Shown here in pieces: positions 1 through 64,000 of a stretch of 64,000 nucleotides of DNA. The DNA comes from Harriotta raleighana. Taxonomy: Eukaryota. Both the position numbers and the translations under genes were made by a program. The stretch is from assembly GCA_050575255.1 (NCBI GenBank), contig JBNZDD010013542.1, positions 1,054,369 to 1,118,368 on the forward strand, in the 5' to 3' direction. The notes under the pieces were generated by a model. That model ran no database searches. It was not told the DNA's origin and saw nothing but the letters and a program-made list of their open reading frames with translations. The first letter of the stretch is position 1, and each line of letters opens with the position of its first letter.

Positions 1-3000
1 CAGATTAATAAATTATTCAAACAAAGGTCACGTTTATAATTATTTTTGCTTGAATTGAAGAACAATCGAACGACTGTGGTTTATTCAACGAATAATGTCG
101 TCAAAAGATAGATCCGAAAGGTAATGGGGAGAAAATAAAATAAATAACAATAATTCTTCAATTTGATTGAAATCAAACAATCGACGGTTTATTTCGTTAT
201 TAATAACATTCAATATATTTCAAATTGATGTAAAAAATGTATTGTTTAATATTAATCCTTTTTTCCCCATCAAGAATAATAATAATCATCCTTGAATTTA
301 ATCCTTGAATCCTTGACGTCTTGAAGACGTCTCAAAGCGCTTCACAGAATATACTGTCCAGGTTTATGTTTTAGTCGAAGTTGAAAAGAATTGTTCGTGT
401 CATTTCGCCTGCCATCTTACTTGGGATAGGCCTGAATTTAGCACAGTGACCTATTTAAAAATAGTGTTCATGCTGCGTCTGAATTAGGAAGCGAAAAGAA
501 AATGAAACCCGCAATTAAGTGTAAAATCAAATACATCCCCTTATCATCGATGTATCGATTAATCCTATCGAAGAATCATGTGCTCTCCGAAAACAAAGGC
601 AGTGACATGTATTATCTAATTCAATTAGGTATAATTATTCGACAATATTCTAATAATTTAGACATACAATAATTGGGTTCATATCAGAATGGCATTTAGA
701 TAAAAAGTATGTTTAGAAATGACTTATCAATGGCACAGTTCCCGAAATACAGTCCTTAGTCAATAATTTCACACAAAGACCATAATTGGCAACGTGAACT
801 TGGAATGGCGGATTTATATGATTTCGCTGGTTTCTGTAAATCAAAACATAAATAATAATAATACTTAGATTTATATAGTGCTTTCCACATCTTATCGACG
901 TCCCAAAGCGCTTTACAAAATACGTCAACGTCCCAACCTAGGGACCAGAGCAGGTATTTTATACTTTTATACAATACTTTTATAAAACGCTTTGAGATTT
1001 AACTGAGACTTTGGAAAAAAAACTATTTAAAATAACACAAAAAACCTATTCGCAAGAACTCGAATAAAGCACAGATGGATCCTTGCCTCTCTAGATATGC
1101 TGAGAAAATCGATGGTGGAAAATTGAAAAATTCTGGAATTGTTGTTAAGTTTATTGTGAAAATGCTCATTAACCTCTATTTCATTATGTCATAGAGATTT
1201 TCTGCACGTTTTGAAAAAGGGTTTATAATGAATATTTCAAATAAATAAACGGAGTAAATGTTTTATAAAACACACAAAAGACTTTCTTCTGGTTTTTCTT
1301 TACTTTTACTGAAAAAGGAACAAAAATGATACTTGAATGTACATAAAAGAATCTTTTCTATTTCTTACATTGCACAAAGCTGACTCAAACAGAAACTGCA
1401 GTCATCCACAATGACCACTTGATGTCAGTGTTGCCCCACAAACTGAGAGATGGGTATCATGGACTTGAATTGTGATTGCTTTCAGATTAGATCCAAGGCT
1501 GATGAGTTACTTTTAACCCATTTGATATTTTAAAAATATTATCATATATTAACAGCAAAATGTTACTTTCTGCTGATCAATGCAATTTAGAATGTTGCTT
1601 TAACCTAAATATTTTGACGATTTCAGGCATTTATGATTTGCCTCATATACTATCGAACAACGACCATCAACTATTATTAGTTGATGGTCGAAAAGATACT
1701 GATTTCATAAGGAAAATTCTCAATGAGCATCTTTTCATTTTCCCAGAGTTTATCCCAAACTTTAACATAATTTTATAATTCGAGGCATGGTGCTAAAGAG
1801 ATTGCCATCGGGTGTATTTGAAGAGGAAAATACAAAAAAATTGCATTTTAACCTCTTGGAGTTGAAATATTTCCTGAGCATTGTTTGATCATTACTGAAG
1901 TTTTGCTATCTAAGTGGCAGTGATAGACGTTGGCTTTCATATAGTTTTGAGTTACAGTCCAGACAGGTCTGTAAAGAGTCTGGATGCCAGTCTGTGCATT
2001 AAACTGTCTTTCATTCTTTATTGCCTTTCCAATTAGCTGATCTCAACTCTCCGCCGCCTTGCCTTCCTTTAAGCTTGAGATCAACCAAACAAACAACAAC
2101 AAAAAAGAGACAACACCATCACTGAAGAAACGCTTCACTTTATCATTGAATGCACACACCATTTTTCGATGTGAAATATTAATAATTCGATAAGGAACCA
2201 TAATTTCCAAAGTAAATGGCATTTCTCAAGATATTGCGATTAAAAGAGAAATAGAACACGAAATAGAAGGTAGGCCTTCATGTAGACATTGATAAATACC
2301 CATCACATATTGCCTTATTGAGCCAAGAACAAAATATATTTGGGGGAAATTGAAATAAACAATCCAGCAATAAGCAACAGGGAAACCAACCCAAATTATT
2401 TTTTGTACAGCTGCATTACTTAATAAAACACACAGAATGCGTCACACATTTCATAGAGATCATTCTCAAAATTATGACATTTGAATATGTTCATGCGCAA
2501 ACTATGTATGTATCCATGCTATATTAAAAAAAAGTTAGTTTGTGGAAAGGGCATGTGATATGCTAACACTCATAGTCAAAGTTATATAACTGGAGAGGAA
2601 AGCTGAACAATAACGAGAACACAATACCACTTTTCATTAGACTGGAGGCAAATTTACATTCATTCACATACTACATACAGTATTATCTAATGCAGGACAG
2701 TGAAACGAAATACCTAAATCACAAGAAAATGTGAAGCGAGCCCAATTCCCTTCGCCACTAATTCTGCAAATTAAAAAGCGAGGTTTCAAACTAACTAAGA
2801 AACTGGATCCACGCGACATTGTTTTTGAAACTTCATTTTCTCCGGGGTTTCTTCATTTTGATGTTTCACACTGAACTGTGCTCGTAATAAACTTTCGCCA
2901 TGAGTCAAGAAATTAGAAAACTCCAATCAAGTAAAAAACACACACGATTCTATTCTTCCTGTGAGAGAACGGCTGTATCCTAAGCATTTGAAAGTGCACA

Positions 3001-3708
3001 GGCCATACAGGCTTACCTGCCGGCTTGTTGGTGTGTTGAGGAGAGCATGTCTTGTGTGTGTTGCTGCCAAATGTTGTGCATCTCACAGTGACCATGCCTT
3101 CCGCACTTCTGTGCCTTCCCTTTCTCCCTGTGTGTAGATATTCGTTGGGGGATTTTATAACACTCTGCACAATTTTACTGCGATTATGAGTGGACGTTGA
3201 TTGCGCCATCCTGCGGATTATGTAGATTTGCCCTGATACTGTTTGGCATCAAAAAGTCATGTTTTTTTCCCCCCGGAGGTCGTTGTCACCCTTTGAATGT
3301 TTGTGTGAAATCACGGGTTACATGAAATTTCTATCTAATTGGTCGAAATTGGATTAATGCCAATCGCCCGCCTCGAAAAACCAGCCATTAAATCTTATTA
3401 AGGATAGGTGATATATAACCGTATCCATGACAACGGCTGCGCCCTGTTATTGCTGGAATATGGCAATGTTACTTTGATTCCCTGCATCTTTTAGACTCAA
3501 AGACGCCCAAGAATCAGACCGTTTTTCTACATAGAATTACTTTCTTCTAAGGTGAGCCATCAAGCCACCGCCCTTCCCACGCTCTGTTTGAAGGCTTGAT
3601 CTCTAGTGGTGGTGGGGTGGGGGCCGTATAGAATAACGGATTGAGAAATCGACCCATTTCCGGGGGGAAGATTTCGAAGTTTGTATAGTGAATGGAATGT
3701 GTTTCTAT

Positions 3709-3752
3709 TGACCTCGGGAGGTCAAAGGTAACCTTGACCGGACGGAAGTTCA
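3709..3752. promoter_or_regulatory. Composite nuclear-receptor half-site cluster
   Basis: TGACCTcgggAGGTCAaAGGTAACCTTGACCG...AGTTCA: everted repeat, DR1-like and DR0-like arrangements overlap in 44 bp. Confidence 0.4.
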
Positions 3753-4751
3753 AAGACAGCAATTGTTGGACCAGAAAGGGATGGTTAGGCTGCGTTTATC
3801 TGAGAGAAGGAAAGGAGTCAGAATGAGGGAGAGCGAGTGTGAGGTAGGACAGAGACCCCGGGACAGAAGAAAGATAAGAAAGTGCGGAAGATGGAGATGG
3901 AGCGAAATCAGAAAAAGTAGACAAAACACATAATTATACAAATGATCATTCTAGAAGGAATTTTTTTTTCTAAAATTGAAACTGAACTCTGAAAGATCTG
4001 GAAAGTCCATTTTAAAATAACACGTTTTAACGAGGAGGGGAATTTCTCTAGAATCCATCATAGATCACACATTCCCAAAGTGTATCAGATTGAATGTTTT
4101 CTAGGTAAATATCTGCCTCTGTGCGTGTGCTATGTTTTGGGCATGTGACCAAGAGGTATAATTTGCCTCTCTAAATAATGTAATATTGTTTACTCTGCTA
4201 TTTATACATTTGGCTTTTCTGCCTTATGGAAAATACAGACTTCCTTTGTACAGTATGCTGATGTTAGACATATACAGCATCCTATCACTATCCGACCACC
4301 AGGAAGGTACGAGGCGAACGAGATGGACCTTGGTTATTTTTTGTCTAGCATTTCTTATGTTCTTATGTACCTTGTGGCAACCTGGTTGAGCAAATGAACA
4401 TTCAGCAAAAGAACGGAAAGGAAAAAGAAATATTGATATGCGGCTTGCGGTCAGGCGATAGCATTTTGACTTCTCGCTGTCCATTTTTAAAATATACATA
4501 GTCATAAACATCTAACTACAATGAATTCATTACAACCATTTGAAACAGGTTGTTATAAGCATGGACACAGGATCCATAACGCAATTTGAAGTTGGTACTA
4601 CTTCACGTTTTACATTGAATCTTTGTTAATTGATGATCTACAAGATGACCTTATAATCTATTTACAAGGTCAATTGGGGGCTCTTCCCCTTCCTGTCTAC
4701 GTAAACAGCGAAGAGAGACATACTAAGCAGATATGACTTCACCAAAGAAAT

Positions 4752-5321
4752 ATTTCGCATTTTAGAGATTCGCTCTGGTTATTGCTTAGTTAGTTCAATC
4801 ATTTGGTTTTAGGGGCACACCATAAGAGTTGGNTCGCATTTTAGAGATTCGCTCTGGTCATTGCTTAGTTAGTTCAATCATTTGGTTTTAGGGGCACACC
4901 ATAAGAGTTGGATTTATTCTAGCCACTGACTGTGCTGTCCAATTTAACCCTTCAAAATCTATCCTAAAGTATTTGTTGCTCCATAACGTCAATTTGCAAA
5001 ACCAACAATGGAACAACGTTTTAAGAAAAAACATAGCCACTGCTCTGCCCTATGAGGACAAGACAATCGAGTTGTTTGGTGGGAATAACTTTATTATATC
5101 AAATATAAGGATTATTATTATTATATCTGAATTTTCATACAATGGGAGTTGTTGTGCAGGGAAATATCTCGTGAGAATGATATGCTTAGAAAAAACACAT
5201 GTTCTGGCAGACTCTGCTTAGAGACTTTCAACGAAAAATAAGTTTCTAATCTTACAGTAACCGTGTTTCTTTTGTTATGGATTGTCCCCTATGACCAGAG
5301 CGAATCTCTAAAATGCGAAAT
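4752..5321. mobile_element. Possible MITE / inverted-repeat element
   Basis: 31-bp inverted repeat ATTTCGCATTTTAGAGATTCGCTCTGGTYAT at 4752-4782 and 5291-5321. Confidence 0.4.
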
Positions 5322-7303
5322 GTAGTAAATTGTACGATGGCGTGTTTCTGTTACAGGTATTTACAACTGAAATGAAACGTTATTAAAGGTATATGGGAAT
5401 ATGTACAAAGTTATTTTCATTGATGTTATTGAACAAAGATATTTCCTGGAATGTCTGGTGCGCGGGCGGGGGCGGGGTTTGGTTGTAGTTTATTAAACAC
5501 ATTGGAAAGCCCGGGATACTGATCCCGATCTGCCAGTTCTCATAATAAAAGGTTTGTTTAGATAAATTACAGACATAAATCGCAGAGGGCAAGATTAAGA
5601 ATTAGGAAATGGCTCACTTATAATATTCGTCTAAAATTTGTTTTTGTAGTAATAAACTCATTCCAAAGATTCTTGGGCTTCTATTAGTTCTGTCGATGCG
5701 GATTGCTATGCTCCTTAATTTGATACGATAATTTATTTGTGTCACTCGATGTTCTTTTTGTAAGCATACCCACTTTTACTAACATAATAAAGATGTTAAT
5801 GTACAAAAGTGATAAAACGCATACATTTCCATGAATGTTTAACTTTAAAATGCACCCGGAACTTTATATGACCCTCGATGGCGCATTGCCCATCTTCATT
5901 TACTATCTAAATGGTCACACAAAGAACTTTTTTATGATCACTAACAGGCGTTACAGATTCCCTTATATGCTCTAAGCAAATTAAACAGGACATTTTTCAT
6001 AAATTTAATTAACGTTGGTTCAATTAATCTTTTTTTTAAAGTTCCATTGGGGCGTCATTTGTAATTAGTAAGCTATAGCTACATATTTCTTCAGTTTGTC
6101 AACGCTATGTATTGACCACTCCATGTTCATTTCAGAGTCTGGATGTCAAACAGACAACATTTAATTGCCTATTCTCGTTTACCATGCCCCTAGTTTTCCC
6201 ACCAAAAACAATATTTTCGTTAATAAATCTTGCTCAAATTCAAGCTGCGGTGTAAGTCGCTAAGTTATAGTCATCTAAATGTGCTTTGTTGGTTATTTTC
6301 TTAAATCGCATGCATCACAAACGCTGCGATGCGATTACTCTTGTCAAGCGGATGTTGGACAATACAATACCCATTGGTAGAATATTGGTATTCAACATGA
6401 GACACTGCATACAGCAAATACCTTTGCCCAGACTTAATTATTATCGGGCACAAACACCAGTTCGCTTATTTCCATTTATAAATGGATGTCATTTAATGGC
6501 CATTTTCTTACATCAATCGTTCCAATAAAAAATAACTCCAACCCTCCAACTCCTGACTGGGTAGATTAGTTTATCTGTTCAAAACTACCGATCATTTAAA
6601 TATATCAATAAATTATATTTATGTTGCAATCCTATACAATGTGGTGGGACGGAGTGACCTAATATTGCTCGTAGTAAGTCCACTTTCTATCACTGGTCGT
6701 ACCATTACTCTCTGTATAATTAATGCTGAAACGACAGTGGAGGAAATGCATAGGGTTCATGAGGCTTGCGAAAGTGAGAAGTAGGATAACCTTCCGGATG
6801 CAACCTCTTATTCGCAATTGGACTGATGGACTGCAGTTAGTATCTGGTGAAGGAAAGTTGTGGGGCAGACCAGTAAACTTATAATAAAACTCATTGAATT
6901 TGATACAGCGCTTTCGGCGTCGCAAACCCTAAAAGTAGTTCAGAGGAAATTGCTGTTATGTGTCGTGATTCATGTATTTATTTACAACTTCCAGCAAAAT
7001 AGGTCTACCAATGTAGTTACTTCATTAATAACTCTTGTAATATTGACAATAATCGAAAGACTGTAAAAGCAGTTTGTAATATCCTACATCTTTCAGAAAA
7101 TCCATATGGATGAGTTGATTTTATTCGCAATTCTATATCACATCTCGATGCTGGACTTCTTTTGAATGTATTTGTATTTTAATAAGGCTTAACATATAAA
7201 TACAAAAATCCGCTGTATTCAACCAAACAAGATTGAATCATGTGCGAAGCATCCTATTGTGTTCCACCGAACTGGCAAAGAATGTTTCACCCAACACCTG
7301 GTG

Positions 7304-7700
7304 TGTCCACCTGGCTCAGTGGGAAGCCACTCTCGTCTCCAAGTCAAGAGGTTTTTGGTTCAAGCCCCGCGTCGGGCCTTGAAAATCATTGAGTCAAGTA
7401 TAACATTCCAATGCAGTGCAAGGGGGGATGTTGAATTGTTACAATTGCTGCCCTTGGGGTGAAGTTAAACCGAATCCCCCCACTCCCGTCCTGGCTCCAG
7501 TTAGACCTCATGGTACTAGTAGGAAGCTTCTTATGGACCCCAAAAAAATTGGTCACTCCTTCAATGATTCTGGGACATTGCTGTGCACAAATTGCTGTCG
7601 CGTTCGCGCACAAAACACACAGTCACTGCACGTTATCTTTTTATCCCGTAGAGCTTTTTGGGACGTGAAAGGCACAAAAAGAAATTAATTATATTTATTA
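7304..7700 (+). mobile_element. tRNA-derived SINE resembling the DeuSINE/SacSINE1 group
   Basis: Head GGCTCAGTGGGAAGCCACTCTCG...GGTTCAAGCCCC (A/B boxes), Deu-domain-like middle (TGCAGTGCAAGGG...GTTAAACCGA), L2-like tail. Family assignment is from memory. Confidence 0.6.
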
Positions 7701-9204
7701 TTTTATAGCCCACTGCAACTCTGCTGGCCCGAGGAAAACAATTCCACTGAAGCAAACAGATTGCGGAGTTAAGGGGGAGTCGAAAAGTATTTGTCTTTGA
7801 CCTATATATTCCCAATATCGTTCATAATATAGCTGCGGCCCATTACCCAAAACTTCTTAACTGGATTTATTAAAATGTGCTACAGATCAAGAGATATATT
7901 GAAAACAGAATTCCTTAAAATATTGATTAAGGTGATTGACGGTAACAACAACAACAACTTCGATTTATAATGCGCCCTCCACGCCGGACAGCGTCTCAGA
8001 GCGCTTCCAACGCGAACGTAACCCTAATTCTTAACAAAATAACGGAAACTACTCATTATTTTTAGATGTGGTGTAAGTAATTTATGTCAACCACCGAAAG
8101 CAAGTGCACACATCAAAATAGACCATTGAGCAAAATAATGATTTTGTCTTATACAATCAATGTTTTAAATTAAGGGAATTACTTATTGAGTTCTTCCCTC
8201 CAGTTCTGAAGAATCTGCCCAACAAATACAGACAATATATTATTAAATATGCTTGAATGTGTATTTTCCAGTCGTATCATATATGAAGACTTATAGTAAT
8301 AATGACTAAACTATCAATAATAATATCTTAATCTCCATTCCAATATTCCAAGGAAATCTCGGAATGCCGGTTTAAGTTTGTTAAAAAAATATCTTGTGTG
8401 TTAGAACTCACACAAAAAACTGTATTGGAAATGAAGTAAGAATCAAAATTGCATTGGTTGAAATCTTTACTCACGAGCAAGTATATTTGTTCTTTTACTT
8501 TATCAATTGATTTCCTTGCATTGAATTGTTTAATTGACTGAAGGCTGAAGGTGACGAGTGACATGACTGTGTTGTGAATCTCCCAAATCAGATGCAGAAA
8601 CAACATAGAACCCAACCATTTTTGTAGTTACTTCATAAGTTTAAACATTTGCCGTATATTAGTATCCTTTTGAACTGTTAAAAATGGAGTATGGAGCATG
8701 CCCTTTCAACAGTAAACTGAAAAAAATATGCAAAGTATGTTGGTAAATCGCTTGTTAATATATATTGCATAGTAAATGCATTTCAAAATTACTTTTAAGT
8801 TTAGTAGTTGAGGCCCCAATTGTTTTCAACTGTTGTAGCTCACAATACAAAATAGATTCGTATCGATTTTAATAGTAAACAATGGCCTTACTTTGCTTTG
8901 GTACACAGTTGAACTGAACTGTAGCCTCAGTGACATATAAAGTAATGTTGTGAATAGAATGAAGTTAAATTGTGCGCATAGCACGTCTGTTTAGAAGTAT
9001 TTCAAAAACAATATGAAATACTTAGTCATTTAAATAGATGGATCAACAACTACAGAAATGTTAATCTAAAGATTCTACGATCGTTTCTCGCGGGTGGGGG
9101 AGGAAGTTTGGGGAACACATGCACACACGCACACGCACACGAATGATAGCTGTGTGTAGATTGATTCATTTTATTGCAGTGATCCACAGCTATGTTGCTA
9201 TGTT

Positions 9205-9370
9205 TTTGCTATGTTGAAAGCAAATTTTCACCCAGTCAGAGCACTGAATATGTATCTGCCCTTTCTCTTTTCACTCAGCGATTATTTGAACGGAATCCTA
9301 CTTACTTGCAATTACCTTCGGATTCCCGGGTTAAAAGCTGCTGTCGTTTTCTTCTTTGTTTGTCCAGGCT
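9205..9370 (-). pseudogene. Decayed Hox11-type homeobox (putative HoxB11 pseudogene, exon 2)
   Basis: From 9359: TKKKTTAAFNPGIRR*LQVSRIPFK*SLSEKRKGRYIFSALT, then a 7-nt deletion, then VKICFQHSK (9231-9205). Matches Hox11 TRKK...QIRELE...KEKR...NLTDRQVKIWFQNRR in spacing with one extra codon. Confidence 0.75.
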
Positions 9371-9673
9371 CGGAAGAGCTTGATTTCTCTCCCACCCCCT
9401 CTCTACCGATTTGGTGTTTGTTAGCAGAGACGTTTTTTGTCAGCTTGCAGTCTGTCCTCACATAAAATTGACACAGACAGGCCATAAACTGTCTGGCTGC
9501 TGTGTACACGTCTTGTAGAACGCCTACAGAAATACCTCTTTATATATTTAGACCCTCTCACAAACCTGCAACCGAGGACATGATTTATTTTAATGCAGAA
9601 TTAAATTTATGCTTTATTTTTTATGAAATCCCTGTCATTTGTTAGCCGGTAAAGTTTACGAAAGAAGACCTAC

Positions 9674-10200
9674 AAAGAAGGGTGGAACCATCCCTAGCTA
9701 TACATTGTACTTGATCATGGATGTGTTTGTGTGACTGCAAAGTTCAAGACGTCTTTAGATAATGTCAATATTGCTGGGTTCAAAATCCACCTTTTGTTTC
9801 TTTTAAAGCAAGGCTTTGGAGGGAGGAAAGGAAGGAAGGAAGATTTTGTTGCAAATTAACTAGCTCTGTTGGTGATTTGAGCTATTTATTAGCGTATCCT
9901 GGAGGCAACACACCACAAATGGTTGAACTTCTCTCGTTTTTTTCCCCTTTCCCTCTATTGTTTTTCCCCCCTGGAGTTCCTAACCTTGAAACGGCTCCAG
10001 ACTTAAAACTTATTCCCTGGGCGCATTCCCCTGTCGGATTTATTTGTCGCTCTGAGAAGCGTTTGAAAGCCACTCTTTACTCTTGAGAATGTTTACCGTC
10101 CTGGTAACTCTGCTGACAATCACAGTCGAGTGAAGCCGTTTGTTGTTGGCGGCTGTTGACTCTGTGGTGGTTTGCTTATGGGTAGAGAAGTCCTTCAAAT
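9674..10200 (-). pseudogene. Putative HoxB11 pseudogene, exon 1 remnant
   Basis: Ordered Hox11 exon-1-like fragments across frameshifts: DFST (10192), VAF (10073; cf. VREVAF/VREVTF), K*IRQGN (cf. KWHPRGN, same spacing), GVLPPG (~9914; cf. NGVLPQ). Candidate donor GTAGGT near 9673. Boundaries are approximate. Confidence 0.5.
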
Positions 10201-13200
10201 ATTTTATTTCGGGGGAAACAACGCTTTAATGCAAAGATAATTAAATTTACTTTAATAAAGTTTGGGGTTTTCTTGTCGGTTCATTGAGTTAGTTCGATGT
10301 GGCAGTTAAAGAATAAAAATAAAACTAGACTGAATACATCTTTAGGAAAATACGGTAAAAATGTCTTATAAAGTTATTTATAATCCGAATTCATAATCGA
10401 TGGAGAATTCGAGACAGTTTATCCTTCTACATGGGGATGACGTATAATCACGTGATCATACCAACATATGGCCCCTTTTTTTTAGCAAACTTTCTACTTT
10501 CAAATTCGAAATATTGTCAGTGATTAGACATAGAATCTACCAATCTCCGATTTAGTTTGCATAATTTCTGTTTTCACTGTTAGTTATCAATGTTACTGTG
10601 GCGGGTTATAGATGGTAAGTATACCATCAGCTTTCTAAAGGAAGCATTCTTTTCAAAATTGTCCATTTGTTTTGCATACTATGTATTAACTAAATATATT
10701 TATAAATACTACATATAGTTCTGGAACATTCTTACTATAACAAAGAATTCCAACAGTGCAGTTTGTTTTGGTGATTCGTAAATATATTATTTTACAACTC
10801 TGACAATCTCTGAGAGACGGGAAGAAACAATAAATGAAATAGAGAAAAATAACATAAACTTTTGTCATTTACATGCAATAAGCGATAGAAATGCCTCGCT
10901 ATAAGTTTTGAATCCCATCTACTCCCAAATCAAAACTTGGAGATATCGTTGAAAACTTCTTGACTAAATTTGAGTGCTCGTGAAATTAACTGTTTTGCAA
11001 ACCATCATAATTTCAACCAACATATTACAGTAGTAACATAACATTTTGCACCTATTGCCTTATTCAGTATGGCAGGACAATGTTTGGTAATTGGAAATTA
11101 ATTCGTTATTGAATTAATTGTAATAGGAAAATAACTACTTTTCAATACTAGTTTTCAAGTTCGGATCGTCGAGCATAAATAATCACCAAACCGCAGGGCT
11201 GTCAGTGTAGGTGTTGTTCATATGGTGAGTTTAATGAAACATTTTAACCTTTAATGGTGCTCTGTAGAGTAGGACGTCCCACGTCAAACGATAATATCTT
11301 TAACTAGCCTGTAAATAAAAATGTCTCCTTCAGTCTCATTGTTTGATTCAGTCTCATTGTAATTGCCATATGCACTGCCTACAGACTTCCAAGATTGAAA
11401 GACAATCATTTACAGGAGGCAGGAACAAGGGGACATGTCGGTAAAACAATACAAGTTTTGAAATAAAACGCAATTTAATTTAATTTAAATTATAACATAG
11501 ACATACATAAAGACGTCGTGCGTGTCACGAGAAATAATGCTGATATTATTATTTTATTTTCGTGATGTGTCAGCTGAGTGACGATTAGAAATGCCTCACG
11601 GTAAAAGCACAAAGGATAAGAAATGCAACCCCATAAATAGAGTTATTAGTTTGGGAACTTTTTGTCGGCTGATCATTCATCAACCGAATTAGTCTGAAAT
11701 CAACATAATTTGGAAATTCTTCTCGTTTTTTATTTTCGTATTACTGCATATCTTACTTGTCTTTATGGAAAAGTTGCTGTATTGTTTGACCTGGGAGGGT
11801 ATTTCCTGGAGCGCTTTTGATTTGACGCGTTTCTGGCAGAAACATGTTGCAAAACCTTAAAAACACGATGCACTTTCAACCAAATATTTTAATAAAATGA
11901 AGAGAAATTAAATAACATGGTTTATCTTCGTGAACGAATAAAAAAAGTTATACATCACGCGGCTTAGATAAACGTGGAAAATAATATCATCCTCGATTTT
12001 CACTTAGTTATTGAATGCATGATGATTGATATATTTATTCTAATTGTTAAATAAAACAACAATCTTAAGTGGTTTGCCTAGATTTTTCAAGAATCTTATC
12101 AATTATTACAAAAACTGGATAAAAAACGAAAATGTAAATATATGTATTTAAATCTAGGGGAGAACTAAACAGGGGAAAGCGAATGAATAATTCAACACAA
12201 AAGGTGAATTTTAATCTAAAATTCTTCGTTACGATTTTATAAGATTTTAAAAATCATTTAAAAATCAACTTGGCGTACAGAATATCGCGCACAAACTATG
12301 CAAAAAACTCTCTCTTTCTTCACTCCGAGATGGATTACGGAATTACGAGTATTCATAAAAACAACGCCACAATCGCCAAATCGTAGTCTTTATAAATTAC
12401 TTGCCCTCATTCTGTTGATGATTATTGAAATTTCAATTATTATTTGAGTGTGAAGCAACTTCGAGCCTTAATGTGTGCAGAGACGCCTGTGCCTTTTGTC
12501 TGCCTTTTTTTTCCACAGAGCTGATCAGAGCTAAATCAGAGCTGATATAAAACGGTTGATTTGCCGTCAAGTTAGCGAAACTTGTGTAAGAGTTACAAAC
12601 TCCGCAAAACGCGAAGCCGATCCCAGACAGTTTGGAGCAGATATTGACGTGAAATAATTCATCGGTAAATCAAAAGAGTGAACGACTAGAAAGTGAGTAA
12701 ACATAAAAAACCTGCTGTGTTTGAGAGATTTGGAATGGAGGGAGGAGGGAGGGAGGGAGGGGTGATTGGCAAGGGGCTAAATTCATGTTCAAAGTCAGAT
12801 GGCAAGTAAAGTTATATTGTAAAGAATGACACTGGCAACTTGTAACACATAAACTGTGTCTATAACTGATAAATTACTTACTGTTGCACTTACATTCTGA
12901 ATACAACTCAGAGCAGGCGAGACACTAGGATTCATATATAGCGCACAGATATAAACCTTTCTTCGTCAACACAAACAGGAACAATGAGGAGGCGTGAGCA
13001 ATGAATGCATCATATCTACAGTGCTCCATCTTATCAAATCCCAACTTCCATTGGTTGCAAACGTCTCCTCCGCCTGTTTAGAAATTTCCTTGGACTCTTT
13101 TAGCTGCGACTTGGCATTTGCGCTGAAACTTGGAGACATTTCTGACATGCGTAGGGTGGGGGATTATTTAACTCACTCTGTGGTTTGTGAATGTTTGCGC

Positions 13201-13359
13201 TCTGTACTGAAATTGAAAGTATGGTTGAAACAAGTGTGAAATCTTCGCATGAGATTCCGCTTCTTCAATTCTTCAAATCCCGTCTCTGGGATAAAACTAT
13301 TTTTTTCTTTTAACACGCGGACCACGCATCTATCTATTGACTCCCACAAAAAGTTCCAC

Positions 13360-13680
13360 TCACTCACTCACTCAGTCACGTACATTCAGTCACGCACACT
13401 CGGGTACTTACTGTTACGCAGTGAGTACACACACATGCACATACTTCACATAAAAATACACAGTCGAACCCACAGTCGAAACACACAAACACAAAATACA
13501 ACTCAGAGCAGGCGAGACACTAGGATGCATGCAAAACACACATACATCACACACACACACACATACATGCGCGTGAACATACGCATACATGTAAAAAATG
13601 ACAAGGAAACACAGATACAATCACGAGAACTTACACACAAAGGCGCATGCATCCACAATAACTATTTCAGACACACAAAT
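13360..13680. repeat. Degenerate CA-rich low-complexity tract
   Basis: (CACT)n and (CA)n arrays. Confidence 0.7.
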
Positions 13681-15269
13681 ACCAATGAACCATCTTTAAC
13701 ATAATATTCCAACCCTGTCCACTCTCCCACAATGAGAATGCTGTTAGTTAATTACAGATGAATCGATAGGGCAGCTCAACTTCACTTTTACAGACCAATT
13801 CAGCAAGAAAGATTAGTAACAAAAAACAAAGATTTTTTCAATCCAGGTCGTGTGAAAACTATCCTTTTTATTGCAGACTTCCCGAGAAAGCCCCAGAAAA
13901 GTATAATCACGCATTTTTTATGGGCGAGGTTCGGTTAAGGTTTCTGTTAATAAGTGACCAATGTCGAAGAGCTCATATAATAAATATGAATGTTGTAACG
14001 CTGTATGCATGCAGTACATTGAATTACCATTATCTGAATATTTCGGGTTTGCTTTGAAACTTTATGAATGTCGTTTTTTTCACCTCCTTGGAGTTTTTAT
14101 TAATCCTTTACAAAATATTAAACCGAACTGGAAGAGGCCCAACTTCTTTACGACGATGATTTTACTTTAAATTCTCCATGCATCCGTGTTTGAATATGTT
14201 AGACAAAGACTCATCTGTATCAGGGAAAAGTGACGTGAGTGTTAAACGATTCTCAGTGTTTTCTAAAAGTATTTAAAAAAAATTGAATCTCTATTTTGAC
14301 AGCTATCCATTTTACAGATCGGTACCAGAAATTATTGTGTGTCCAATGTAAATATAATTATTAATCTAAACGTATTAATATTGTTATTAATTATTTTGAA
14401 AAGGCACGTCAGAATATCATCCTGGGGATTTAACGGGACTACAGAGAATCTCTGAACCGAAATTCTGCATTACAAATTCTCTGATGTTGAAATGTTGATG
14501 TTCATTGTATTGAGTAAATTAGAAAGTATTTCATTTCCATCTCAATATTCATCCCATTCCCATCATACCATCTATTAATTTGAATATGATACTGTTAACA
14601 TATAATATAAATTCCCTTCTAGATGCACTATAAAAGAGCATCTAATGCAAAACAATCGTTTATAGAGGAAATACATTTAGGCTATTCTACTTATTATAAT
14701 TACACGCTTATGTTTTATTTTTGAATATTTCATAAAAATATGTTTTACTTTATAACAATAAACATAAAACAGTAAAACCGACAGATTCACCCTATTGTCA
14801 ATTTTTTTTCTGCAGACTAATAATTCAATGGTTGTTGCAATCAAAGTTACGAAATGCGTCTCATCTCACTATTATCCAGACATGTAAAAAATGTTCAATC
14901 CGCGGTTACTGATCTAGCAACCCAGACTGTATGCTTTGTCAACCTGCGGGAAAAATCCTGAACATTTATTAAATATTGTACTATTGAAGATTAAACTTCG
15001 CGTTAAGATGATCAGTTATAATATCGCTGTAAATATTTTGACCTTTCAGCATCCCAATTTCCGGAACTGACTTTTCATGCGAGAAAGTAATCGCAATTCA
15101 CTTGCGAGGAGATATTTTGAACGGCAGAGGGCGCGCTAGTGTAGCTAGCTGCGAAACAAATGAAAGATTGTCCAGTCGATGTGTAGACTTGTTGTTCAGC
15201 TGTCGTTCGAAATTCAGATCCTAACCCTTACATGTTGATTTTAAAAATAGTTCCAAGTTGCATCCCGAG

Positions 15270-15590
15270 TTGAGTAGGCTCCGGCCTGCTTCATGTCCCC
15301 TGACCCCTCCTCCCCACTATTCTCGGGGAGTGGCCTTCAGTCACTCTGCCTCCAACCTCTGGAACTCCATCCTGCAGTCCCTCCCATCCTTGAACCCCTC
15401 CCCAGCCTCCTCATGTCCTGCCTCGAATCCTCCTTTTTGACCGTCCCATCAGTCACCCCAAATCCCCCCCTTTCCCTCCACCCTCCCCTTCCCCGACCCC
15501 AGCTCGGGTCTGAAACAATCACTGTCCAGCGCCTTGGGACATCCTCCTGACGTGAAAGGCGCAATCCAAGTGTAATTTTGTTGTTGTTGT
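15270..15590 (+). mobile_element. L2-like LINE 3' end, 5'-truncated
   Basis: C-rich 3' region, CAGCGCCTTGGGAC..GACGTGAAAGGCGC stem and (TTG)n tail; similar to 20605-20980 and 62370-62614. Confidence 0.7.
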
Positions 15591-15774
15591 AAGTATAGAG
15601 CTATTAAATTGAACATTACTAAATCAAGGCATACATCTTTTGATCACTGCCAAGCAATTGAAACGTTTCCTTGAAATAAACCTGTAAATATAACTATAAA
15701 TCTACGGTTTAATCAGAAAATTATTCACGAATTGGAGTAATAGCAATGGTCACTAGCCTTACTTCCTAAATGTT

Positions 15775-16260
15775 GGTGCCCTTCAAAATTCCACCACCCG
15801 CATTCTCCCCAAAACTAAATTTTGCTCCTCGATTACCCCAGTCCTTGCCAGACTTCACTGGCTCCCTGTCTTGGAGTGAATCATTTTCAAGATCCTCACT
15901 CTTGTTTTCAAATCCCTCCACTCCTCTGCACCCACCTACCTTTCTGACCTCTCTCCTCACAACAGTATCCATTGCCTTTGCTCTACTGATTCTGGCCTCC
16001 CGAAATCCTCCGTTCCACCATCAGAGGCCATGCCTTCAGCCACTATGCACCGAGGCTCTGGAACTCCCTTCCTCACTCCCATCGCCTCACCTCCTTCACT
16101 ATTTTCAGGATGTGCGAAGGACTTTTCTTTTCGACTGCGCATTTAGTCTCCTTTTCCCCCCTCGCACTGGCTCGGCCCCAGAATCTGTTTTGTAAAGCGT
16201 TCTGAGAAGCCGTCTGGCGTGGAGGGCGTGTTATAAATTGAAGTTGTTGTTTTGGTTGTC
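15775..16260 (+). mobile_element. L2-like LINE 3' fragment
   Basis: GCCTTCAGCC...CTCTGGAACTCCCTTCC motif shared with the other LINE ends; TTGTTG tail. Confidence 0.65.
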
Positions 16261-16299
16261 TACTTGTGGCATTACATGATGTTAAACTAATAATCCTTG

Positions 16300-16503
16300 C
16301 ATTTTGTATTGCTTCTTTCACATCAGAAGGACATCTCAAAAGTGCTTCACAGGAATTACTTATTATTACGGCTCATCTGCAGGGCTCACCTCGCTGACAG
16401 GGCAACACTTCTTCAGCACTGCATAGACTTAGTCTATGTGAGTTCAAAGTAAACTCACAACCTTCTGACTCAGGGGCAAGAATTGTAGAAATTGAGCCAA
16501 GCT
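16300..16503 (-). mobile_element. Degraded SINE fragments (tail plus DeuSINE-like head)
   Basis: TAATAATCCTTGCATTT tail and AACTCACAACCTTCTGACTCAG...TTGAGCCAAG reverse-strand head. Confidence 0.5.
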
Positions 16504-19500
16504 CACATATTTCCTAGATGTGTCCAAACATTATGCAAACATTATACTGAAAACAGAAAATAGAATTTAAAAAATCACAGTAACTACACTTACTGCAACA
16601 AATCCCGCAAAGCTCTTCAAAGCATTCTGAAATGTGCTTCATTAAATGCCAGGATTATTCTTATTTCTAAATCTTTGACAGACTGTCAAAGATGCATCAT
16701 GTCATAGGGTAAGATAATTTTGTTTGGTTGAGCTGAGGGGTGCATTTTGTATGAATTTCACAAAAATGTCTGGGTTGAGATTAATTATGATCCAGTTATA
16801 ACAACGTTTCAACAACAAGATTCTAATATTAATACCCCTATTACAATTCTGTATAATTTACTTCCATTAAGGAGAGTGAACAAAGTCTAACTAAATTTCC
16901 AACCCCCACAAATATCTTATACCTTTTGTATGAGATAATTTTGGTTCAATTGTAGTCAGACCACATTCTTTGAACTTTTGTTTGGTCACTCCCAGTTAAT
17001 AATGATGGAGGATAACCTTGATTTTGGTGATCATTAACAGCTTCCTGGAATTCTGAGAGCCTTGTGAGAAATGTAGATGTCTATGCATCATGTAAATGAA
17101 TGACATAAGAATGCGATAATTCTCCCTCGAGTTCCTGTCTCTACCATATTGTCTTTACATGTATTTCTACTATTTTGATAGTTTCAAAATATAAGGTTCT
17201 TTTTCTTTCTGAGAAAAAAATATCACTCAACATGGGGGAGTTGTGCTTATTTCCAACAGTGCTGCAAACACTGCTGTGAAATAGTATTAGAATGAATTCC
17301 ATAACAGTAAATCCAGTTACGAAGAAAATTGTCACACTGGATCCACATAACAATGAACGCAGTGCTAATGAAATATTTTATGAATATTGTTGATGTTGAG
17401 TTTTATTATAATATTCTTTAGTTTGAATTCCTATTGTACTTCATTTTTAAACCACCTTTAAGTAACACAGTTATCCTGTAATATTAAATAATCAGTATTG
17501 ACTATAATTCAATGCTGTGAGATTTTGAATTTGTTTAAGTTAATAGTTATCAAAGTAAAATGTCCATAGTTTGGTTCATTTTAATGATTTTTCATACAAT
17601 AAATAATTTGTTAATAAAAAATTCAAAGATAATTATACATAGTTTTATAAATTCTGTAGATTTCCATTGACAGTTAAGCAATGGACATTATGGACATACC
17701 TTGAGAGTAGCTCCCTTAATTAAGATTTTCTTATGAATTTTTTGTTCTAACTTTCTTGGAAAAGTCTTTAAAAATAATATTAATGCTTATCTAAAAGACT
17801 GGAACTTCCAGTTGAAAACTGATTTGCAGAAAATGCCAGTTTGTGATATTCACTTAATGTTGGGTGCCCTTAGTAAATATTTTTAAATTACTGAGCACAA
17901 TTGATGGTTAAGCAGATGAAAGGTTGAGGACAAGTGGAGTGGTTTCAAACAGGAGGTCACTCCTAAAATAATGGATGGGACAATTACTCCGTGAAATTAC
18001 AATTGCTCCTTTGTGATTTTTATTTAGCATAGTGCATCAGGATTGAGATATTGAAATCCGTGACTTTATTCATCGAATGACTAGCTGAGTCATACAAATT
18101 TGGGAGATCCCAGGAAAAGAGATTTGATTATCGTCTGAAAAAAGTTAAATTATTTTATTTGGTAGCCCGAGGAGTTGCCAAATGGGTTTGATCACTCAAG
18201 TGTTGTTCTGTTACTCCTGGTTGCCAACTAATGATTCTTCTGTCAAGATCTTGGATGAAAACTGGAGAACTGAACCAATGGTTGTGATTCCTTATGGTGA
18301 TACAGCCTTCCCAAATGTTGTTGTTATAACTTTCTTGGAAAACCCTTTCCAAAAAAATTATTGATAATGAACATTAAAGGACTGAAACAGGTTGTGGGTC
18401 AATCTTACACCATTCTCTGTTTACACTCCATATCTGTAAATTATCATTCTCTTCTATGATTCACCCGATCCCTTATTAAAAGTGCCAAAAGACTGCACCT
18501 CCATTATGGTTTGTGGCAAAGAATTCCACATTCCAATCAACTTCGAATTTTGCTCACTCCATTCCTTAGTTTTATCATCCACCAAAACAAATCTGTCATC
18601 TAATTGTTCCTATGAAAAATGTGAAGAAACCGTTTTAAACTTAAACTTAAAATAACCCTTACAGTATACTAGATTCATTTCATTGAGCTTGGTGAAATCT
18701 CCTTGATATGATTGAGATCTAAAGCAGACTGAGAGTTGCTTTGCCGATTCTGTGTATTCAGTTGGTTAACGTAACCCTGACCTGCCCTTGGCTCAGCACT
18801 TGAGTTCTTCCTCCTGCTTCCACTATGACCTCTCTGCTCCACCCAAAGCAAATACAAACTTTAAGTGCAGGCATTTTTTTCTTTTTCGAATGAACTTTCC
18901 AGGCTTCTGGTCTGAAAGCATCTGGAATTATCTCCACCCTTAATTGCCTCTTCCATGTTTTTTTCTTTCCTTATCTATCTTTTTTTCTGAGCCTTACCGG
19001 GATTTCACTCCGTGTTCTCCCCTACACCCCAATGACAACTCTCCTAAGTCTGTTAAAGACCCATTAAATTCACATTCATGTTTTCAAACATTTATTTGTG
19101 TTTTTTGTAAATGTATATTTGCAGTTCTTCAGTTCTGGAAGTAGCGCAGAGGAAACTCCAGTTCACATTAAGTCAAGTTTGATGAAATATTATGCCCGAA
19201 ATGTTAACCTATTCTCCTCTTTTGATTGACCTGTTGTGCAATTCCTGAGACTTTTGTTTTTGTTGCAGGTTTCCAACACCTTCATTTCCTTTTCCGCATT
19301 GGTGTTTTTTAGCTTTCTCCAGTTGTTGTGGTTTCGTGTACTGTATTTAAAGTTAGAGACAGCTGAAACCGGAAACGTGTGGCAACTCTCCATCTTGACA
19401 CCTTGAATGTGTTTGAGTGGCAGCTTGAACAGGATGTTCAGCCCACAATTTACCATCCAGTCATAAGAGTCCAACAGGTGGCGATCTACACAGAATTTCT

Positions 19501-20604
19501 GCTCCAAGGCAAAATCCAGCCAATTATTTTATGCAGTATATACTGCATTCAAATTATAGTTAGACGCTCTTTATCTGTTTCATGTGAGAGCCATTATTAA
19601 AGTTTGAAATTTAAAAAAACTGAAATGGTTAGGGTTGTTCAGTTGAGTTCATACAAAGGGAGAGATACCCCAAAGTGCACAGATCTCTCTCATTTCAATA
19701 AATGCATATTAGTTTTTAATCCTATAATTAAACAGTCAATGGCCATCTCTCAGCAGCAGTATTATAACATTTAGGCAGAAAATAAATAAAAACAAAAATG
19801 ATTAAAATCAACTCTTTTTATTAACATTTTATTAGCATTCTCAAAACAGTAACATTATTTATTGAACAACACTATGTCATATATGACATTCACTATGTCA
19901 TATAGATTCAATTCTGCACAAGTCTACATCACATGCTTTTGTCAAGAATTTATATACATATATATGTGAACACAAAAACATCTGTTTCACTGTCATCTCT
20001 TTCTTTTTAGGCCTCTATCTGATTGCCACCAACCCCATCTCCGGATTATTGAGAAATATGATTCAGTATGATTCAATATGAATTAATTATGATTCAGTCT
20101 ATGCTTCTGTTTATTTATTTGATTAAATGCATTATACTGCACATATACAATTGCAGTAATATGATCAAACCATTAATTCCCACCAAGCACAAAAAACTCT
20201 TTTGAAAATGATCTAGGTATAATTTTGTAATTGCCTTCATAGGCTAAACACGTCTTGAAGAAGATTACTAATCAAAAACTAATCTTCATTTTTGTGACCA
20301 TTTATAGTGAAGAAAGATTTCCATGTAAACAAAATGCAAAATACAGCAGATGCTGGATGTCTGAAGCAGAAACAGAAATCACTGGGTCCACAATGCTCCA
20401 TCAAAATGGACAACGATAGGTCATGTCATCAGATCGTCCTCATGGCCTTGCTGATGAAATATCGTGGTCCCAAAACATTGACTCACTTTCCTTTCTCCAC
20501 AGATACGACCAGAGCTGCTGAGTGTTCCCATTGATTTGTTTTTGCTAAAGGTTTCCATGTATTCATTTGATGTAAAACTGTGGTACATAATGTTTCAACA
20601 ACAA

Positions 20605-20980
20605 AATACAACAACAAAATCACACTTGTATAGCACCTTTCACATCAGGAGGGCGTTCCAAGGCACTGGACAGTCATTGTTTCAGACCCGAGCTGGTGTC
20701 AAGAATACGGAGGGTGGAGGGAAACGGGTGGATATGGGGTGACCGATGAAACTGTCAAAGAGGAGTGTCTTGAGGCGGGACTTGAAGGAGGCCAGGGAAG
20801 TGGTGAGGCAGACGGATTGCTGGATGGAATTCCAAATTTGGAGGCAGAGTGGCTGAAGGCTTGCTTGCCAATGGTAGATCAGGGGTCATGGAGCAGGCCA
20901 GAGCCTGCTGAGTGGAGGGGGCAGGCAGGTTGGTAGAGGGCTAGGAGGTCGCAGATGCAAAGTGGGGCGAGGCCATAGAG
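20605..20980 (-). mobile_element. L2-like LINE 3' end
   Basis: Reverse complement of the 15270-15590 element; (CAA)n tail at ~20605. Confidence 0.7.
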
Positions 20981-21499
20981 GGCTATATTTCACATGAAGT
21001 AATGGTATTTGATGTTGCATAATAATGTAGAACTATCTCACTTGTTTAATTTGTGTTGCATCTGTTAAATCCCAGCTAATATTTATGACTTCCATTAATG
21101 GTAGTAATGGAATCCAGCCAGATTATGTAACTAAAGTAGCAAATCATTCAAACAAAAATAAGGTTTAACTGATTGCCTGCTCTTGTTGAGATTTAGAAAT
21201 AACCAATGTAGATTGAATATTAAATATTTCTTCTTATTAGTTAAGTGGCTCAATGCAAACGTGCAATTTATAGACATTTTAATTTATTATACTCTCATCC
21301 AAATATTACAATTACTCTTAAATAATTGGAAACACATAAATAATGTCACATAAAATCAGAAATATAAAATTGAAACACTGGATGTCTAAGATGTAGTTGC
21401 TAATTTTCTCAAAATAATCTGTGGCAAAACATCTTCACAGACCTGTGATTTGCAGATTTAACCTCACCTAACTGATTCTGTGTTTGATGCAAAGACAAC

Positions 21500-21745
21500 T
21501 ATAAGGCAATACCTTGCTCAAGGTTTCCTTACTCCATACGCCTGATAATAATCCCTTGGCAAAAAAATAATAATAATTGGGTCACTTCAATCCACTACTG
21601 TTTGTAGACCACTGTTGTGTGCAATTTGCTGCCATGTTTTTCCCACAAAATATGCAGTCAATTTGCTTTACAGTATATTCTAAGAAGCATTTTGAGACAT
21701 CTAGAAGACATCAGAAGTGCTGTATCAAATGTGTAAATTATTGTA
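21500..21745 (+). mobile_element. Degraded copy of the major tRNA-derived SINE
   Basis: TTTCCTTACTCCA...CAGTCAATT...TTTACAGTATATTC...TCAAATG motifs. Confidence 0.65.
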
Positions 21746-23569
21746 TATAAAGTTTAGATTTGAAGCTATTCAATAAGAGTTTGAATCATATTGGAAGAAT
21801 CTCTTTTTTCAGGAACTTGATTTGAAACTGGAGCAGGGCAATTAGATTCAACACCAAATAAAATAAAAATAAAATTAGCAAGGATTATATCAAAATGAAA
21901 ATAAGCATATTTCAAAGGCAGAGCCAATAATCTGAAACAAGTGGATATCTGCAATCTTGAACATTTTCTACATCAAAAAAAAGTACAAGAAAGTAATCCA
22001 GTCAAAAGATAGGCAGACACCAACAAACACAATCACACAGACACGCACGGGGAATGACAGACTAATGGAAGTTAAATATATCACCTTCTAACCAGATACA
22101 AAGGATGACAATTCAAATGCATTCATGGAAAGATAGACGCACAGATAAAATTCCTCTCTGTGATCAACACCTGATGCTTTGATGATTAGACGTACCTATT
22201 GTTTCACAATGTTATGGTGAGATCAATATTCAATTATAACACTTGAAATGTAGGTATTGCACTTGAAATTGTTATCACCTTTCATTTATATGTGACTAGT
22301 TTCTGCGTTTTTCACCTTATAATAATCCTTGTATTCAATGTAGTATCTTATCACATCGTCGAGACGTCTTCAAGCGCTTCATTGGATTTGACCTTGAAGT
22401 ATAGTGACAGTGGAGAAATGCAGCAACCAATTTGTGCATAACATGTCCCACAGTGATGAACAATGTTACCCTTAGGTTTCTACACAATTAAAGAATCTGA
22501 AATAAAACATATTTGACATTTCCTATTTGATGATAAACCTACCAATTCTATCAGAAATGATTTGGTCATGTTCAGCTTTATCAGTTTTTATTTTGGATTT
22601 CCAGCAATTTATGATTTTTGTTCAAAATATTCTATGAGTTGGGTTTCTGTCATTAGTGCTGTGCACTCCACAGCTAGGTTAAAATTGTACAGGTTAAATT
22701 GGCATCTAGCAATTCATATTAACTTTAAAGTGGATAAAATAGCATAAGCTAATATAATAACTGATTTTGCAATATATAGTAATAAATTCATAAAAATCAA
22801 CCAACAAACAAATGCTTCAGATAGAGGTCATGATATGAATACTAACATGTACAATTCAAAATTGTTCTGTAATGTGTATTGATTCCATGTTTGTTAAATA
22901 TACAGTGAAATATTTTTTAACACTTGGAATGCTACAGCTAAAATAATCATTGTATTCTGATTCTGAACTTTGAAAATGGTTTCATATTTGTTTAATTACT
23001 GGTTAACTTTAATTACCTTACTATTAATATGAGTAATATTATATATAATAATTGAGTTTCTTTCAAAGTACCTTTTATTTATCACACTTCATAATTCTTA
23101 ACATTTTAACACTAATGTAAAATTGACTAACTTGGTGTTTAATGAATCTGTTGCATGTTAATATGACAATAAGTATGCCATTGAATCATTTGTACATAGC
23201 AGAAATTGAGACACACAATACCAAATATTGCAGATAATCTGTTAGGAAAATTAAGAAACGTAATGTTGGAAAGTCAAACCTCTTTCATAAAGTGTTTATT
23301 TCTAATATTTTCTTATTTGTATTGAAAATGTATCTGTTGTGTATTTATGCAGTGACATGTATATATATACTGTACAACACAAAGGCTCAAATACATACAG
23401 GACTAAAGCCCACTAAAGGTATACATTCACATGTAAACAAATAAACAAATTCACATATGAAAACCACACATGCCTATTCTTACCTATGTACACATATATA
23501 AAGATATTAAATATACAGTACATAACATTTCCCAGTAATTGTGGCAGTGGATAACTTATAATAAGAATA

Positions 23570-23874
23570 ACAGTCTTTGAATTTGATATAGAGCTTTTTT
23601 GTCTTCTAGACATCTCAAAGCGCTTCATAGAATATACCGCAAAGTGAATTGACTATATATTTGTGGGCAAAATCCAGCAGCCAACTGCACACAGTCATGT
23701 TCCACAAACAGTCATGGATTGAAATGACCAATTTTATTGTTTGTTTTTAAAGGATTATTATTAGGTGTGTGGAGTAAGGAAACGTGCCCACAGTTTTGTC
23801 CTGACCTGCCTGAATTCGAACTCAAGTCTCACACTTGTAAGGCAAGTGCTCTAACCACTGAGTTCAGGACTCCA
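23570..23874 (-). mobile_element. tRNA-derived SINE, near full length
   Basis: Reverse head GGAGTCCTGAACTCAGTGGTTAGAGCACTTGCCTTACAAG...GTTCGAATTC with family body and tail. Confidence 0.85.
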
Positions 23875-23940
23875 CAATTTTGTAGTTAAGTAACTGAAAT
23901 ATAACAGTACACAGATGTTTGTAAAATATGTATCATGTTT

Positions 23941-24230
23941 AGGAGTCCTGTATCTCAGTGGTTAGAACACTTGCCTTATAAGGACCCTTCAAGTTTCCAG
24001 GGTTCAATTCCAGGCAGGGTGAAATCTTGGGCAATTTTCCTCACTCCACTAATAGAAATCCCTCAAAAAACTAAAAATGGATCTTATAAATCCACAACTG
24101 TTTGTGAGGCGATTGGCTGCATTTCGCCCACATATATACAGTCAATTCACTTTACAATATATTCTGTGAAGCAATTTGAGACGACTAGAAGACATGAAAA
24201 GCGCTACATCAAATGCAAGGATTATTATTA
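23941..24230 (+). mobile_element. tRNA-derived SINE, full length
   Basis: Head GGAGTCCTGTATCTCAGTGGTTAGAAC...GGTTCAATTCC; tail ATCAAATGCAAGGATTATTATT. Confidence 0.85.
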
Positions 24231-24331
24231 GAAATAAATGGCAGACATAAACGAGTAATTAGAATACTACAATTTATACTCTTTTTGTTTGCTGTCCCAC
24301 TACCATAAAAGGGTCAAATGGAAGGTTATTA

Positions 24332-24636
24332 TGATAATAATAATCATAATAATAATCCTTGCATTTGATATAGCGCTTTTCACATCTAGATGTCTCAAAG
24401 CACTTCACAGAAATATGCTGTAAAGAGAATTGACTACATATGTGGGTGAAACATGGTGGCCAATTGCAGTAACCAGTGTCCCACAAACAGCCATGGATTG
24501 AAATGACCAACTTTTTTTTGGAGGAATTATTATTATGTGTGTGGAGTAGGAAACTTGCTTAAGGTTTCGCCAAGATCTGCCTGGATTCAAACACAGGTCT
24601 CGCGCTTGTAAGGCGAGTTCTCTAACCACTGAGCTA
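24332..24636 (-). mobile_element. tRNA-derived SINE, near full length
   Basis: Same family on the reverse strand with an (ATT)n tail. Confidence 0.85.
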
Positions 24637-24921
24637 AAGCAGAGTGGTAGGTTTCTATGGGAATCAGACAGTAAGATGACCGAACAAGTCAGTCAATGGA
24701 TTTTAAACAGTGCCTGTTCTACGTTAAAAAATTCAGTGGGCGTTTCACCAACAAAATATACAGTCAATTCAGGGTACAGTATACAGTAGTCACTCCGGTA
24801 TGCATTCACAGAGGTCCTGCCAACCGTACCAGATTTAGAGGAAACCCAGTTGAGTAAAACTAATTCAAATGAACTGTAATATGAAATTTAGAAAATAATA
24901 TCACTTTAAAATAAAGAATAT

Positions 24922-25075
24922 TTCAATCCACAACTGTTTGTGGGACACAGCTGTGTGCAATAGGCTGCCACGTTTCGCCCACATATATAGAGTAAATTCA
25001 CTTTACAGTATATTCTGTGAAGCACTTTGAGATGAGATGTATAAAGTGCTATATCAAATGCAAGGATTATTATTA
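24922..25075 (+). mobile_element. SINE 3' half
   Basis: Family body and tail motifs. Confidence 0.75.
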
Positions 25076-27699
25076 TATAGACTAGTCCATTTGGAAGCAG
25101 GTCCATCACATTCTCAATCACCTCTAAAAATAATAAAAATCTGTAGTATGATATTGTTTAAAGGGGACAAAGGAAAATTAATTTATAATGACAATATTGT
25201 TAAAATGAATTTTGACAATAAATACAATTATAAAAGTATGATTTATATTCATTTTATCTTGCTATTGTTCAAAACTGATTGAGACTTACAAATGTTCAAC
25301 ATGACACTACATGAATACCAATTACAAAACCACTATTTTTGAGTGTTTGATACATATTAAGAAATTATATTTTAATGATCTGCATTACAATATTTAATCT
25401 AATTAATAGAATTCATTTGCTTTCAATATTTACTTCGAGGTATTTACACAGACTCACTTGCATTATAGAAATGGTCATAGTAGTCAGTAACTTCTAGGAA
25501 TAGTTTAAAAAACAAACATTTGCTCTGAGATTTCCTTGCAACATTATGATTTCTTAAGTGACTTATTTTCTAACAGTTTCAGAAATATTTCAAGAACCTT
25601 TTTAGTTTCGATTTCTTCAATTCTTTACTTTGTTTGGTCATTTGGCTATTTAAATTATTACTTGTTTTACTGTGGACATTTTGTAAATCAATATACTATT
25701 CATATGGATGGAAGCACAATGTAACTATTTCTCACCCTAAAGTTTTACCAAGATTTGAACCGATGCATGTTGTGTACAAAATAACTAAATGTGCAGAAAT
25801 AATTAGTTAATCGATTCTAACTCCAATACAATTACTTAGCAATTAAAATGCATTGCTGTATGGGCAAATTAATTTTCATCTTGAATTAGTGGTCTGCCGT
25901 CTTTTATGTGAAAATAGACAGATCATATGTGTTAACGTTATATTCAACAAGGACAGAGACCGGCCTGCAACGTGAATGAATTCACGGTAGAAGGAGTCTC
26001 TATAAAACTCCACCCCACGGGCTATTTACTTTATGCAATGTTAGAATACAAATGAGTTACGAAAGACATAATTTACCCATATAGAATATTTTGTATGGAA
26101 ATATGGAATTTAGACGCGATTCCTTTAATTGCACATTATATGATATTTTTCTTCATTTAAAAGAACACTAAATATTATACACTAAATCTCTATCTGCTAA
26201 TATTATTATTATTCTTATCTACTCACCAATGATTCCGGGCTACACCTGAATTAGACCACTTTCTCATTCTTTATTTTTACAAGATGTTGTTTGTGGCCCA
26301 GACATGACCGACACGTGTTGGGTTGATGATCTGCCTGAAATATTGAATGACGCTGTTATGCTTGGATAAGGATTATGGATGTAAGATATTTTCTGGATCA
26401 AGAATCTAATGGAAAAATGATTCAACATATTATTTATTATGATGAGCGCATGGCAGATCATTATAACGATCTGTGCGTGTTTACACGCATTTATCCAGAA
26501 CCAGCAGTTGTTACATCATATGGATAACGAAATGTTGCTTTAATATAGAGCTGCTCTTATAAAGTCGCCTTGTTAACGGATTGGAAATAATTCCATGTAC
26601 ATGACAGTATTTTCCAGGAAGCACCTTTGCAATTGTTGTGCGTGTTGTTCAACCCTTGTTGAATCCCCTGCTTGTTGTAAGAGATTACACCCAGCCGAAA
26701 TTGTAGTCTTAAAAAACTAGTTACCAGAAGAATCTATAGGCATTTTTTTTTTGGTGGCGGTGGAGTGGGGAGGGAGATGGTTCCTCGAATGTCGTCGATG
26801 TGGTGTTAACTATCCTCTCTTGTAGTTGAGGCTTGTGAGGCGAAGATACAAATATCCAACACTGCCGAATTTACGCATTTTAAAGCATTTCGAAACGACG
26901 CGAATCTTGAAAACCAACGAGAGCACAAAGGTGGCTGATAATTTTAAAATCTCAAACTGAACAATTTGAACTACTCCAGGTGTTTGGAAACGCTTTCACT
27001 GCAGGTCGTAGATATATGTACACGTGCGTAAATAGGTGGCATAGGCGCATGCCTATTGCAGAATATTGCCTGTGTTGGAGGAATAAATATATTCTGTACA
27101 TTTGATATAGCGCTGGTCACATCGGGAGGACATCTCAAATCGCTTCACAAGAAAAGTGTAATAATTATATATTTTGTTTTGGCAAACCGCGATAGCCAGT
27201 CACTAACTAATGAGAATACGCATTTGGGTTTGAAGAGACAGTGAGAGTATTTTTTACGAGAATGCATGTGTGAAAGTACATCTGGATGATTTTTGTGCGC
27301 AAACATTGATATATAATGTATATATTATACTATCTACGTGAATAAATTTGTGAGCACAATACAGCATAAAAAACACACCCTACAATATATCTGATAAAGG
27401 AATTTTGTCGATGACGTGATAAGGCGCTATATCAAAACGCAACGGTTATCATTTATTATAAGACAACACATATATCTGTGTGTTGAATTTACTTGTTGTG
27501 GATGTGGCTCAGAATATGTTTGTATAGTTTGTCACTATATAGAGTAAGTGCTGCTCGTCAAACTGTGTTCAAGAGCATATGTGTGTGAATGACAACGGTT
27601 TGTCAGTATGAGCCAATAAGTCAGAGAAGAGATGGGGGTGATGGGTTGGAGGGAGAGAAGAGGTGTATATTTTGTCAGTGGTATCAAGTTAGTGTGATA

Positions 27700-28130
27700 A
27701 TAAGCTGCCATTGGAGAGTACGTGTATGTGAGATGGAATCGCAGTGTGCAACAATGCCGGTGTATGAGTATAGCTTTGTGTGAGAGACTGAATATCGATT
27801 CGTGAAATAATAGGTCTGTGTGTGAGAGTAACTGTGTGTTTGAGTGGGTTTGTGTGTGTCAAGAGAGGTTTGCAAGCATGACATTGTGTTTATGCATGTA
27901 AGAACCTTTGTGTATGTAAGAATAGGGATGTTTTTGTCTATGTAAATGGGTATATGAGAGAGAGAGAGAGAATGGATGTGTGAGTCGAATTCTGAATGAA
28001 AAGAAGTGGATGAGACTATTTGTATGTGTGAGAGTATATTTTTAAATGTGAGTGTGCATATATGAATAGCTTTTTGTGTGAGATTATGTTTTCGTGTGAG
28101 ATTAATTTTTCGTGTAAGAATTTGTGTGTT
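27700..28130. repeat. Degenerate TG/GA-rich low-complexity tract
   Basis: Decayed (TG)n and (GA)n. Confidence 0.65.
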
Positions 28131-31100
28131 GGATAATGCAATTCTGCATGCCACAGGTCTAGAAATTCACCATGATGTCCAGCTTGTAAATCCCAGATGT
28201 GCCTCACAGGCAGACAGTTTGGGTGCATTCAGTGCATTATTCGCAAACCGTCTGGAATCGTTATTGTCTAGGCTAATATAAATAACTAATTTATTGAATT
28301 TTGTACCAGGCGTTGATATAAGCAGAAGCTTCTCTGGAGAACAACAACCAATTGAAACTGACTAGGCCATGGTGAAGTATCGCATCTTAATACAACCATA
28401 TGATTGCAGGATTTGGGTTAACTATCATTAATGGCATTTATTTTGGAATTCTGCAACTTTCCATCATAATCTGTTACATCATTTTCTGCTTTTCATAATA
28501 ATTCTTGCACTTAATATAGCACCTTATATCAAATGCAAGGACTCCTCAAATTTAAATGTACAATTGAACAGCTAAGTCTGAAGATTCTTCCATTTTGCCT
28601 ACCACACTCCAAAAAGTCCATTTTGTCTATTTCAATAACATAGGCCCAAGTTCAAAACTGTTCTGCACCTCTTTGTCAAATCATGGAATTAAAAATAATA
28701 CAATATGAAATTACATTTGTATAGTACCATTCAGATTGCATGAACATCCCAGGGTGCTGGATAGTCAGGGACTCAACAGCCTAGTTTAGTAAATGGCTGA
28801 ACATTTGATAAATTGCTGAAGATTGTTTCTCTCTTATGTTTTCCATATTGCATATGTAGCTCCAAACAGGGCATTCGTCCAAACTAGTCTATGAAGGCGT
28901 TTTGCACCACACATAGTCGCCCCCTCTTTCCCCCCTCCCCCTCTCCTCCTCCCGGTCCACACCGCACCACCCCACAACACCACCAAAAATGCTTCCTGTG
29001 GATTGAAGTAAATTTCATCAATCATTTCCCTTTTTTCCTTTCTTTGTCAGAATTCATCTTTGTTATAATTGTGTCACATCTCTGTTTAAAACAATACTAA
29101 CAATATTATTTTTTAATTATTCCCCGCCCTCCCCTCCACTCTTCCCAACCAACCCAAACCCACCCAACCCCTCACTTCAATTGGAAAAAACAATTGGAAG
29201 CAAATTTTATGATGAATGGTTCTGTTTACTTTCACAAATACACTTGCAGTTGGAATTGTAACATTGGAATTGTTTGCTGTCTGGCACCATTAACTGACAA
29301 AACAATACTGTCTGGCATGTTACGAACTATTGCCGTGATCTATCTATCCATCATTTCCATATCAGCGTCTTATCCTCAATATAAAGACATTGAGCACATA
29401 GGCTAAATGAGCTGACAGACCCCCCACCCCCTTCCCACCCACTCACCCTCTCTCCGCCCCCTACACCCCACTACCCCCCCACACACCCCACTCCTAAAAG
29501 GAAATTAACCGACCTTATAATAATGTTTTAATAATATACAGTTAAAAAAGAAAGTTTGGGATCAAATAATTACAATAGTCAGGTAATTACAGGAATACTT
29601 TATTCCACTTTAGATGTTAATATGAATCTATTTGGGTAAGCAGCAAAAGGAGCATTCATCTGTAACAAAGTTCATTAACTAGCAAATATCACCTTTTCAG
29701 AGAGGGCTGTTTATCTCCCAAAGGAACTTTCATCCTTACTTCCATTGGCCATTTTCCATTTTCTGACCATTTAGATCATATCATTATTTATTGTATAATT
29801 GTTTTCATATAAAACAATAGGAATCTGTGGGAGTAGTGTCTTCGGAATGTGTATTTTATTGGCAACTACCAAATAATTTTGCGTGTGCAACCTTCACACA
29901 TACATTCTATCAACGTGCTAAAGCCTACTGCTGGTAACAACATAGAGGTATGATATTCCACGATTACCAACCACAGCACCCTTGGTATGACTTTCATAAG
30001 TAATAAGCCAAAAGGTAAAATATTTAAAGCAGCAACATCTCTTCTGGTGAAGAGATTTATATGTAAACCAGCTATTTCAAATCCTCTTGCACTTGGACTG
30101 AATGACTTCATTACATAGCCAAGAATTGATCCATCAAGCCAATGCTGTTATTTTAGAATCAGTTCAAGTACATAAAAGCTTCAAATACCTATCAATCCGC
30201 TTTTACTTAAAAGTGTATAATTGCCTGAATTGTATTATTTAATAAAGTTTTCTTATTTAACAAAATGTATCTTCATTCCTATCTGTCTGGCTTCCTCATT
30301 TTCTCTTCTTGTCTTTTTCCTCTTTTCTGTATTCTTTCTTCCCTTGCTGCTACTTTGGTATGTTTCTGGCTCTTCCTGCTCTCCTTTCCCCTCTCTTCCT
30401 ATTGCTCCCTCTTATTTTCTCACAGTTGCCAGTAATTACAGATAACCACAATTGCTTTTACACACCAATGTTTTCACCCTCTGACATGCTGTTTATGCAG
30501 AAACATCAATTGGTCAATGTATGGAAGCATTGTTAGAATTATGTAACTTCTTTGAAATAAAATGATTAAATGAACTTTGCATTTGGTGTATTTATAAAGT
30601 CGAAACATCTCTTCACTGATGTCAAGTGTAGTGACTGTGTATTTGTGTCGGTATGCAAGTTTTACATTAAGATTATTGCAATTCATCGGAGTTAGCATGC
30701 ATTTGGGCATAGCCATGTTATTCATAACTAGATTCCCTCAGACTGTTTAATTTGAATCTTATATTCTTCACATTCATTTTACAGTCTGTCCTGCTTTTTC
30801 CTGTCTGTTTTTGGACGCTAAAATTTTGCTTATTTTGATTATGATAGCATGCAATATATTTTTGTCTTCTTACCAATTCATATTCTTTCTATCTCTTTCA
30901 CTCTGTCCATTTATCTCTCCTCTTTGCAATCCTACATTTTCAGCACTACTTATTTCAATTCATTTATTTTTGAAACACTTAGGAGGCATTTATCCAAACA
31001 TCAAAATAAGAAAATGCGAAATAAAATGCCATGTTACACACTTGGATGGTTTTTATTGAATCTTATATCCAGTGGTGTGAAAAATGAATATTTCATCTTC

Positions 31101-32437
31101 TATTTAGTTAATGAGTAAGCAGATAAAGTATTTATCATTGTGCAGTGGAACATTGCCTGAACTCAGTAACATACAGACTTTATTTATTGCATTCATTTGA
31201 CTTGCTGAATACAACCTCGCTTTGTCTTTGGCTATTCACCCTAACACTGTTTACTATGATCTGTATCTCTACTTCAAGTGTTCCATGGAACAATTGGGCC
31301 CCAATCACATTGGACATGGGAATTTCATTTGTGGAATGCAGCTAGTCAGGGGTGAACATTGCAATATTGTTAAATTAATTATGTCGAGTTTCTACTTGAA
31401 CACTGAAAACACGGAATGAGAAAAGACCATCCGACACACAAAGCCTCCTCCTCTCACAAACCACGTGAAATCTGTCCTTTCCTCGAATAGAAGGCCATTG
31501 CCCTCGATTGATGTTCATCATAAACCCTTCCTGCACCCCACTCCCCCCCATCATCCCACCGCCCCACCCTCCCCCACCCCATCCCCAAAGGTTAGAAATG
31601 AAAAACTTCAACATATTCCTGCATTTTCACATAATTATTCGACCCAGTCATCATTCACCACTCGCCTGCCCTGACGAGCTATAGTGTCTCTTGATAAACT
31701 TTGGTGGCTTCAGACAAATGCTGCGCTCCCTCGGGAAGTAAATAGATTGCAAGGACTCTGTGACGGTATAAATTATGTATCACCCACTGCAATGAATGGA
31801 CTGATCGATGGCGTTCCCTCATTCCACGGATCTGCTTTCAGTCACATTCTTTCCAGCTGGTTTTGATATCTTATTTGATAATATGCTTTTCGGGTTGAAT
31901 TTAAATTAATATCACTTTTATTTATATTTTTTAAAAAGCCTCCTTAAATGATGTAGAGAAATCAATGCGGGTATACAATTTCGATTCAGCTGTAAATTTA
32001 GATCCACATCAGTTTTAGCTGATCTGTATCGGAACCCCAAATTGAGTTTGCAGTGGAACCCCCCCACCACTCCTTGATTATTTTGCTAAACGTACATTGT
32101 ATATATGGTTATATGCTCTTTCATTTAGCTCTAAATGCACTGGTGGTGGGGGTGGGGGATAATTCGGAGGGGCGAGGAGGGTGCTTTTCTAAAACCCAGG
32201 ATGTATTGAAATCAGTAGTGACATAAATGACGAATATGAAAAAAAAAAAAAAATGTAAAGATTTGCCTTGGTGCTGTTTCTGTAACCATATCATAAAGTC
32301 TCACAGTACTTTACACTCAATTTCTACCTGGTGTAGTGACTATGTTTGTGGGAAAACATGACACCGATTTACATTAGGCACAAGGCCTATTTATCTGGAG
32401 GATTATTGGTCAAGAAACTGGGAGAAAATATCTTTCA

Positions 32438-32778
32438 TAGTCCTGTAGCTCAGTGGTCAGAGAACTCGCCTTACAAGCGAGAAACCTCGGTTCGAGTCCA
32501 GGCAAAGGAAAAGCTTGGGGAAGTTTTTTTACTTCTCGTGCCTCACAATAATCCCTCAAAAAAAATTATATTAAAAAATTTGTCAATTCTGTTTGTGGGA
32601 TACTGCTGTGTGCAATTGGCTACTGCGTTTTCCCACAAATATACGGTCAATTCACTTTATAGTATGTTCTGTGAAGCACTTTTAGATGTCTAGAAGACAT
32701 GAACAGCACTATATCAAATCCAAGGATTGTTATTATGATGATTATTGTTATTACTATTATTATTGTTATTGTTATTAT
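32438..32778 (+). mobile_element. tRNA-derived SINE, full length with expanded (ATT)n tail
   Basis: AGTCCTGTAGCTCAGTGGTCAGAG...GGTTCGAGTCC head, family body, TTA-repeat tail. Confidence 0.85.
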
Positions 32779-35009
32779 AGTGTCTTTACATCTATAAAAT
32801 CTATCTGAATAGACAGGCTAGATCTTGATTCAGTGTCTCACCCAAAAGAAACATTATAATAATCATTATTATCATCATTCTTACATTTGACGTCTTCTAG
32901 ACATCTCAAAATTAATAAACTATTTTAAGTAAGAGAACATATGCCATAAAATTCCAAATTTTAGCAGGATAACGTGAATATTCTGAAGCATCAAAACAAA
33001 TAAAATAAACTACATGTAATTCGACAGAAGATTGTGTCTGGATAAACTTTCCAGAAGAAACTGGTAGAATCATAGAACAGAAGTAGATCATTCAGCCCAT
33101 CATGTCTGTACTCTCTGAAAGACCAAACTGTCTCAAACCTTTTGTATTTTTTCTATTGTTTGTCCAATTCTCATTCAAACTGGAATTGTTATCGTCGTGC
33201 CCTTTGCTTTTGTTAAGAAATCAATGGGAATATTTTAAAATGTTGATAAGAACAATAACAACAACAAAATTACATTTTTATAACGCATTTCAGTCTGGAG
33301 GAAGTCCCAAGCCGCTGGCCTTCAACATAAGAACATTTGACATATTGCGCCACTTTCCTCCTAATTTTGGCAACTCTCCTTTTTTTTAAAATAAAAAATG
33401 CTACTTTCTAGATCTCTGGCAATATACTCTGATATCCAATTTCCTTTTCAACAATACCATTGACTCAGCCTCCATAACCACTCGTGATGAAGAACTCCAA
33501 TTCTCCGAGTCAAGGCATTCTTTTTAATTTCTCCCCCATATATCCTGCTAACAATCGAGCAAATGATTCTCTTATTCTTTCTCATCGATTCCACAAGTAA
33601 AGAAAATATTGTGACCTTATCTTTCTTGTCATTCACTTCAGCATATTGAACACCACGAATATATTATTCAATCTCCTCTACTGCTTATTTTACATAATTT
33701 GGAGCAATGATGGTGGGGAAAATATATAATTTTATATGACATAGCAATAATTAATCAACTCGTATTTTTCAGCTGCTGGGATACTCAATGGTATTGTTCT
33801 AATTCAAATGCCACAGCTGAACTGTTAAACCTATTTTCTCTGCTTTTTGTTGTTTCACCTGCTATGGTATTTCTTCAGCAGTTACGTTTTGCGTTTCTTT
33901 GTAAATTTCCATTTATTGAAAGGTTTTCCCAATTGAAACCATACCTGAGCCATTATAATCAATTCATTTGATATGGATAATATCTCCAGTACTATCTCTA
34001 ATTCATTGCTGGCTTTCTTGTTGGTGAATTTAGTGGTCTATTTATTGTAGAAAGATCTGTAAGGATGTTATGTATTACTATTCATATCTCAATCTTCATT
34101 CTTATGACACTTGTGAGTAAATATGCATCTGAACCTTTCGTTATATCTTCAAGGAAATATGCCATTCTATATATTAACTTGATGTAGCGATTAGACTTTT
34201 TTTTAACGATTCTACGAATGAATAATTAATGTTCAGACGAAAGTTAAATGAACTATTTAAATCTTCTATGACATACCAAAATTGGATTAAAGTCTGCCTC
34301 GGATGTGCAAATTCAGACCCTCTCTTGTAATTGACCGGGGTATCATTTGCAAGACGCGTTGAATGCTTACCACGTTGCACTTTTGTAAATTTGGATCCCT
34401 TCAAATTAACACTGTTTTTATTCTCTTGTTTTGTTAAAGCAACGTCAAATTTACACAGGTATTTTTTTCACAAAAATACTGCACACAGAATACATGTCAT
34501 GATTGAGGGGATGTTAGCGTCTTGGAGCACCAGCCTATGCTGGGAGGGAATGATTGGGCACAGCTAAAGTCCCCTCTGTCTCCGGCAAACTGCTTGTTAA
34601 AAGCTTGGTGCCTCCAAACCGCAGCGGGAGGGGAGAGAAAAATTCAATAAAATGTCAAAAACCAACTATACCCACTTCCTGGGTTAGGGGGGTACTCGCC
34701 TTCGCTTTAATCCTCAGGAGACTAGTAACCTAATCAGAACTCCAAGAAGAGGGGCGGGGAGGGGGGGACTGAGAAATTGAGCAAATCATATCCTCATATG
34801 AACTAAACTATATTGGAAGCTTCGGCATGATATGATCAATATCTCCACAAGTGGCGCTGACTCCATAACTCAGGAGAGAAAATTGAGTTCGTGTCAGACA
34901 ATTATTACTACAAGCCCGGATAGCCACTGATTGTATCATATTTGCGGAGAGAGAAAGGGGGTGAGAGTTTGTAGAGTATCATTTTAACGCAGAAATTTGT
35001 TTTCCTGCG

Positions 35010-35180
35010 GAAATATGATTTATATTGTATTTAATTCACATCACTGCCGCCGCTTCGTGTTGCCCGCAAATATACAATCAACTCACTTTACAGTATATTA
35101 TGCGAAGCGCTTTGATACGTCTAGAAGATGTGAAAAGCACTATATTAATTGCAATGATTATTACAATAATTATCATTATC
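35010..35180 (+). mobile_element. SINE 3' fragment
   Basis: CACTTTACAGTATATT...AAGCGCTTTGA...TGAAAAGCACTATAT tail. Confidence 0.7.
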
Positions 35181-35295
35181 ACTGATATTGAATGAAAAAG
35201 CTCAAATCTACAAGACCTAAATGCGACTCTTTCAATTCCTGTCAGTTTCTATCAGCTCGGTGTTTTGTCAAATTAGTTGTAATAATCGATGATAA

Positions 35296-35604
35296 ATATT
35301 AATCCTTTCATTTGATATAGCGCTTTTCACGTCTTCCAGACGTCTCAAAGGGGTTTACAGAATATACAGTAGAGTGAATTGACTGTGTATTTGTGGACGA
35401 AAATGCGATAACCAATTGCGCACGGCAGTGTCCCATAAACAGTCCTGGATTCAAATGATCAATTTATTATCGTTTTTTGGGGACGGATTATTAATAGGCA
35501 TGTGGAGTAAGGAAACTTTCCCAAGGTTTCGCCCTGCCTGGATTCGAAACACAGGTCTCACGCTTGTAAACCGAGTGCTCTAACCACTGAGCCACAGGTC
35601 TCCA
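35296..35604 (-). mobile_element. tRNA-derived SINE, full length
   Basis: Reverse head GGAGACCTGTGGCTCAGTGGTTAGAGCACTCGG...TTCGAATCCAGG with body and tail. Confidence 0.85.
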
Positions 35605-37046
35605 CGTAAGAATCTAAACATTTGAGATATATTGTAATAATAAGGAAAAATAAAGAATAAATCTCGTGGGAAACTCGCTTTAATTGTATGTGATGTGGTC
35701 CGAGTCTAGATCACGTTTTAGGAAGTTTTAATTATTTTCACAAGACTGAGTCGCACCCGGGAAGCATCCATTTTCACCACACACAAAAACAACAACCTCC
35801 AGAATCACAAAACACGCATCTAAAATATCCAAGAGAGTTATCTGTTTAACTAATCAGGAAATTATAGATAGTTTAAAAAGGTAGACCGCAATAAATAATT
35901 GAAAATAATATTTGATGGTATTAAGGATTATTATATTTAAATTAAATTGAACTGCGTCTGATTACTTTTCTGCCATTTTATAGGAACTGAATATATCACT
36001 ACGTTTCTTGCCGTTTTCAAATTTGCGATGATTCACTTCATTTATTAAGCGTACATTTATTTACTTATGAAGAGTAAATTTCCAACACCCGGCAGATATT
36101 TACCAAATGATGCAGTTTTCATCTGCCTCACAGAGAGAGGGAGAGATGGGGGGGAGGAGGGGCGGGGGGGTGGGGGGGTCAATTCTGCTTCCAGTTATGG
36201 TGGAACAGATGGTTTAAAGAGAAAGTTATTCATTCTTTTGACATGCTCACCATGCAATGTCTGTGTGAACTGTCTGTTTCGTCATCGATTAGCATACTTT
36301 GATCGTGAGTCACTGATTTGACCGAAATTATTTAACATTATCCAGCTATGTATGGACAGTACAAACTGCACCGATCATAAGCGTGACTGTATAGCGGCCT
36401 CAATAAATACATGATGTTACGCGTCAAATGGTGAAACGGCTGCTTTATACAAGCTTTCTGTCGGTCAGGCGTGAAGGGCGCTAAATAAATGCAAGTTGCT
36501 GTTGTTGTCAGCAAGTCTGTCTGTCTTTGTGTCTGCCTATTTATCTGTCTGTCTCTCTGGCAGTTAAAAAGAAAAGGTGAAATGTTAAAAGCTGAATATC
36601 TGAAATATTGAGAATACACAATATATCCAGCAATAAACATTCATCAGAATTAATGCTGCCCTATCTGTTTGACAAACAGATCTATTTATATATTTTTTAC
36701 GTGTAGGTTAAAACCGTGGGATCAGAATTCACCAACTTTAGGCAAAAAAAGAGAACAGTCCCCGAGTTGAGACCATTCGGTCATCCTAACAGCTGTTTAT
36801 TTATCTATATACTAACAAGAAATTCAATTTAAAATAACTAGATGTTAATCTTTCATTGCTTGTTTCGATCCATAGTCTCCATATTACAGATGTGTATTAC
36901 CACTTTTCGAAGTAATCATTCATAGATGGTATTCACTGTTAGTTTGTTATACGCAATTTTGCGGCTCAAATCATTTCATAAGTGTTGTACCTCTGTACGA
37001 TTTTTCCAACACCAAGTGTTTCAGAGAAAACTCACCGATATTTTCT

Positions 37047-37241
37047 GCGCTTTTTGAATTTGGTTAAAGTATGGAACATATTTTTAACGGAACAAATGAT
37101 GTTTCTGATTCCGCGACCTAGTGGATTTCAATAAATTCTTGAATTGCTGGTTTTCCACATTTCAGTGATCGGTGAGGTGTAGGGTGCATGGGTAACGTTT
37201 GAAACTTAGGTTTTATGTGTTTTCTGCTTTGCACCCTTTAA
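37047..37241 (-). pseudogene. Decayed Hox12-type homeobox (putative HoxB12 pseudogene, exon 2)
   Basis: PYT-SP-ITE (37184), VENQ, EFI, then VKNMFHTLTKFKKR (37088-37047) versus Hox12 PYTKQQIAELENE...EFI...VKIWFQNRRMKKKR. KKR is at the exact offset. Candidate acceptor ttaatccag ends at 37242. Confidence 0.5.
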
Positions 37242-38710
37242 CTGGATTAATAGAAACAGTCTGAAGGTTTGTTCAATAAAGAGTATGAAGGCACGATTAT
37301 CCTGTTCCCTGAAACTGCTTTGATCCTCAAAAAGTTGTTCAGAAGCTTCACTGCTCTATATTTAGCGATTCAGATCGAATAACTGGAAGTATTTTCCTTT
37401 TTATAAACTCCCACTTCGCTGAATCTCAATCAGTAGTAAGAGGTCATCGTTAACTGGATAACAGCGACTTATATCTTGGAAATCAGATCAGAGTGACAAG
37501 CTTTCCGGGTGTAATAATTTTAGTTAGAACTACAAAGAATCTTGACTGTTTATTTTGAAACATACTGCATGAGGATGTATCCACAATAAAATGACGTTCG
37601 CATGAGGACATCGACATTTACGTTACATTTATCGTCGAGAAATACACAATAATAATACGCAATACATAGCAAGACATAAACTAATGAGTATTAGAAGAGT
37701 CCAATATGAGTTCAATATCAATAATCTTCACTGTATACCTTCCAAAAAAAATCCAAGCACAGTTATCCCGAAGTGAAAATGAGCAGACATTGAGGACATT
37801 TGCACCAAATGTTCCAGTTTTTGATTAAAATCAAATGGATAGTGGTAGCCATTCGTCTACAGTGACTATGTAACTGCAATAAAATCATTTGCTTATTACT
37901 TTTTCAATCACTCTACATGTTCCAATCAATCAACCGCTCAACAGAGATCTTCAATTGGAATGCTTAGAGCACGCAGCAAAGCCTATCCAGTAAAATGTGC
38001 TTTCACAATCGATCATTCTTATTTATTTTTAGGGTATATCTTTTTTAACATCAATTTCAAGGGAATCGTGATTTTTCGACAGTAGAATTCCAAATATTCA
38101 AATGAAACTCTAGGATATATGAAATAAGGCGCCACCAGACATAGTTGGGTTGTTACATACAAAACGCGAAGTCATATTACAGAAAACATACCGTGGAAAG
38201 ATTTTGTGGATTTTTTTTACATAGAAAAAGGCTAAAACATTTGAAAATACATCAAATCAATTTTTCAAAATTACGATTTCTCTGCATTAGATTTGTAGCT
38301 ACCGGAATATATCTGAATGACTTAAGGAAACCCTTTTCAAAAGCAGAAACTGGTCACCTCGTTCCCCACTCATTTTGCGTACAAATTTTTTTATTGACGC
38401 ACAATAGATTTCGTAACATTTATCCCAATCAAAATACAAGAGGAAAAGACAAGCAACCCGTTCGCTTTTACTTCCTGTTGAGCATATACTAGTCACTTAA
38501 TTGCAAATGGCTGTAAATGAATCGTATACTGACCTTTTTGTTCCAAAGAAAGAACAAAGTCTTTCAAACCTGGCCTGTTCTTTATTCATTCAAATATCTC
38601 AAGTTATGACCTTAATAGTCGGGGGTTAGTTTGTTCCCCCTTCATTAACTCCAGAATTTATCTTGAATCGGGCATCTTATCACCCCATCGCTTTGGCGGT
38701 GAGCACTTAC

Positions 38711-39140
38711 TGGATTAGGCATGGGACTTTATGTTCTCTTAAAGGCTAGACTGTTGTCGAGGGCCGCGGCTCTCCGGCTGATTGTTGACATTGTGCGTTT
38801 CAAGTTCAACGTCAAGGTCAGGCCAGACACAAAGGAAGGAATGAGCAGCACGAACTGCAACCGGTAAACGTTTGCCTTCGTCGAAAATCGATTTGAGTTT
38901 AATTTCACGACTGGCAATAACCGAAAGGAATTGAAATTTGGATCTTTCGTGGTTTATCTTTTTTTTCCTCTTTCATTCATCAACTGTGGTTTGCCTGTAG
39001 AAATAAAAAAGAACACACGCACACAGATAGACAGACACGAAATCAATGTTGACCTTTGGCGCAATAGAGTTCGATTGAACAGTCTCACAAAAGAAAAACG
39101 AATTTGTGTCCAGGATTAAAATTAATCCCGTTAAATATGT
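38711..39140 (-). pseudogene. Putative HoxB12 pseudogene, exon 1 remnant
   Basis: 39140-39090 TYLTGLILILDTNSFFF aligns ungapped with the HoxD12 N-terminus GYVGSLLNLQSPDSFYF. LTLTLNLK near 38800 resembles the LNLN motif near the end of HoxD12 exon 1. Donor CCA|GTAAGT at 38710. Confidence 0.45.
38800..38820 (+). promoter_or_regulatory. Triple-half-site DR0 element
   Basis: TCAAGTTCAACGTCAAGGTCA. Confidence 0.5.
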
Positions 39141-41276
39141 GTTAATCGCCTAAAATGAGTGTAGTTTCTTTAATGTTTTAATAGAATACAGACACCTTAA
39201 ATGGGCAAATGCACAGGGCTATTCGGTTGGTTATTAGCCATCATGTGACGGCTCGAAAGCTTTGAAGTTCGTGGTATAATTTTAACTTCTGCCTCTTCAC
39301 ACGTCGGTTAAAGGCAAATTAAAACATGAAACATTTAATTGCATCCGCTGAAATCGAAGCTGAGCACTAACACGAGAAATACGTGTTAAACATGCGACGG
39401 TTTACCACATGACTGTATTTTAAGTACTGCTAAATAATAATTACGCTTTCAAACGCCGAATGACGTATGCATTTTGAAAGATTGTGACTCTTTGTCGTGA
39501 ATTTTAAACATTTAAAAAAATATATCTAGAAGATTCAGAAAAATATCAATCATAATGAATATTAACAGATTAACCAGATAGGTTTATATCCTGATGCCTC
39601 GATTGAATGAGTTCATTATTATCGTATCTTATGTACACACATACACACACACAATTTTTTTTCGAGCTTCCTGAAAGATGGCTTACTGAATTCCTTATGG
39701 GAGTGTAACGAATCTCACCGACTGTCATTACTGACAGAACCAAGGAACAAAACAGTGAAGAAAATAGTGGATTAAAAAATTGTATCTCAATTGTGTATTA
39801 ATCTGGAAATTAAATTTCCAACCTGATTGCAGCCGGGTGCTCATGTGTCTTCGTCAAACGGGGACTTTGGTGACTTTTTGCATCTAAGATGGTTTGGCTA
39901 GTTATTTCTTCCATCACGAGTGTTTTCATGTGTGTACAGTATAGCAAAATGCACGCATGTTCAAATATTCAACAGGCTTGCGCGTTTATGTTAGCCAATA
40001 ATGGATGGAGCTCCAGGCAACAACAACAAAAAAACACATTTTAAAACCAAGGTGGGGAATTGTAAGTATTTATGAGATTGCAATATATTCAGTTATACAC
40101 CTTACTTGAAAAACGTGGGAAGTATGCATATTCTTACAGTACTAAGATTAGTGCTACTTATGAAACAGCTGTGCAATTAGTACACAGCCATACTACACAA
40201 CGATTATCGCAATGAAAATTCGTGATACATATTCTCATCAAACAAAATGGTTTTGAAACCGTCTTTACGAGAAATAGTCATTTCAGGGGTTTCCAAGCAT
40301 TTTCTACTGCAAGAATGGCTTAATGTTAAGGCTAAATGTTCATCGACCTGGAAGTATTGGTATTAGATCACAATCGATTTCTATCACTCTAGTAACAATC
40401 TTTTTTGTAGGTTTACTGACAACTGAAACAAGCAAAATAATGGAATACAAATAATGGGATACAAATTGAGAAACATGCAGATTGATTTCAGCTCTTGGGC
40501 TGTGCTCTGCACACATAATGATCTGACCATTAGTCTTGCCAGTCAGTGATGGGTCAGACAATCTTGCTCTATATTTATATACAACATATTTTGTCCCTTC
40601 CGACTAAATACGCAGTACAGAATTTAATCAATTCAGAACCACGCGTTGGACATAAGGATATTCTTTAAGGAACGTTGAAAGCATATGATTGTGAATATCT
40701 TCATGTCTTTAACAATTCTTGATATTTCTTACCACTGTCCTGAAATTAATTCTGACATTAGTAACATCTACGGAAAGATTTTAATGATCTAATTATGTCT
40801 ATTTTTCTTCCCCCTGAAATCATTGATGAATTTCAAATGTTTGTATTATATATAGACAATAGTTTATTATTCTATTATATTGAGAAGGTTATCACTTATT
40901 TCCTCAGTTTAAGCATTGTAAATAATCAAGCTCTATTGAAACTCCACCCCATTTTTTTAGAAAGTGAGGGACTTTTACCAATTTTGTCACGTACCGTGGT
41001 TCCTAAGGCAATGGTAACCAAGTAACTCGTAAAGGCAAACAATTCAATGGTTACCTAATGGTCATTTTGCTTCCATCTTGATCGTCACTCTTTACAGAAA
41101 TTCTCGCTTTTTCTTTAGACAAAGACTGGTCCTGGAAAAACCAACAATGTGGTACTGAGCGACATAACAGAAGATGGCGCACTTGGCCTGTACATGTCAG
41201 CAGTTCCAAGAAAGACCCTGTGATTATTCATAAACTGCGAGAAGTCAAGGTCGCTGGCGAGCCCACACGTGACCGC

Positions 41277-41290
41277 CAAGGTCAAGGTCA
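41277..41290 (+). promoter_or_regulatory. Perfect DR0 nuclear-receptor element (NR6A1/GCNF-type) next to an E-box
   Basis: CAAGGTCAAGGTCA; CACGTGAC at 41266-41273; AAGTCAAGGTCG at ~41242; Abd-B-type TTCATAAA at ~41227. Confidence 0.55.
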
Positions 41291-42022
41291 AAGGCTTATC
41301 AGCGCCCTTAGATCTCGGCAATTTAAACTCTAACCTCTCACGCCATCACCCCTTGACCCATATACAAGGCCGGAGCAGGCCTCCACCAATACAAACGATA
41401 CACAAGTATATTCACATTCATTCCTTCACTGCTCTCCACCCTCTACACACACACACACACAGTCGCATCAATGTGCACGTAAACACCAGCACACATTTTA
41501 CAGTGTACCTTCTAAATCCCAGTTTGCTCGTGTGCCTTGATAATGGCACAGACTCCAAGCTACAGTGAAGCGGCCTCCACGAAGGGAAATCACTCCTCCT
41601 TTTATTTTAGTTTCCAATTTCATTGATTCTTATCCATCGATTGTTAGCATCAATAAGCTGCCATATCCCTCCCTCACTTGTTTGGTGCCTGGCGGATTGT
41701 ATTAAAATACTGCCCCGGGGGTGGGAGTGGGGAGGGGGGGGGGAGGTGGGTTGAGGGGTTGTTTGCCGTCGACTATTTATTGGTCTTCAATTGTATAAAC
41801 CAGACGCTATTAGAGGTGTGAAGTCCAGGCGGATTTAGCTCATGTTTTGCCTGTGTTTAGCTCTGTAATGATTGTTCCCAAGCTTATATTAAATCACTTC
41901 CCTTTTTTTTCTCAATCTACAAAGAAGAAAAACGCGACTGTTCAGTGCCCGCGCAACACGTTATTTTTCGCATAGTTTTGTTTTACTCTCGGAATCTTTT
42001 TGTTGTTGTTGAAAGCACACAG

Positions 42023-42037
42023 TTTATTCAATTTATT
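42023..42037 (-). terminator. Probable HoxB13 polyadenylation signals (two AATAAA), implying about 1 kb of 3'UTR
   Basis: Plus-strand TTTATT at 42023-42028 and 42032-42037, followed on the minus strand by GT/T-rich sequence. Confidence 0.6.
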
Positions 42038-43000
42038 GTAATAGTTTGAAGTGAGCCTTTGTGAGTGCCGTTGAATTTCTCACAAATTCACTCTGGCCAC
42101 AGTTTAAAACCCCCTTTATGATGTATATATATATATTGAATCAGCATTGAACAATTAATTATATGTCAACAAGAGATGCAAGTAGCTATTATATCTATTT
42201 TAGACAGGTTTGCGGGATGTCCAGCAATACATTTTTATATATATATGCATTATTACGTGTATATATATATATAGTGCACTTGTGAACTAAAAGAATTCAC
42301 ATAACAACGTGTCTCGGCGAAGGTAAGACTCTTGTCCTATTCATTAACATGTTTGTTTTTGAAGAAAAAAAGGTGATAATTATTTTACGTATCTTTGCTA
42401 TTCACAACTTGCCATGAAAACCCCAAGGTGATTTTGGTAAGATCTGAATGCCTGGGATCCAAATCTTCCAGTGCAAATTTTGCAATTTAAAAAAATCAAA
42501 TTAGTAGAGTCACAAACGTGTTCTTATTTCTGTTTCATTTATTACGTTAGACCCTAACCCGGTGTAGTAGTTTCAAATAACGTTAATGCGATATATATTG
42601 CAGCCTTGCCTTTTATAGTGAACGGATTTTAATTCATTCCCCAGACACAAAAAATAAAAAGAGCAACTACACCAATATAACACACATCGCAGAACGTCAC
42701 TACACACAAAAAACTGCTAATAAACTGCGGTGTTGGTATAGATACAGGTTCGTTATAGTTATATTTACATTTTGTCCATTTACTTAGTCCATTTAATGGC
42801 ATTCATTCACAAATCTCCTGTTGCAGTACTAAAAATGAAAATAGAGGACGTATTAGCAATTTGCAGACAAAGACTCGGCGAAAGACGCGTTTGCACTTTA
42901 AGCTTGTAGTATTTGGTAATTGTCTCTCTTTATACCTGCGTTAAGCGCCAACTGAACAGTACAGTACGATTCATTTTCCTTCTCCAGATTTTTCTCCCAC

Positions 43001-43248
43001 TTAAGTCGTGTTGCTCTTTACTTTGGCCACGATTTTCTTTTCTTTGACCCTCCGGTTCTGAAACCAGATGGTGATCTGTCGTTCGCTGAGATTCGTAGCT
43101 GCAGAAATCTTCCTTCTCTTGTCTTTTGTGATAAATTTGTTGGTTCCGTATTCCCTCTCCAGTTCTTTGAGTTGAACTTTTGTGTATGGGATTCTTTTCT
43201 TCCTTCCACGGCGAAATTGACCAGCGTCCTGTTGGTGACCCACCACAT
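43001..43248 (-). CDS. HoxB13: Homeobox protein Hox-B13, coding exon 2 (homeodomain)
   Basis: [90 protein letters not shown] and AKVK are B13-type rather than A/C/D13. Tandem CAGCAG acceptor lets the exon start at 43251 or 43248; TAA at 43003-43001. 676+248=924 nt, 307 aa. Confidence 0.97.
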
Positions 43249-43591
43249 CTGCTGTGTGTAGGTTTGCCACGCAAAGAAAGACACAATATTTTTTTTTAAA
43301 TCTCACAGTACTTTAATTTTTTTTCAACAGTATTTTTACTTTTCATAAACTCCCAGCGTTTAAAATTTAAAACAAAAAACGATTTGTTTCAAAATACAAA
43401 TTTCCCGTTAGCGCTGTCACACGTATAACTAACTCTACTGCAAGCTATAACTCGGCATATTTTCAGAAATAATTTCTGCTGCTGTTGATACCGATTCATT
43501 TTCACAACAAACAGCAGAAAGCGAGCGCCGATCGCTTCCAGCGATCACGTTTCTTCACCACAAAATAACACAGGATCTGATTAATTATTAC
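43249..43591 (-). other. HoxB13: HoxB13 intron (about 343 nt, GT-AG, phase 1)
   Basis: GTAATA donor and ...TACACACAGCAG acceptor; splicing restores the frame (LS-D-VV). Confidence 0.93.
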
Positions 43592-44267
43592 CTGACAATG
43601 TGGACTTCCAGAGGTGAGCCGGTTGTGCTTGTTCTTTACAGTACATCTGGCTGTTCCATCCATTGAGGGCCCAAGGCTGGTAGCTGTCCATAGGTAACAA
43701 AGCCTCGTGCCTCGGCTCTCCTGCCCCACTAATGGTCTGCACTACAGAAACGTCCAAATAACTTGGCATGGGCTGGTATGGGCCAGCGTAGCCGTGGTAA
43801 AAGGCGAATTCCTTAGCCCGGCCTGGGTAATCATCGGTGGGCACTGGAGTGTCCATATATTTGTCTCCCGGATAATTCGACAAGGCGGCAGGCTGGGTGC
43901 AAGACTTAATTGGACCTCTACCCATTCGGCACGAGTAGTAACCGCTGCCGAAATATCCGTAAGGCAAAGGGGCTGCGGGAGAGCCCTGGGGAAGGGGCGG
44001 GCAAGGACCACATTGCTTACCGGGCTCCCCTACCCCAGAACCGGACATATCGACCGTGGAGTAACCGGAGCCATGAACCAAAGGTGCGGGGTGTCCTCCC
44101 AGCGCCGAGTGAGCCATCAGATTCCTGCATTGATTCGCGGAGAAATTCCCAGTGTTGACGAATCCTTCCATTACGGCGCTATTCTTTTTAATCTCATTCA
44201 AGTTATTATCATACACGAACATCACAGAGTCGACCCAACGCGGCTTGAGAACCAGTGAAACTGTCAT
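43592..44267 (-). CDS. HoxB13: Homeobox protein Hox-B13, coding exon 1
   Basis: ATG at 44267 begins [22 protein letters not shown] (Hox13 N-terminal motif). Contains [42 protein letters not shown] and [17 protein letters not shown]. Ends WKSTLS at a phase-1 donor CAG|GTAATA (GT starts 43591). Confidence 0.97.
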
Positions 44268-44399
44268 ATCACGTCCAGCATTGGATCTATGGTTTCTTTT
44301 AAGAGACTGTAGACGAGAAAGCGATACAGAATTTCTTCCAGTGAACAACACTGACGCACTCACCCAGGTTAAAGCAACACGCTCCCTCACTGGCTCCTG

Positions 44400-44510
44400 G
44401 TTGTTCACGTGATATGCAAAGCACTTAATAAACCCCAAATACAGAATTGCAAAAGAGAGAGAAAAAAAGTTTCATTGCCAGCGAGAAATCCCTAGGTGGC
44501 ACGTGTTCAT
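44400..44510 (-). promoter_or_regulatory. HoxB13 proximal promoter region
   Basis: TCACGTGA E-box at 44405-44412 and a second CACGTG at 44500-44505 overlapping a CTCF-like motif (44489-44502), 140-240 nt upstream of the ATG. Confidence 0.55.
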
Positions 44511-47349
44511 TACAGCGAATTGCATGGAGGAACCATATCAAACAACAGGCAACGATATATCAATTAAACACAAACATGAAATGAACCTCATTTTCCTGCC
44601 GGGAAAATGCGGGCTTCAAGTTCATTTAATGTGTTCATTGCATAATCGATTCTTTATCTGATTAACTTTACAAAGACTTGTTTCCACGGTTGAACATAAA
44701 TTCAGTTAGCATTCGCGTTGTTTTTCAAAGTGCAGCAACCTTAACGACTATTATCTATTTCCCCCATCGCTATTCAGTTAGTTTGAGCTCCATTTCAGCC
44801 TCTTTTCTTCAGACAGGTCATTAATGTGAAAAAATAAAACCAGAAGCAAGGCTTTTCGGTGAAAGAACACAGGTTAAAAACACGCACACATGCACAATAC
44901 AATAATACCCAAGAGGAGGCCTGCAGTGATTACGTTATTTTGTCTGTGTTTGAGATGTCATTTGTTTGTTGGCTATTTCTACCAGTTCTTTTCATTAACT
45001 TCGTGAAAGTATTTAAGTTTTGTTGCGGGTCTGAAGACACCGAAAGTAAAACGGTCCTCGGTGGGATTCTGAAATAAGCATTTTCCACAATGAAAAACTA
45101 CACATATTGGAATATACTAGCGTATTTCAAAGAAGAGCTGCGTGCCAATTATAGTATATTCTAACCGCATCGTTTCAACTTGAATGTCCAAACAGTGGCT
45201 AAGCTGTACTGCTCTCCATAAACCTCTTCAATGTTTTAATTTTTCACGTATGTTACAATGTAGTATACCTATTCGGAAATCTGTACTATATATAAATTAT
45301 ACATCTCAACACTATTGTGATTTTCCTGTGCTATTTATACCTCCGGTTACACCAGTGAACTTTCATTACGTTGTCAACAAACCAATTTTACTCAATAAAG
45401 TCTTAGTAATTGACAGACAGATTTATATCTGGTTTTGATGTTGTACTATGATTATATGAAAGTCGTATTAGCTTTTACGCTAGAATCTTCAACAGGGTTA
45501 ATGGTGTCTAACGGTCCTTTACACTCACAAAAAATGCATTTATTTCTATTTTCCTGTTCGATACTTATTTGCAAATTGGATGCATTTCTCTCTTTAATTG
45601 GATTGAGTCACGTTGGAGTAGTTAGCTCAGAAGCCATTTATTTTCTCAACTATGCCAACTGCATGGGTATATATACAGATTGAAAATGCACCTTCTTTCA
45701 ATCCAATATTTTATCGCTACTCAGAAACCAATGTGATTCGCTCTAAATTTCTGCAGTATACGTTTATGCACGCTGCTATATGGTTACACTGCCAAGTAGG
45801 CTGTGCTTCAATGTTAACTGGTTTAATTGCTAAATTAACTCATATTCAAGCATAGGGATTTTGACTGAAGCTTGGTAATTAAAAAAAGCGAATTTATAGG
45901 ACACTGGAAATCGCCCTTTCACTTCAAACTGATTGCTGTGGTTGAAGAGTGTAAGGCAATAATAATTTTTAATTTGTAGCAAAGATACACTTATTATTCT
46001 TTCAAAATCCTTGAAGATTATTTTGGTTTTAGTATGTCGCAGAGTGAATCCATTAGCATGAAATTTACATTTTGGATAACCCCTATGTGTTTAGTTGGCA
46101 TAGTACATCTTGGAAGAATGAACGAATATTTTATTTATGACTATAGAACAATGTGCGGTACTTATGCAAACGTTAGATAACGAGAGCATCAAATAAAGAC
46201 AAAGGTGGTGACTTTTGGAAAGAATGTTGCTTCAGATCGAGTAGAAAAGGCAAAATAGAGTGTAGCTGGACATTTGTACATTTTACAACCAAATTCGGAC
46301 AGTCAGTGGTTCAGTAGCTCAGTTGGTTGAGTAAGTTATGATGTTGAGACAATATTTTACATGTATAAATGCACCAATTCCACAACCCTCAGAAAGAGTA
46401 CGCCTATTATATCCCTCGTCTTGAATGGTAAATGAACAGCAATTAAAAATATCCAATCCTACTTATTTTTCCAATTGCTACACAAACCCCGCACCGCCTA
46501 ATGGATTTTCCATTAAGACCACCCCAATAAAATGATGCATGTGCATTAACATGCCAATAACACTACATGGAAAAGATTACGACTAGAAATAAACTACTGA
46601 ATTGGGATATTTTAAATATATATATATTTTAAACCATGAACAACATATGAAGCGAAATTTCTAGAAAGTACTCATCATAAGGCAAGTATATCTTGAAATA
46701 ATGATTTTATTAACAGCAAGCTCCAAGTCGGTCTCTGCTTTAAAGATTTGGGATGATCTAATATCTTGAATATCTATCGGTATCTTGTTGTTGTATTGCT
46801 TCCGATAACGAATGGTGCAAAATACCAAATCAGACTTACTCTGGACTGGGCTGTGCCACTAAACTGCCTTGATTTATTAAAAAAGCCTTATCAAAGAAAT
46901 CACAAATAAAATGTTCAATAGCCTTTTTCTCCTCTGAGTAATTCGACGTCCCATTCGGTAAATAAATGTAATGTATTGTTGTTGTTGTTAGACTACTTCT
47001 TACCATTACAGTGTGGAAAACCCAAAGGACCTCGGTCTGTCACGTATATAGCTGTTATTTTTTTGCTTCCCCCCACCCCCCAATCCAAGTTACATATTGG
47101 ATATCCGAGAATATAATATGTTTACTTCCACATTAATGATAAAATTTAATCAATTATTACTGTGGACATCGAAAATTCAAACAGTAAATTGAGGACTGTG
47201 CTTAGATTGCCAGTAGAAGTTTGAGAGACGTGTTTTTGGTGGTGGTGGGAGGGGGATGGTTTATGCGGAAGAAAGTTAGGCCGAACTTGAGACAGAGGCA
47301 ATTTAACAGAGTGGCCTTTTTTACATACGGTTCAGACACGGCTGAAGGC

Positions 47350-47363
47350 CAAGGTCAAGGTTA
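47350..47363 (+). promoter_or_regulatory. DR0 (NR6A1/GCNF-type) element
   Basis: CAAGGTCAAGGTTA preceded by AAGGC (a third half-site). Confidence 0.5.
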
Positions 47364-47433
47364 AAGCTAAGAGTCTAGTCACTATGAGGCCTGTCCTGTC
47401 TGAACCGCATCAAAACAAAACCCTTTATCGCTT

Positions 47434-47482
47434 CAGTGATTCTTTTCTTAGCTCAGACAACTATTCGGAAGCCAATAATGAC
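47434..47482 (-). pseudogene. Possible HoxB14 exon 3 remnant (VKIWFQN...KEKKLL)
   Basis: GTCATTATTGGCTTCCGAAT...TAAGAAAAGAATCACTG resembles GTCAAAATTTGGTTCCAGAAT...AAAGAAAAGAAACTACTG. Position fits the intron-split Hox14 homeobox, but it needs gaps and the acceptor is mutated. Confidence 0.3.
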
Positions 47483-48799
47483 CAGCTTGGAGGAATCGCG
47501 GATCAGTGCGAGACAAGGTGGTAAAACAACCCTTTTTTTTAAACAAAAGCAGTTTACAGATGATTGTATACACTGTGGTTCGACCATAATACTGGGAATC
47601 AGCGGATCAGCATTTGCTACCCCCCAAAATATGAAATATTACGAATAAGACTTTTATCCACAACACCGTATCTGGCCCCCAAAGTGTAAAAAATATTAAA
47701 GAAATTTCATTAGGGTTCATGCAGTTTGAGAATTTTATTGCAGGCACAATATTAGGGGCACGTTATAACTGCATCTAAATGTGTTTCACAACAATCTGCC
47801 GACGAGACATACCTCAGCCAATACACCAACCTGAATGAAGCCCTGACTGTTAAAACTTCAAGATATGAAACTTGGACAGAAGGGAGAGAGAGAGCGAGAA
47901 ACAGCACTGATGTTTTCAGTCACTCACTCAGGTACTGTTGACATTTTAATGTATCCTTAGTTTTATTTTTGCGTGTGATTTGTGTAGAGTTCGGGTATAC
48001 GAGTGTGTACTGTCAATGGCATGAGACATTTGCGAATGTCTCAGTATGTGTAAAGAATATATTTCTCTATGCTAGCTCCTTGCTAATTAATTGTTTAATC
48101 AATCTTTCGGCCCATACGATTATTTGTGTTGGCAACTAACTAATACATGTGAGGTGAAACTGCTTAACGTGTAAACATGATTTTTCCCAACGTTGTTTAG
48201 GAAGTTGGATCATGGCATTTTGCAATTGAAACTCAGAAAGGGTTAACAATGTGGCTGAAAAATGAAAGCACCTTTTTTTTACCATTTATAAATCATCCTG
48301 CATAACGCCGAATCACTCTTAAAGTGCAGTTAGTATCGAAATCTGGGAATGATCATCCAGTTTAAAAAATTGGCCTTTTTGGGAAAAAAAAGTTTATCTA
48401 TATGCCTAATCTTATATGGGCTTCGTGTTATAAATGCCGGTCTAAAACAGTTAACAGGCCCAGTACTGTACATCAGTTAGTTTGGAGTGGGCCACATTGA
48501 TATCTGTCCTTCATCTTTTACCGTTCTTGTCATGAAATGCGTTTTAATGTCGGCTTTCAAATTCAGAAAACGTAGCCTCACGCTCATCATAAACGACCCA
48601 GCTATACAACACAAACTAACTATTTGTTTCTATCAATAGAAATCACGTCCATTCCCCCATCCTCTGCTGCCGACGTTTAAAAGTCAATTAGAATGGGCGG
48701 TTAGATTTATCGAAATATATAGATATATATTACGAAATCGAAAGCATCGGGTATCAAAATCTGTTTGTGAAAAAAAATCCAAGGAAGAAAAGAAAAACA

Positions 48800-48925
48800 A
48801 TATCAGATGATTTATAACTGATTCGATGCTACGTTGGGTGTTGACTCTAATGAGAATCTACAGAACCTTGACTGTTTCGTTATATTCTGCTGCCTGGCAG
48901 GAGAGCTCTTTGTGCGCAATTACCC
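48800..48925 (-). pseudogene. Decayed Hox14-type homeobox 5' part (putative HoxB14 pseudogene, exon 2)
   Basis: Acceptor TTTACAG| at 48926. From 48916: RTKSSPARQQNITKQSRFCRFSLESTPNVASN, then a 2-nt deletion, then (I)SYK. Ungapped match to Hox14 RKKRVPYSKHQITELERAFEENRFLTPE(I/V)RLNISFK at R, K, P, IT, R, TP, V, N and S-K. Confidence 0.7.
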
Positions 48926-49674
48926 CTGTAAATGATTTAGTTCCCAATAGAAACATGGAGGCTTTGCCCTACTTTTAGACTTGGTGGAAAATAGCCCATT
49001 GAAAAATAAATTAATATAAAATTAATAAGTGAGTATTTGTGGAGATTGAAATATGTCCCATTATTATCAGTATGCAGTTGAACTGCCTCAATATGTACAA
49101 AGAATAAGGCAAAGTTTTGCTCCTTAATCTCCATAATATATTTGTTGATATACGTGAACATGCCGAGGTTTAAATGTGCTCCACATTCTTACAAAAGGGC
49201 ACAGTCACCTATAAATTCGGACCAAATTTATAGGTGTATCTTATGCACATACATACAAAAACACATACATTTGAATAATATTTTTGTGAAGCAATTCATT
49301 TGTTTAATTCATGCTTGGTTCAGTTTCAACCCTTTTCAGTTTGTAATACGTTGTATATAATTTGCTAAAATATCTATTTCAACGTAATAATTCACATTTT
49401 GCTCTATTCAAAGTCAAGTAGTTGCCAACACAAGATGGTTTTTAAAATTATATTGCATATAAAAAAATTAATCTTTTAAAAATATAAAAATAAGTTTAAC
49501 GATTAATCCAAATATTTTAGTTTTTAGATAAATGTTTTAATATCATTAAACTCCAGCCCTAACCACCTCTAGAAAACAAATTAGGTAACTGACACATTGG
49601 TCAACATATAACAATTAGAATACCTTCTAATATCATGTGAAACAAACTCGATATATTTTTATATAATTTATAAG

Positions 49675-49975
49675 GGCGAAACCTTAGACAAGTTTCCTTA
49701 TTCCCCACTTCTCATCTTTCCTAGCAGTGAGTAGGAACCCAGTTAGTTAATTGGCGGATCGCTTTCTGGGGATAATAATCCCTTCAAAAAGAAAATTGGT
49801 CGCTCAATCCATGACTGTTGTGAGACACCGCTCACAACAATTGGCTGGCGAGTTTTCTCACAAAATGCACAGTCAATCCATTTTGCAGTATATTCTGTGA
49901 AGCGCTTTGAGAAGTAAGTCTCAATATGATGAGACGTGATGAGATCAAATGCAAGGATGGTGATTATTATTATTA
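49675..49975 (+). mobile_element. SINE lacking most of its head
   Basis: GGGCGAAACCTT...AAGTTTCCTTA...CAGTATATTCTGTGAAGCGCTTTGAGA...TCAAATGCAAGGAT. Confidence 0.7.
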
Positions 49976-51287
49976 ATTATGGGACGAAATTGATTTAGCA
50001 CAATATTCCTGACCAAGTGAAATAGATTTCCTGTAAATTGACTGAGAAATGGAAATTCCGTCGTTAACGACTGATGCACTCAAACCTGCAAATTACTGAA
50101 ATATCGATCTCTGTATTCTAGCCTGAATTTATCTCGCCTGTTGGCATATCACTGCAAATAAAAATAACCAACCGTATATCATGATTCATTTCCTGCCTCT
50201 ATTTCACTGAAGTTTCTCTACAAAACACGTTTACATTTTTGTAGGAAATAGCTTTGACTGACAGGGGAAACAGATTGCTTCAAGTCGAATAGCAATTGCA
50301 ATCCAGTTTCCAGTTGAATTTCTTTTTCCAGTATATTCTCTTCAACCGAATTGATGCCTTTTAACGAAAAGGTCCAAATGATCGTATGATCTGTAAACCT
50401 CATGTAGTTTGCATTTAACTTTAAATGTATTTAACTCCAAGTGCAAAATCAGCAAATACACCCATAAATAGATGCAATAAATTAAATGGCCTTGGCCATT
50501 ATATAATTTGTTGATTATTCGTGTCGTGCTCACGTGCAGTTCAATAACCGTGTGTAACTGTGCTGGATAAGTTGTGATAATTATCAAAGGTGACAATTAT
50601 CACATGACGTAAGGCATGTCGCTCTCAGTGACGAATAGAACGATATAAAAACGTAGAGGATGAGACATTAGTTGCACAAATCTGTCCACCTAAATATCAA
50701 AGTAATACTTCTGGAGCACAAATGGCATTTTCCCACAGGTATTAAAGAATTTCCATATTGGTGCATCGCGTGTTTATTCAAAGAAAGGCATATTCTAGAG
50801 TTTTACAATTCTATTTTACAATACGGAATATTCCTTTCGCGTTTACATAAACCTACCATGCAGCCTCGTAAATATATGTTTATTCGATTATCGAATGGCT
50901 TATTGGAAATAAAAAAGGAAACATGCAAACAAGGGGTAATAATTATAATCCTTGCATTTGATATAACGCTTTTCATGTCTGCTAGATATCTCAAAACGCT
51001 TTACGGAATACACTAGTCAAGGAGAAAGGAAAAGGCGAGAGTGCAAAAGGGGGAAAAAATGAATTCGGGAGAAAGACAATGAAAGAGAGTGTAAAAAGAG
51101 AAAGTCAGACAGACAGAGCGCGACAAAGAGAGCCAGTGTGTCTGTGAGAGAGAGGGGGAGAGAGAAATCGTGTGAGCCCTACCATACCCAGATTTGCTGG
51201 GGCTGTAGGCGGTTTCTGTTTACGTTTGAACACCCAATCACGTCGTTTTGTATGACTTGCCAATCATTGGGGGCCAGACAGCGCTTT

Positions 51288-51301
51288 TGACCTTGAACTT
51301 G
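51288..51301 (-). promoter_or_regulatory. DR0 (NR6A1/GCNF-type) element near CCAAT boxes
   Basis: Minus strand CAAGTTCAAGGTCA; CCAAT at ~51234 and ~51260. Confidence 0.5.
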
Positions 51302-54300
51302 GCTTCTAACAATTCCGAGCTTTCCAGTATTTATCGTAGATGCAACATCAGGCACATATATGGAGAAAATATACACGTATATGCATATCTTTCACGTTAA
51401 TAAAGTAGCGAGAAAGCTGATTGAAACTATATGTGTACCCGAGTTTGTATATATGCTCTCATGTGTATATTTAACGTAGATTATTTGGAGCACAAATTAG
51501 ATTTGTCTCACAGCATGTCATCACGCAATATGGCGCGTGAATCGATTCCCTTCCCTTTCCTTTTGCTCAGTGACCAACGCAGTCTTGTCAAGCGCTCCGA
51601 GTTATTATCCTGCGTTAAAGGCGTTATATAAATGCAAGTTGTTGTTGATATTGTTGTTTATTGCACACACATACATTGACGGTTTATAGAAGGAATGCTT
51701 TAATTGGGGTGAATGCTTCAAATCTCTGTCTGTATGCCGGTATGCCAACTCCCCTCACACAAAGCAGCCAATGTTTGTTAGGTTGAATGAAACCCCACCT
51801 TGCTGTCTGGTAAATACGTGCTATGTGTTTTAACTGTTTGTCTGTATTGTACACTGTGAGTTACTTTTACAAGGTCTGGTGGGGGGTGGTGGCTATATAA
51901 AACTCTGTACATGCAGTATTGTTTTTTCGTGATCATTCAACCNCTATATAAAACTCTGTACATCATCTCCATGCAGTATTGTTTTTTCGTGATCATTCAA
52001 CCTTATGTGTAGGTTTGTAACTATGTTAGCCTGTAAATTGCGAGACGCATTATTTTTTAGATTTAGGAAAATAATATTTAATTTGAGGTGTTTATTCTTC
52101 TCCTTTTACTTCGAGGCACTGACTTGCCGATTGTAAAGATTGTTTCATTAACTGGACGTTTTTCATGTAAATATGTATCCTGCGGGATAGAAATATTTAG
52201 ATATTTTCGTCATGAATCTAATCTTAACGTTGACATTTAAAACATTTTGTTTTGAGCAAAGTAAGAAAAAAATGCACAATTATTGTACGGTTTGTGTCAG
52301 TTTCAGACACACACACACACAAGACTATGTTAAACCATTTTCTCCATTTGAATACTCAGAGAATAACACACAACTGTTGCTTTATATGAACACAAATTGG
52401 GAAAGTGGAATAATGAAAAGGAATGACCAGGATCGGGGAAAATACTGAAAACTACAAATATTCAATCCCCAACTTTCCAATAAACACGTTATATATAGCG
52501 CGTTGCAAATATTATCGTTGTATTTTAGCTTGTGACTTTGTTATTGGTAAAGGACGACAGATTTCCTGTACAAGGATGCAATGACATTAGAAGATTGAAA
52601 GTGATAGTACTGCACTCCTTCAACCGAAATAATTTAATTACAGCAAAGCTGTTTGTCCATACATGGGATGAAATGCGTGCAGTGGACTTTTTTCTTTCGA
52701 ATGAAAACGTTATTTCAACTCTTGGAGTACATTAGTTTATTTAGGACTGTGACTTGTCCTCTCGCTCAAATGAGGAAAGAAGGTTCGAAACACTTGTCAA
52801 GACTAACCCCTGATGATACCATAAGGGCTGGGATTTCTTTGGAGGAATATCCCCCGATAATATTTTAAGGTTACATTTGTATTCCATTCTGTTAAAAGCC
52901 CAACTCTAATTATGAACCCGTTTGATACTTGATTGAATAATAAATTATTAATCGACAAAAGTGTTGTTAATTATTAATCGTTTAAGATATTAAAAGAACT
53001 ATATTAACAAGAGGGACTTCACTTTGACATACTTTATACATTTTACATAGGTTTAACGTCTTCAATCACTCACAAATTAAGGAGGTGAGATTTCAGCTAA
53101 ATCATGAAATAATTTAGTGTCCAGAATTGAGCAAAAATTTGCATTCATTCTTACTTTGAAGTCCATAAAATAATTTGCAGGAAACTTACAGGATCCGTGT
53201 TTCAAAATTAAGGTTGTGTTTAAGAGTTTGCCTTATTTTTGCTGCTCTAAAATGTTACATAAATATGGTAGATCTAGCCTCGTTTGGAATGGCGGCTATG
53301 CAAAATTCAGTGCATCACATCCATACATTTTTGTTTTATCTTGAACAAACACATATTATTGATTTAAAGATATGCTTGTCGGTAATTTGTGGGCGGCCTC
53401 GTTTTTTATATTTAGGGATAAGATATTTAATTAGTCTCCGAAACGTTTATTTATTTCTTTACCTGTTGTTACTAAATCGAAAATTGTACAGTGCTCAAGG
53501 GGATAAATGAATCTTCTATCATTAATTTACAAACAAGGAGTAGGAAAGGAGAATAGATTCACTCTGAGAGAGTGAGAGTTGGGACATGCAAAGCGAACTG
53601 AAAAGGGACACTGAAGAAAATTGATTTGTCAATTTCAAACTGATCATACGTTTTTATTTGGCAGTAATTAAAATTTAAAATAAATAACTATTCATTATTC
53701 GATGTGATTCGATGTCACATTGTTAGTTCCCAAGAGATCTCATTGGACTGAACCACAAAAAAATGCATATGTGCCTGTTTGCTTGCACTTTGCACTAAAA
53801 CCGAATACATTCACATTGAAAACTCCTCAAAGCGCATCATCGATAATTATTACCAAACGTTTAGTTACTCTTTTCGTAAGCAAATCCCAGTAGACATTTG
53901 CGACAGACTGATCCTGCACAAATCCATGTTGGGATCAATTTATAAGAAAGATTAGCCGCCAAGATGGTTATATATTTCTTTAACAGAGCCGAAAAGCCTG
54001 CTTTATAGAGTGAAGCAAAGGACTGCGATCTCTCTTCTTTCATTAATTTACACACAAAACAAAGACATCGTTGTGCCAGATCACAACTGTGTTTTAGACT
54101 CGTGAGGTCAGACTTGCTATTTAATCATAGGGATTGTCACGTATCAATGTATAATGGCCACAGTCATCTTCGATGATGGATGATTAAGTGATCAGTATTG
54201 GTGATTTTTTAAAATATTGTTTCCATTCCTACGTTTTTGAATACATGTCGGGCGGTGTAAGCAAATGTAACAGGAAAACATGTTTGTGCCACAGGTTAGA

Positions 54301-56489
54301 GGTGACGTCTGCTTCGGCCACGTGACCGCCTTTCCCGCTGTAAAATAAAACAAGAGGGTTTTTGTTGAACAGTTGAAGTTATTAATCCTTTGGAACGAAA
54401 ACAAAACACGTGAATAATCATTCAGAATGGCCCACAAAAGCCTGTGAACCTGCTGATCGAGTGATATCTGCAACGACAATCATATAAACCCATCAGAACT
54501 TTTCCAAGCGCCTGACTAACCAATATTATGTACCCATTACTCTCGAAAAGCGAATTTTATCAAATAGGTACACCGCAGAACCTGGTATTTTTCTATTAAC
54601 TCAATCTTGTTTTACGTAGCATGGCGACAATGTTGAATTTTCCCTACTCTTGTCGATTAGAGATCATTTAAAAAGCGGTAAATCGCCCACTCGATCATCT
54701 GCAATAAGAAAATTCGATTATGAAATATAATGAAAGTCACTTCTTAATCAATCATACGAATTAACATTAGTATTATGAAAAACATAGTGCGCTGCACGTC
54801 TCTTAATATTTGAGAGCGTTATTAGAATTATTAATGTTATTTTGGGGGGGGGTTGATAATAATTCACTAGATTAGTGGTACTTTCACCACTAACAGTCTG
54901 TGGCAGAGCTAAAAAGGACAGCAGAGTTATTCGGTTAATTGATCCCATCAGCTGCGGTGTGATTAATGTCTTGAATGAAATATATCTGGTTAATGTAACA
55001 CTGACTATCGCTAAGCAGCTTCCAACCCAGTACTAAGGATCTGGAAAATCGTATGGATCAACTAGGAAGTAAATGTTACTTTTCCCCCAAAACAAGTTTT
55101 CAAAAAATCAAAAAAAGACAATTATTAAAATAGCTTTACTGGCAATAGGAAAACATACAGTTCACAAACTGTATATCAATCAGTGAGTGGGATCGTAGGA
55201 TACCATATTTAGATGAATTCGTTAATGCCTGTGAGCTGACATATTGAATATCGCCGCTCATAAGGCAGCCTGTATATCGGCAGTGTAGCTAGTCACATGA
55301 TCAATATCATAGTTCATGTTTTAATATACTCTGATTGCCAATTATTCTGCCTTCTGGTAAAAGTATTATTCCCATGTGCATTCTCTGTCGTTAATATCAA
55401 ACTTTAGTTACCTGCTAACTTTTATATTCACTATATTCATAAATATATTTCATCTCCAGTAGTTACAGATTCTGAAAGTAAGGTGTACCTGGTAAGAAAG
55501 GTGCCCCTTTCACGTTTTCTTTTATTAGAATCCGCCCTAGATACAATTTGGGATTCATTATCAAATGCGAGGATTATTATTAGTACTATTATTGATCAGT
55601 ATACGGAAAGTGGAATTGGCATTATGCTATTCCTTGCAAATGACCATAAAATCAGTAACTGTAGCGAGGTATTTCTGTGCAGTGTTCACATCTCATAAAG
55701 GAATTCCTTTCTCGAGGACATCAGGGTTGCATTATTCCCTTCAAAAGGACAGATGAACTGCAGTAAACGGATCAAACTGACGTCGAATTCTATTTGACAT
55801 GAAAGTGACATAAATCCTTAAGCTTTTTACACTGCTCTGCGGGGAACACGGCGACCAGTAAATGTACGGTTTCTTCAACTCTGCTGACCGAGACACCGGA
55901 GAGCAGTGCTTGGAAACCAATGTACTGTCTATTCTCGCCACCTTGGCCGATGTTTTTTTTTCTTTAAATAATCTAAACAAGGCCGATGTAGCTGTTTTAT
56001 CTCGAATCCACTTTCCCATCTTGTTTCAATTTGTTGCTTTGAAGGACATTAGTAAACTCTGTATTTCGGTTAAGGTTGCTTTGTCAATTATATTTCATCT
56101 GAAAAGATCACTAAAATCCTGCACTGTCAGGCGGATGAAACTATCCTCTTATCCGGATATTCACAGTTACACTGATATACACATACAAACGAATAAAAAC
56201 AGATGATATAAAACATGCAAACATTTACAAACACACAGATATACGCAAATACATGGATGCACACATACAAATACACAAAGACACCCCTAACCACTCACAC
56301 GCATTTACATGCACAGATTTCCACCATAGATATGCAACATCGTTGGGCTGCATGGGTGGGAAGGTAGGTGGCAAATGTAGTTCAATGACAAAGTATGCGA
56401 TCAACGTTATTTAGCGTCATTGGTGTAACGTCTTACATGGAGGTGAACACTTATGATAAGCAAAACCCAACAGGGAGATTCAAGGAAGA

Positions 56490-56680
56490 CATAATATTAA
56501 GAATCCTTGGAATTGATATAGTGCCTTTGAGGTGTTTCATAAAATATACTGTAAAGTGAATTCACAGTGTATTTTATGGGCTAATCATGGCAGCCAATTG
56601 TGCACAGGTGTGTCCCACAAACATTCGTAGATTGAGTGACCAAATTATTATTATTTATTTTTGTAGGGATTATTTCCCTC
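56490..56680 (-). mobile_element. SINE 3' half
   Basis: AATATACTGTAAAGTGAATT...GGCAGCCAATTGTGCACAG family motifs. Confidence 0.7.
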
Positions 56681-59519
56681 CTATTTGCGACGCAGCAATC
56701 ATCTAATAACCGTGTTTCTTCTTACTGCTTTGTAAACCTAAAAGACATATACGTTCGGAAGCATTTTGTTCGCAAAGAAAATGAGCCAAAGATACTGTTA
56801 CAGAGAACACGCTTAGCCATAATGGTGGAAGTAATCAGTGATATTCTAGCTGTTTACAAAATACAGCAATAAAATGTTACATATTACATTGTGGTATTAT
56901 GAATACGAAACAAAAACACGTTTTTTTAAAGGAGATGAGGCATACAAGATCCACAATGCGCAAATTACTTGTTGCAAAGCCAACAGTGAGAGCAGATGAA
57001 GCCAAATATATCCGTGGTTTATATCCATGGGGATATAATTACAAAAGTAATGAGGCAATGGTAACATTGAACACATTAGGCCACATCTGGAGCAATCTAC
57101 ATAGTTTTGGGCAACCAGATAGACACGCACACCGATGCATTCACATATAGTTGTCCCACAGAGATACAGATACATATATGCATACACATGCACCGATAGT
57201 GAAACACATGCAGAGATAGACGCAGATAAAATCGTATACAAAACGCAGACAACCAATACAAACATCTTAACAAATATTCTCTGTATCGTTGCGCAATGTT
57301 GGTGCTGGAGAACCGCATAGGTCTTTCTGACCTATCAACACAGGATAATTTGAATTATAAATGGAATATTGGAAACTCAAATCCAGTCTGATATTTAACC
57401 AGTGAGGCAAGAGTTTGGTCTGGTAGCTCTCTTTTTCAAGGAGCGAAAAATTGTTTGTGCGTAAAAATGAAGAAATTAGATAGTGTTGGAAAACCATGAT
57501 CCAGCAAGGTTTCTGCAAATACGTTTGTGTGGTCAGAAACCTATAAGCTCAAAAAGCTTCTGAAATCTTCTCAACCGTGTGAATCTATTTTTAGAGAAGA
57601 GAAGGCTGTCGCAGTAGTTTTTTTCAGATAAACGGATATTGTGATCCGATTAAGTGGGGATTATAGCAATTCGGGGGTTCAATTGCGCTTGGAAGCAGAG
57701 CTTGATATCTTCAGATAAGTAAATGCCTAAAATAAGCCTGAACCCTGATTATACTCAGGGTATCATTTTATAAAAAGTAAACGCCGCCGTATTATTTGCC
57801 CTACGTCAGAATAACACTATAGGTATTCCATTGTTCGGATTAATATTTTCAGAACTAAATTCTCATCCAATATACTTAGACTTAAAATGGTATACTTAAA
57901 CTATCATTTAAAAAAACTATATCGGTTTATGAATTGTAAGTTTATTTTAGACAAAAGCGTCATTGTCATGAAATATTATTCGTGGCCACTGTGCTTAACT
58001 TTCCTCTGATTTATAAATTAAAGAATGTGTTTATTATCACTGTTTTGTTCGTGCGTAAATTAGACAAAGAAAGTAAGTGTTTGGGTTCCCTATTTTTATA
58101 TTGCTGCAGTGAATTTTCCAATTCCTTTCTTTCCATTTTGTGCATGGTTTACGAAAACCTAAAACGAACTATGGTTGCTCTGCATTGTGTTCCAGTTAGA
58201 TGTGAATTACACGTAGGAATTACGTGTAATTTATAAAAATAGTGTTTGGGTTGGAACAGAAGTAAACACTTCTGTAAAAATTCAGAAATTAACCACTTCT
58301 GGATTATTGTTTAAAAATAAATTTTAGAAATATTGAATCAAATACATATTTCACACAATAAAAAGCGATGCCAATTTACCCTTAAGGATAGATGTTGTTT
58401 TAAGAAAAAATAAAACATTTTCTTGAAAAAATGAAGTCATTTACGAGATTAAGTGTCAATCATTTAGAAACAAAAAAAACATTGAACGTGGCAGATTCGT
58501 TGCGCAAAAAAAAAACATGCCCTGTGAAGTTTTAGAAAATAAATTAGTTGACATCTGGAAATATGTTTAACTGCAACTGATGTAATAGGTCAGGGAGGTT
58601 ATCAAGATAAGATAGATAAACTCAAAAATGTAAAAGTGTAATATAAACATGGCGGCAAGTTAAGGCATATGGTCGGTTTCGATCGTGTTTTTTTTTGGAA
58701 GCGAATGTTTTCGAAAGCTTTAATGATAACAGTTCATTAACCTTCACTTAACAATAGGATATATACATTTCGAGTATCCTGGAGCACATTGATAATGTTT
58801 CTATTTTGCTGACAGTGCGCGCTTCTGAATAACTGATTTGGCGCCTGTTTTAATATACAGTATCTGGAATGCAGAGTAAAATACTGATAAACCAACTGCT
58901 GTCGGCTGTAACGCTAACTGATACAACTCGTTTTGTAAAGAACAACCAAATGTAATTGACACACAACATACATTTAACCATGTAATCATTGTATATAATA
59001 CTGCCCCCCCTCCCCCCCCGCCCCCCCCATCACCACCATCAATATGCCTGACGTCTACTTAGAAAGGCGAACCACGGTGCACACACAATAGTGTGTAAAT
59101 TTAGGTGATATTTTATTGTACGAAAGTAAACACCAGTGGTAAAAACGTACGTTAAATGAATGTCCAACAATTCACAGTATCTGGAACTCAAATATTGATG
59201 TATCAACGTTACGGTTGCTACAGCAGATACAAACAGGTATAAATGTTGCACAGAATAATTTTAGCAGAACATAAGAACACACACACGTAAGAATTTGTAA
59301 GGTGAAAGAAAGCCGAGGTCCATCCAGTTCGCTTCCCACCAGCAGCAGCGTAAAATGTCAGGAATAAGAAAAGCAGAATTTGCCAGGAACTTAACTCAAT
59401 CACAATATTCATGTTACAGGGTTACAAAACATGAAGTTCGTAACAGAAAGAACACGATTTGAAAAGAGTAAAATCTACACAACAATATACATTGATTACA
59501 TAGTCATGGCGTACAAAAA

Positions 59520-59796
59520 CAACATTGCATTTGATGTCTTCTAGATGTCTCGTCTTCTAGATGTCTCAAAGCGCTTCACAGAATATACTGTAAAGGGCAT
59601 TGACTGTATATATGTGGGCGAAACGTGGCAGCCAATTGCGCACAGCAGCGTCCTACAAACAATCCTGCATTGAAATGGGATTTTCCGAGGAATTATGTTA
59701 AGGCGTGCGGAGTAAGGTTGAAGGTTTCGTCCTGTCTGGAACTCCGGTCTCTCGAGTGCTATGTGAGTGCTCTAACCACTGAGTTACAGGACTCCA
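59520..59796 (-). mobile_element. tRNA-derived SINE
   Basis: Reverse head GGAGTCCTGTAACTCAGTGGTTAGAGCACTC with body and tail; internal GTCTTCTAGATGTCTC duplication. Confidence 0.85.
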
Positions 59797-60090
59797 CGAT
59801 TGCTCTGTCCGTGTGCGACAGGGATGTACTAATACAGCAACGTTGATACAGAAAGATTTAATATATTCCACTGTTTTATTGTCATATTGTGTACCAAATG
59901 GACAAATCTAGCGCTAAGACAAACTTCGGTAACAAAATTCACTGCAGTGCACAACCAGCAGTTGATTCACCTGGTTTGTGAAGGCCATCTCCTATAAAAG
60001 TAAGATTTAAAATAACTCATTGACATTCACCTCACGAAGCTCTGTGGCTCCGTGACATTCCGGGCTGTTTATGTACCGCTTTCGTGGCAT

Positions 60091-60244
60091 NNNNNNNNNN
60101 NNNNNNNNNNNNNNNNNNNNNNNNNNNNNNNNNNNNNNNNNNNNNNNNNNNNNNNNNNNNNNNNNNNNNNNNNNNNNNNNNNNNNNNNNNNNNNNNNNNN
60201 NNNNNNNNNNNNNNNNNNNNNNNNNNNNNNNNNNNNNNNNNNNN
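60091..60244. other. Assembly gap (N run)
   Basis: Run of N. Confidence 0.99.
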
Positions 60245-60544
60245 ATTAGCAGAACCATGAATCATTCTGTCCCAATCCCGCACAACATTTCGAGCAACGA
60301 TTATACTAAGAAATTTAAATTCTCGTGTTTGAGCATATGATGGGAACTCGTGTTGTTTTTAAAGGGAATGCGGCTGATTCCAGCCTGTTAATCCACAGCG
60401 CCAAGTAATGAATACAGAAACGTTTAGTTTGGCCAAACCGGTCTATTATTGTGATTAAGTATGATTGTATCTGTATACCTGTATATAGTGGCTTTCCCAC
60501 AACAAACTCAAGTGACGATTGATATTTTTCCCATAATGTTTCTG

Positions 60545-60695
60545 ACGTCCAGTCACAAAGGCAAACCGCGGTAAACACACAAAGTTTCGTGCACAAAATA
60601 GAGTCAATCTATTTACATTAAATACTGCGAAGCGCTTTGAGACATCTCAACTACGTGATAACGATGTGACTACATCAAATGCAAGGATTATTATT
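60545..60695 (+). mobile_element. SINE 3' fragment
   Basis: GAAGCGCTTTGAGAC...ATCAAATGCAAGGATTATTATT. Confidence 0.65.
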
Positions 60696-61789
60696 TAAAT
60701 TTATCATCATACCCAATGAAGGTTAAAAGGACTTTTATTAATGAAATGAATAAATTAACCCAATTGCTTTTTGGGAACATTCTCGGATATCAGTACATAC
60801 CGATCGGTCTATCGCATCTTTACGCAATTTCAATCAAATCTCTCGTGATATTTTACCGCTCGATTCAAAACAGGGATGACTTGTTTGAAAGATATCAGTT
60901 ATTCAAGAAATCGAGGGAAAGTTTGAATCCAACACAGGCTTTACATAATCAATATTTTACAAGAAGTTTAGAAAACTAAAACCAAGGCGATTTGGAGTCC
61001 AGATTTCCTTCAGAGGCAATTTACGCAGCGCTATTTGCATCAATTCAACTGGCCATTATATACGGCAAACTCGCATCCCGTGTCGTAGGTATAACCTTCG
61101 TTTGTCTCAAGTGATCTGAGCTCCAATATTGGGAATAATATCATTGGGAAATGATAGGGTCGAATTTAACGAAAACTTACTCCATCTGAAAGACACACCA
61201 TGTTCCAGTATAACTGATGCGGTGGTTCAGTATAACGGGTCCTGGCGAACTCAAACTTGTTAAATCAAACTTTAAACTAAAGTAGAAACGATTTCACCTT
61301 CACTTTCGTAGAACGAAAAGGAACAGTCTGTTCAATGGCAGTGAATTTTCAAGTTAACGCAAATCTCTTCCAATTTGAGATATTATTAATTAATATGAAA
61401 GATGTTGTAGATTATCCATTGTACTGTTTTATGTCTGTGCAAAACTAAGCAACTCTAAGGTTTTTCCGCGAAAACGGTCAGATTTCAGCTTGCATTTAGT
61501 ATTCAAAGCACATATTTTTTGAAGAAGGAAATTTGCTATAAAATTTGAGAAGACCAGTTCTTGTGCAAAGTTCAGGACAAACAGTCCGACCGATTTTGCT
61601 CTAAAATGGATCCATTCCAGGACTCATTGGCGAACTGCTCTGTGACAACATTTTTTTTAACCTGAAAAATAAACATTTCAACCCAGATATGTCGAGGGAA
61701 GTTATCTTCTGAGTACATTTTATATTTACATTGAATTTCATTATCTTTTGAATTGATCCATCAGTCGATTAGTGGATCGGTTTTCAGGG

Positions 61790-62000
61790 GGAATAATCTA
61801 TTAAAGAATAATAATATATAGGCCACCCAATCCACGATTGTGGGACAAAGTTCTACATAATTAGCTTTCGCGTTTTGCCCCCAAAATATACAGTCAATTC
61901 ACTTTACTACATTCTGTGAAGCACTTTGTGACATCTCGAAGATTTTTTAAAAAAAACTGTGCTAAATACAAGGATTATTATCAATTATTATTATTAATAA
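61790..62000 (+). mobile_element. SINE 3' half
   Basis: AATATACAGTCAATTCACTTTAC...TTCTGTGAAGCACTTTG tail. Confidence 0.7.
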
Positions 62001-62124
62001 CAATCACCTCCAAAATGACAAACTATCACAGAAGAGTCTATTTGATATTGAGGAGAGTGAGGAGGTTAAAGATTCAGGGGCACTGTAAGAAAAGATAACA
62101 TTGAGTGCGATGTTGGAATCCTCT

Positions 62125-62680
62125 AGGTCAGTGGTTAGAGCATTCGCCTTACAAGTGAGGGACCTGGATGTAATTCTAGGCAGGGCGAAACCTTGGGCAA
62201 GTTTCCTTCCTCCATATGGCTAATAAAAATCCCCCCCGCCCCAAAAAATGATAATAACTTGGTCATTTTCAATCCACGTCTGTTTAATCGGGATTGGGAC
62301 ACTGCTGTGCGCAATTGGCTGCCGCTTGTTGCCCACAAACATACAATCAATTCACTTTACAGTATATTCCAGTGCCTTCGCCTCGCTCCCTCCCTTTCCT
62401 CTTTCAAGGCCGGCCTCAAGACCTTTCTCTTCGACCGTGCCTTCAGCTCCCCTCTCGACTCTCTACCTCCTCCTTGCTCCCACCCTCCCCCTCCCCCCTC
62501 GCCCCGAACATTTCCCCCTGCTCGGGTCTTAAATCATCTGTCCAGCGCCTTGGGACGTCCTCCTGACGTGAAACGCGCTCTATAAATGTAATTTTGTTGT
62601 TGTTGTTGTTGTTGTATTCTGTGAAGCGCTTTTAGACGTCTAGAAGATGTGAAAAACGCTATATCAAGGTTTATTATTAT
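62125..62680 (+). mobile_element. tRNA-derived SINE interrupted by a LINE 3' end
   Basis: SINE head and body run to 62369 and resume at 62615. Confidence 0.85.
62370..62614 (+). mobile_element. L2-like LINE 3' end inserted in the SINE
   Basis: C-rich 3' region and (TTG)n tail, flanked by TATTC at 62365-62369 and 62615-62619. Confidence 0.8.
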
Positions 62681-64000
62681 GTAGTTGGGCTGCTTTTGTA
62701 AGAGGTGACTTTGATGCTCATTGCTGATGGTACAACAAGTTACTTTTTTTTATGCAGCGCCTTTGTAACGTCAGCAAGAAACCTAAACTGCTTTATATGG
62801 CTGACTGAGAACCTAAAATGGTAATCTGTGTTATTTTATATGAAATATTATTAGACATTTAGTCCAGAAAAAAATACTCACTCAACTTTAAAGTTAATCA
62901 AAGGACGCATCGTAAAGCGTTGACGTGAAAGGCGCTGCACGAGTGTAATTTTGTTGTTGTTGTTGTGGGGCGTCCTCCCGACGTGAAATAATAATAAATA
63001 TTCCTTGTATTTTAATATGACTCTTTATCGCGGCACTCAGACGACTCAAAGCGCTTCACGTGATATACGGTATTAATAGTAATGCAAATTGCAAGGTTAT
63101 TTTACGGTAACGGGGAATGATTGTGTATTTTGTGAGCGAAATGCAGCAGCTAATTGCGTAAAGCATAGTCCCACTGTCATGGAGTGAAAAGCGGCGAAAC
63201 AAATGTTAAGATGATTATCACAGTGTCTACTTCGCCTACCTTGCCTCGCAACCAAAATCACAACCTATTCTATGTTCCTGAATAAGAGCAGTTATTGGAT
63301 ACTAAGTCCCAAATAGATTCCTATTTATGGTCTATTAACTGTGGGAGTCGCCAGTGCACAAGTAAACTCAAATACAACAACCACCAGTCCTTCCTTTTCA
63401 ATAGAATAATATGTTGAGGCGCTCAATCGAGCCATAGTGGGGAAAAACAAACCAAGATGGGATGTTGGGGAGAGTGGATAGAGAGATGATGGAAGGCACT
63501 GTGGGAGAAATAGATAATTAGAATGGTTCTGAAAGGAGGGATGGGGTATGAAGAGATTAGAATTGGAGAGATAGTTCTTCATATAATGGCTGAAACTGTC
63601 CACAATATATTCTTCAATCAATGGTCTGGGTAGAGGATCCGATTCATCTGTGATATCGGCATAATTTAGAAAAGTCTGCAGAGTACGACAATTGCTAACA
63701 AATGATTAAAAATATTAATTTCGACAGATAGCATTCAATAATAATAATTATTATTACATTTGATATATCTCTTTTCACGTCTTCTGGGCGTCTCAAAACG
63801 TAATTATTCCCAAATAATCTTCCTTAATCCATTGTCAAATTGTCAAAACGATTCGTAAAACGTGCCTTTCTTTCCTGTCTACATTGCGCTACCAACCAAC
63901 CTACCACTAATTGTTTGTCAATGTGTTACCTCTCAATTTTACCAGCTTTGTTCAACTCCCAATTTGAGGCTAGAACCCAAAAGCTTTTTGACCCAGAGAA

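Follow-up and report, generated by a model that had tools for sequence, protein, structure and literature searches.

The Hox inventory of the holocephalan Callorhinchus milii, according to the available portion of its description, consists of 45 genes plus two Hox14 pseudogenes, and HoxB11 is absent from it (PMC3707753). The gene is likewise lacking in the published lists of jawed-vertebrate Hox genes. The accessible part of PMC7269910 assigns hoxb14 to the ancestral gnathostome complement, and excerpts of PMC3964593 give C. milii the lowest neutral rate among the vertebrates compared. Here we describe, in a 64-kb window (the whole stretch of DNA that was analyzed), a decayed homeobox that is probably what is left of a dead HoxB11 gene, decayed in place as a unitary pseudogene. 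Our literature search found no paper on a HoxB11 pseudogene, and figures and supplements could bear on its novelty. No HoxB11 remnant is mentioned in the available portions of PMC3707753, PMC1845163, PMC12952989, PMC7269910, bioRxiv 10.1101/2024.07.20.604409, PMC3964593, PMC10620051, PMC10115646 and PMC3038165.

The sole intact homeobox gene within the window is HoxB13, on the minus strand, which matches the Pfam families HoxA13_N and Homeodomain. Its exon 1 is identical to that of C. milii HoxB13 at 221 of 225 residues, the best shark sequence reaching 83%, so that the window can be assigned to a holocephalan HoxB cluster, that of C. milii in a variant form or of a species closely related to it; judged from its sequence, it is the 5' end of such a cluster. 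The cluster, strand and lineage of the window are fixed by HoxB13. The decayed homeobox shares the strand of HoxB13 and lies 34 kb downstream of it, apparently where groups 12 and 11 (12-10) would be expected. HoxB10 was not found inside the window and should lie beyond its base 1, and no remnant of HoxB12, HoxB10 or HoxB14 was found in the window with the models used. For HoxB12, the interval 42900-9500 on the minus strand gave at best 11.7 bits with the Hox12 model for the whole domain and 12.8 bits for residues 1-44.

Several minor features of the window may be recorded here. A short match to Hox11 residues about 14-35, without extension to the full domain, occurs at 54085-54014 on the minus strand (16.9 bits for residues 21-36; nhmmer E 0.02-0.05 in two settings), 10 kb upstream of HoxB13 and roughly where the reported HoxB14 pseudogene could sit. 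Another, to Hox11 residues 19-35 at 4720-4665 on the same strand (20.9 bits for residues 21-36, 6.3 bits for the whole domain), is probably due to chance. Three weak tRNA matches (24575-24643, 32441-32510 and 35529-35601) are probably the heads of SINEs. The region of 16-31 kb is mostly CpG-poor, in contrast to the remaining window, and positions 1-1000 have a CpG observed/expected ratio of 1.31, a rise of the kind expected near a next gene. There is a run of 154 N at 60091-60244, and single N are found at 4833 and 51943.

Base probabilities for the homeodomain were taken from named group-11, 10, 9 and 13 proteins and one named partial group-12 protein, and were combined with a decay model of our own construction (0.5 substitutions per site, indel opening 0.02) that sums over the whole domain by the forward method on both strands. 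Gap costs were explored first and were afterwards set from what we took to be a typical neutral indel rate; the whole grid is reported. The Hox11 model gave 71.3 bits for HoxB13 and 29.5 bits for a whole domain ending at 9254, and the next place on either strand reached 11.4 bits. Apart from HoxB13, the domain ending at 9254 topped both strands (128 kb) in all 18 parameter settings, with a lead of at least 9.4 bits, and when transitions were not favored in the scoring it obtained 22.3 vs 13.3 bits.

The alignment of this domain (register B) begins about 75 nt further upstream than that of the original prediction, which had placed the feature at 9370-9189; including the second helix 3 and the microduplication, the whole remnant spans about 9457-9189 on the minus strand (Table 1). 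In register B, AAA AAA CGT corresponds to K3 K4 R5 (9438-9430), AAA CAC CAA ATC to residues 10-13 (K10-I13; 9419-9408) and AGA GAA to R18 E19 (9390-9385). These are followed by N27 K28 E29 K30 R31 x Q33 L34 S35 R36 (9360-9326), of which residues 27-34 are written as AAC AAA GAA, two extra bases and AAA CGA CAG CAG CTT (9360-9335). Residue 36 ends at 9326, V45 is represented by GTA at 9301, and AAT CGC TGA GTG AAA (9283-9269) gives N51 and R52, a stop, V and K for residues 51-55. Identity to group 11 is found at 83 of 121 fixed model positions; the alignment carries stops and several indels of 1-5 nt, and the match is spread over three frames. The flanking GGA CAG, which may perhaps mark the start of exon 2, contributes about 1 bit only. 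Stops and frameshifts are present in every reading of the remnant, both registers being disabled and without an open frame, and the remnant encodes no protein.

Table 1. Positions of HoxB13 and of the parts of the decayed homeobox in the window
Feature	Position	Strand	Basis or detail
HoxB13, intact	44267-43001	minus	exon 1, 44267-43592; exon 2, about 43250-43001
Decayed Hox11-type homeobox, residues about 1-60 (register B)	about 9445-9254	minus	glocal forward, 29.5 bits
GGA CAG, possible G-Q preceding HoxA11 homeodomain, candidate exon 2 start	9452-9457	minus	A11 model with flank
Second helix-3-like copy (motif of the original prediction)	9205-9239	minus	15.8 bits, residues 45-53
Possible group-11 tail remnant, AGA TAC ATA TT CAG TGC	9234-9253	minus	alignable by eye
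Triple AACATAGC microduplication, ends the match	9189-9216	minus	read from sequence
TTTATGG (9488) and TTTTATG (9467), possible intron remnant	9461-9488	minus	directly upstream

By the decay model and its permutation controls, this is probably homeobox-derived DNA, with collinear similarity above chance over all 60 codons. The maximum among 111 fifth-order Markov strands of 64 kb was 16.6 bits (fitted tail 3e-5), and none of 95 column-shuffled models reached the score in the 43-kb interval (maximum 20.8 bits, fitted tail 3e-4). On both whole strands 29.5 bits were reached by none of 269 decoys, and in the remnant region the score was reached by none of 1915 column shuffles and none of 882 shuffles of five-residue blocks; dinucleotide shuffles of the segment likewise failed to reach it (0 of 7659). 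In the most apt test, the place was fixed by the helix-3 motif, the motif itself was excluded and the preceding 300 nt were scored: none of 4149 decoys did as well, with either the window-wide or the local background. Five group models were tried, and the conclusions on chance are unaffected by this. The two halves of the domain fall in register independently, residues 1-30 ending at 9349 and residues 31-60 at 9254, and random replacements of the 3' half, which holds the first helix-3 copy, did as well in 2 of 2099 cases. The Hox9, Hox10 and Hox13 models and eight of ten other homeodomain models also peak at 9254-9258, the remaining two at the second helix 3.

Base composition accounts for about 16 of the 29.5 bits. 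A local background leaves 13.3 bits, with which the remnant keeps its rank directly behind HoxB13; 17 of 269 window-wide decoys, however, do as well. The composition of the segment (A 0.385, C 0.188, G 0.26, T 0.167) resembles that of the HoxB13 homeobox (0.433, 0.189, 0.228 and 0.15, respectively), which loses the same 16 bits to the correction. The check by nucleotide HMM that accompanied the original prediction gave a divided answer, standard nhmmer being not significant and the decay model with permutation controls being significant. With gap-free models, nhmmer matched only the previously noted helix 3 (E 0.36-1.2, not significant). With indel-trained models, register B was matched in two of three settings (E 0.41 and 0.29, after an 11-bit composition penalty) and in the third was not among the four matches listed; with the composition penalty off, other places score as high as register B, and a search of the region alone gave E 0.79. 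Among simulated remnants of like forward score, 95 of 105 reach E<0.05 and 7 of 105 are as poor as the real one. Pfam, including Homeodomain (PF00046), matched no family in any of the six single frames with X at stops, and a PDB search with the originally proposed frame gave no match. The place was detected by neither nhmmer nor tblastn with the HoxB13 homeobox as query, and tblastn with 16 full Hox11 proteins gave nothing at the remnant among the best four matches listed per query. The group-diagnostic middle of the domain (residues 13-44) is weak when taken alone, 32 of 6496 decoys equalling it globally and 687 of 6496 locally, and for residues 21-36 the places at 4665 and 54014 outscore the remnant. 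Fitting gives a high indel rate (0.03-0.07 per site); the transition excess under neutral scoring, 0.46 vs 0.34 +/- 0.07, is not significant, with 482 of 8108 decoys as high.

With respect to paralog group, the homeodomain is nearer to group 11 than to groups 9, 10, 12, 13 or the anterior classes. In register B, the 29.5 bits of Hox11 compare with 19.5 for Hox13, 17.2 for the Hox8-like model, 12.8 for Hox10, 10.9 for Hox9 and 9.9 for Hox12, in a comparison of model likelihoods across these six classes. The ten other classes, as well as residues 45-60 of Hox12 and a part of Hox9, were represented by unnamed multi-homeodomain models, whose class labels we assumed. Simulated group-11 remnants showed a Hox11 margin of 10 bits in 117 of 240 cases, simulated remnants of five other groups in none of 1200. 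When only named references and residues 1-44 are used, the scores are 19.5 (Hox11), 13.6 (Hox13), 6.6 (Hox9), 5.3 (Hox10) and -0.7 bits (Hox12), and the margin over Hox13 shrinks to 5.9 bits. For residues 21-36, Hox11 obtains 15.7 bits vs 6.1, 2.0, -0.2 and -0.5 for Hox13, Hox10, Hox12 and Hox9. Single-paralog models give 32.5 bits for A11, 29.2 for D11 and 26.0 for C11, a lead of A11 that is too small to build on.

The original prediction had recognized helix 3 in GTG AAA ATT TGC TTT CAA CAT AGC AAA (9231-9205, minus), four substitutions from a VKIWFQNRR coding string. The letters bear this out, and, apart from HoxB13, no other place in the window matches residues 45-53 as well: none of 852 other 150-nt blocks reaches the 15.8 bits of this string. 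Equally present are the preceding CTG ACT (9239-9234) with its 7-nt deletion (2 nt where 9 are expected), the two stops (TAA at 9314-9312 and 9284-9282 in the frame then used) and the three copies of AACATAGC. The case is different for the upstream anchors T-KK, IR, *LQ and EKR, which had been placed at Hox11 spacing: residues 1-41 in that register score only 1.1 bits for Hox11, and 536 of 5049 column-shuffled decoys are as good. IRELE and EKR were thought to separate group 11 from groups 10 and 12, but Hox13 (8.2 bits), Hox12 (5.4) and Hox10 (5.2) all score higher than Hox11 there. The supposed diagnostic anchors are therefore due to chance. The bases of T-KK are the INKEK codons (AAC AAA GAA, 9360-9352) read one base off, and EKR falls within residues 54-57 of register B; residues 1-36 (about 9445-9326) obtain 22.4 bits in register B vs 1.2 in the earlier one. 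The best whole-domain fit of the earlier register is Hox12 (17.3 vs 11.3 bits for Hox11), within the decoy range. A Hox12 identity is not supported, with 9.9 bits in register B and, in the earlier register, a score below the decoy maxima of 20.4-21.6 bits (from Hox11 columns). What survives of the original prediction is its conclusion, a decayed group-11 homeobox that would be HoxB11 by position; the alignment given for it does not.

The second helix 3 trails the first by about 70 nt, starting 23 nt beyond the point where the first domain ends. A duplication model that runs to residue 68 and restarts at residue 44 gives 44.7 bits (1 of 201 controls) and, on a coarser grid, 40.3 bits, reached by 1 of 1637 controls. 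The two helix-3 copies are most simply explained if about 70-80 nt were duplicated in tandem early in decay; the second copy probably comes from such a duplication within exon 2, involving its 3' part. The possible group-11 tail is not significant, 661 of 2042 random replacements scoring as well.

Exon 1 of Hox11 (the PF12045 region) gave no relevant Pfam match in 30 frames over 9401-14352, and exon-1 block models did no better than the plus-strand background. Four leads, namely CACGTG at 10449-10454, ATG at 10394, a GVLP-like string at 9915-9893 and an ATG near 12660, were also no better than background. At 10454-10380 on the minus strand, ATCACGTGA with CGTCA six bases on resembles a leader motif that two eel HoxA11 gene models include in their translation; after it come the ATG at 10394 and, about 160 codons on, the GVLP-like string, in the right place for exon 1. 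This leader motif ranks fourth on the strand, not above background. The TTTATGG and TTTTATG directly upstream of the homeobox, which we take to resemble HOX/CDX sites of Hox introns, are sequences that occur 9 and 16 times, respectively, on the minus strand. The AT-rich region of 9700-9460 (minus) has several TTTATG, CATAAA and TCGTAAA motifs, presumably like the HOX/CDX sites in Hox introns, and could be a retained regulatory element.

A purine-rich, low-complexity stretch might mimic an A/G-rich homeobox and adjoin a helix-3-like 27-mer by chance. The nonsignificant nhmmer and Pfam results, the decoys that reach the local-background score, the short Hox11-like matches elsewhere in the window and the many indels required are all in keeping with such an origin, but we judge it unlikely, given that composition-keeping decoys and shuffles fall short of the score and that the best whole-domain and best helix-3 matches of the window lie 25 nt apart on the expected strand. 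It is very unlikely that the remnant derives from a true posterior Hox homeobox of a different group, be it 13, 12, 14 or an extra local duplicate: the 10-bit margin of Hox11 was never seen in the non-11 simulations, residues 21-36 score higher for Hox11 than for groups 13, 10, 12 and 9, and a position downstream of HoxB13 is wrong for group 14, even though Hox13 scores 19.5 bits, the margin shrinks with named references, Hox12 is best in the earlier register and Hox14 stands outside the model comparison. The A11-only model fits best, as would be expected of a transposed or segmentally copied piece of HoxA11, which, like one of C11 or D11, would not be the B paralog. Such an origin is barely conceivable, since the remnant has the strand of the cluster and occupies the rank of group 11. 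The (AB)(CD) tree of Hox clusters would moreover give an A-like HoxB11.

The remaining alternatives concern the internal anatomy of the remnant. HoxB11 might be represented with a single helix 3, the originally noted motif being the true one after an unrelated 70-nt insertion or else a chance reading in the tail. This we find doubtful, though it deserves a place within the HoxB11 interpretation, from which it differs in internal anatomy only and of which it takes a share of about a third. Residues 37-60 score only 10.3 bits in the first copy and 14.7 in the second, and an insertion is conceivable because blastn shows no direct DNA similarity between the two copies; against this, the first copy was matched by 2 of 2099 controls and the second by 1 of 1637. 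That the earlier register is right throughout, with the homeodomain starting at 9359 and one helix 3 at 9231, is largely refuted and highly improbable. It needs few indels and has the cleanest local match as its helix 3, but its residues 1-41 are at the level of decoys and its residues 1-36 fall far below register B.

A dead HoxB11 is thus our preferred interpretation. A unitary pseudogene has a disabled frame at the ancestral locus, and stops and indels were found in both registers. The group-11 copy that the HoxB cluster would have received in the vertebrate genome duplications would have left its exon 2 where it first stood, in unchanged orientation and 34 kb downstream of HoxB13. Its function would have been lost long ago, with subsequent drift by substitutions and small indels; the best-fit distance is about 0.3-0.4 substitutions per site (range 0.2-0.6). 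Together with the loss or shortly after it, about 70-80 nt holding helix 3 would have been duplicated in tandem, and the AACATAGC repeats, which are plainly present, would have been added by later slippage. Slow change of holocephalan DNA and the lack of a deletion at this spot may have kept the remnant legible. The remnant is unlikely to serve as a functional gene today. Being uncalibrated, the fitted distance allows a loss either before or after cartilaginous and bony fishes split, and the accessible part of one supplement file of PMC3964593 holds no neutral branch length for dating. As a tentative possibility, which we take seriously without favoring it, the last common ancestor of living jawed vertebrates still had a working HoxB11, and bony vertebrates and cartilaginous fishes lost it independently, the cartilaginous fishes via the helix-3 duplication.

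If true, a HoxB11 trace would be direct evidence of a former group-11 gene in the B cluster and of its loss by decay in place, not by deletion. To the cluster tree it would add a fourth group-11 sequence, and the date of the loss would become testable from several chimaera and shark genomes. By the logic applied to hoxb14 in the available portion of PMC7269910, it could change the ancestral gnathostome Hox complement; if HoxB11 worked in the jawed-vertebrate ancestor, all four group-11 genes would be ancestral, one above current reconstructions.

The remnant is like HoxA11, HoxC11 and HoxD11 in its best-fitting homeodomain model and in the group-11 stretch NKEKRxQLSR at 9360-9326; unlike these genes, it has no open frame, and neither exon 1 nor the tail is significant. 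It is also comparable to the HoxA14 and HoxB14 pseudogenes of C. milii, which, in the available portion of their description, are dead posterior Hox genes kept in place in holocephalan clusters (PMC3707753). In contrast to these, it would represent another paralog group, between HoxB13 and HoxB10, and it is outside the C. milii inventory that lists the Hox14 pseudogenes (PMC3707753, same portion). Group 14 itself differs from the remnant in that its homeobox is interrupted by an intron and that its A or D members are intact. Unlike the amniote spacer between Hoxb9 and Hoxb13, the interval described here probably retains a gene trace, which points to decay in place for at least group 11 in this lineage.

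Follow-up and report, generated by a model that had tools for sequence, protein, structure and literature searches.

A faint, intronless HoxD12-like stretch behind HoxB13 of the chimaera Harriotta raleighana, possibly the decayed remains of HoxB12

The analysed window, 64,000 nt of Harriotta raleighana (contig JBNZDD010013542.1 of assembly GCA_050575255.1, positions 1,054,369-1,118,368), covers the posterior end of the HoxB cluster in a holocephalan and is anchored by an intact HoxB13 gene on the minus strand (43001-44267, with exon 1 from 44267 and exon 2 ending at 43001), which is 98% identical to that of Callorhinchus milii. To our knowledge, HoxB11 and HoxB12 are known from no jawed vertebrate and their existence has been inferred solely via the other clusters. 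On the same strand, 4,118 nt behind HoxB13, the segment 38,883-38,487 shows a colinear alignment with HoxD12 that starts in the 3' part of its exon 1 and runs on through the homeodomain, without an intron at the splice junction. This relic is single copy and lies between Hox13 and a Hox11-like relic. The latter is found further downstream, at 6.9-4.6 kb. The Hox12-like similarity spans ~400 bases and its signal is faint. No earlier description of such a HoxB12 relic was found in the literature searched, and no HoxB14 relic was detected using Hox13 profiles.

The exon-1-like part (38687-38883) resembles the last third of exon 1 of HoxD12 (columns 115-189 of the 268 in the profile, with an uncertain internal register), while the exon-2-like part (38487-38683) comprises the pre-homeodomain peptide xxxCPxQ and a decayed homeobox (about 38653-38493), and terminates in K*LV in place of KRLV. 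Between them is the Gly codon of the SDG motif (38684-38686), where HoxD12 and HoxC12 carry a phase-1 intron; this position was deduced from proteins that are mis-spliced or read through (P0508, P0398, P0500, P0423, P0272, P0328). This intron, expected at the Gly codon in group 12, is absent from the relic; the separately scored exon models meet at the junction codon (38687/38683), and the exact exon-exon junction by which processed pseudogenes are recognized is present. When exon 1 is modelled by itself, its end falls at 38687 (10.5-11.8 bits), and two further peaks of comparable height occur within the 10 kb. A 13-codon block across the junction, picked after the fact, ranks first of 127,922 positions against the D12 profile; the group-12 pre-homeodomain peptide (DG-x-x-W-x-P) reads HRQSDGVIRCPIQ there, with the W itself substituted. 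The whole alignment carries 5 stops and 7 frameshifts. The N-terminal 114 codons with the conserved exon 1 block were not found by an anchored search, in which 268/300 decoys equalled the score.

With a full-length intronless D12 profile the relic scores 20.3 bits and is the best match other than HoxB13 in 122 kb, the runner-up reaching 13.0. Window-wide, this score was attained by 0/409 column-shuffled and 1/411 block-shuffled profiles, and the D12 score of the relic by 0/600 and 1/600 dinucleotide shuffles; with uniform codon usage it was 22.0 bits. A set of 88 other teleost D12 proteins again placed the relic on top, at 14.9 bits (1/100 decoys). Single D12-set windows scored at least 12 bits at the relic in 45/118 cases, compared with 1/118 for C12, 0/91 for B13/A13 and 10/155 for other homeodomains. 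The intronless model emerged from a block scan that followed about ten unsuccessful layouts tried with three profile sets, and the p-values are therefore optimistic by perhaps 10-20 fold. Under a local-composition background the score drops to 14.4-14.9 bits, about 5 bits being owed to local GC, and in end-to-end modes the sequence at 3.3-3.9 kb equals or exceeds the score of the relic. A HoxB12 gene is expected to be about as close to C12 as to D12; HoxC12 gave only 5.9-6.6 bits at the relic, with 74/100 decoys and 211/600 shuffles as good. Among the other groups, Hox13 scored 4.4 bits and the Hox11 part 8.3.

The relic is invisible to tblastn, hmmsearch and Pfam, and neither Pfam nor the atlas gave a match supporting it: the Hox family was absent from Pfam results on 12 read-through frames, and an atlas search with a 74-codon open stretch returned no usable match. 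Searches by tblastn and nhmmer with the HoxB13 homeobox of the window, and by hmmsearch and tblastn with HoxC12, detected nothing outside HoxB13. Several layouts were rejected. Modelling the whole gene as two exons with an intron gave scores matched by 61-64/100 and 16-22/150 decoys. An in-frame N-terminal reading of 38950-38690 was matched by 12-129/200 decoys in 16 settings and clashes with the final alignment, and its pairing with a homeobox at 36861-36763 by 1-81/100 decoys over 36 settings, with a Bayes factor of -15 to +2 bits.

The initial annotation had already proposed a HoxB12 pseudogene ~4 kb behind HoxB13; the idea, the distance and the strand gain support from the present alignment, but the supporting DNA is a different one, which had been read as exon 1 and the beginning of an intron. 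All motifs of that annotation lie on the minus strand like HoxB13. The anatomy suggested at that time, with exon 1 running from ~39170 to a donor at 38710, an intron of 1.5 kb and a homeobox at 37.2-37.05 kb, is very improbable. Its motifs do exist and are colinear, and a relic decayed by at least 1 substitution per site would escape detection (0-1/25 planted genes recovered), but neither segment rises above background, an exon 1 of this extent would lack some 115 nt, and a stronger homeobox candidate is available at 38.65-38.49 kb. The N-terminal motif YLTGLILILDTNSFFF (39090-39137, minus strand) is present and indistinguishable from chance, with 207-667 of 127,904 positions matching a Hox12 decay matrix as well; its literal form occurs in 0/236 stored Hox12 proteins, and it has 3-5/16 residues in common with the 194 Hox12 proteins in which the aligned segment was locatable. 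The homeobox ghost, in which PYT/ITE, VENQQ, EFI and VK..F..KKR can be read at 37184-37047, uses three different frames over 138 nt instead of the expected 156 (net -18); its score is reached by 66-312 of 426 tiles in 9/9 settings, and by 527/600 (D12) and 372/600 (C12) dinucleotide shuffles. As a Hox12 pair, the two segments are reached by 300/300 decoy profiles in 4/4 settings, and they were never among the top matches of nucleotide- and codon-level decay profiles run as separate modules. Equal-scoring matches, named in advance as evidence against the proposal, are thus common for both segments.

The proposed splice signals exist as letters, GTAAGT at 38710 (38705-38710) and CAG ending at 37242, and lend no support to an intron of ~1.5 kb. 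GTAAGT occurs 11 times on the minus strand, and this copy falls within the exon-1-like part, 23 nt short of the junction; an end at 38687 gives the exon-1 model 11 bits where the proposed donor gives 5, and a start at 38683 gives the exon-2 model 12 bits where the proposed acceptor gives 1-2. The element GTCACATGA was found as described at 39241-39249 (minus strand), followed by ATG codons at 39244 and 39241, and may be a promoter remnant or chance: GTCACRTG is found 5 times where 3.2 are expected, and ATG 39241 ranks second of 186 ATGs in 10 kb as a Hox12 start, which is not significant. The acceptor and ghost region (37047-37244, minus strand) is at background level as a gene remnant and holds the best CTCF-consensus match of the window (37124-37111, 1 mismatch); in relative X5 its part 37112-37242 is unaligned, which also counts against the earlier anatomy.

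The relic is contained in a CpG-rich patch (38600-39500) with 14-18 CpG per 300 nt, the window median being 7. The stretch is covered by aligned relatives. In relative X11, 34 differences per 473 nt were counted at 38444-38916 versus 310 in a total of 2531 nt from five listed pieces of the flanks. Rfam reported three tRNA-like heads only in the window, none of them within the region, where tandem repeats are also absent.

The most serious competitor supposes no gene relic at all, only a non-coding element of the HoxB13 spacer, rich in CpG and under mild constraint, with the D12 alignment as the top one among many that arise by chance, and we regard it as a real though minor possibility. Many models were tried, several mutually exclusive alignments of the same bases are convincing by eye, nothing came from C12 or the N-terminus, the loss under local background is as given above, and all homeodomain windows are slightly raised at the site (median 6.0-6.4 compared with mostly 3-6 at control tiles). 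Chance has more difficulty with composition-keeping decoys and shuffles almost never arriving at 20 bits, with a match at the position and strand predicted from cluster order, and with exon models that join exactly at the junction.

It is unlikely that the bases derive from a displaced exon 2 of Hox10 (or Hox9), with 38737-38637 read as an LTA.S..RCP..LEL.K segment. On exon 2 alone, local Hox10 models reach 8.5-13.3 bits (2-23/100 decoys in 10 kb) and Hox9 8.3-11.0 compared with 8.0-8.7 for D12, the single proteins P0214 and P0231 reach 14.5 and 17.0 bits, and an AG precedes the segment at 38738, so that no intron loss would be needed. The Hox10/9 register scores 8-17 bits overall on the same bases, and one of the two registers must therefore be a chance match of that size. 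In equal-length models Hox10 obtained 16 bits versus 25 for D12 at the two longer lengths and 13.5 versus 17.1 at the shortest, a comparison biased toward D12 because five partial sequences, mostly teleost, make up the Hox10 profile. Moreover, the Hox10 segment WLTAKSG-RKKRCPY fits with four frameshifts and its score is reached window-wide by 155/627 decoys, as against 0/469 for D12; no upstream Hox10 exon 1 was found, fish Hox10 DNA gave no alignment at the site, and cluster order would be broken. A 5'-truncated processed copy of HoxD12 mRNA inserted here, with no HoxB12 descent, would account in a single step for the loss of the intron, the lack of an N-terminus and a resemblance to D12 that does not extend to C12, and AATAAA with a short A run (7 A) occurs at 38395. 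We consider this quite improbable: without homology there is very little chance that an inserted copy would fall at the place and on the strand expected of Hox12 in another Hox cluster, and the A run lies only about 90 nt past the alignment end. No convincing target-site duplication surrounds the relic, only short direct repeats of low identity; a duplication and a poly-A tail alike would be eroded at this age.

Our preferred explanation, which we hold at roughly even chances, is that 38,883-38,487 would be what remains, decayed and without its intron, of the 3' half of the HoxB12 coding region at its syntenic place behind HoxB13. It would be a fossil that no longer works as a gene, and the evidence for this reading is moderate. 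The strand, the 4.1-kb distance from HoxB13, the Hox11-like relic downstream and the slower change in one relative speak for HoxB12. Exact intron loss is described as rare in this lineage (PMC3964593) and counts against it. We hypothesize that HoxB12 outlasted the vertebrate genome duplications, underwent a precise loss of its single intron, the most likely routes being recombination with cDNA made from its own transcript or repair across the GG microhomology at the junction, and was inactivated before the holocephalan radiation, probably before the jawed-vertebrate split. The relic presumably makes no protein today, and its DNA is probably constrained as part of the spacer insulating HoxB13. 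It would still be readable because chimaera DNA evolves slowly and the CpG-rich stretch appears more constrained than its flanks. We tentatively extend this to a joint picture in which chimaeras retain fossils of both missing HoxB genes (intronless HoxB12 at 38.9-38.5 kb and HoxB11 at 6.9-4.6 kb); HoxB12 would have been transcribed in the germ line, lost its intron via its own cDNA and been D12-like rather than C12-like, and the HoxB13 spacer would have arisen by in-place decay, with part of a dead exon kept as constrained non-coding DNA.

Unitary Hox pseudogenes in cluster position are described from slowly evolving fish genomes, namely HoxA14 and HoxB14 of C. milii (PMC3707753) and hoxd14 of holosteans, of which the bowfin gene is reported to keep its splice junction and to be transcribed (PMC8423624). 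The relic resembles them in setting, but it would belong to paralogue group 12, lies on cluster B, is far more decayed (7 frameshifts and 5 stops in 145 codons), and has no intron where bowfin hoxd14 keeps the junction. With HoxD12 of C. milii (P0502) and ray-finned fishes it shares the SDG / xxxCPxQ junction peptide, homeodomain spacing, the V.I.F and KRLV positions and the length of the aligned part, and it differs in lacking the intron and the N-terminal 114 codons, in being non-coding and in its place on cluster B. The exact exon-exon junction and the kept 3' part are as described for processed pseudogenes and reverse transcriptase-mediated intron loss (PMC2275149); unlike a processed pseudogene, the relic is at a syntenic position, and neither a clear poly-A tail nor a target-site duplication was found.

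If true, the HoxB12 reading would give direct evidence that this gene existed after the genome duplications and supply sequence for testing the relationships of the four clusters, with the D12-likeness informing the ancestral Hox12. Vertebrate Hox genes would then provide a rare example of exact intron removal, and the long spacer delaying HoxB13 would have arisen by decay in place. In the mouse, the Hoxb9-Hoxb13 spacer is described as gene-free and poorly conserved, with Hoxb10-12 missing, apparently by deletion, and it is thought to retain the CTCF sites of the deleted genes (bioRxiv 10.1101/2024.07.20.604409), whereas here coding relics seem to persist; predicted CTCF-like matches occur in the chimaera spacer as well.

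HoxB13 (44267-43001, minus strand; Pfam HoxA13_N and Homeodomain) is the one gene of the window found intact. Exon 1 shares 98% identity with that of Callorhinchus milii HoxB13 and 80-82% with the shark and ray proteins next on the list, and the protein departs from that of C. milii at a few residues, thus the lineage is holocephalan. The available text of earlier studies describes 45 Hox genes plus A14 and B14 pseudogenes in C. milii (PMC3707753, PMC5054437), HoxB14 lying upstream of B13 (PMC3707753), and a hoxd14 pseudogene kept in bowfin and gar (PMC8423624). Hox13 profiles detected no HoxB14 relic in 45000-64000, and the 43 kb downstream of B13 hold no mir-196 and no HoxB10.

The initial annotation placed a two-exon HoxB12 pseudogene behind HoxB13, with an N-terminal motif (39137-39090) and a homeobox ghost (37184-37047) on the minus strand. 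The named motifs are all present; standard tools recognised nothing at these sites, therefore we built a codon profile HMM in which an ancestral Hox12 coding sequence decays neutrally with frameshifts allowed, against a second-order background from the window. The references were 118 HoxC12-set and 118 HoxD12-set proteins, including shark HoxC12 (P0382) and C. milii HoxD12 (P0502), with 10 proteins per set aligned. The test was shown to have power by planting decayed Hox12 genes: it recovered them in 24-25 of 25 runs when divergence was at most 0.5 substitutions per site and indels were few, in 14-17/25 at 0.5 with more indels, in 3-15/25 at 0.7 and in 0-1/25 at 1.0 or more. The N-terminal motif was matched or beaten as a Hox12 signal at 207-667 of 127,904 positions, its literal form occurs in 0/236 Hox12 proteins, the ghost was matched or beaten by 66-312 of 426 tiles, and the pair was beaten by all 300 column-shuffled decoy profiles in each of four settings. 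Equal-scoring matches, the outcome set beforehand as counting against the claim, are common for both segments, which are therefore at chance level; given the recovery at 1.0 or more substitutions per site, a very old relic there is neither shown nor excluded. The proposed donor (38710) scores 5 bits and the acceptor (37242) 1-2 bits, and a better exon end and start lie at 38687/38683, leaving the two-exon anatomy scarcely credible. Several alternative two-exon placements all failed. A second homeobox-like stretch (F*IEFLVSI*INKQ; 36861-36763, minus strand), AT-rich and the best ungapped match in 10 kb to the corresponding HoxD12 block, was not significant in joint tests.

The core idea of a decayed Hox12 near HoxB13 partly survives on other bases, 38883-38487 on the minus strand, where we consider an intronless HoxB12 relic probable, at roughly even chances. 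After the alternative two-exon placements had failed, an unbiased scan covering each of the profile's 261 fourteen-codon blocks picked out a junction-spanning peptide at 38698-38650. From this peptide through the homeodomain to 38487, the HoxD12 profile aligns end to end at the right length with 18 bits; within 10 kb, decoys did as well in 0/150 cases under the geometric end-to-end mode and in 2-9/150 with HoxD12 profiles in local mode. The full-length intronless HoxD12 profile covers 38883-38487 with columns 115-259 of 268, five stops and seven frameshifts. Its local score of 20.3 bits (22.0 with uniform codon usage) is the highest of any site in the window apart from B13, the runner-up having 13.0, and was reached window-wide by 0/409 column-shuffled and 1/411 block-shuffled profiles, and by 0/600 and 1/600 dinucleotide shuffles of the region. 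As the intronless model was settled on post hoc, once some ten layouts across three profile sets had been tried, these p-values are discounted 10-20 fold; the discount is partly offset because the match lies at the position and on the strand predicted by cluster order. Another 88 teleost HoxD12 proteins, which as homologues are not independent, again gave their top match here (14.9 bits; 1/100 decoys). Single proteins reached at least 12 bits at the relic in 45/118 HoxD12-set windows, 1/118 for HoxC12, 0/91 for B13/A13 and 10/155 for other homeodomains. The relic sequence occurs once in the window, and depth in four runs is likewise that of a single copy.

The likeness is incomplete. The HoxC12 profile does not match (5.9-6.6 bits), the N-terminal 114 columns were not found upstream (268/300 decoys as good), and the group-12 intron is absent at the Gly codon. 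Because intron and N-terminal block were both tested and neither was found, the relic is not classed as a proven group-12 member. With a local-composition background it scores 14.4-14.9 bits; two matches that equal or exceed this flank the N gap at 60.1-60.2 kb and arise from that background as artefacts, and the next one reaches 11.7-13.6. In end-to-end modes, 3.3-3.9 kb scores at least as high as the relic; there, 3300-3910 gives 7-16 bits on both strands with several Hox12, Hox10 and Hox13 profiles.

The relic lies in a CpG-rich patch, which may help to explain why it is still readable. The 18 CpG in 38660-38960 (GC 46%) are equalled by 1/213 tiles, and in the sequencing run of one relative (X11) 34/473 bases differ over 38444-38916, about the rate seen across B13 exon 1 and the DNA upstream of it (81/1173), against 310/2531 in five listed flanking pieces (binomial p 0.0002, rate variation ignored). 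This slower change is seen in one run, among the longest pieces listed; among those of other relatives none covers the relic. That a CpG-rich element under constraint matches by chance is unlikely, though a serious contender. An exon copy of Hox10/9 is improbable: a Hox10/9 register, incompatible with that of HoxD12, also fits the same bases, but equal-length models give Hox10 16 bits and HoxD12 25, and window-wide decoys reach the score in 155/627 and 0/469 cases, respectively, the Hox10 profile being the poorer in both comparisons. A HoxD12 retrocopy has only a slight chance of being right.

For a HoxB12 relic, the missing intron needs a history. Judged from read-through and mis-spliced proteins in databases, the HoxD12/HoxC12 intron falls in the Gly codon before a W-containing peptide. 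In the relic the exon models abut: the exon-1 model, required to end ahead of this codon, has its peak at 38687 (10.5-11.8 bits, one of three similar peaks within 130 nt), the exon-2 model, starting after it, at 38683 (11.9-12.7 bits, the best start tested in 38760-36500), with GGG as the bases in between. The intron would most likely have been lost by recombination of HoxB12 with its own cDNA or through repair at the GG microhomology of the junction. Exact, 3'-biased loss is described as the usual pattern of loss via cDNA (PMC2275149); few intron changes are reported in C. milii (PMC3964593), so intron loss is a costly assumption. HoxB12 would then have become a pseudogene whose 5' half decayed or was deleted, and which presumably now encodes nothing. 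Among the vertebrates compared, C. milii is described as having the lowest neutral rate (PMC3964593), which would have helped the relic to survive. The literature searched, which lay outside the main chimaera Hox-cluster paper and supplements that could mention conserved elements at this site, yielded no report of a HoxB12 or HoxB11 relic, and the available text of PMC2746220, PMC12952989, PMC3038165, PMC2211742 and PMC10587355 mentions none.

Judging from sequence, any present role of the relic would be as non-coding DNA in a spacer insulating HoxB13. A CTCF consensus has six matches in the window (3.1 expected; 9/100 shuffles reach six), putative sites that serve as a lead only. Five lie on the plus strand (19471-19484, 15121-15134, 41167-41180, 44489-44502, 1415-1428) and the best on the minus strand (37124-37111), inside the proposed homeobox ghost.

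That the method is able to see a relic in this window is shown by a second posterior Hox relic on the minus strand, with a Hox12 N-terminal profile match at 6900-6650 and a Hox11 homeodomain half at 4730-4660, whose joint score exceeds 150/150 decoys in both settings. Its exon 1 is the best Hox12 N-terminal motif match in the window (rank 1/127,904), and its homeobox is Hox11-like (13.9 bits vs 4.4 for Hox12 and 7.2 for Hox10). It is probably the HoxB11 remnant of the initial annotation and may be a B12/B11 fusion by deletion. Directly upstream of this homeobox, 4755-4911 is a tandem duplication of 79 nt that contains a lone N (4833) and looks like an assembly join.

Two elements on the minus strand, 41310-41240 and 54335-54300, share GGCGGTCACGTG and are likely regulatory; the former has repeated TGACCT units and is conserved among relatives (run X10 differs at 20 of 549 nt), and the latter comes after a splice-acceptor-like sequence. 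Rfam finds tRNA-like heads of a high-copy SINE at 32441-32510, 35529-35601 and 24575-24643, and depth is very high at 35.5 kb.

What the first reader, a model, noticed from the sequence alone, without database searches (positions are those of the whole stretch)
38800..51301. Array of NR6A1/GCNF-type DR0 elements bracketing HoxB13
Seen: CAAGGTCAAGGTCA (41277), CAAGGTCAAGGTTA (47350), CAAGTTCAAGGTCA (51301-51288, minus) and TCAAGTTCAACGTCAAGGTCA (38800) within 12.5 kb. At uniform base composition, CAAG(G/T)TCAAGGT(C/T)A is expected about 0.002 times per 64 kb on both strands, yet three occur (pattern defined post hoc). Established: NR6A1 binds DR0 AGGTCAAGGTCA, and mouse Nr6a1 delays posterior Hox activation in trunk development. 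Inference: an ancient direct NR6A1 repression module timing Hox13 onset.
Basis: partly seen in the sequence, partly recalled or inferred. Interest (0 to 1): 0.72.

Follow-up and report, generated by a model that had tools for sequence, protein, structure and literature searches.

The report
Nuclear-receptor switch sites flanking chimaera HoxB13
Four strong docking sites for nuclear receptors surround the tail-terminating gene HoxB13 in a chimaera (a shark relative), one closely resembles a known site near mouse Hoxb13, and they are the likely but untested handles by which the repressor NR6A1 keeps this gene off until the trunk is finished.

Summary
Observation confirmed. The window is a holocephalan HoxB13 locus (301 of 307 residues as in Callorhinchus milii). 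Four DR0 elements lie 7.0 and 3.1 kb upstream of the ATG and 1.7 and 4.2 kb downstream of the stop. They are not repeat-derived, and three share an 18-bp word. Site 3 matches the published mouse 'Hoxb13 DR0' at 14 of 16 bases (0.03 expected), and a mouse RAR/RXR ChIP peak lies an estimated 4 kb upstream of Hoxb13. Site 2 sits in a block as conserved as exon 1 in a relative, but that block also holds a CTCF-like site. Three of four sites abut a Smad-type CAGACA box (post hoc). Against: two teleost hoxb13a fragments hold no DR0, site 4's block diverges at background rate, and binding is untested; RAR/RXR, COUP-TF, NR5A and ESRRB read the same DR0. Mouse Hoxb13 is uniquely Nr6a1-sensitive, mechanism unpublished in the library searched. 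Best reading (0.55): HoxB13-specific NR6A1 repression elements, not a general Hox13 module. The scan had not noted this before.

The parts
43592..44267 (-). HoxB13 exon 1, coding part
   Evidence: 98% to C. milii HoxB13; splice donor at 43591
43001..43251 (-). HoxB13 exon 2, coding part with homeobox (two possible acceptors, 43251 and 43248)
38801..38820 (+). Site 1: three abutting half-sites AGTTCA ACGTCA AGGTCA, 4.2 kb past the stop
38822..38829 (+). Smad-type box GCCAGACA directly after site 1 (motif recalled)
41080..41628 (.). Conserved non-coding block holding site 2 (20 substitutions in 549 bp in run X9)
41167..41180 (+). CTCF-like motif 110 bp from site 2 (consensus recalled)
41245..41253 (+). 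Extra extended half-site TCAAGGTCG, about 30 bp before site 2
41275..41292 (+). Site 2: perfect DR0 AGGTCA AGGTCA in the shared 18-bp word, 1.7 kb past the stop and beyond five AATAAA signals of the gene strand
47333..47338 (+). Smad-type box CAGACA just before site 3 (motif recalled)
47344..47365 (+). Site 3: AGGCCA AGGTCA AGGTTA, 3.1 kb upstream of the ATG; best match in the window to the mouse Hoxb13 DR0 (14 of 16)
51273..51280 (+). Smad-type box GCCAGACA, 7 bp from site 4 (motif recalled)
51286..51303 (-). Site 4: AGTTCA AGGTCA in the shared 18-bp word, 7.0 kb upstream of the ATG

Best explanation
The four elements are functional nuclear-receptor DR0 sites whose main developmental reader is NR6A1 (GCNF). 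While the trunk is being built, NR6A1 homodimers sit on both sides of HoxB13, recruit NCoR/SMRT-type co-repressors and hold this one gene off; when Gdf11 signalling and miR-196 clear NR6A1 from the tailbud the gene is released. This would be a gene-local lock that adds to the CTCF spacer insulating HoxB13 from the rest of the cluster. Shown here: the sites, their excess over chance, non-repeat origin, constraint on the block around site 2, likeness of site 3 to the mouse element. Taken from papers: NR6A1 binds DR0 and represses; mouse Hoxb13 is de-repressed without Nr6a1. Inferred: that NR6A1 occupies these sites, that the mouse and chimaera elements are orthologous, and that a chimaera tailbud uses the mouse circuit.
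For: (1) Excess over chance. (2) Likeness between sites stops 2-12 bp beyond the core and flanks hit no repeat copy at the sites. (3) All four are two or three abutting half-sites, the form NR6A1 prefers as a dimer over a monomer half-site (review section). (4) Mouse Hoxb13 rises over 200-fold in Nr6a1-deleted tailbuds and 25-fold in null cells even without Gdf11, called a striking exception with undefined mechanism; reanalysed ChIP gave putative Nr6a1 sites in all four clusters (PMC9755267). (5) The mouse Hoxb13 DR0 oligo (PMC7515732 supplement) has its only match at 2 mismatches or fewer at site 3; 0.03 expected, 3 of 100 shuffles. (6) A RAR/RXR peak at mm9 chr11:96051451-96051951, cluster B, an early class richer in DR0, lies about 7 kb 5' of the estimated Hoxb13 3' end, about 4 kb upstream of the start (gene length recalled). 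(7) Block around site 2: 20 of 549 substitutions in run X9, against 29 of 745 in exon 1 and 146 of 1496 in three upstream pieces, Fisher P 2e-6.
Against: No binding or reporter data for any site. DR0 is also read by RAR/RXR, COUP-TFI/II, ESRRB and NR5A2. Teleost hoxb13a fragments L001 (1.37 kb upstream) and L002 (3.3 kb downstream) hold no DR0 at 1 mismatch or fewer, only one half-site at the end of L002; L002 spans the distance of site 2. The piece covering site 4 in run X5 differs at 47 of 429 bases, no less than its neighbour (90 of 1047). The conserved block at site 2 also holds a CTCF-like motif, and another block without a DR0 (39175-39805) is also constrained at 33 of 631. The variant table was cut (40 of 499 rows shown), so the state of the DR0 bases in relatives is unknown. 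The mouse match is not independent of both being DR0s; the oligo was not mapped to the ChIP peak. No mouse RAR/RXR peak was seen downstream of Hoxb13 in the held part of the table. CTCF sites alone restore most Hoxb13 insulation in gastruloids.
Confidence: 0.55

Rival explanations
1. The sites are functional but read mainly by other receptors: RAR/RXR or COUP-TF as a retinoic-acid-linked brake, or NR5A/ESRR monomers on the nested CAAGGTCA half-sites driving HoxB13 in hindgut, cloaca or reproductive tract.
For: The mouse element was found and crystallised with RAR/RXR and RXR; cluster B peaks go with ESRRB and NR5A2 binding; LRH/SF1 enrich DR0 arrangements in vitro; every site contains a YCAAGGYYA half-site; mouse Hoxb13 is first expressed in hindgut endoderm; a RAR-gamma agonist removes hoxb13a from the zebrafish tail (review).
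Against: RAR/RXR binds DR0 non-cooperatively and DR0s do not act as independent RAREs; monomers would not need tandem half-sites at all four places; retinoic acid induces GCNF, so the RA effect may run through NR6A1. This rival can coexist with the best explanation.
Confidence: 0.27
2. Only one or two sites (2 and 3) matter; the 'array' is partly chance, and any constraint near site 2 belongs to the CTCF site.
For: Site 4 lies in DNA diverging at background rate; site 1 has a mismatch; CTCF-like motif at 41167; some threefold 14-mer family appears in 5 of 60 simulations.
Against: Site 4 shares 19 of 21 bases with site 2; expected count of the 18-bp word is about 1e-5 to 3e-5 against 3 seen, post hoc.
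Confidence: 0.12
3. The motifs are neutral: chance or remains of a repeat.
For: Pattern defined after the fact; no DR0 in two teleost fragments; sites 2 and 3 align over 31 bp at 84%, which an old duplication could give.
Against: The window's SINE families do not overlap the sites; no flank homology beyond about 30 bp; all four sites fall within 7 kb of the only gene in 64 kb, P about 0.003; a like element exists near mouse Hoxb13.
Confidence: 0.06

Closest known systems
Mouse 'Hoxb13 DR0' element (PMC7515732; PDB 6XWH named there; first described by Moutier et al. 2012, not held)
   Same: DR0 near Hoxb13; 14 of 16 bases match chimaera site 3; probably upstream in both (position inferred).
   Different: Studied as a RAR/RXR-bound, non-activating element; the passages read make no link to Nr6a1 control of Hoxb13. 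One element in mouse against four here. Orthology unproven.
GCNF/NR6A1 DR0 of the Oct4 (Pou5f1) promoter
   Same: DR0 bound by NR6A1 to repress, and shared with RAR/RXR, ESRRB, NR5A2 and COUP-TF.
   Different: A single proximal composite DR0/DR1 with proven binding; here four distal sites on both sides of the gene, binding untested.
Nr6a1-dependent delay of posterior Hox genes in mouse (PMC9755267)
   Same: Same gene, same direction of effect, Hoxb13 the most sensitive.
   Different: Genetic only; no sites, motifs or coordinates given in the main-text passages or in the supplement hits seen.
CTCF insulation of Hoxb13 by the Hoxb9-Hoxb13 spacer (PMC11573545)
   Same: Also delays Hoxb13; CTCF-like motifs are spread through this window's spacer.
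   Different: Architectural, not receptor-based; that paper has no occurrence of Nr6a1.

Membership tests
NR6A1/GCNF response element (DR0) | Direct repeat of AGGTCA-type half-sites with zero spacer | tested here: met
NR6A1/GCNF response element (DR0) | 5' extension of the half-site (TCA/CCA before AGGTCA) | tested here: met
   All four hold YCAAGGYYA; extended half-site per review
NR6A1/GCNF response element (DR0) | Bound by NR6A1 in vitro or in vivo | not testable with these tools
   No binding assay; Gurtan 2013 ChIP paper not held
NR6A1/GCNF response element (DR0) | Represses the linked gene in an NR6A1- and site-dependent way | not testable with these tools
   Only gene-level mouse genetics
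Conserved non-coding element of jawed vertebrates | Constraint in related genomes | tested here: inconclusive
   Site 2 block constrained, site 4 block not; bases of the cores not shown
Conserved non-coding element of jawed vertebrates | Alignable orthologue in bony vertebrates | tested here: inconclusive
   16-bp mouse element matches site 3 at 14 bases; no DR0 or non-coding alignment in teleost L001, L002
Canonical RARE (DR1, DR2, DR5) | Half-sites spaced by 1, 2 or 5 bases | tested here: not met
   The four cores are DR0; the exact DR1/DR2/DR5 pairs lie at 41336, 33831 and 18658, outside the cores
NR5A/ESRR monomer site | Extended half-site YCAAGGYYA | tested here: met
   Nested in all four sites; 11 such words in the window, 6 in these sites; consensus recalled
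Repeat-borne motif (SINE) | Flanks homologous to a repeat family or to each other | tested here: not met

The most novel reading that the evidence does not exclude
HoxB13 carries a jawed-vertebrate-old, hard-wired trunk-to-tail toggle: composite elements in which an NR6A1 DR0 and a Smad2/3 CAGA box lie 3-7 bp apart, so that the trunk repressor NR6A1 and the tail signal Gdf11 compete on the same DNA. The mouse 'Hoxb13 DR0' used by structural biologists would be the surviving orthologue of site 3 and would explain why Hoxb13 alone escapes without Gdf11 when Nr6a1 is lost.
Probability: 0.25. Interest if true: 0.82.

Novelty: new member of a known kind. Interest (0 to 1): 0.62.

Why it matters
Whether Nr6a1 represses posterior Hox genes directly is stated as open in a 2024 review and was demanded by a referee and deferred by the authors in 2022. 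The finding names the sites and points to one mouse interval where a single CUT&RUN and a single small deletion would settle it. NR6A1 sets vertebral number in pigs and underlies a human oculo-vertebral-renal syndrome, and Hoxb13 timing sets tail length, so a direct, ancient cis link would tie body-length variation to editable DNA.

Tried and rejected
No genome is held for the window, so no genome-wide background or other Hox clusters could be scanned. HoxB13 relatives were not found in genome contigs or viral contigs; metagenome contigs gave two teleost fragments only. Laying three runs on 38700-51400 was flooded by SINE copies: tables were cut, and holes in depth are no evidence. Bins holding sites 1 and 3 are covered in run X9, but no listed piece gives their identity. 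Rfam found only three tRNA-like heads, no miR-196. Repeat origin rejected. A 3'UTR role for site 2 is unlikely: five AATAAA signals precede it on the gene strand. Hox13 gene names in the supplements of the neural-crest NR6A1 paper: none in 4 files. hoxb13a in the 9 supplement files of a zebrafish RAR ChIP paper: no occurrence, a weak negative. Moutier 2012 and Gurtan 2013 are not held. The nuclear-receptor SELEX paper has no NR6A1. The single TCAAGGCCA half-site at the end of L002 is within chance (my estimate about 0.2) and was not counted. Earlier scan notes on AGGTCA-saturated arthropod loci do not apply: this window has 34 AGGTCA and the order-5 model absorbs hexamer bias.
Full report
Identity of the window. 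The only gene is a two-exon Hox13 gene on the minus strand, ATG 44267, donor 43591, acceptor 43251 or 43248, stop 43001. Its best hit is Callorhinchus milii HoxB13; the spliced protein differs at 6 of 307 residues, against 80-82% identity for sharks and rays, so the source is a holocephalan, probably of another genus (inference). No other homeobox is present. The lower 38 kb is the repeat-rich spacer toward the rest of the HoxB cluster, with tRNA-headed SINEs.

The observation. The pattern gives 5 matches at up to 1 mismatch, 0.08 expected, 0 of 100 shuffles. Markov backgrounds of order 1, 3 and 5 expect 0.0015-0.005 exact matches against 3; a generic DR0 expects 0.17-0.31 against 4. Because the pattern was chosen afterwards I asked how often any complex 14-mer family of three arises: 5 of 60 simulated 14-kb sequences. 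So recurrence alone is worth about P 0.08; the case rests on what the word is and where it lies. All four sites are within 7 kb of the gene (P about 0.003 if uniform over the window).

Anatomy. Sites 2, 3 and 4 share GCCAAGKTCAAGGTYAAA. Sites 1 and 3 are three abutting half-sites; site 2 has one more extended half-site 30 bp away. Beyond about 20-30 bp the flanks do not align with each other or with the SINEs. Local GC is 45-54% against a window mean of 36%. A Smad-type CAGACA (motif recalled) lies within 12 bases of 3 of 4 sites, per-site chance 0.022, P 4e-5; two of the window's six GCCAGACA are at sites 1 and 4. This was noticed post hoc; multiplied over about 2000 hexamers it is near 0.1 (my arithmetic), so it is a lead, made interesting by Gdf11 being the known activator. 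A CTCF-like motif (consensus recalled) lies 110 bp from site 2.

Conservation in relatives. Of 12 runs listed I laid 3, from two organisms holding 0.12 and 0.09 of the words. The answer was flooded by SINE copies and cut: 40 of 499 substitution rows and 24 pieces were shown. In run X9 the piece over site 2 (41080-41628) has 20 substitutions in 549 bases, like exon 1 (29 of 745) and well below three upstream pieces (146 of 1496; P 2e-6). A piece with no DR0 (39175-39805) is also low (33 of 631). In run X5 the piece over site 4 has 47 of 429, no lower than its neighbour (90 of 1047). Whether the core bases are intact is not shown for any site.

Bony vertebrates. Two metagenome contigs encode teleost hoxb13a. 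L001 gives 1.37 kb upstream and L002 3.3 kb downstream; neither has a DR0 at 1 mismatch or fewer, nor non-coding homology. This counts against conservation of site 2 in that lineage; the other three sites lie beyond the distances covered. For mouse, the supplement of PMC7515732 prints a natural 'Hoxb13 DR0', gaAGGTCAAGGCCAag. Its only match in the window at 2 mismatches or fewer is site 3 (0.03 expected, 3 of 100 shuffles); site 2 matches at 3. Any DR0 resembles another, so this is modest evidence. In the RAR/RXR peak table of PMC4446430 (held part 9,956 rows, cut) one peak lies near Hoxb13, mm9 chr11:96051451-96051951, cluster B, an early class richer in DR0 and tied to ESRRB and NR5A2. With Hoxb9 starting at 96132823 and a 74-kb spacer the peak is about 7 kb from the Hoxb13 3' end, about 4 kb upstream of its start (gene length recalled). 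That the oligo comes from this peak is inferred. No row with a chr11 start at 96.06-96.07 Mb appeared (27 of 30 hits for that prefix shown, too few left for such a row).

Mechanism. NR6A1 binds DR0 better as a dimer than as a monomer and is described as a repressor working through NCoR/SMRT and DNA methylation. In mouse, loss of Nr6a1 raises Hoxb13 over 200-fold in tailbud, and 25-fold in NMP cultures without Gdf11, unlike other posterior Hox genes; the authors call the mechanism undefined and mention putative ChIP sites in all four clusters. A set of strong DR0s around HoxB13 is what direct repression predicts. I put 0.55 on NR6A1 being the main reader, 0.27 on other receptors, 0.12 on only one or two sites mattering, 0.06 on neutrality. 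That holocephalans have NR6A1 and use it in the tailbud is recalled or assumed, not tested.

What is in print. Searches: Nr6a1+Hoxb13+binding site (12 papers); Nr6a1/Hox13/ChIP-seq/motif (30 of 196 listed); Nr6a1+Hox+DR0 (7); Nr6a1+Hoxb13+Gdf11 (4); Hoxb13+conserved noncoding+elephant shark (3); 2023 onward (30 of 63; 1); GCNF+CAAGGTCA+DR0; Hoxb13+DR0 (7); nr6a1a/b. No listing or passage tied a Hoxb13 DR0 to NR6A1 or reported these elements in cartilaginous fish. Subscription journals, Moutier 2012 and Gurtan 2013 were not available and may hold this; bioRxiv supplements are closed. Seen per paper: PMC9755267 passages and supplement hits; PMC10909835 passages and section 5; PMC12957460 passages, supplement search empty; PMC4446430 passages, section 26, rows of supplement files 6-8; PMC7515732 passages and part 1 of 2 of the supplement; PMC11573545, PMC7724306, PMC11659552, PMC10345098, PMC12898243, PMC12226721 and bioRxiv 2025.03.18.643890 passages; PMC8608873 supplement search only. 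The scan's own notes hold nothing on this locus or on NR6A1.

Verdict. Real and non-random; a known kind of element at a gene where its function is an open, named question. Interest 0.62; new member of a known kind.

Noticed in passing
window 3709-3741: A dense composite of receptor half-sites (everted repeat, DR1-like, and a DR0-like CGGTCA AGGTTA on the minus strand) about 500 bp from a CTCF-like motif at 3216; a possible fifth element deep in the spacer.
   Followed up: partly
window 3216, 15121, 19471, 37124, 41167, 44489: Six CTCF-like motifs by a recalled consensus, five spread through the spacer and one in the promoter, echoing the mouse CBS5-10 series. A weaker one at 1415.
   Followed up: no
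window 18647-18831: A DR0 AGGTCAGGGTTA (18783, minus), a DR5-like pair and further half-sites within 200 bp.
   Followed up: no
window 39175-39805: Non-coding block with low divergence in run X9 (33 of 631) and no DR0; candidate regulatory element between sites 1 and 2.
   Followed up: no
window 43248-43253: Tandem acceptor CAGCAG giving a 308- or 307-residue HoxB13.
   Followed up: no
window 24575-24643, 32441-32510, 35529-35601 and many tails: A tRNA-headed SINE family with a common 3' tail, very high copy in the relatives laid; nearly absent from 37-49.6 kb around the gene.
   Followed up: no
window 41267-41274 and L001:1020-1027: CACGTGAC E-box just before site 2; the same word lies in the teleost hoxb13a promoter, and CACGTG at 44407 and 44500 in this gene's 5' region.
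   Followed up: no
window 4755-4911: Near-perfect 79-bp tandem duplication, possibly an assembly artefact.
   Followed up: no
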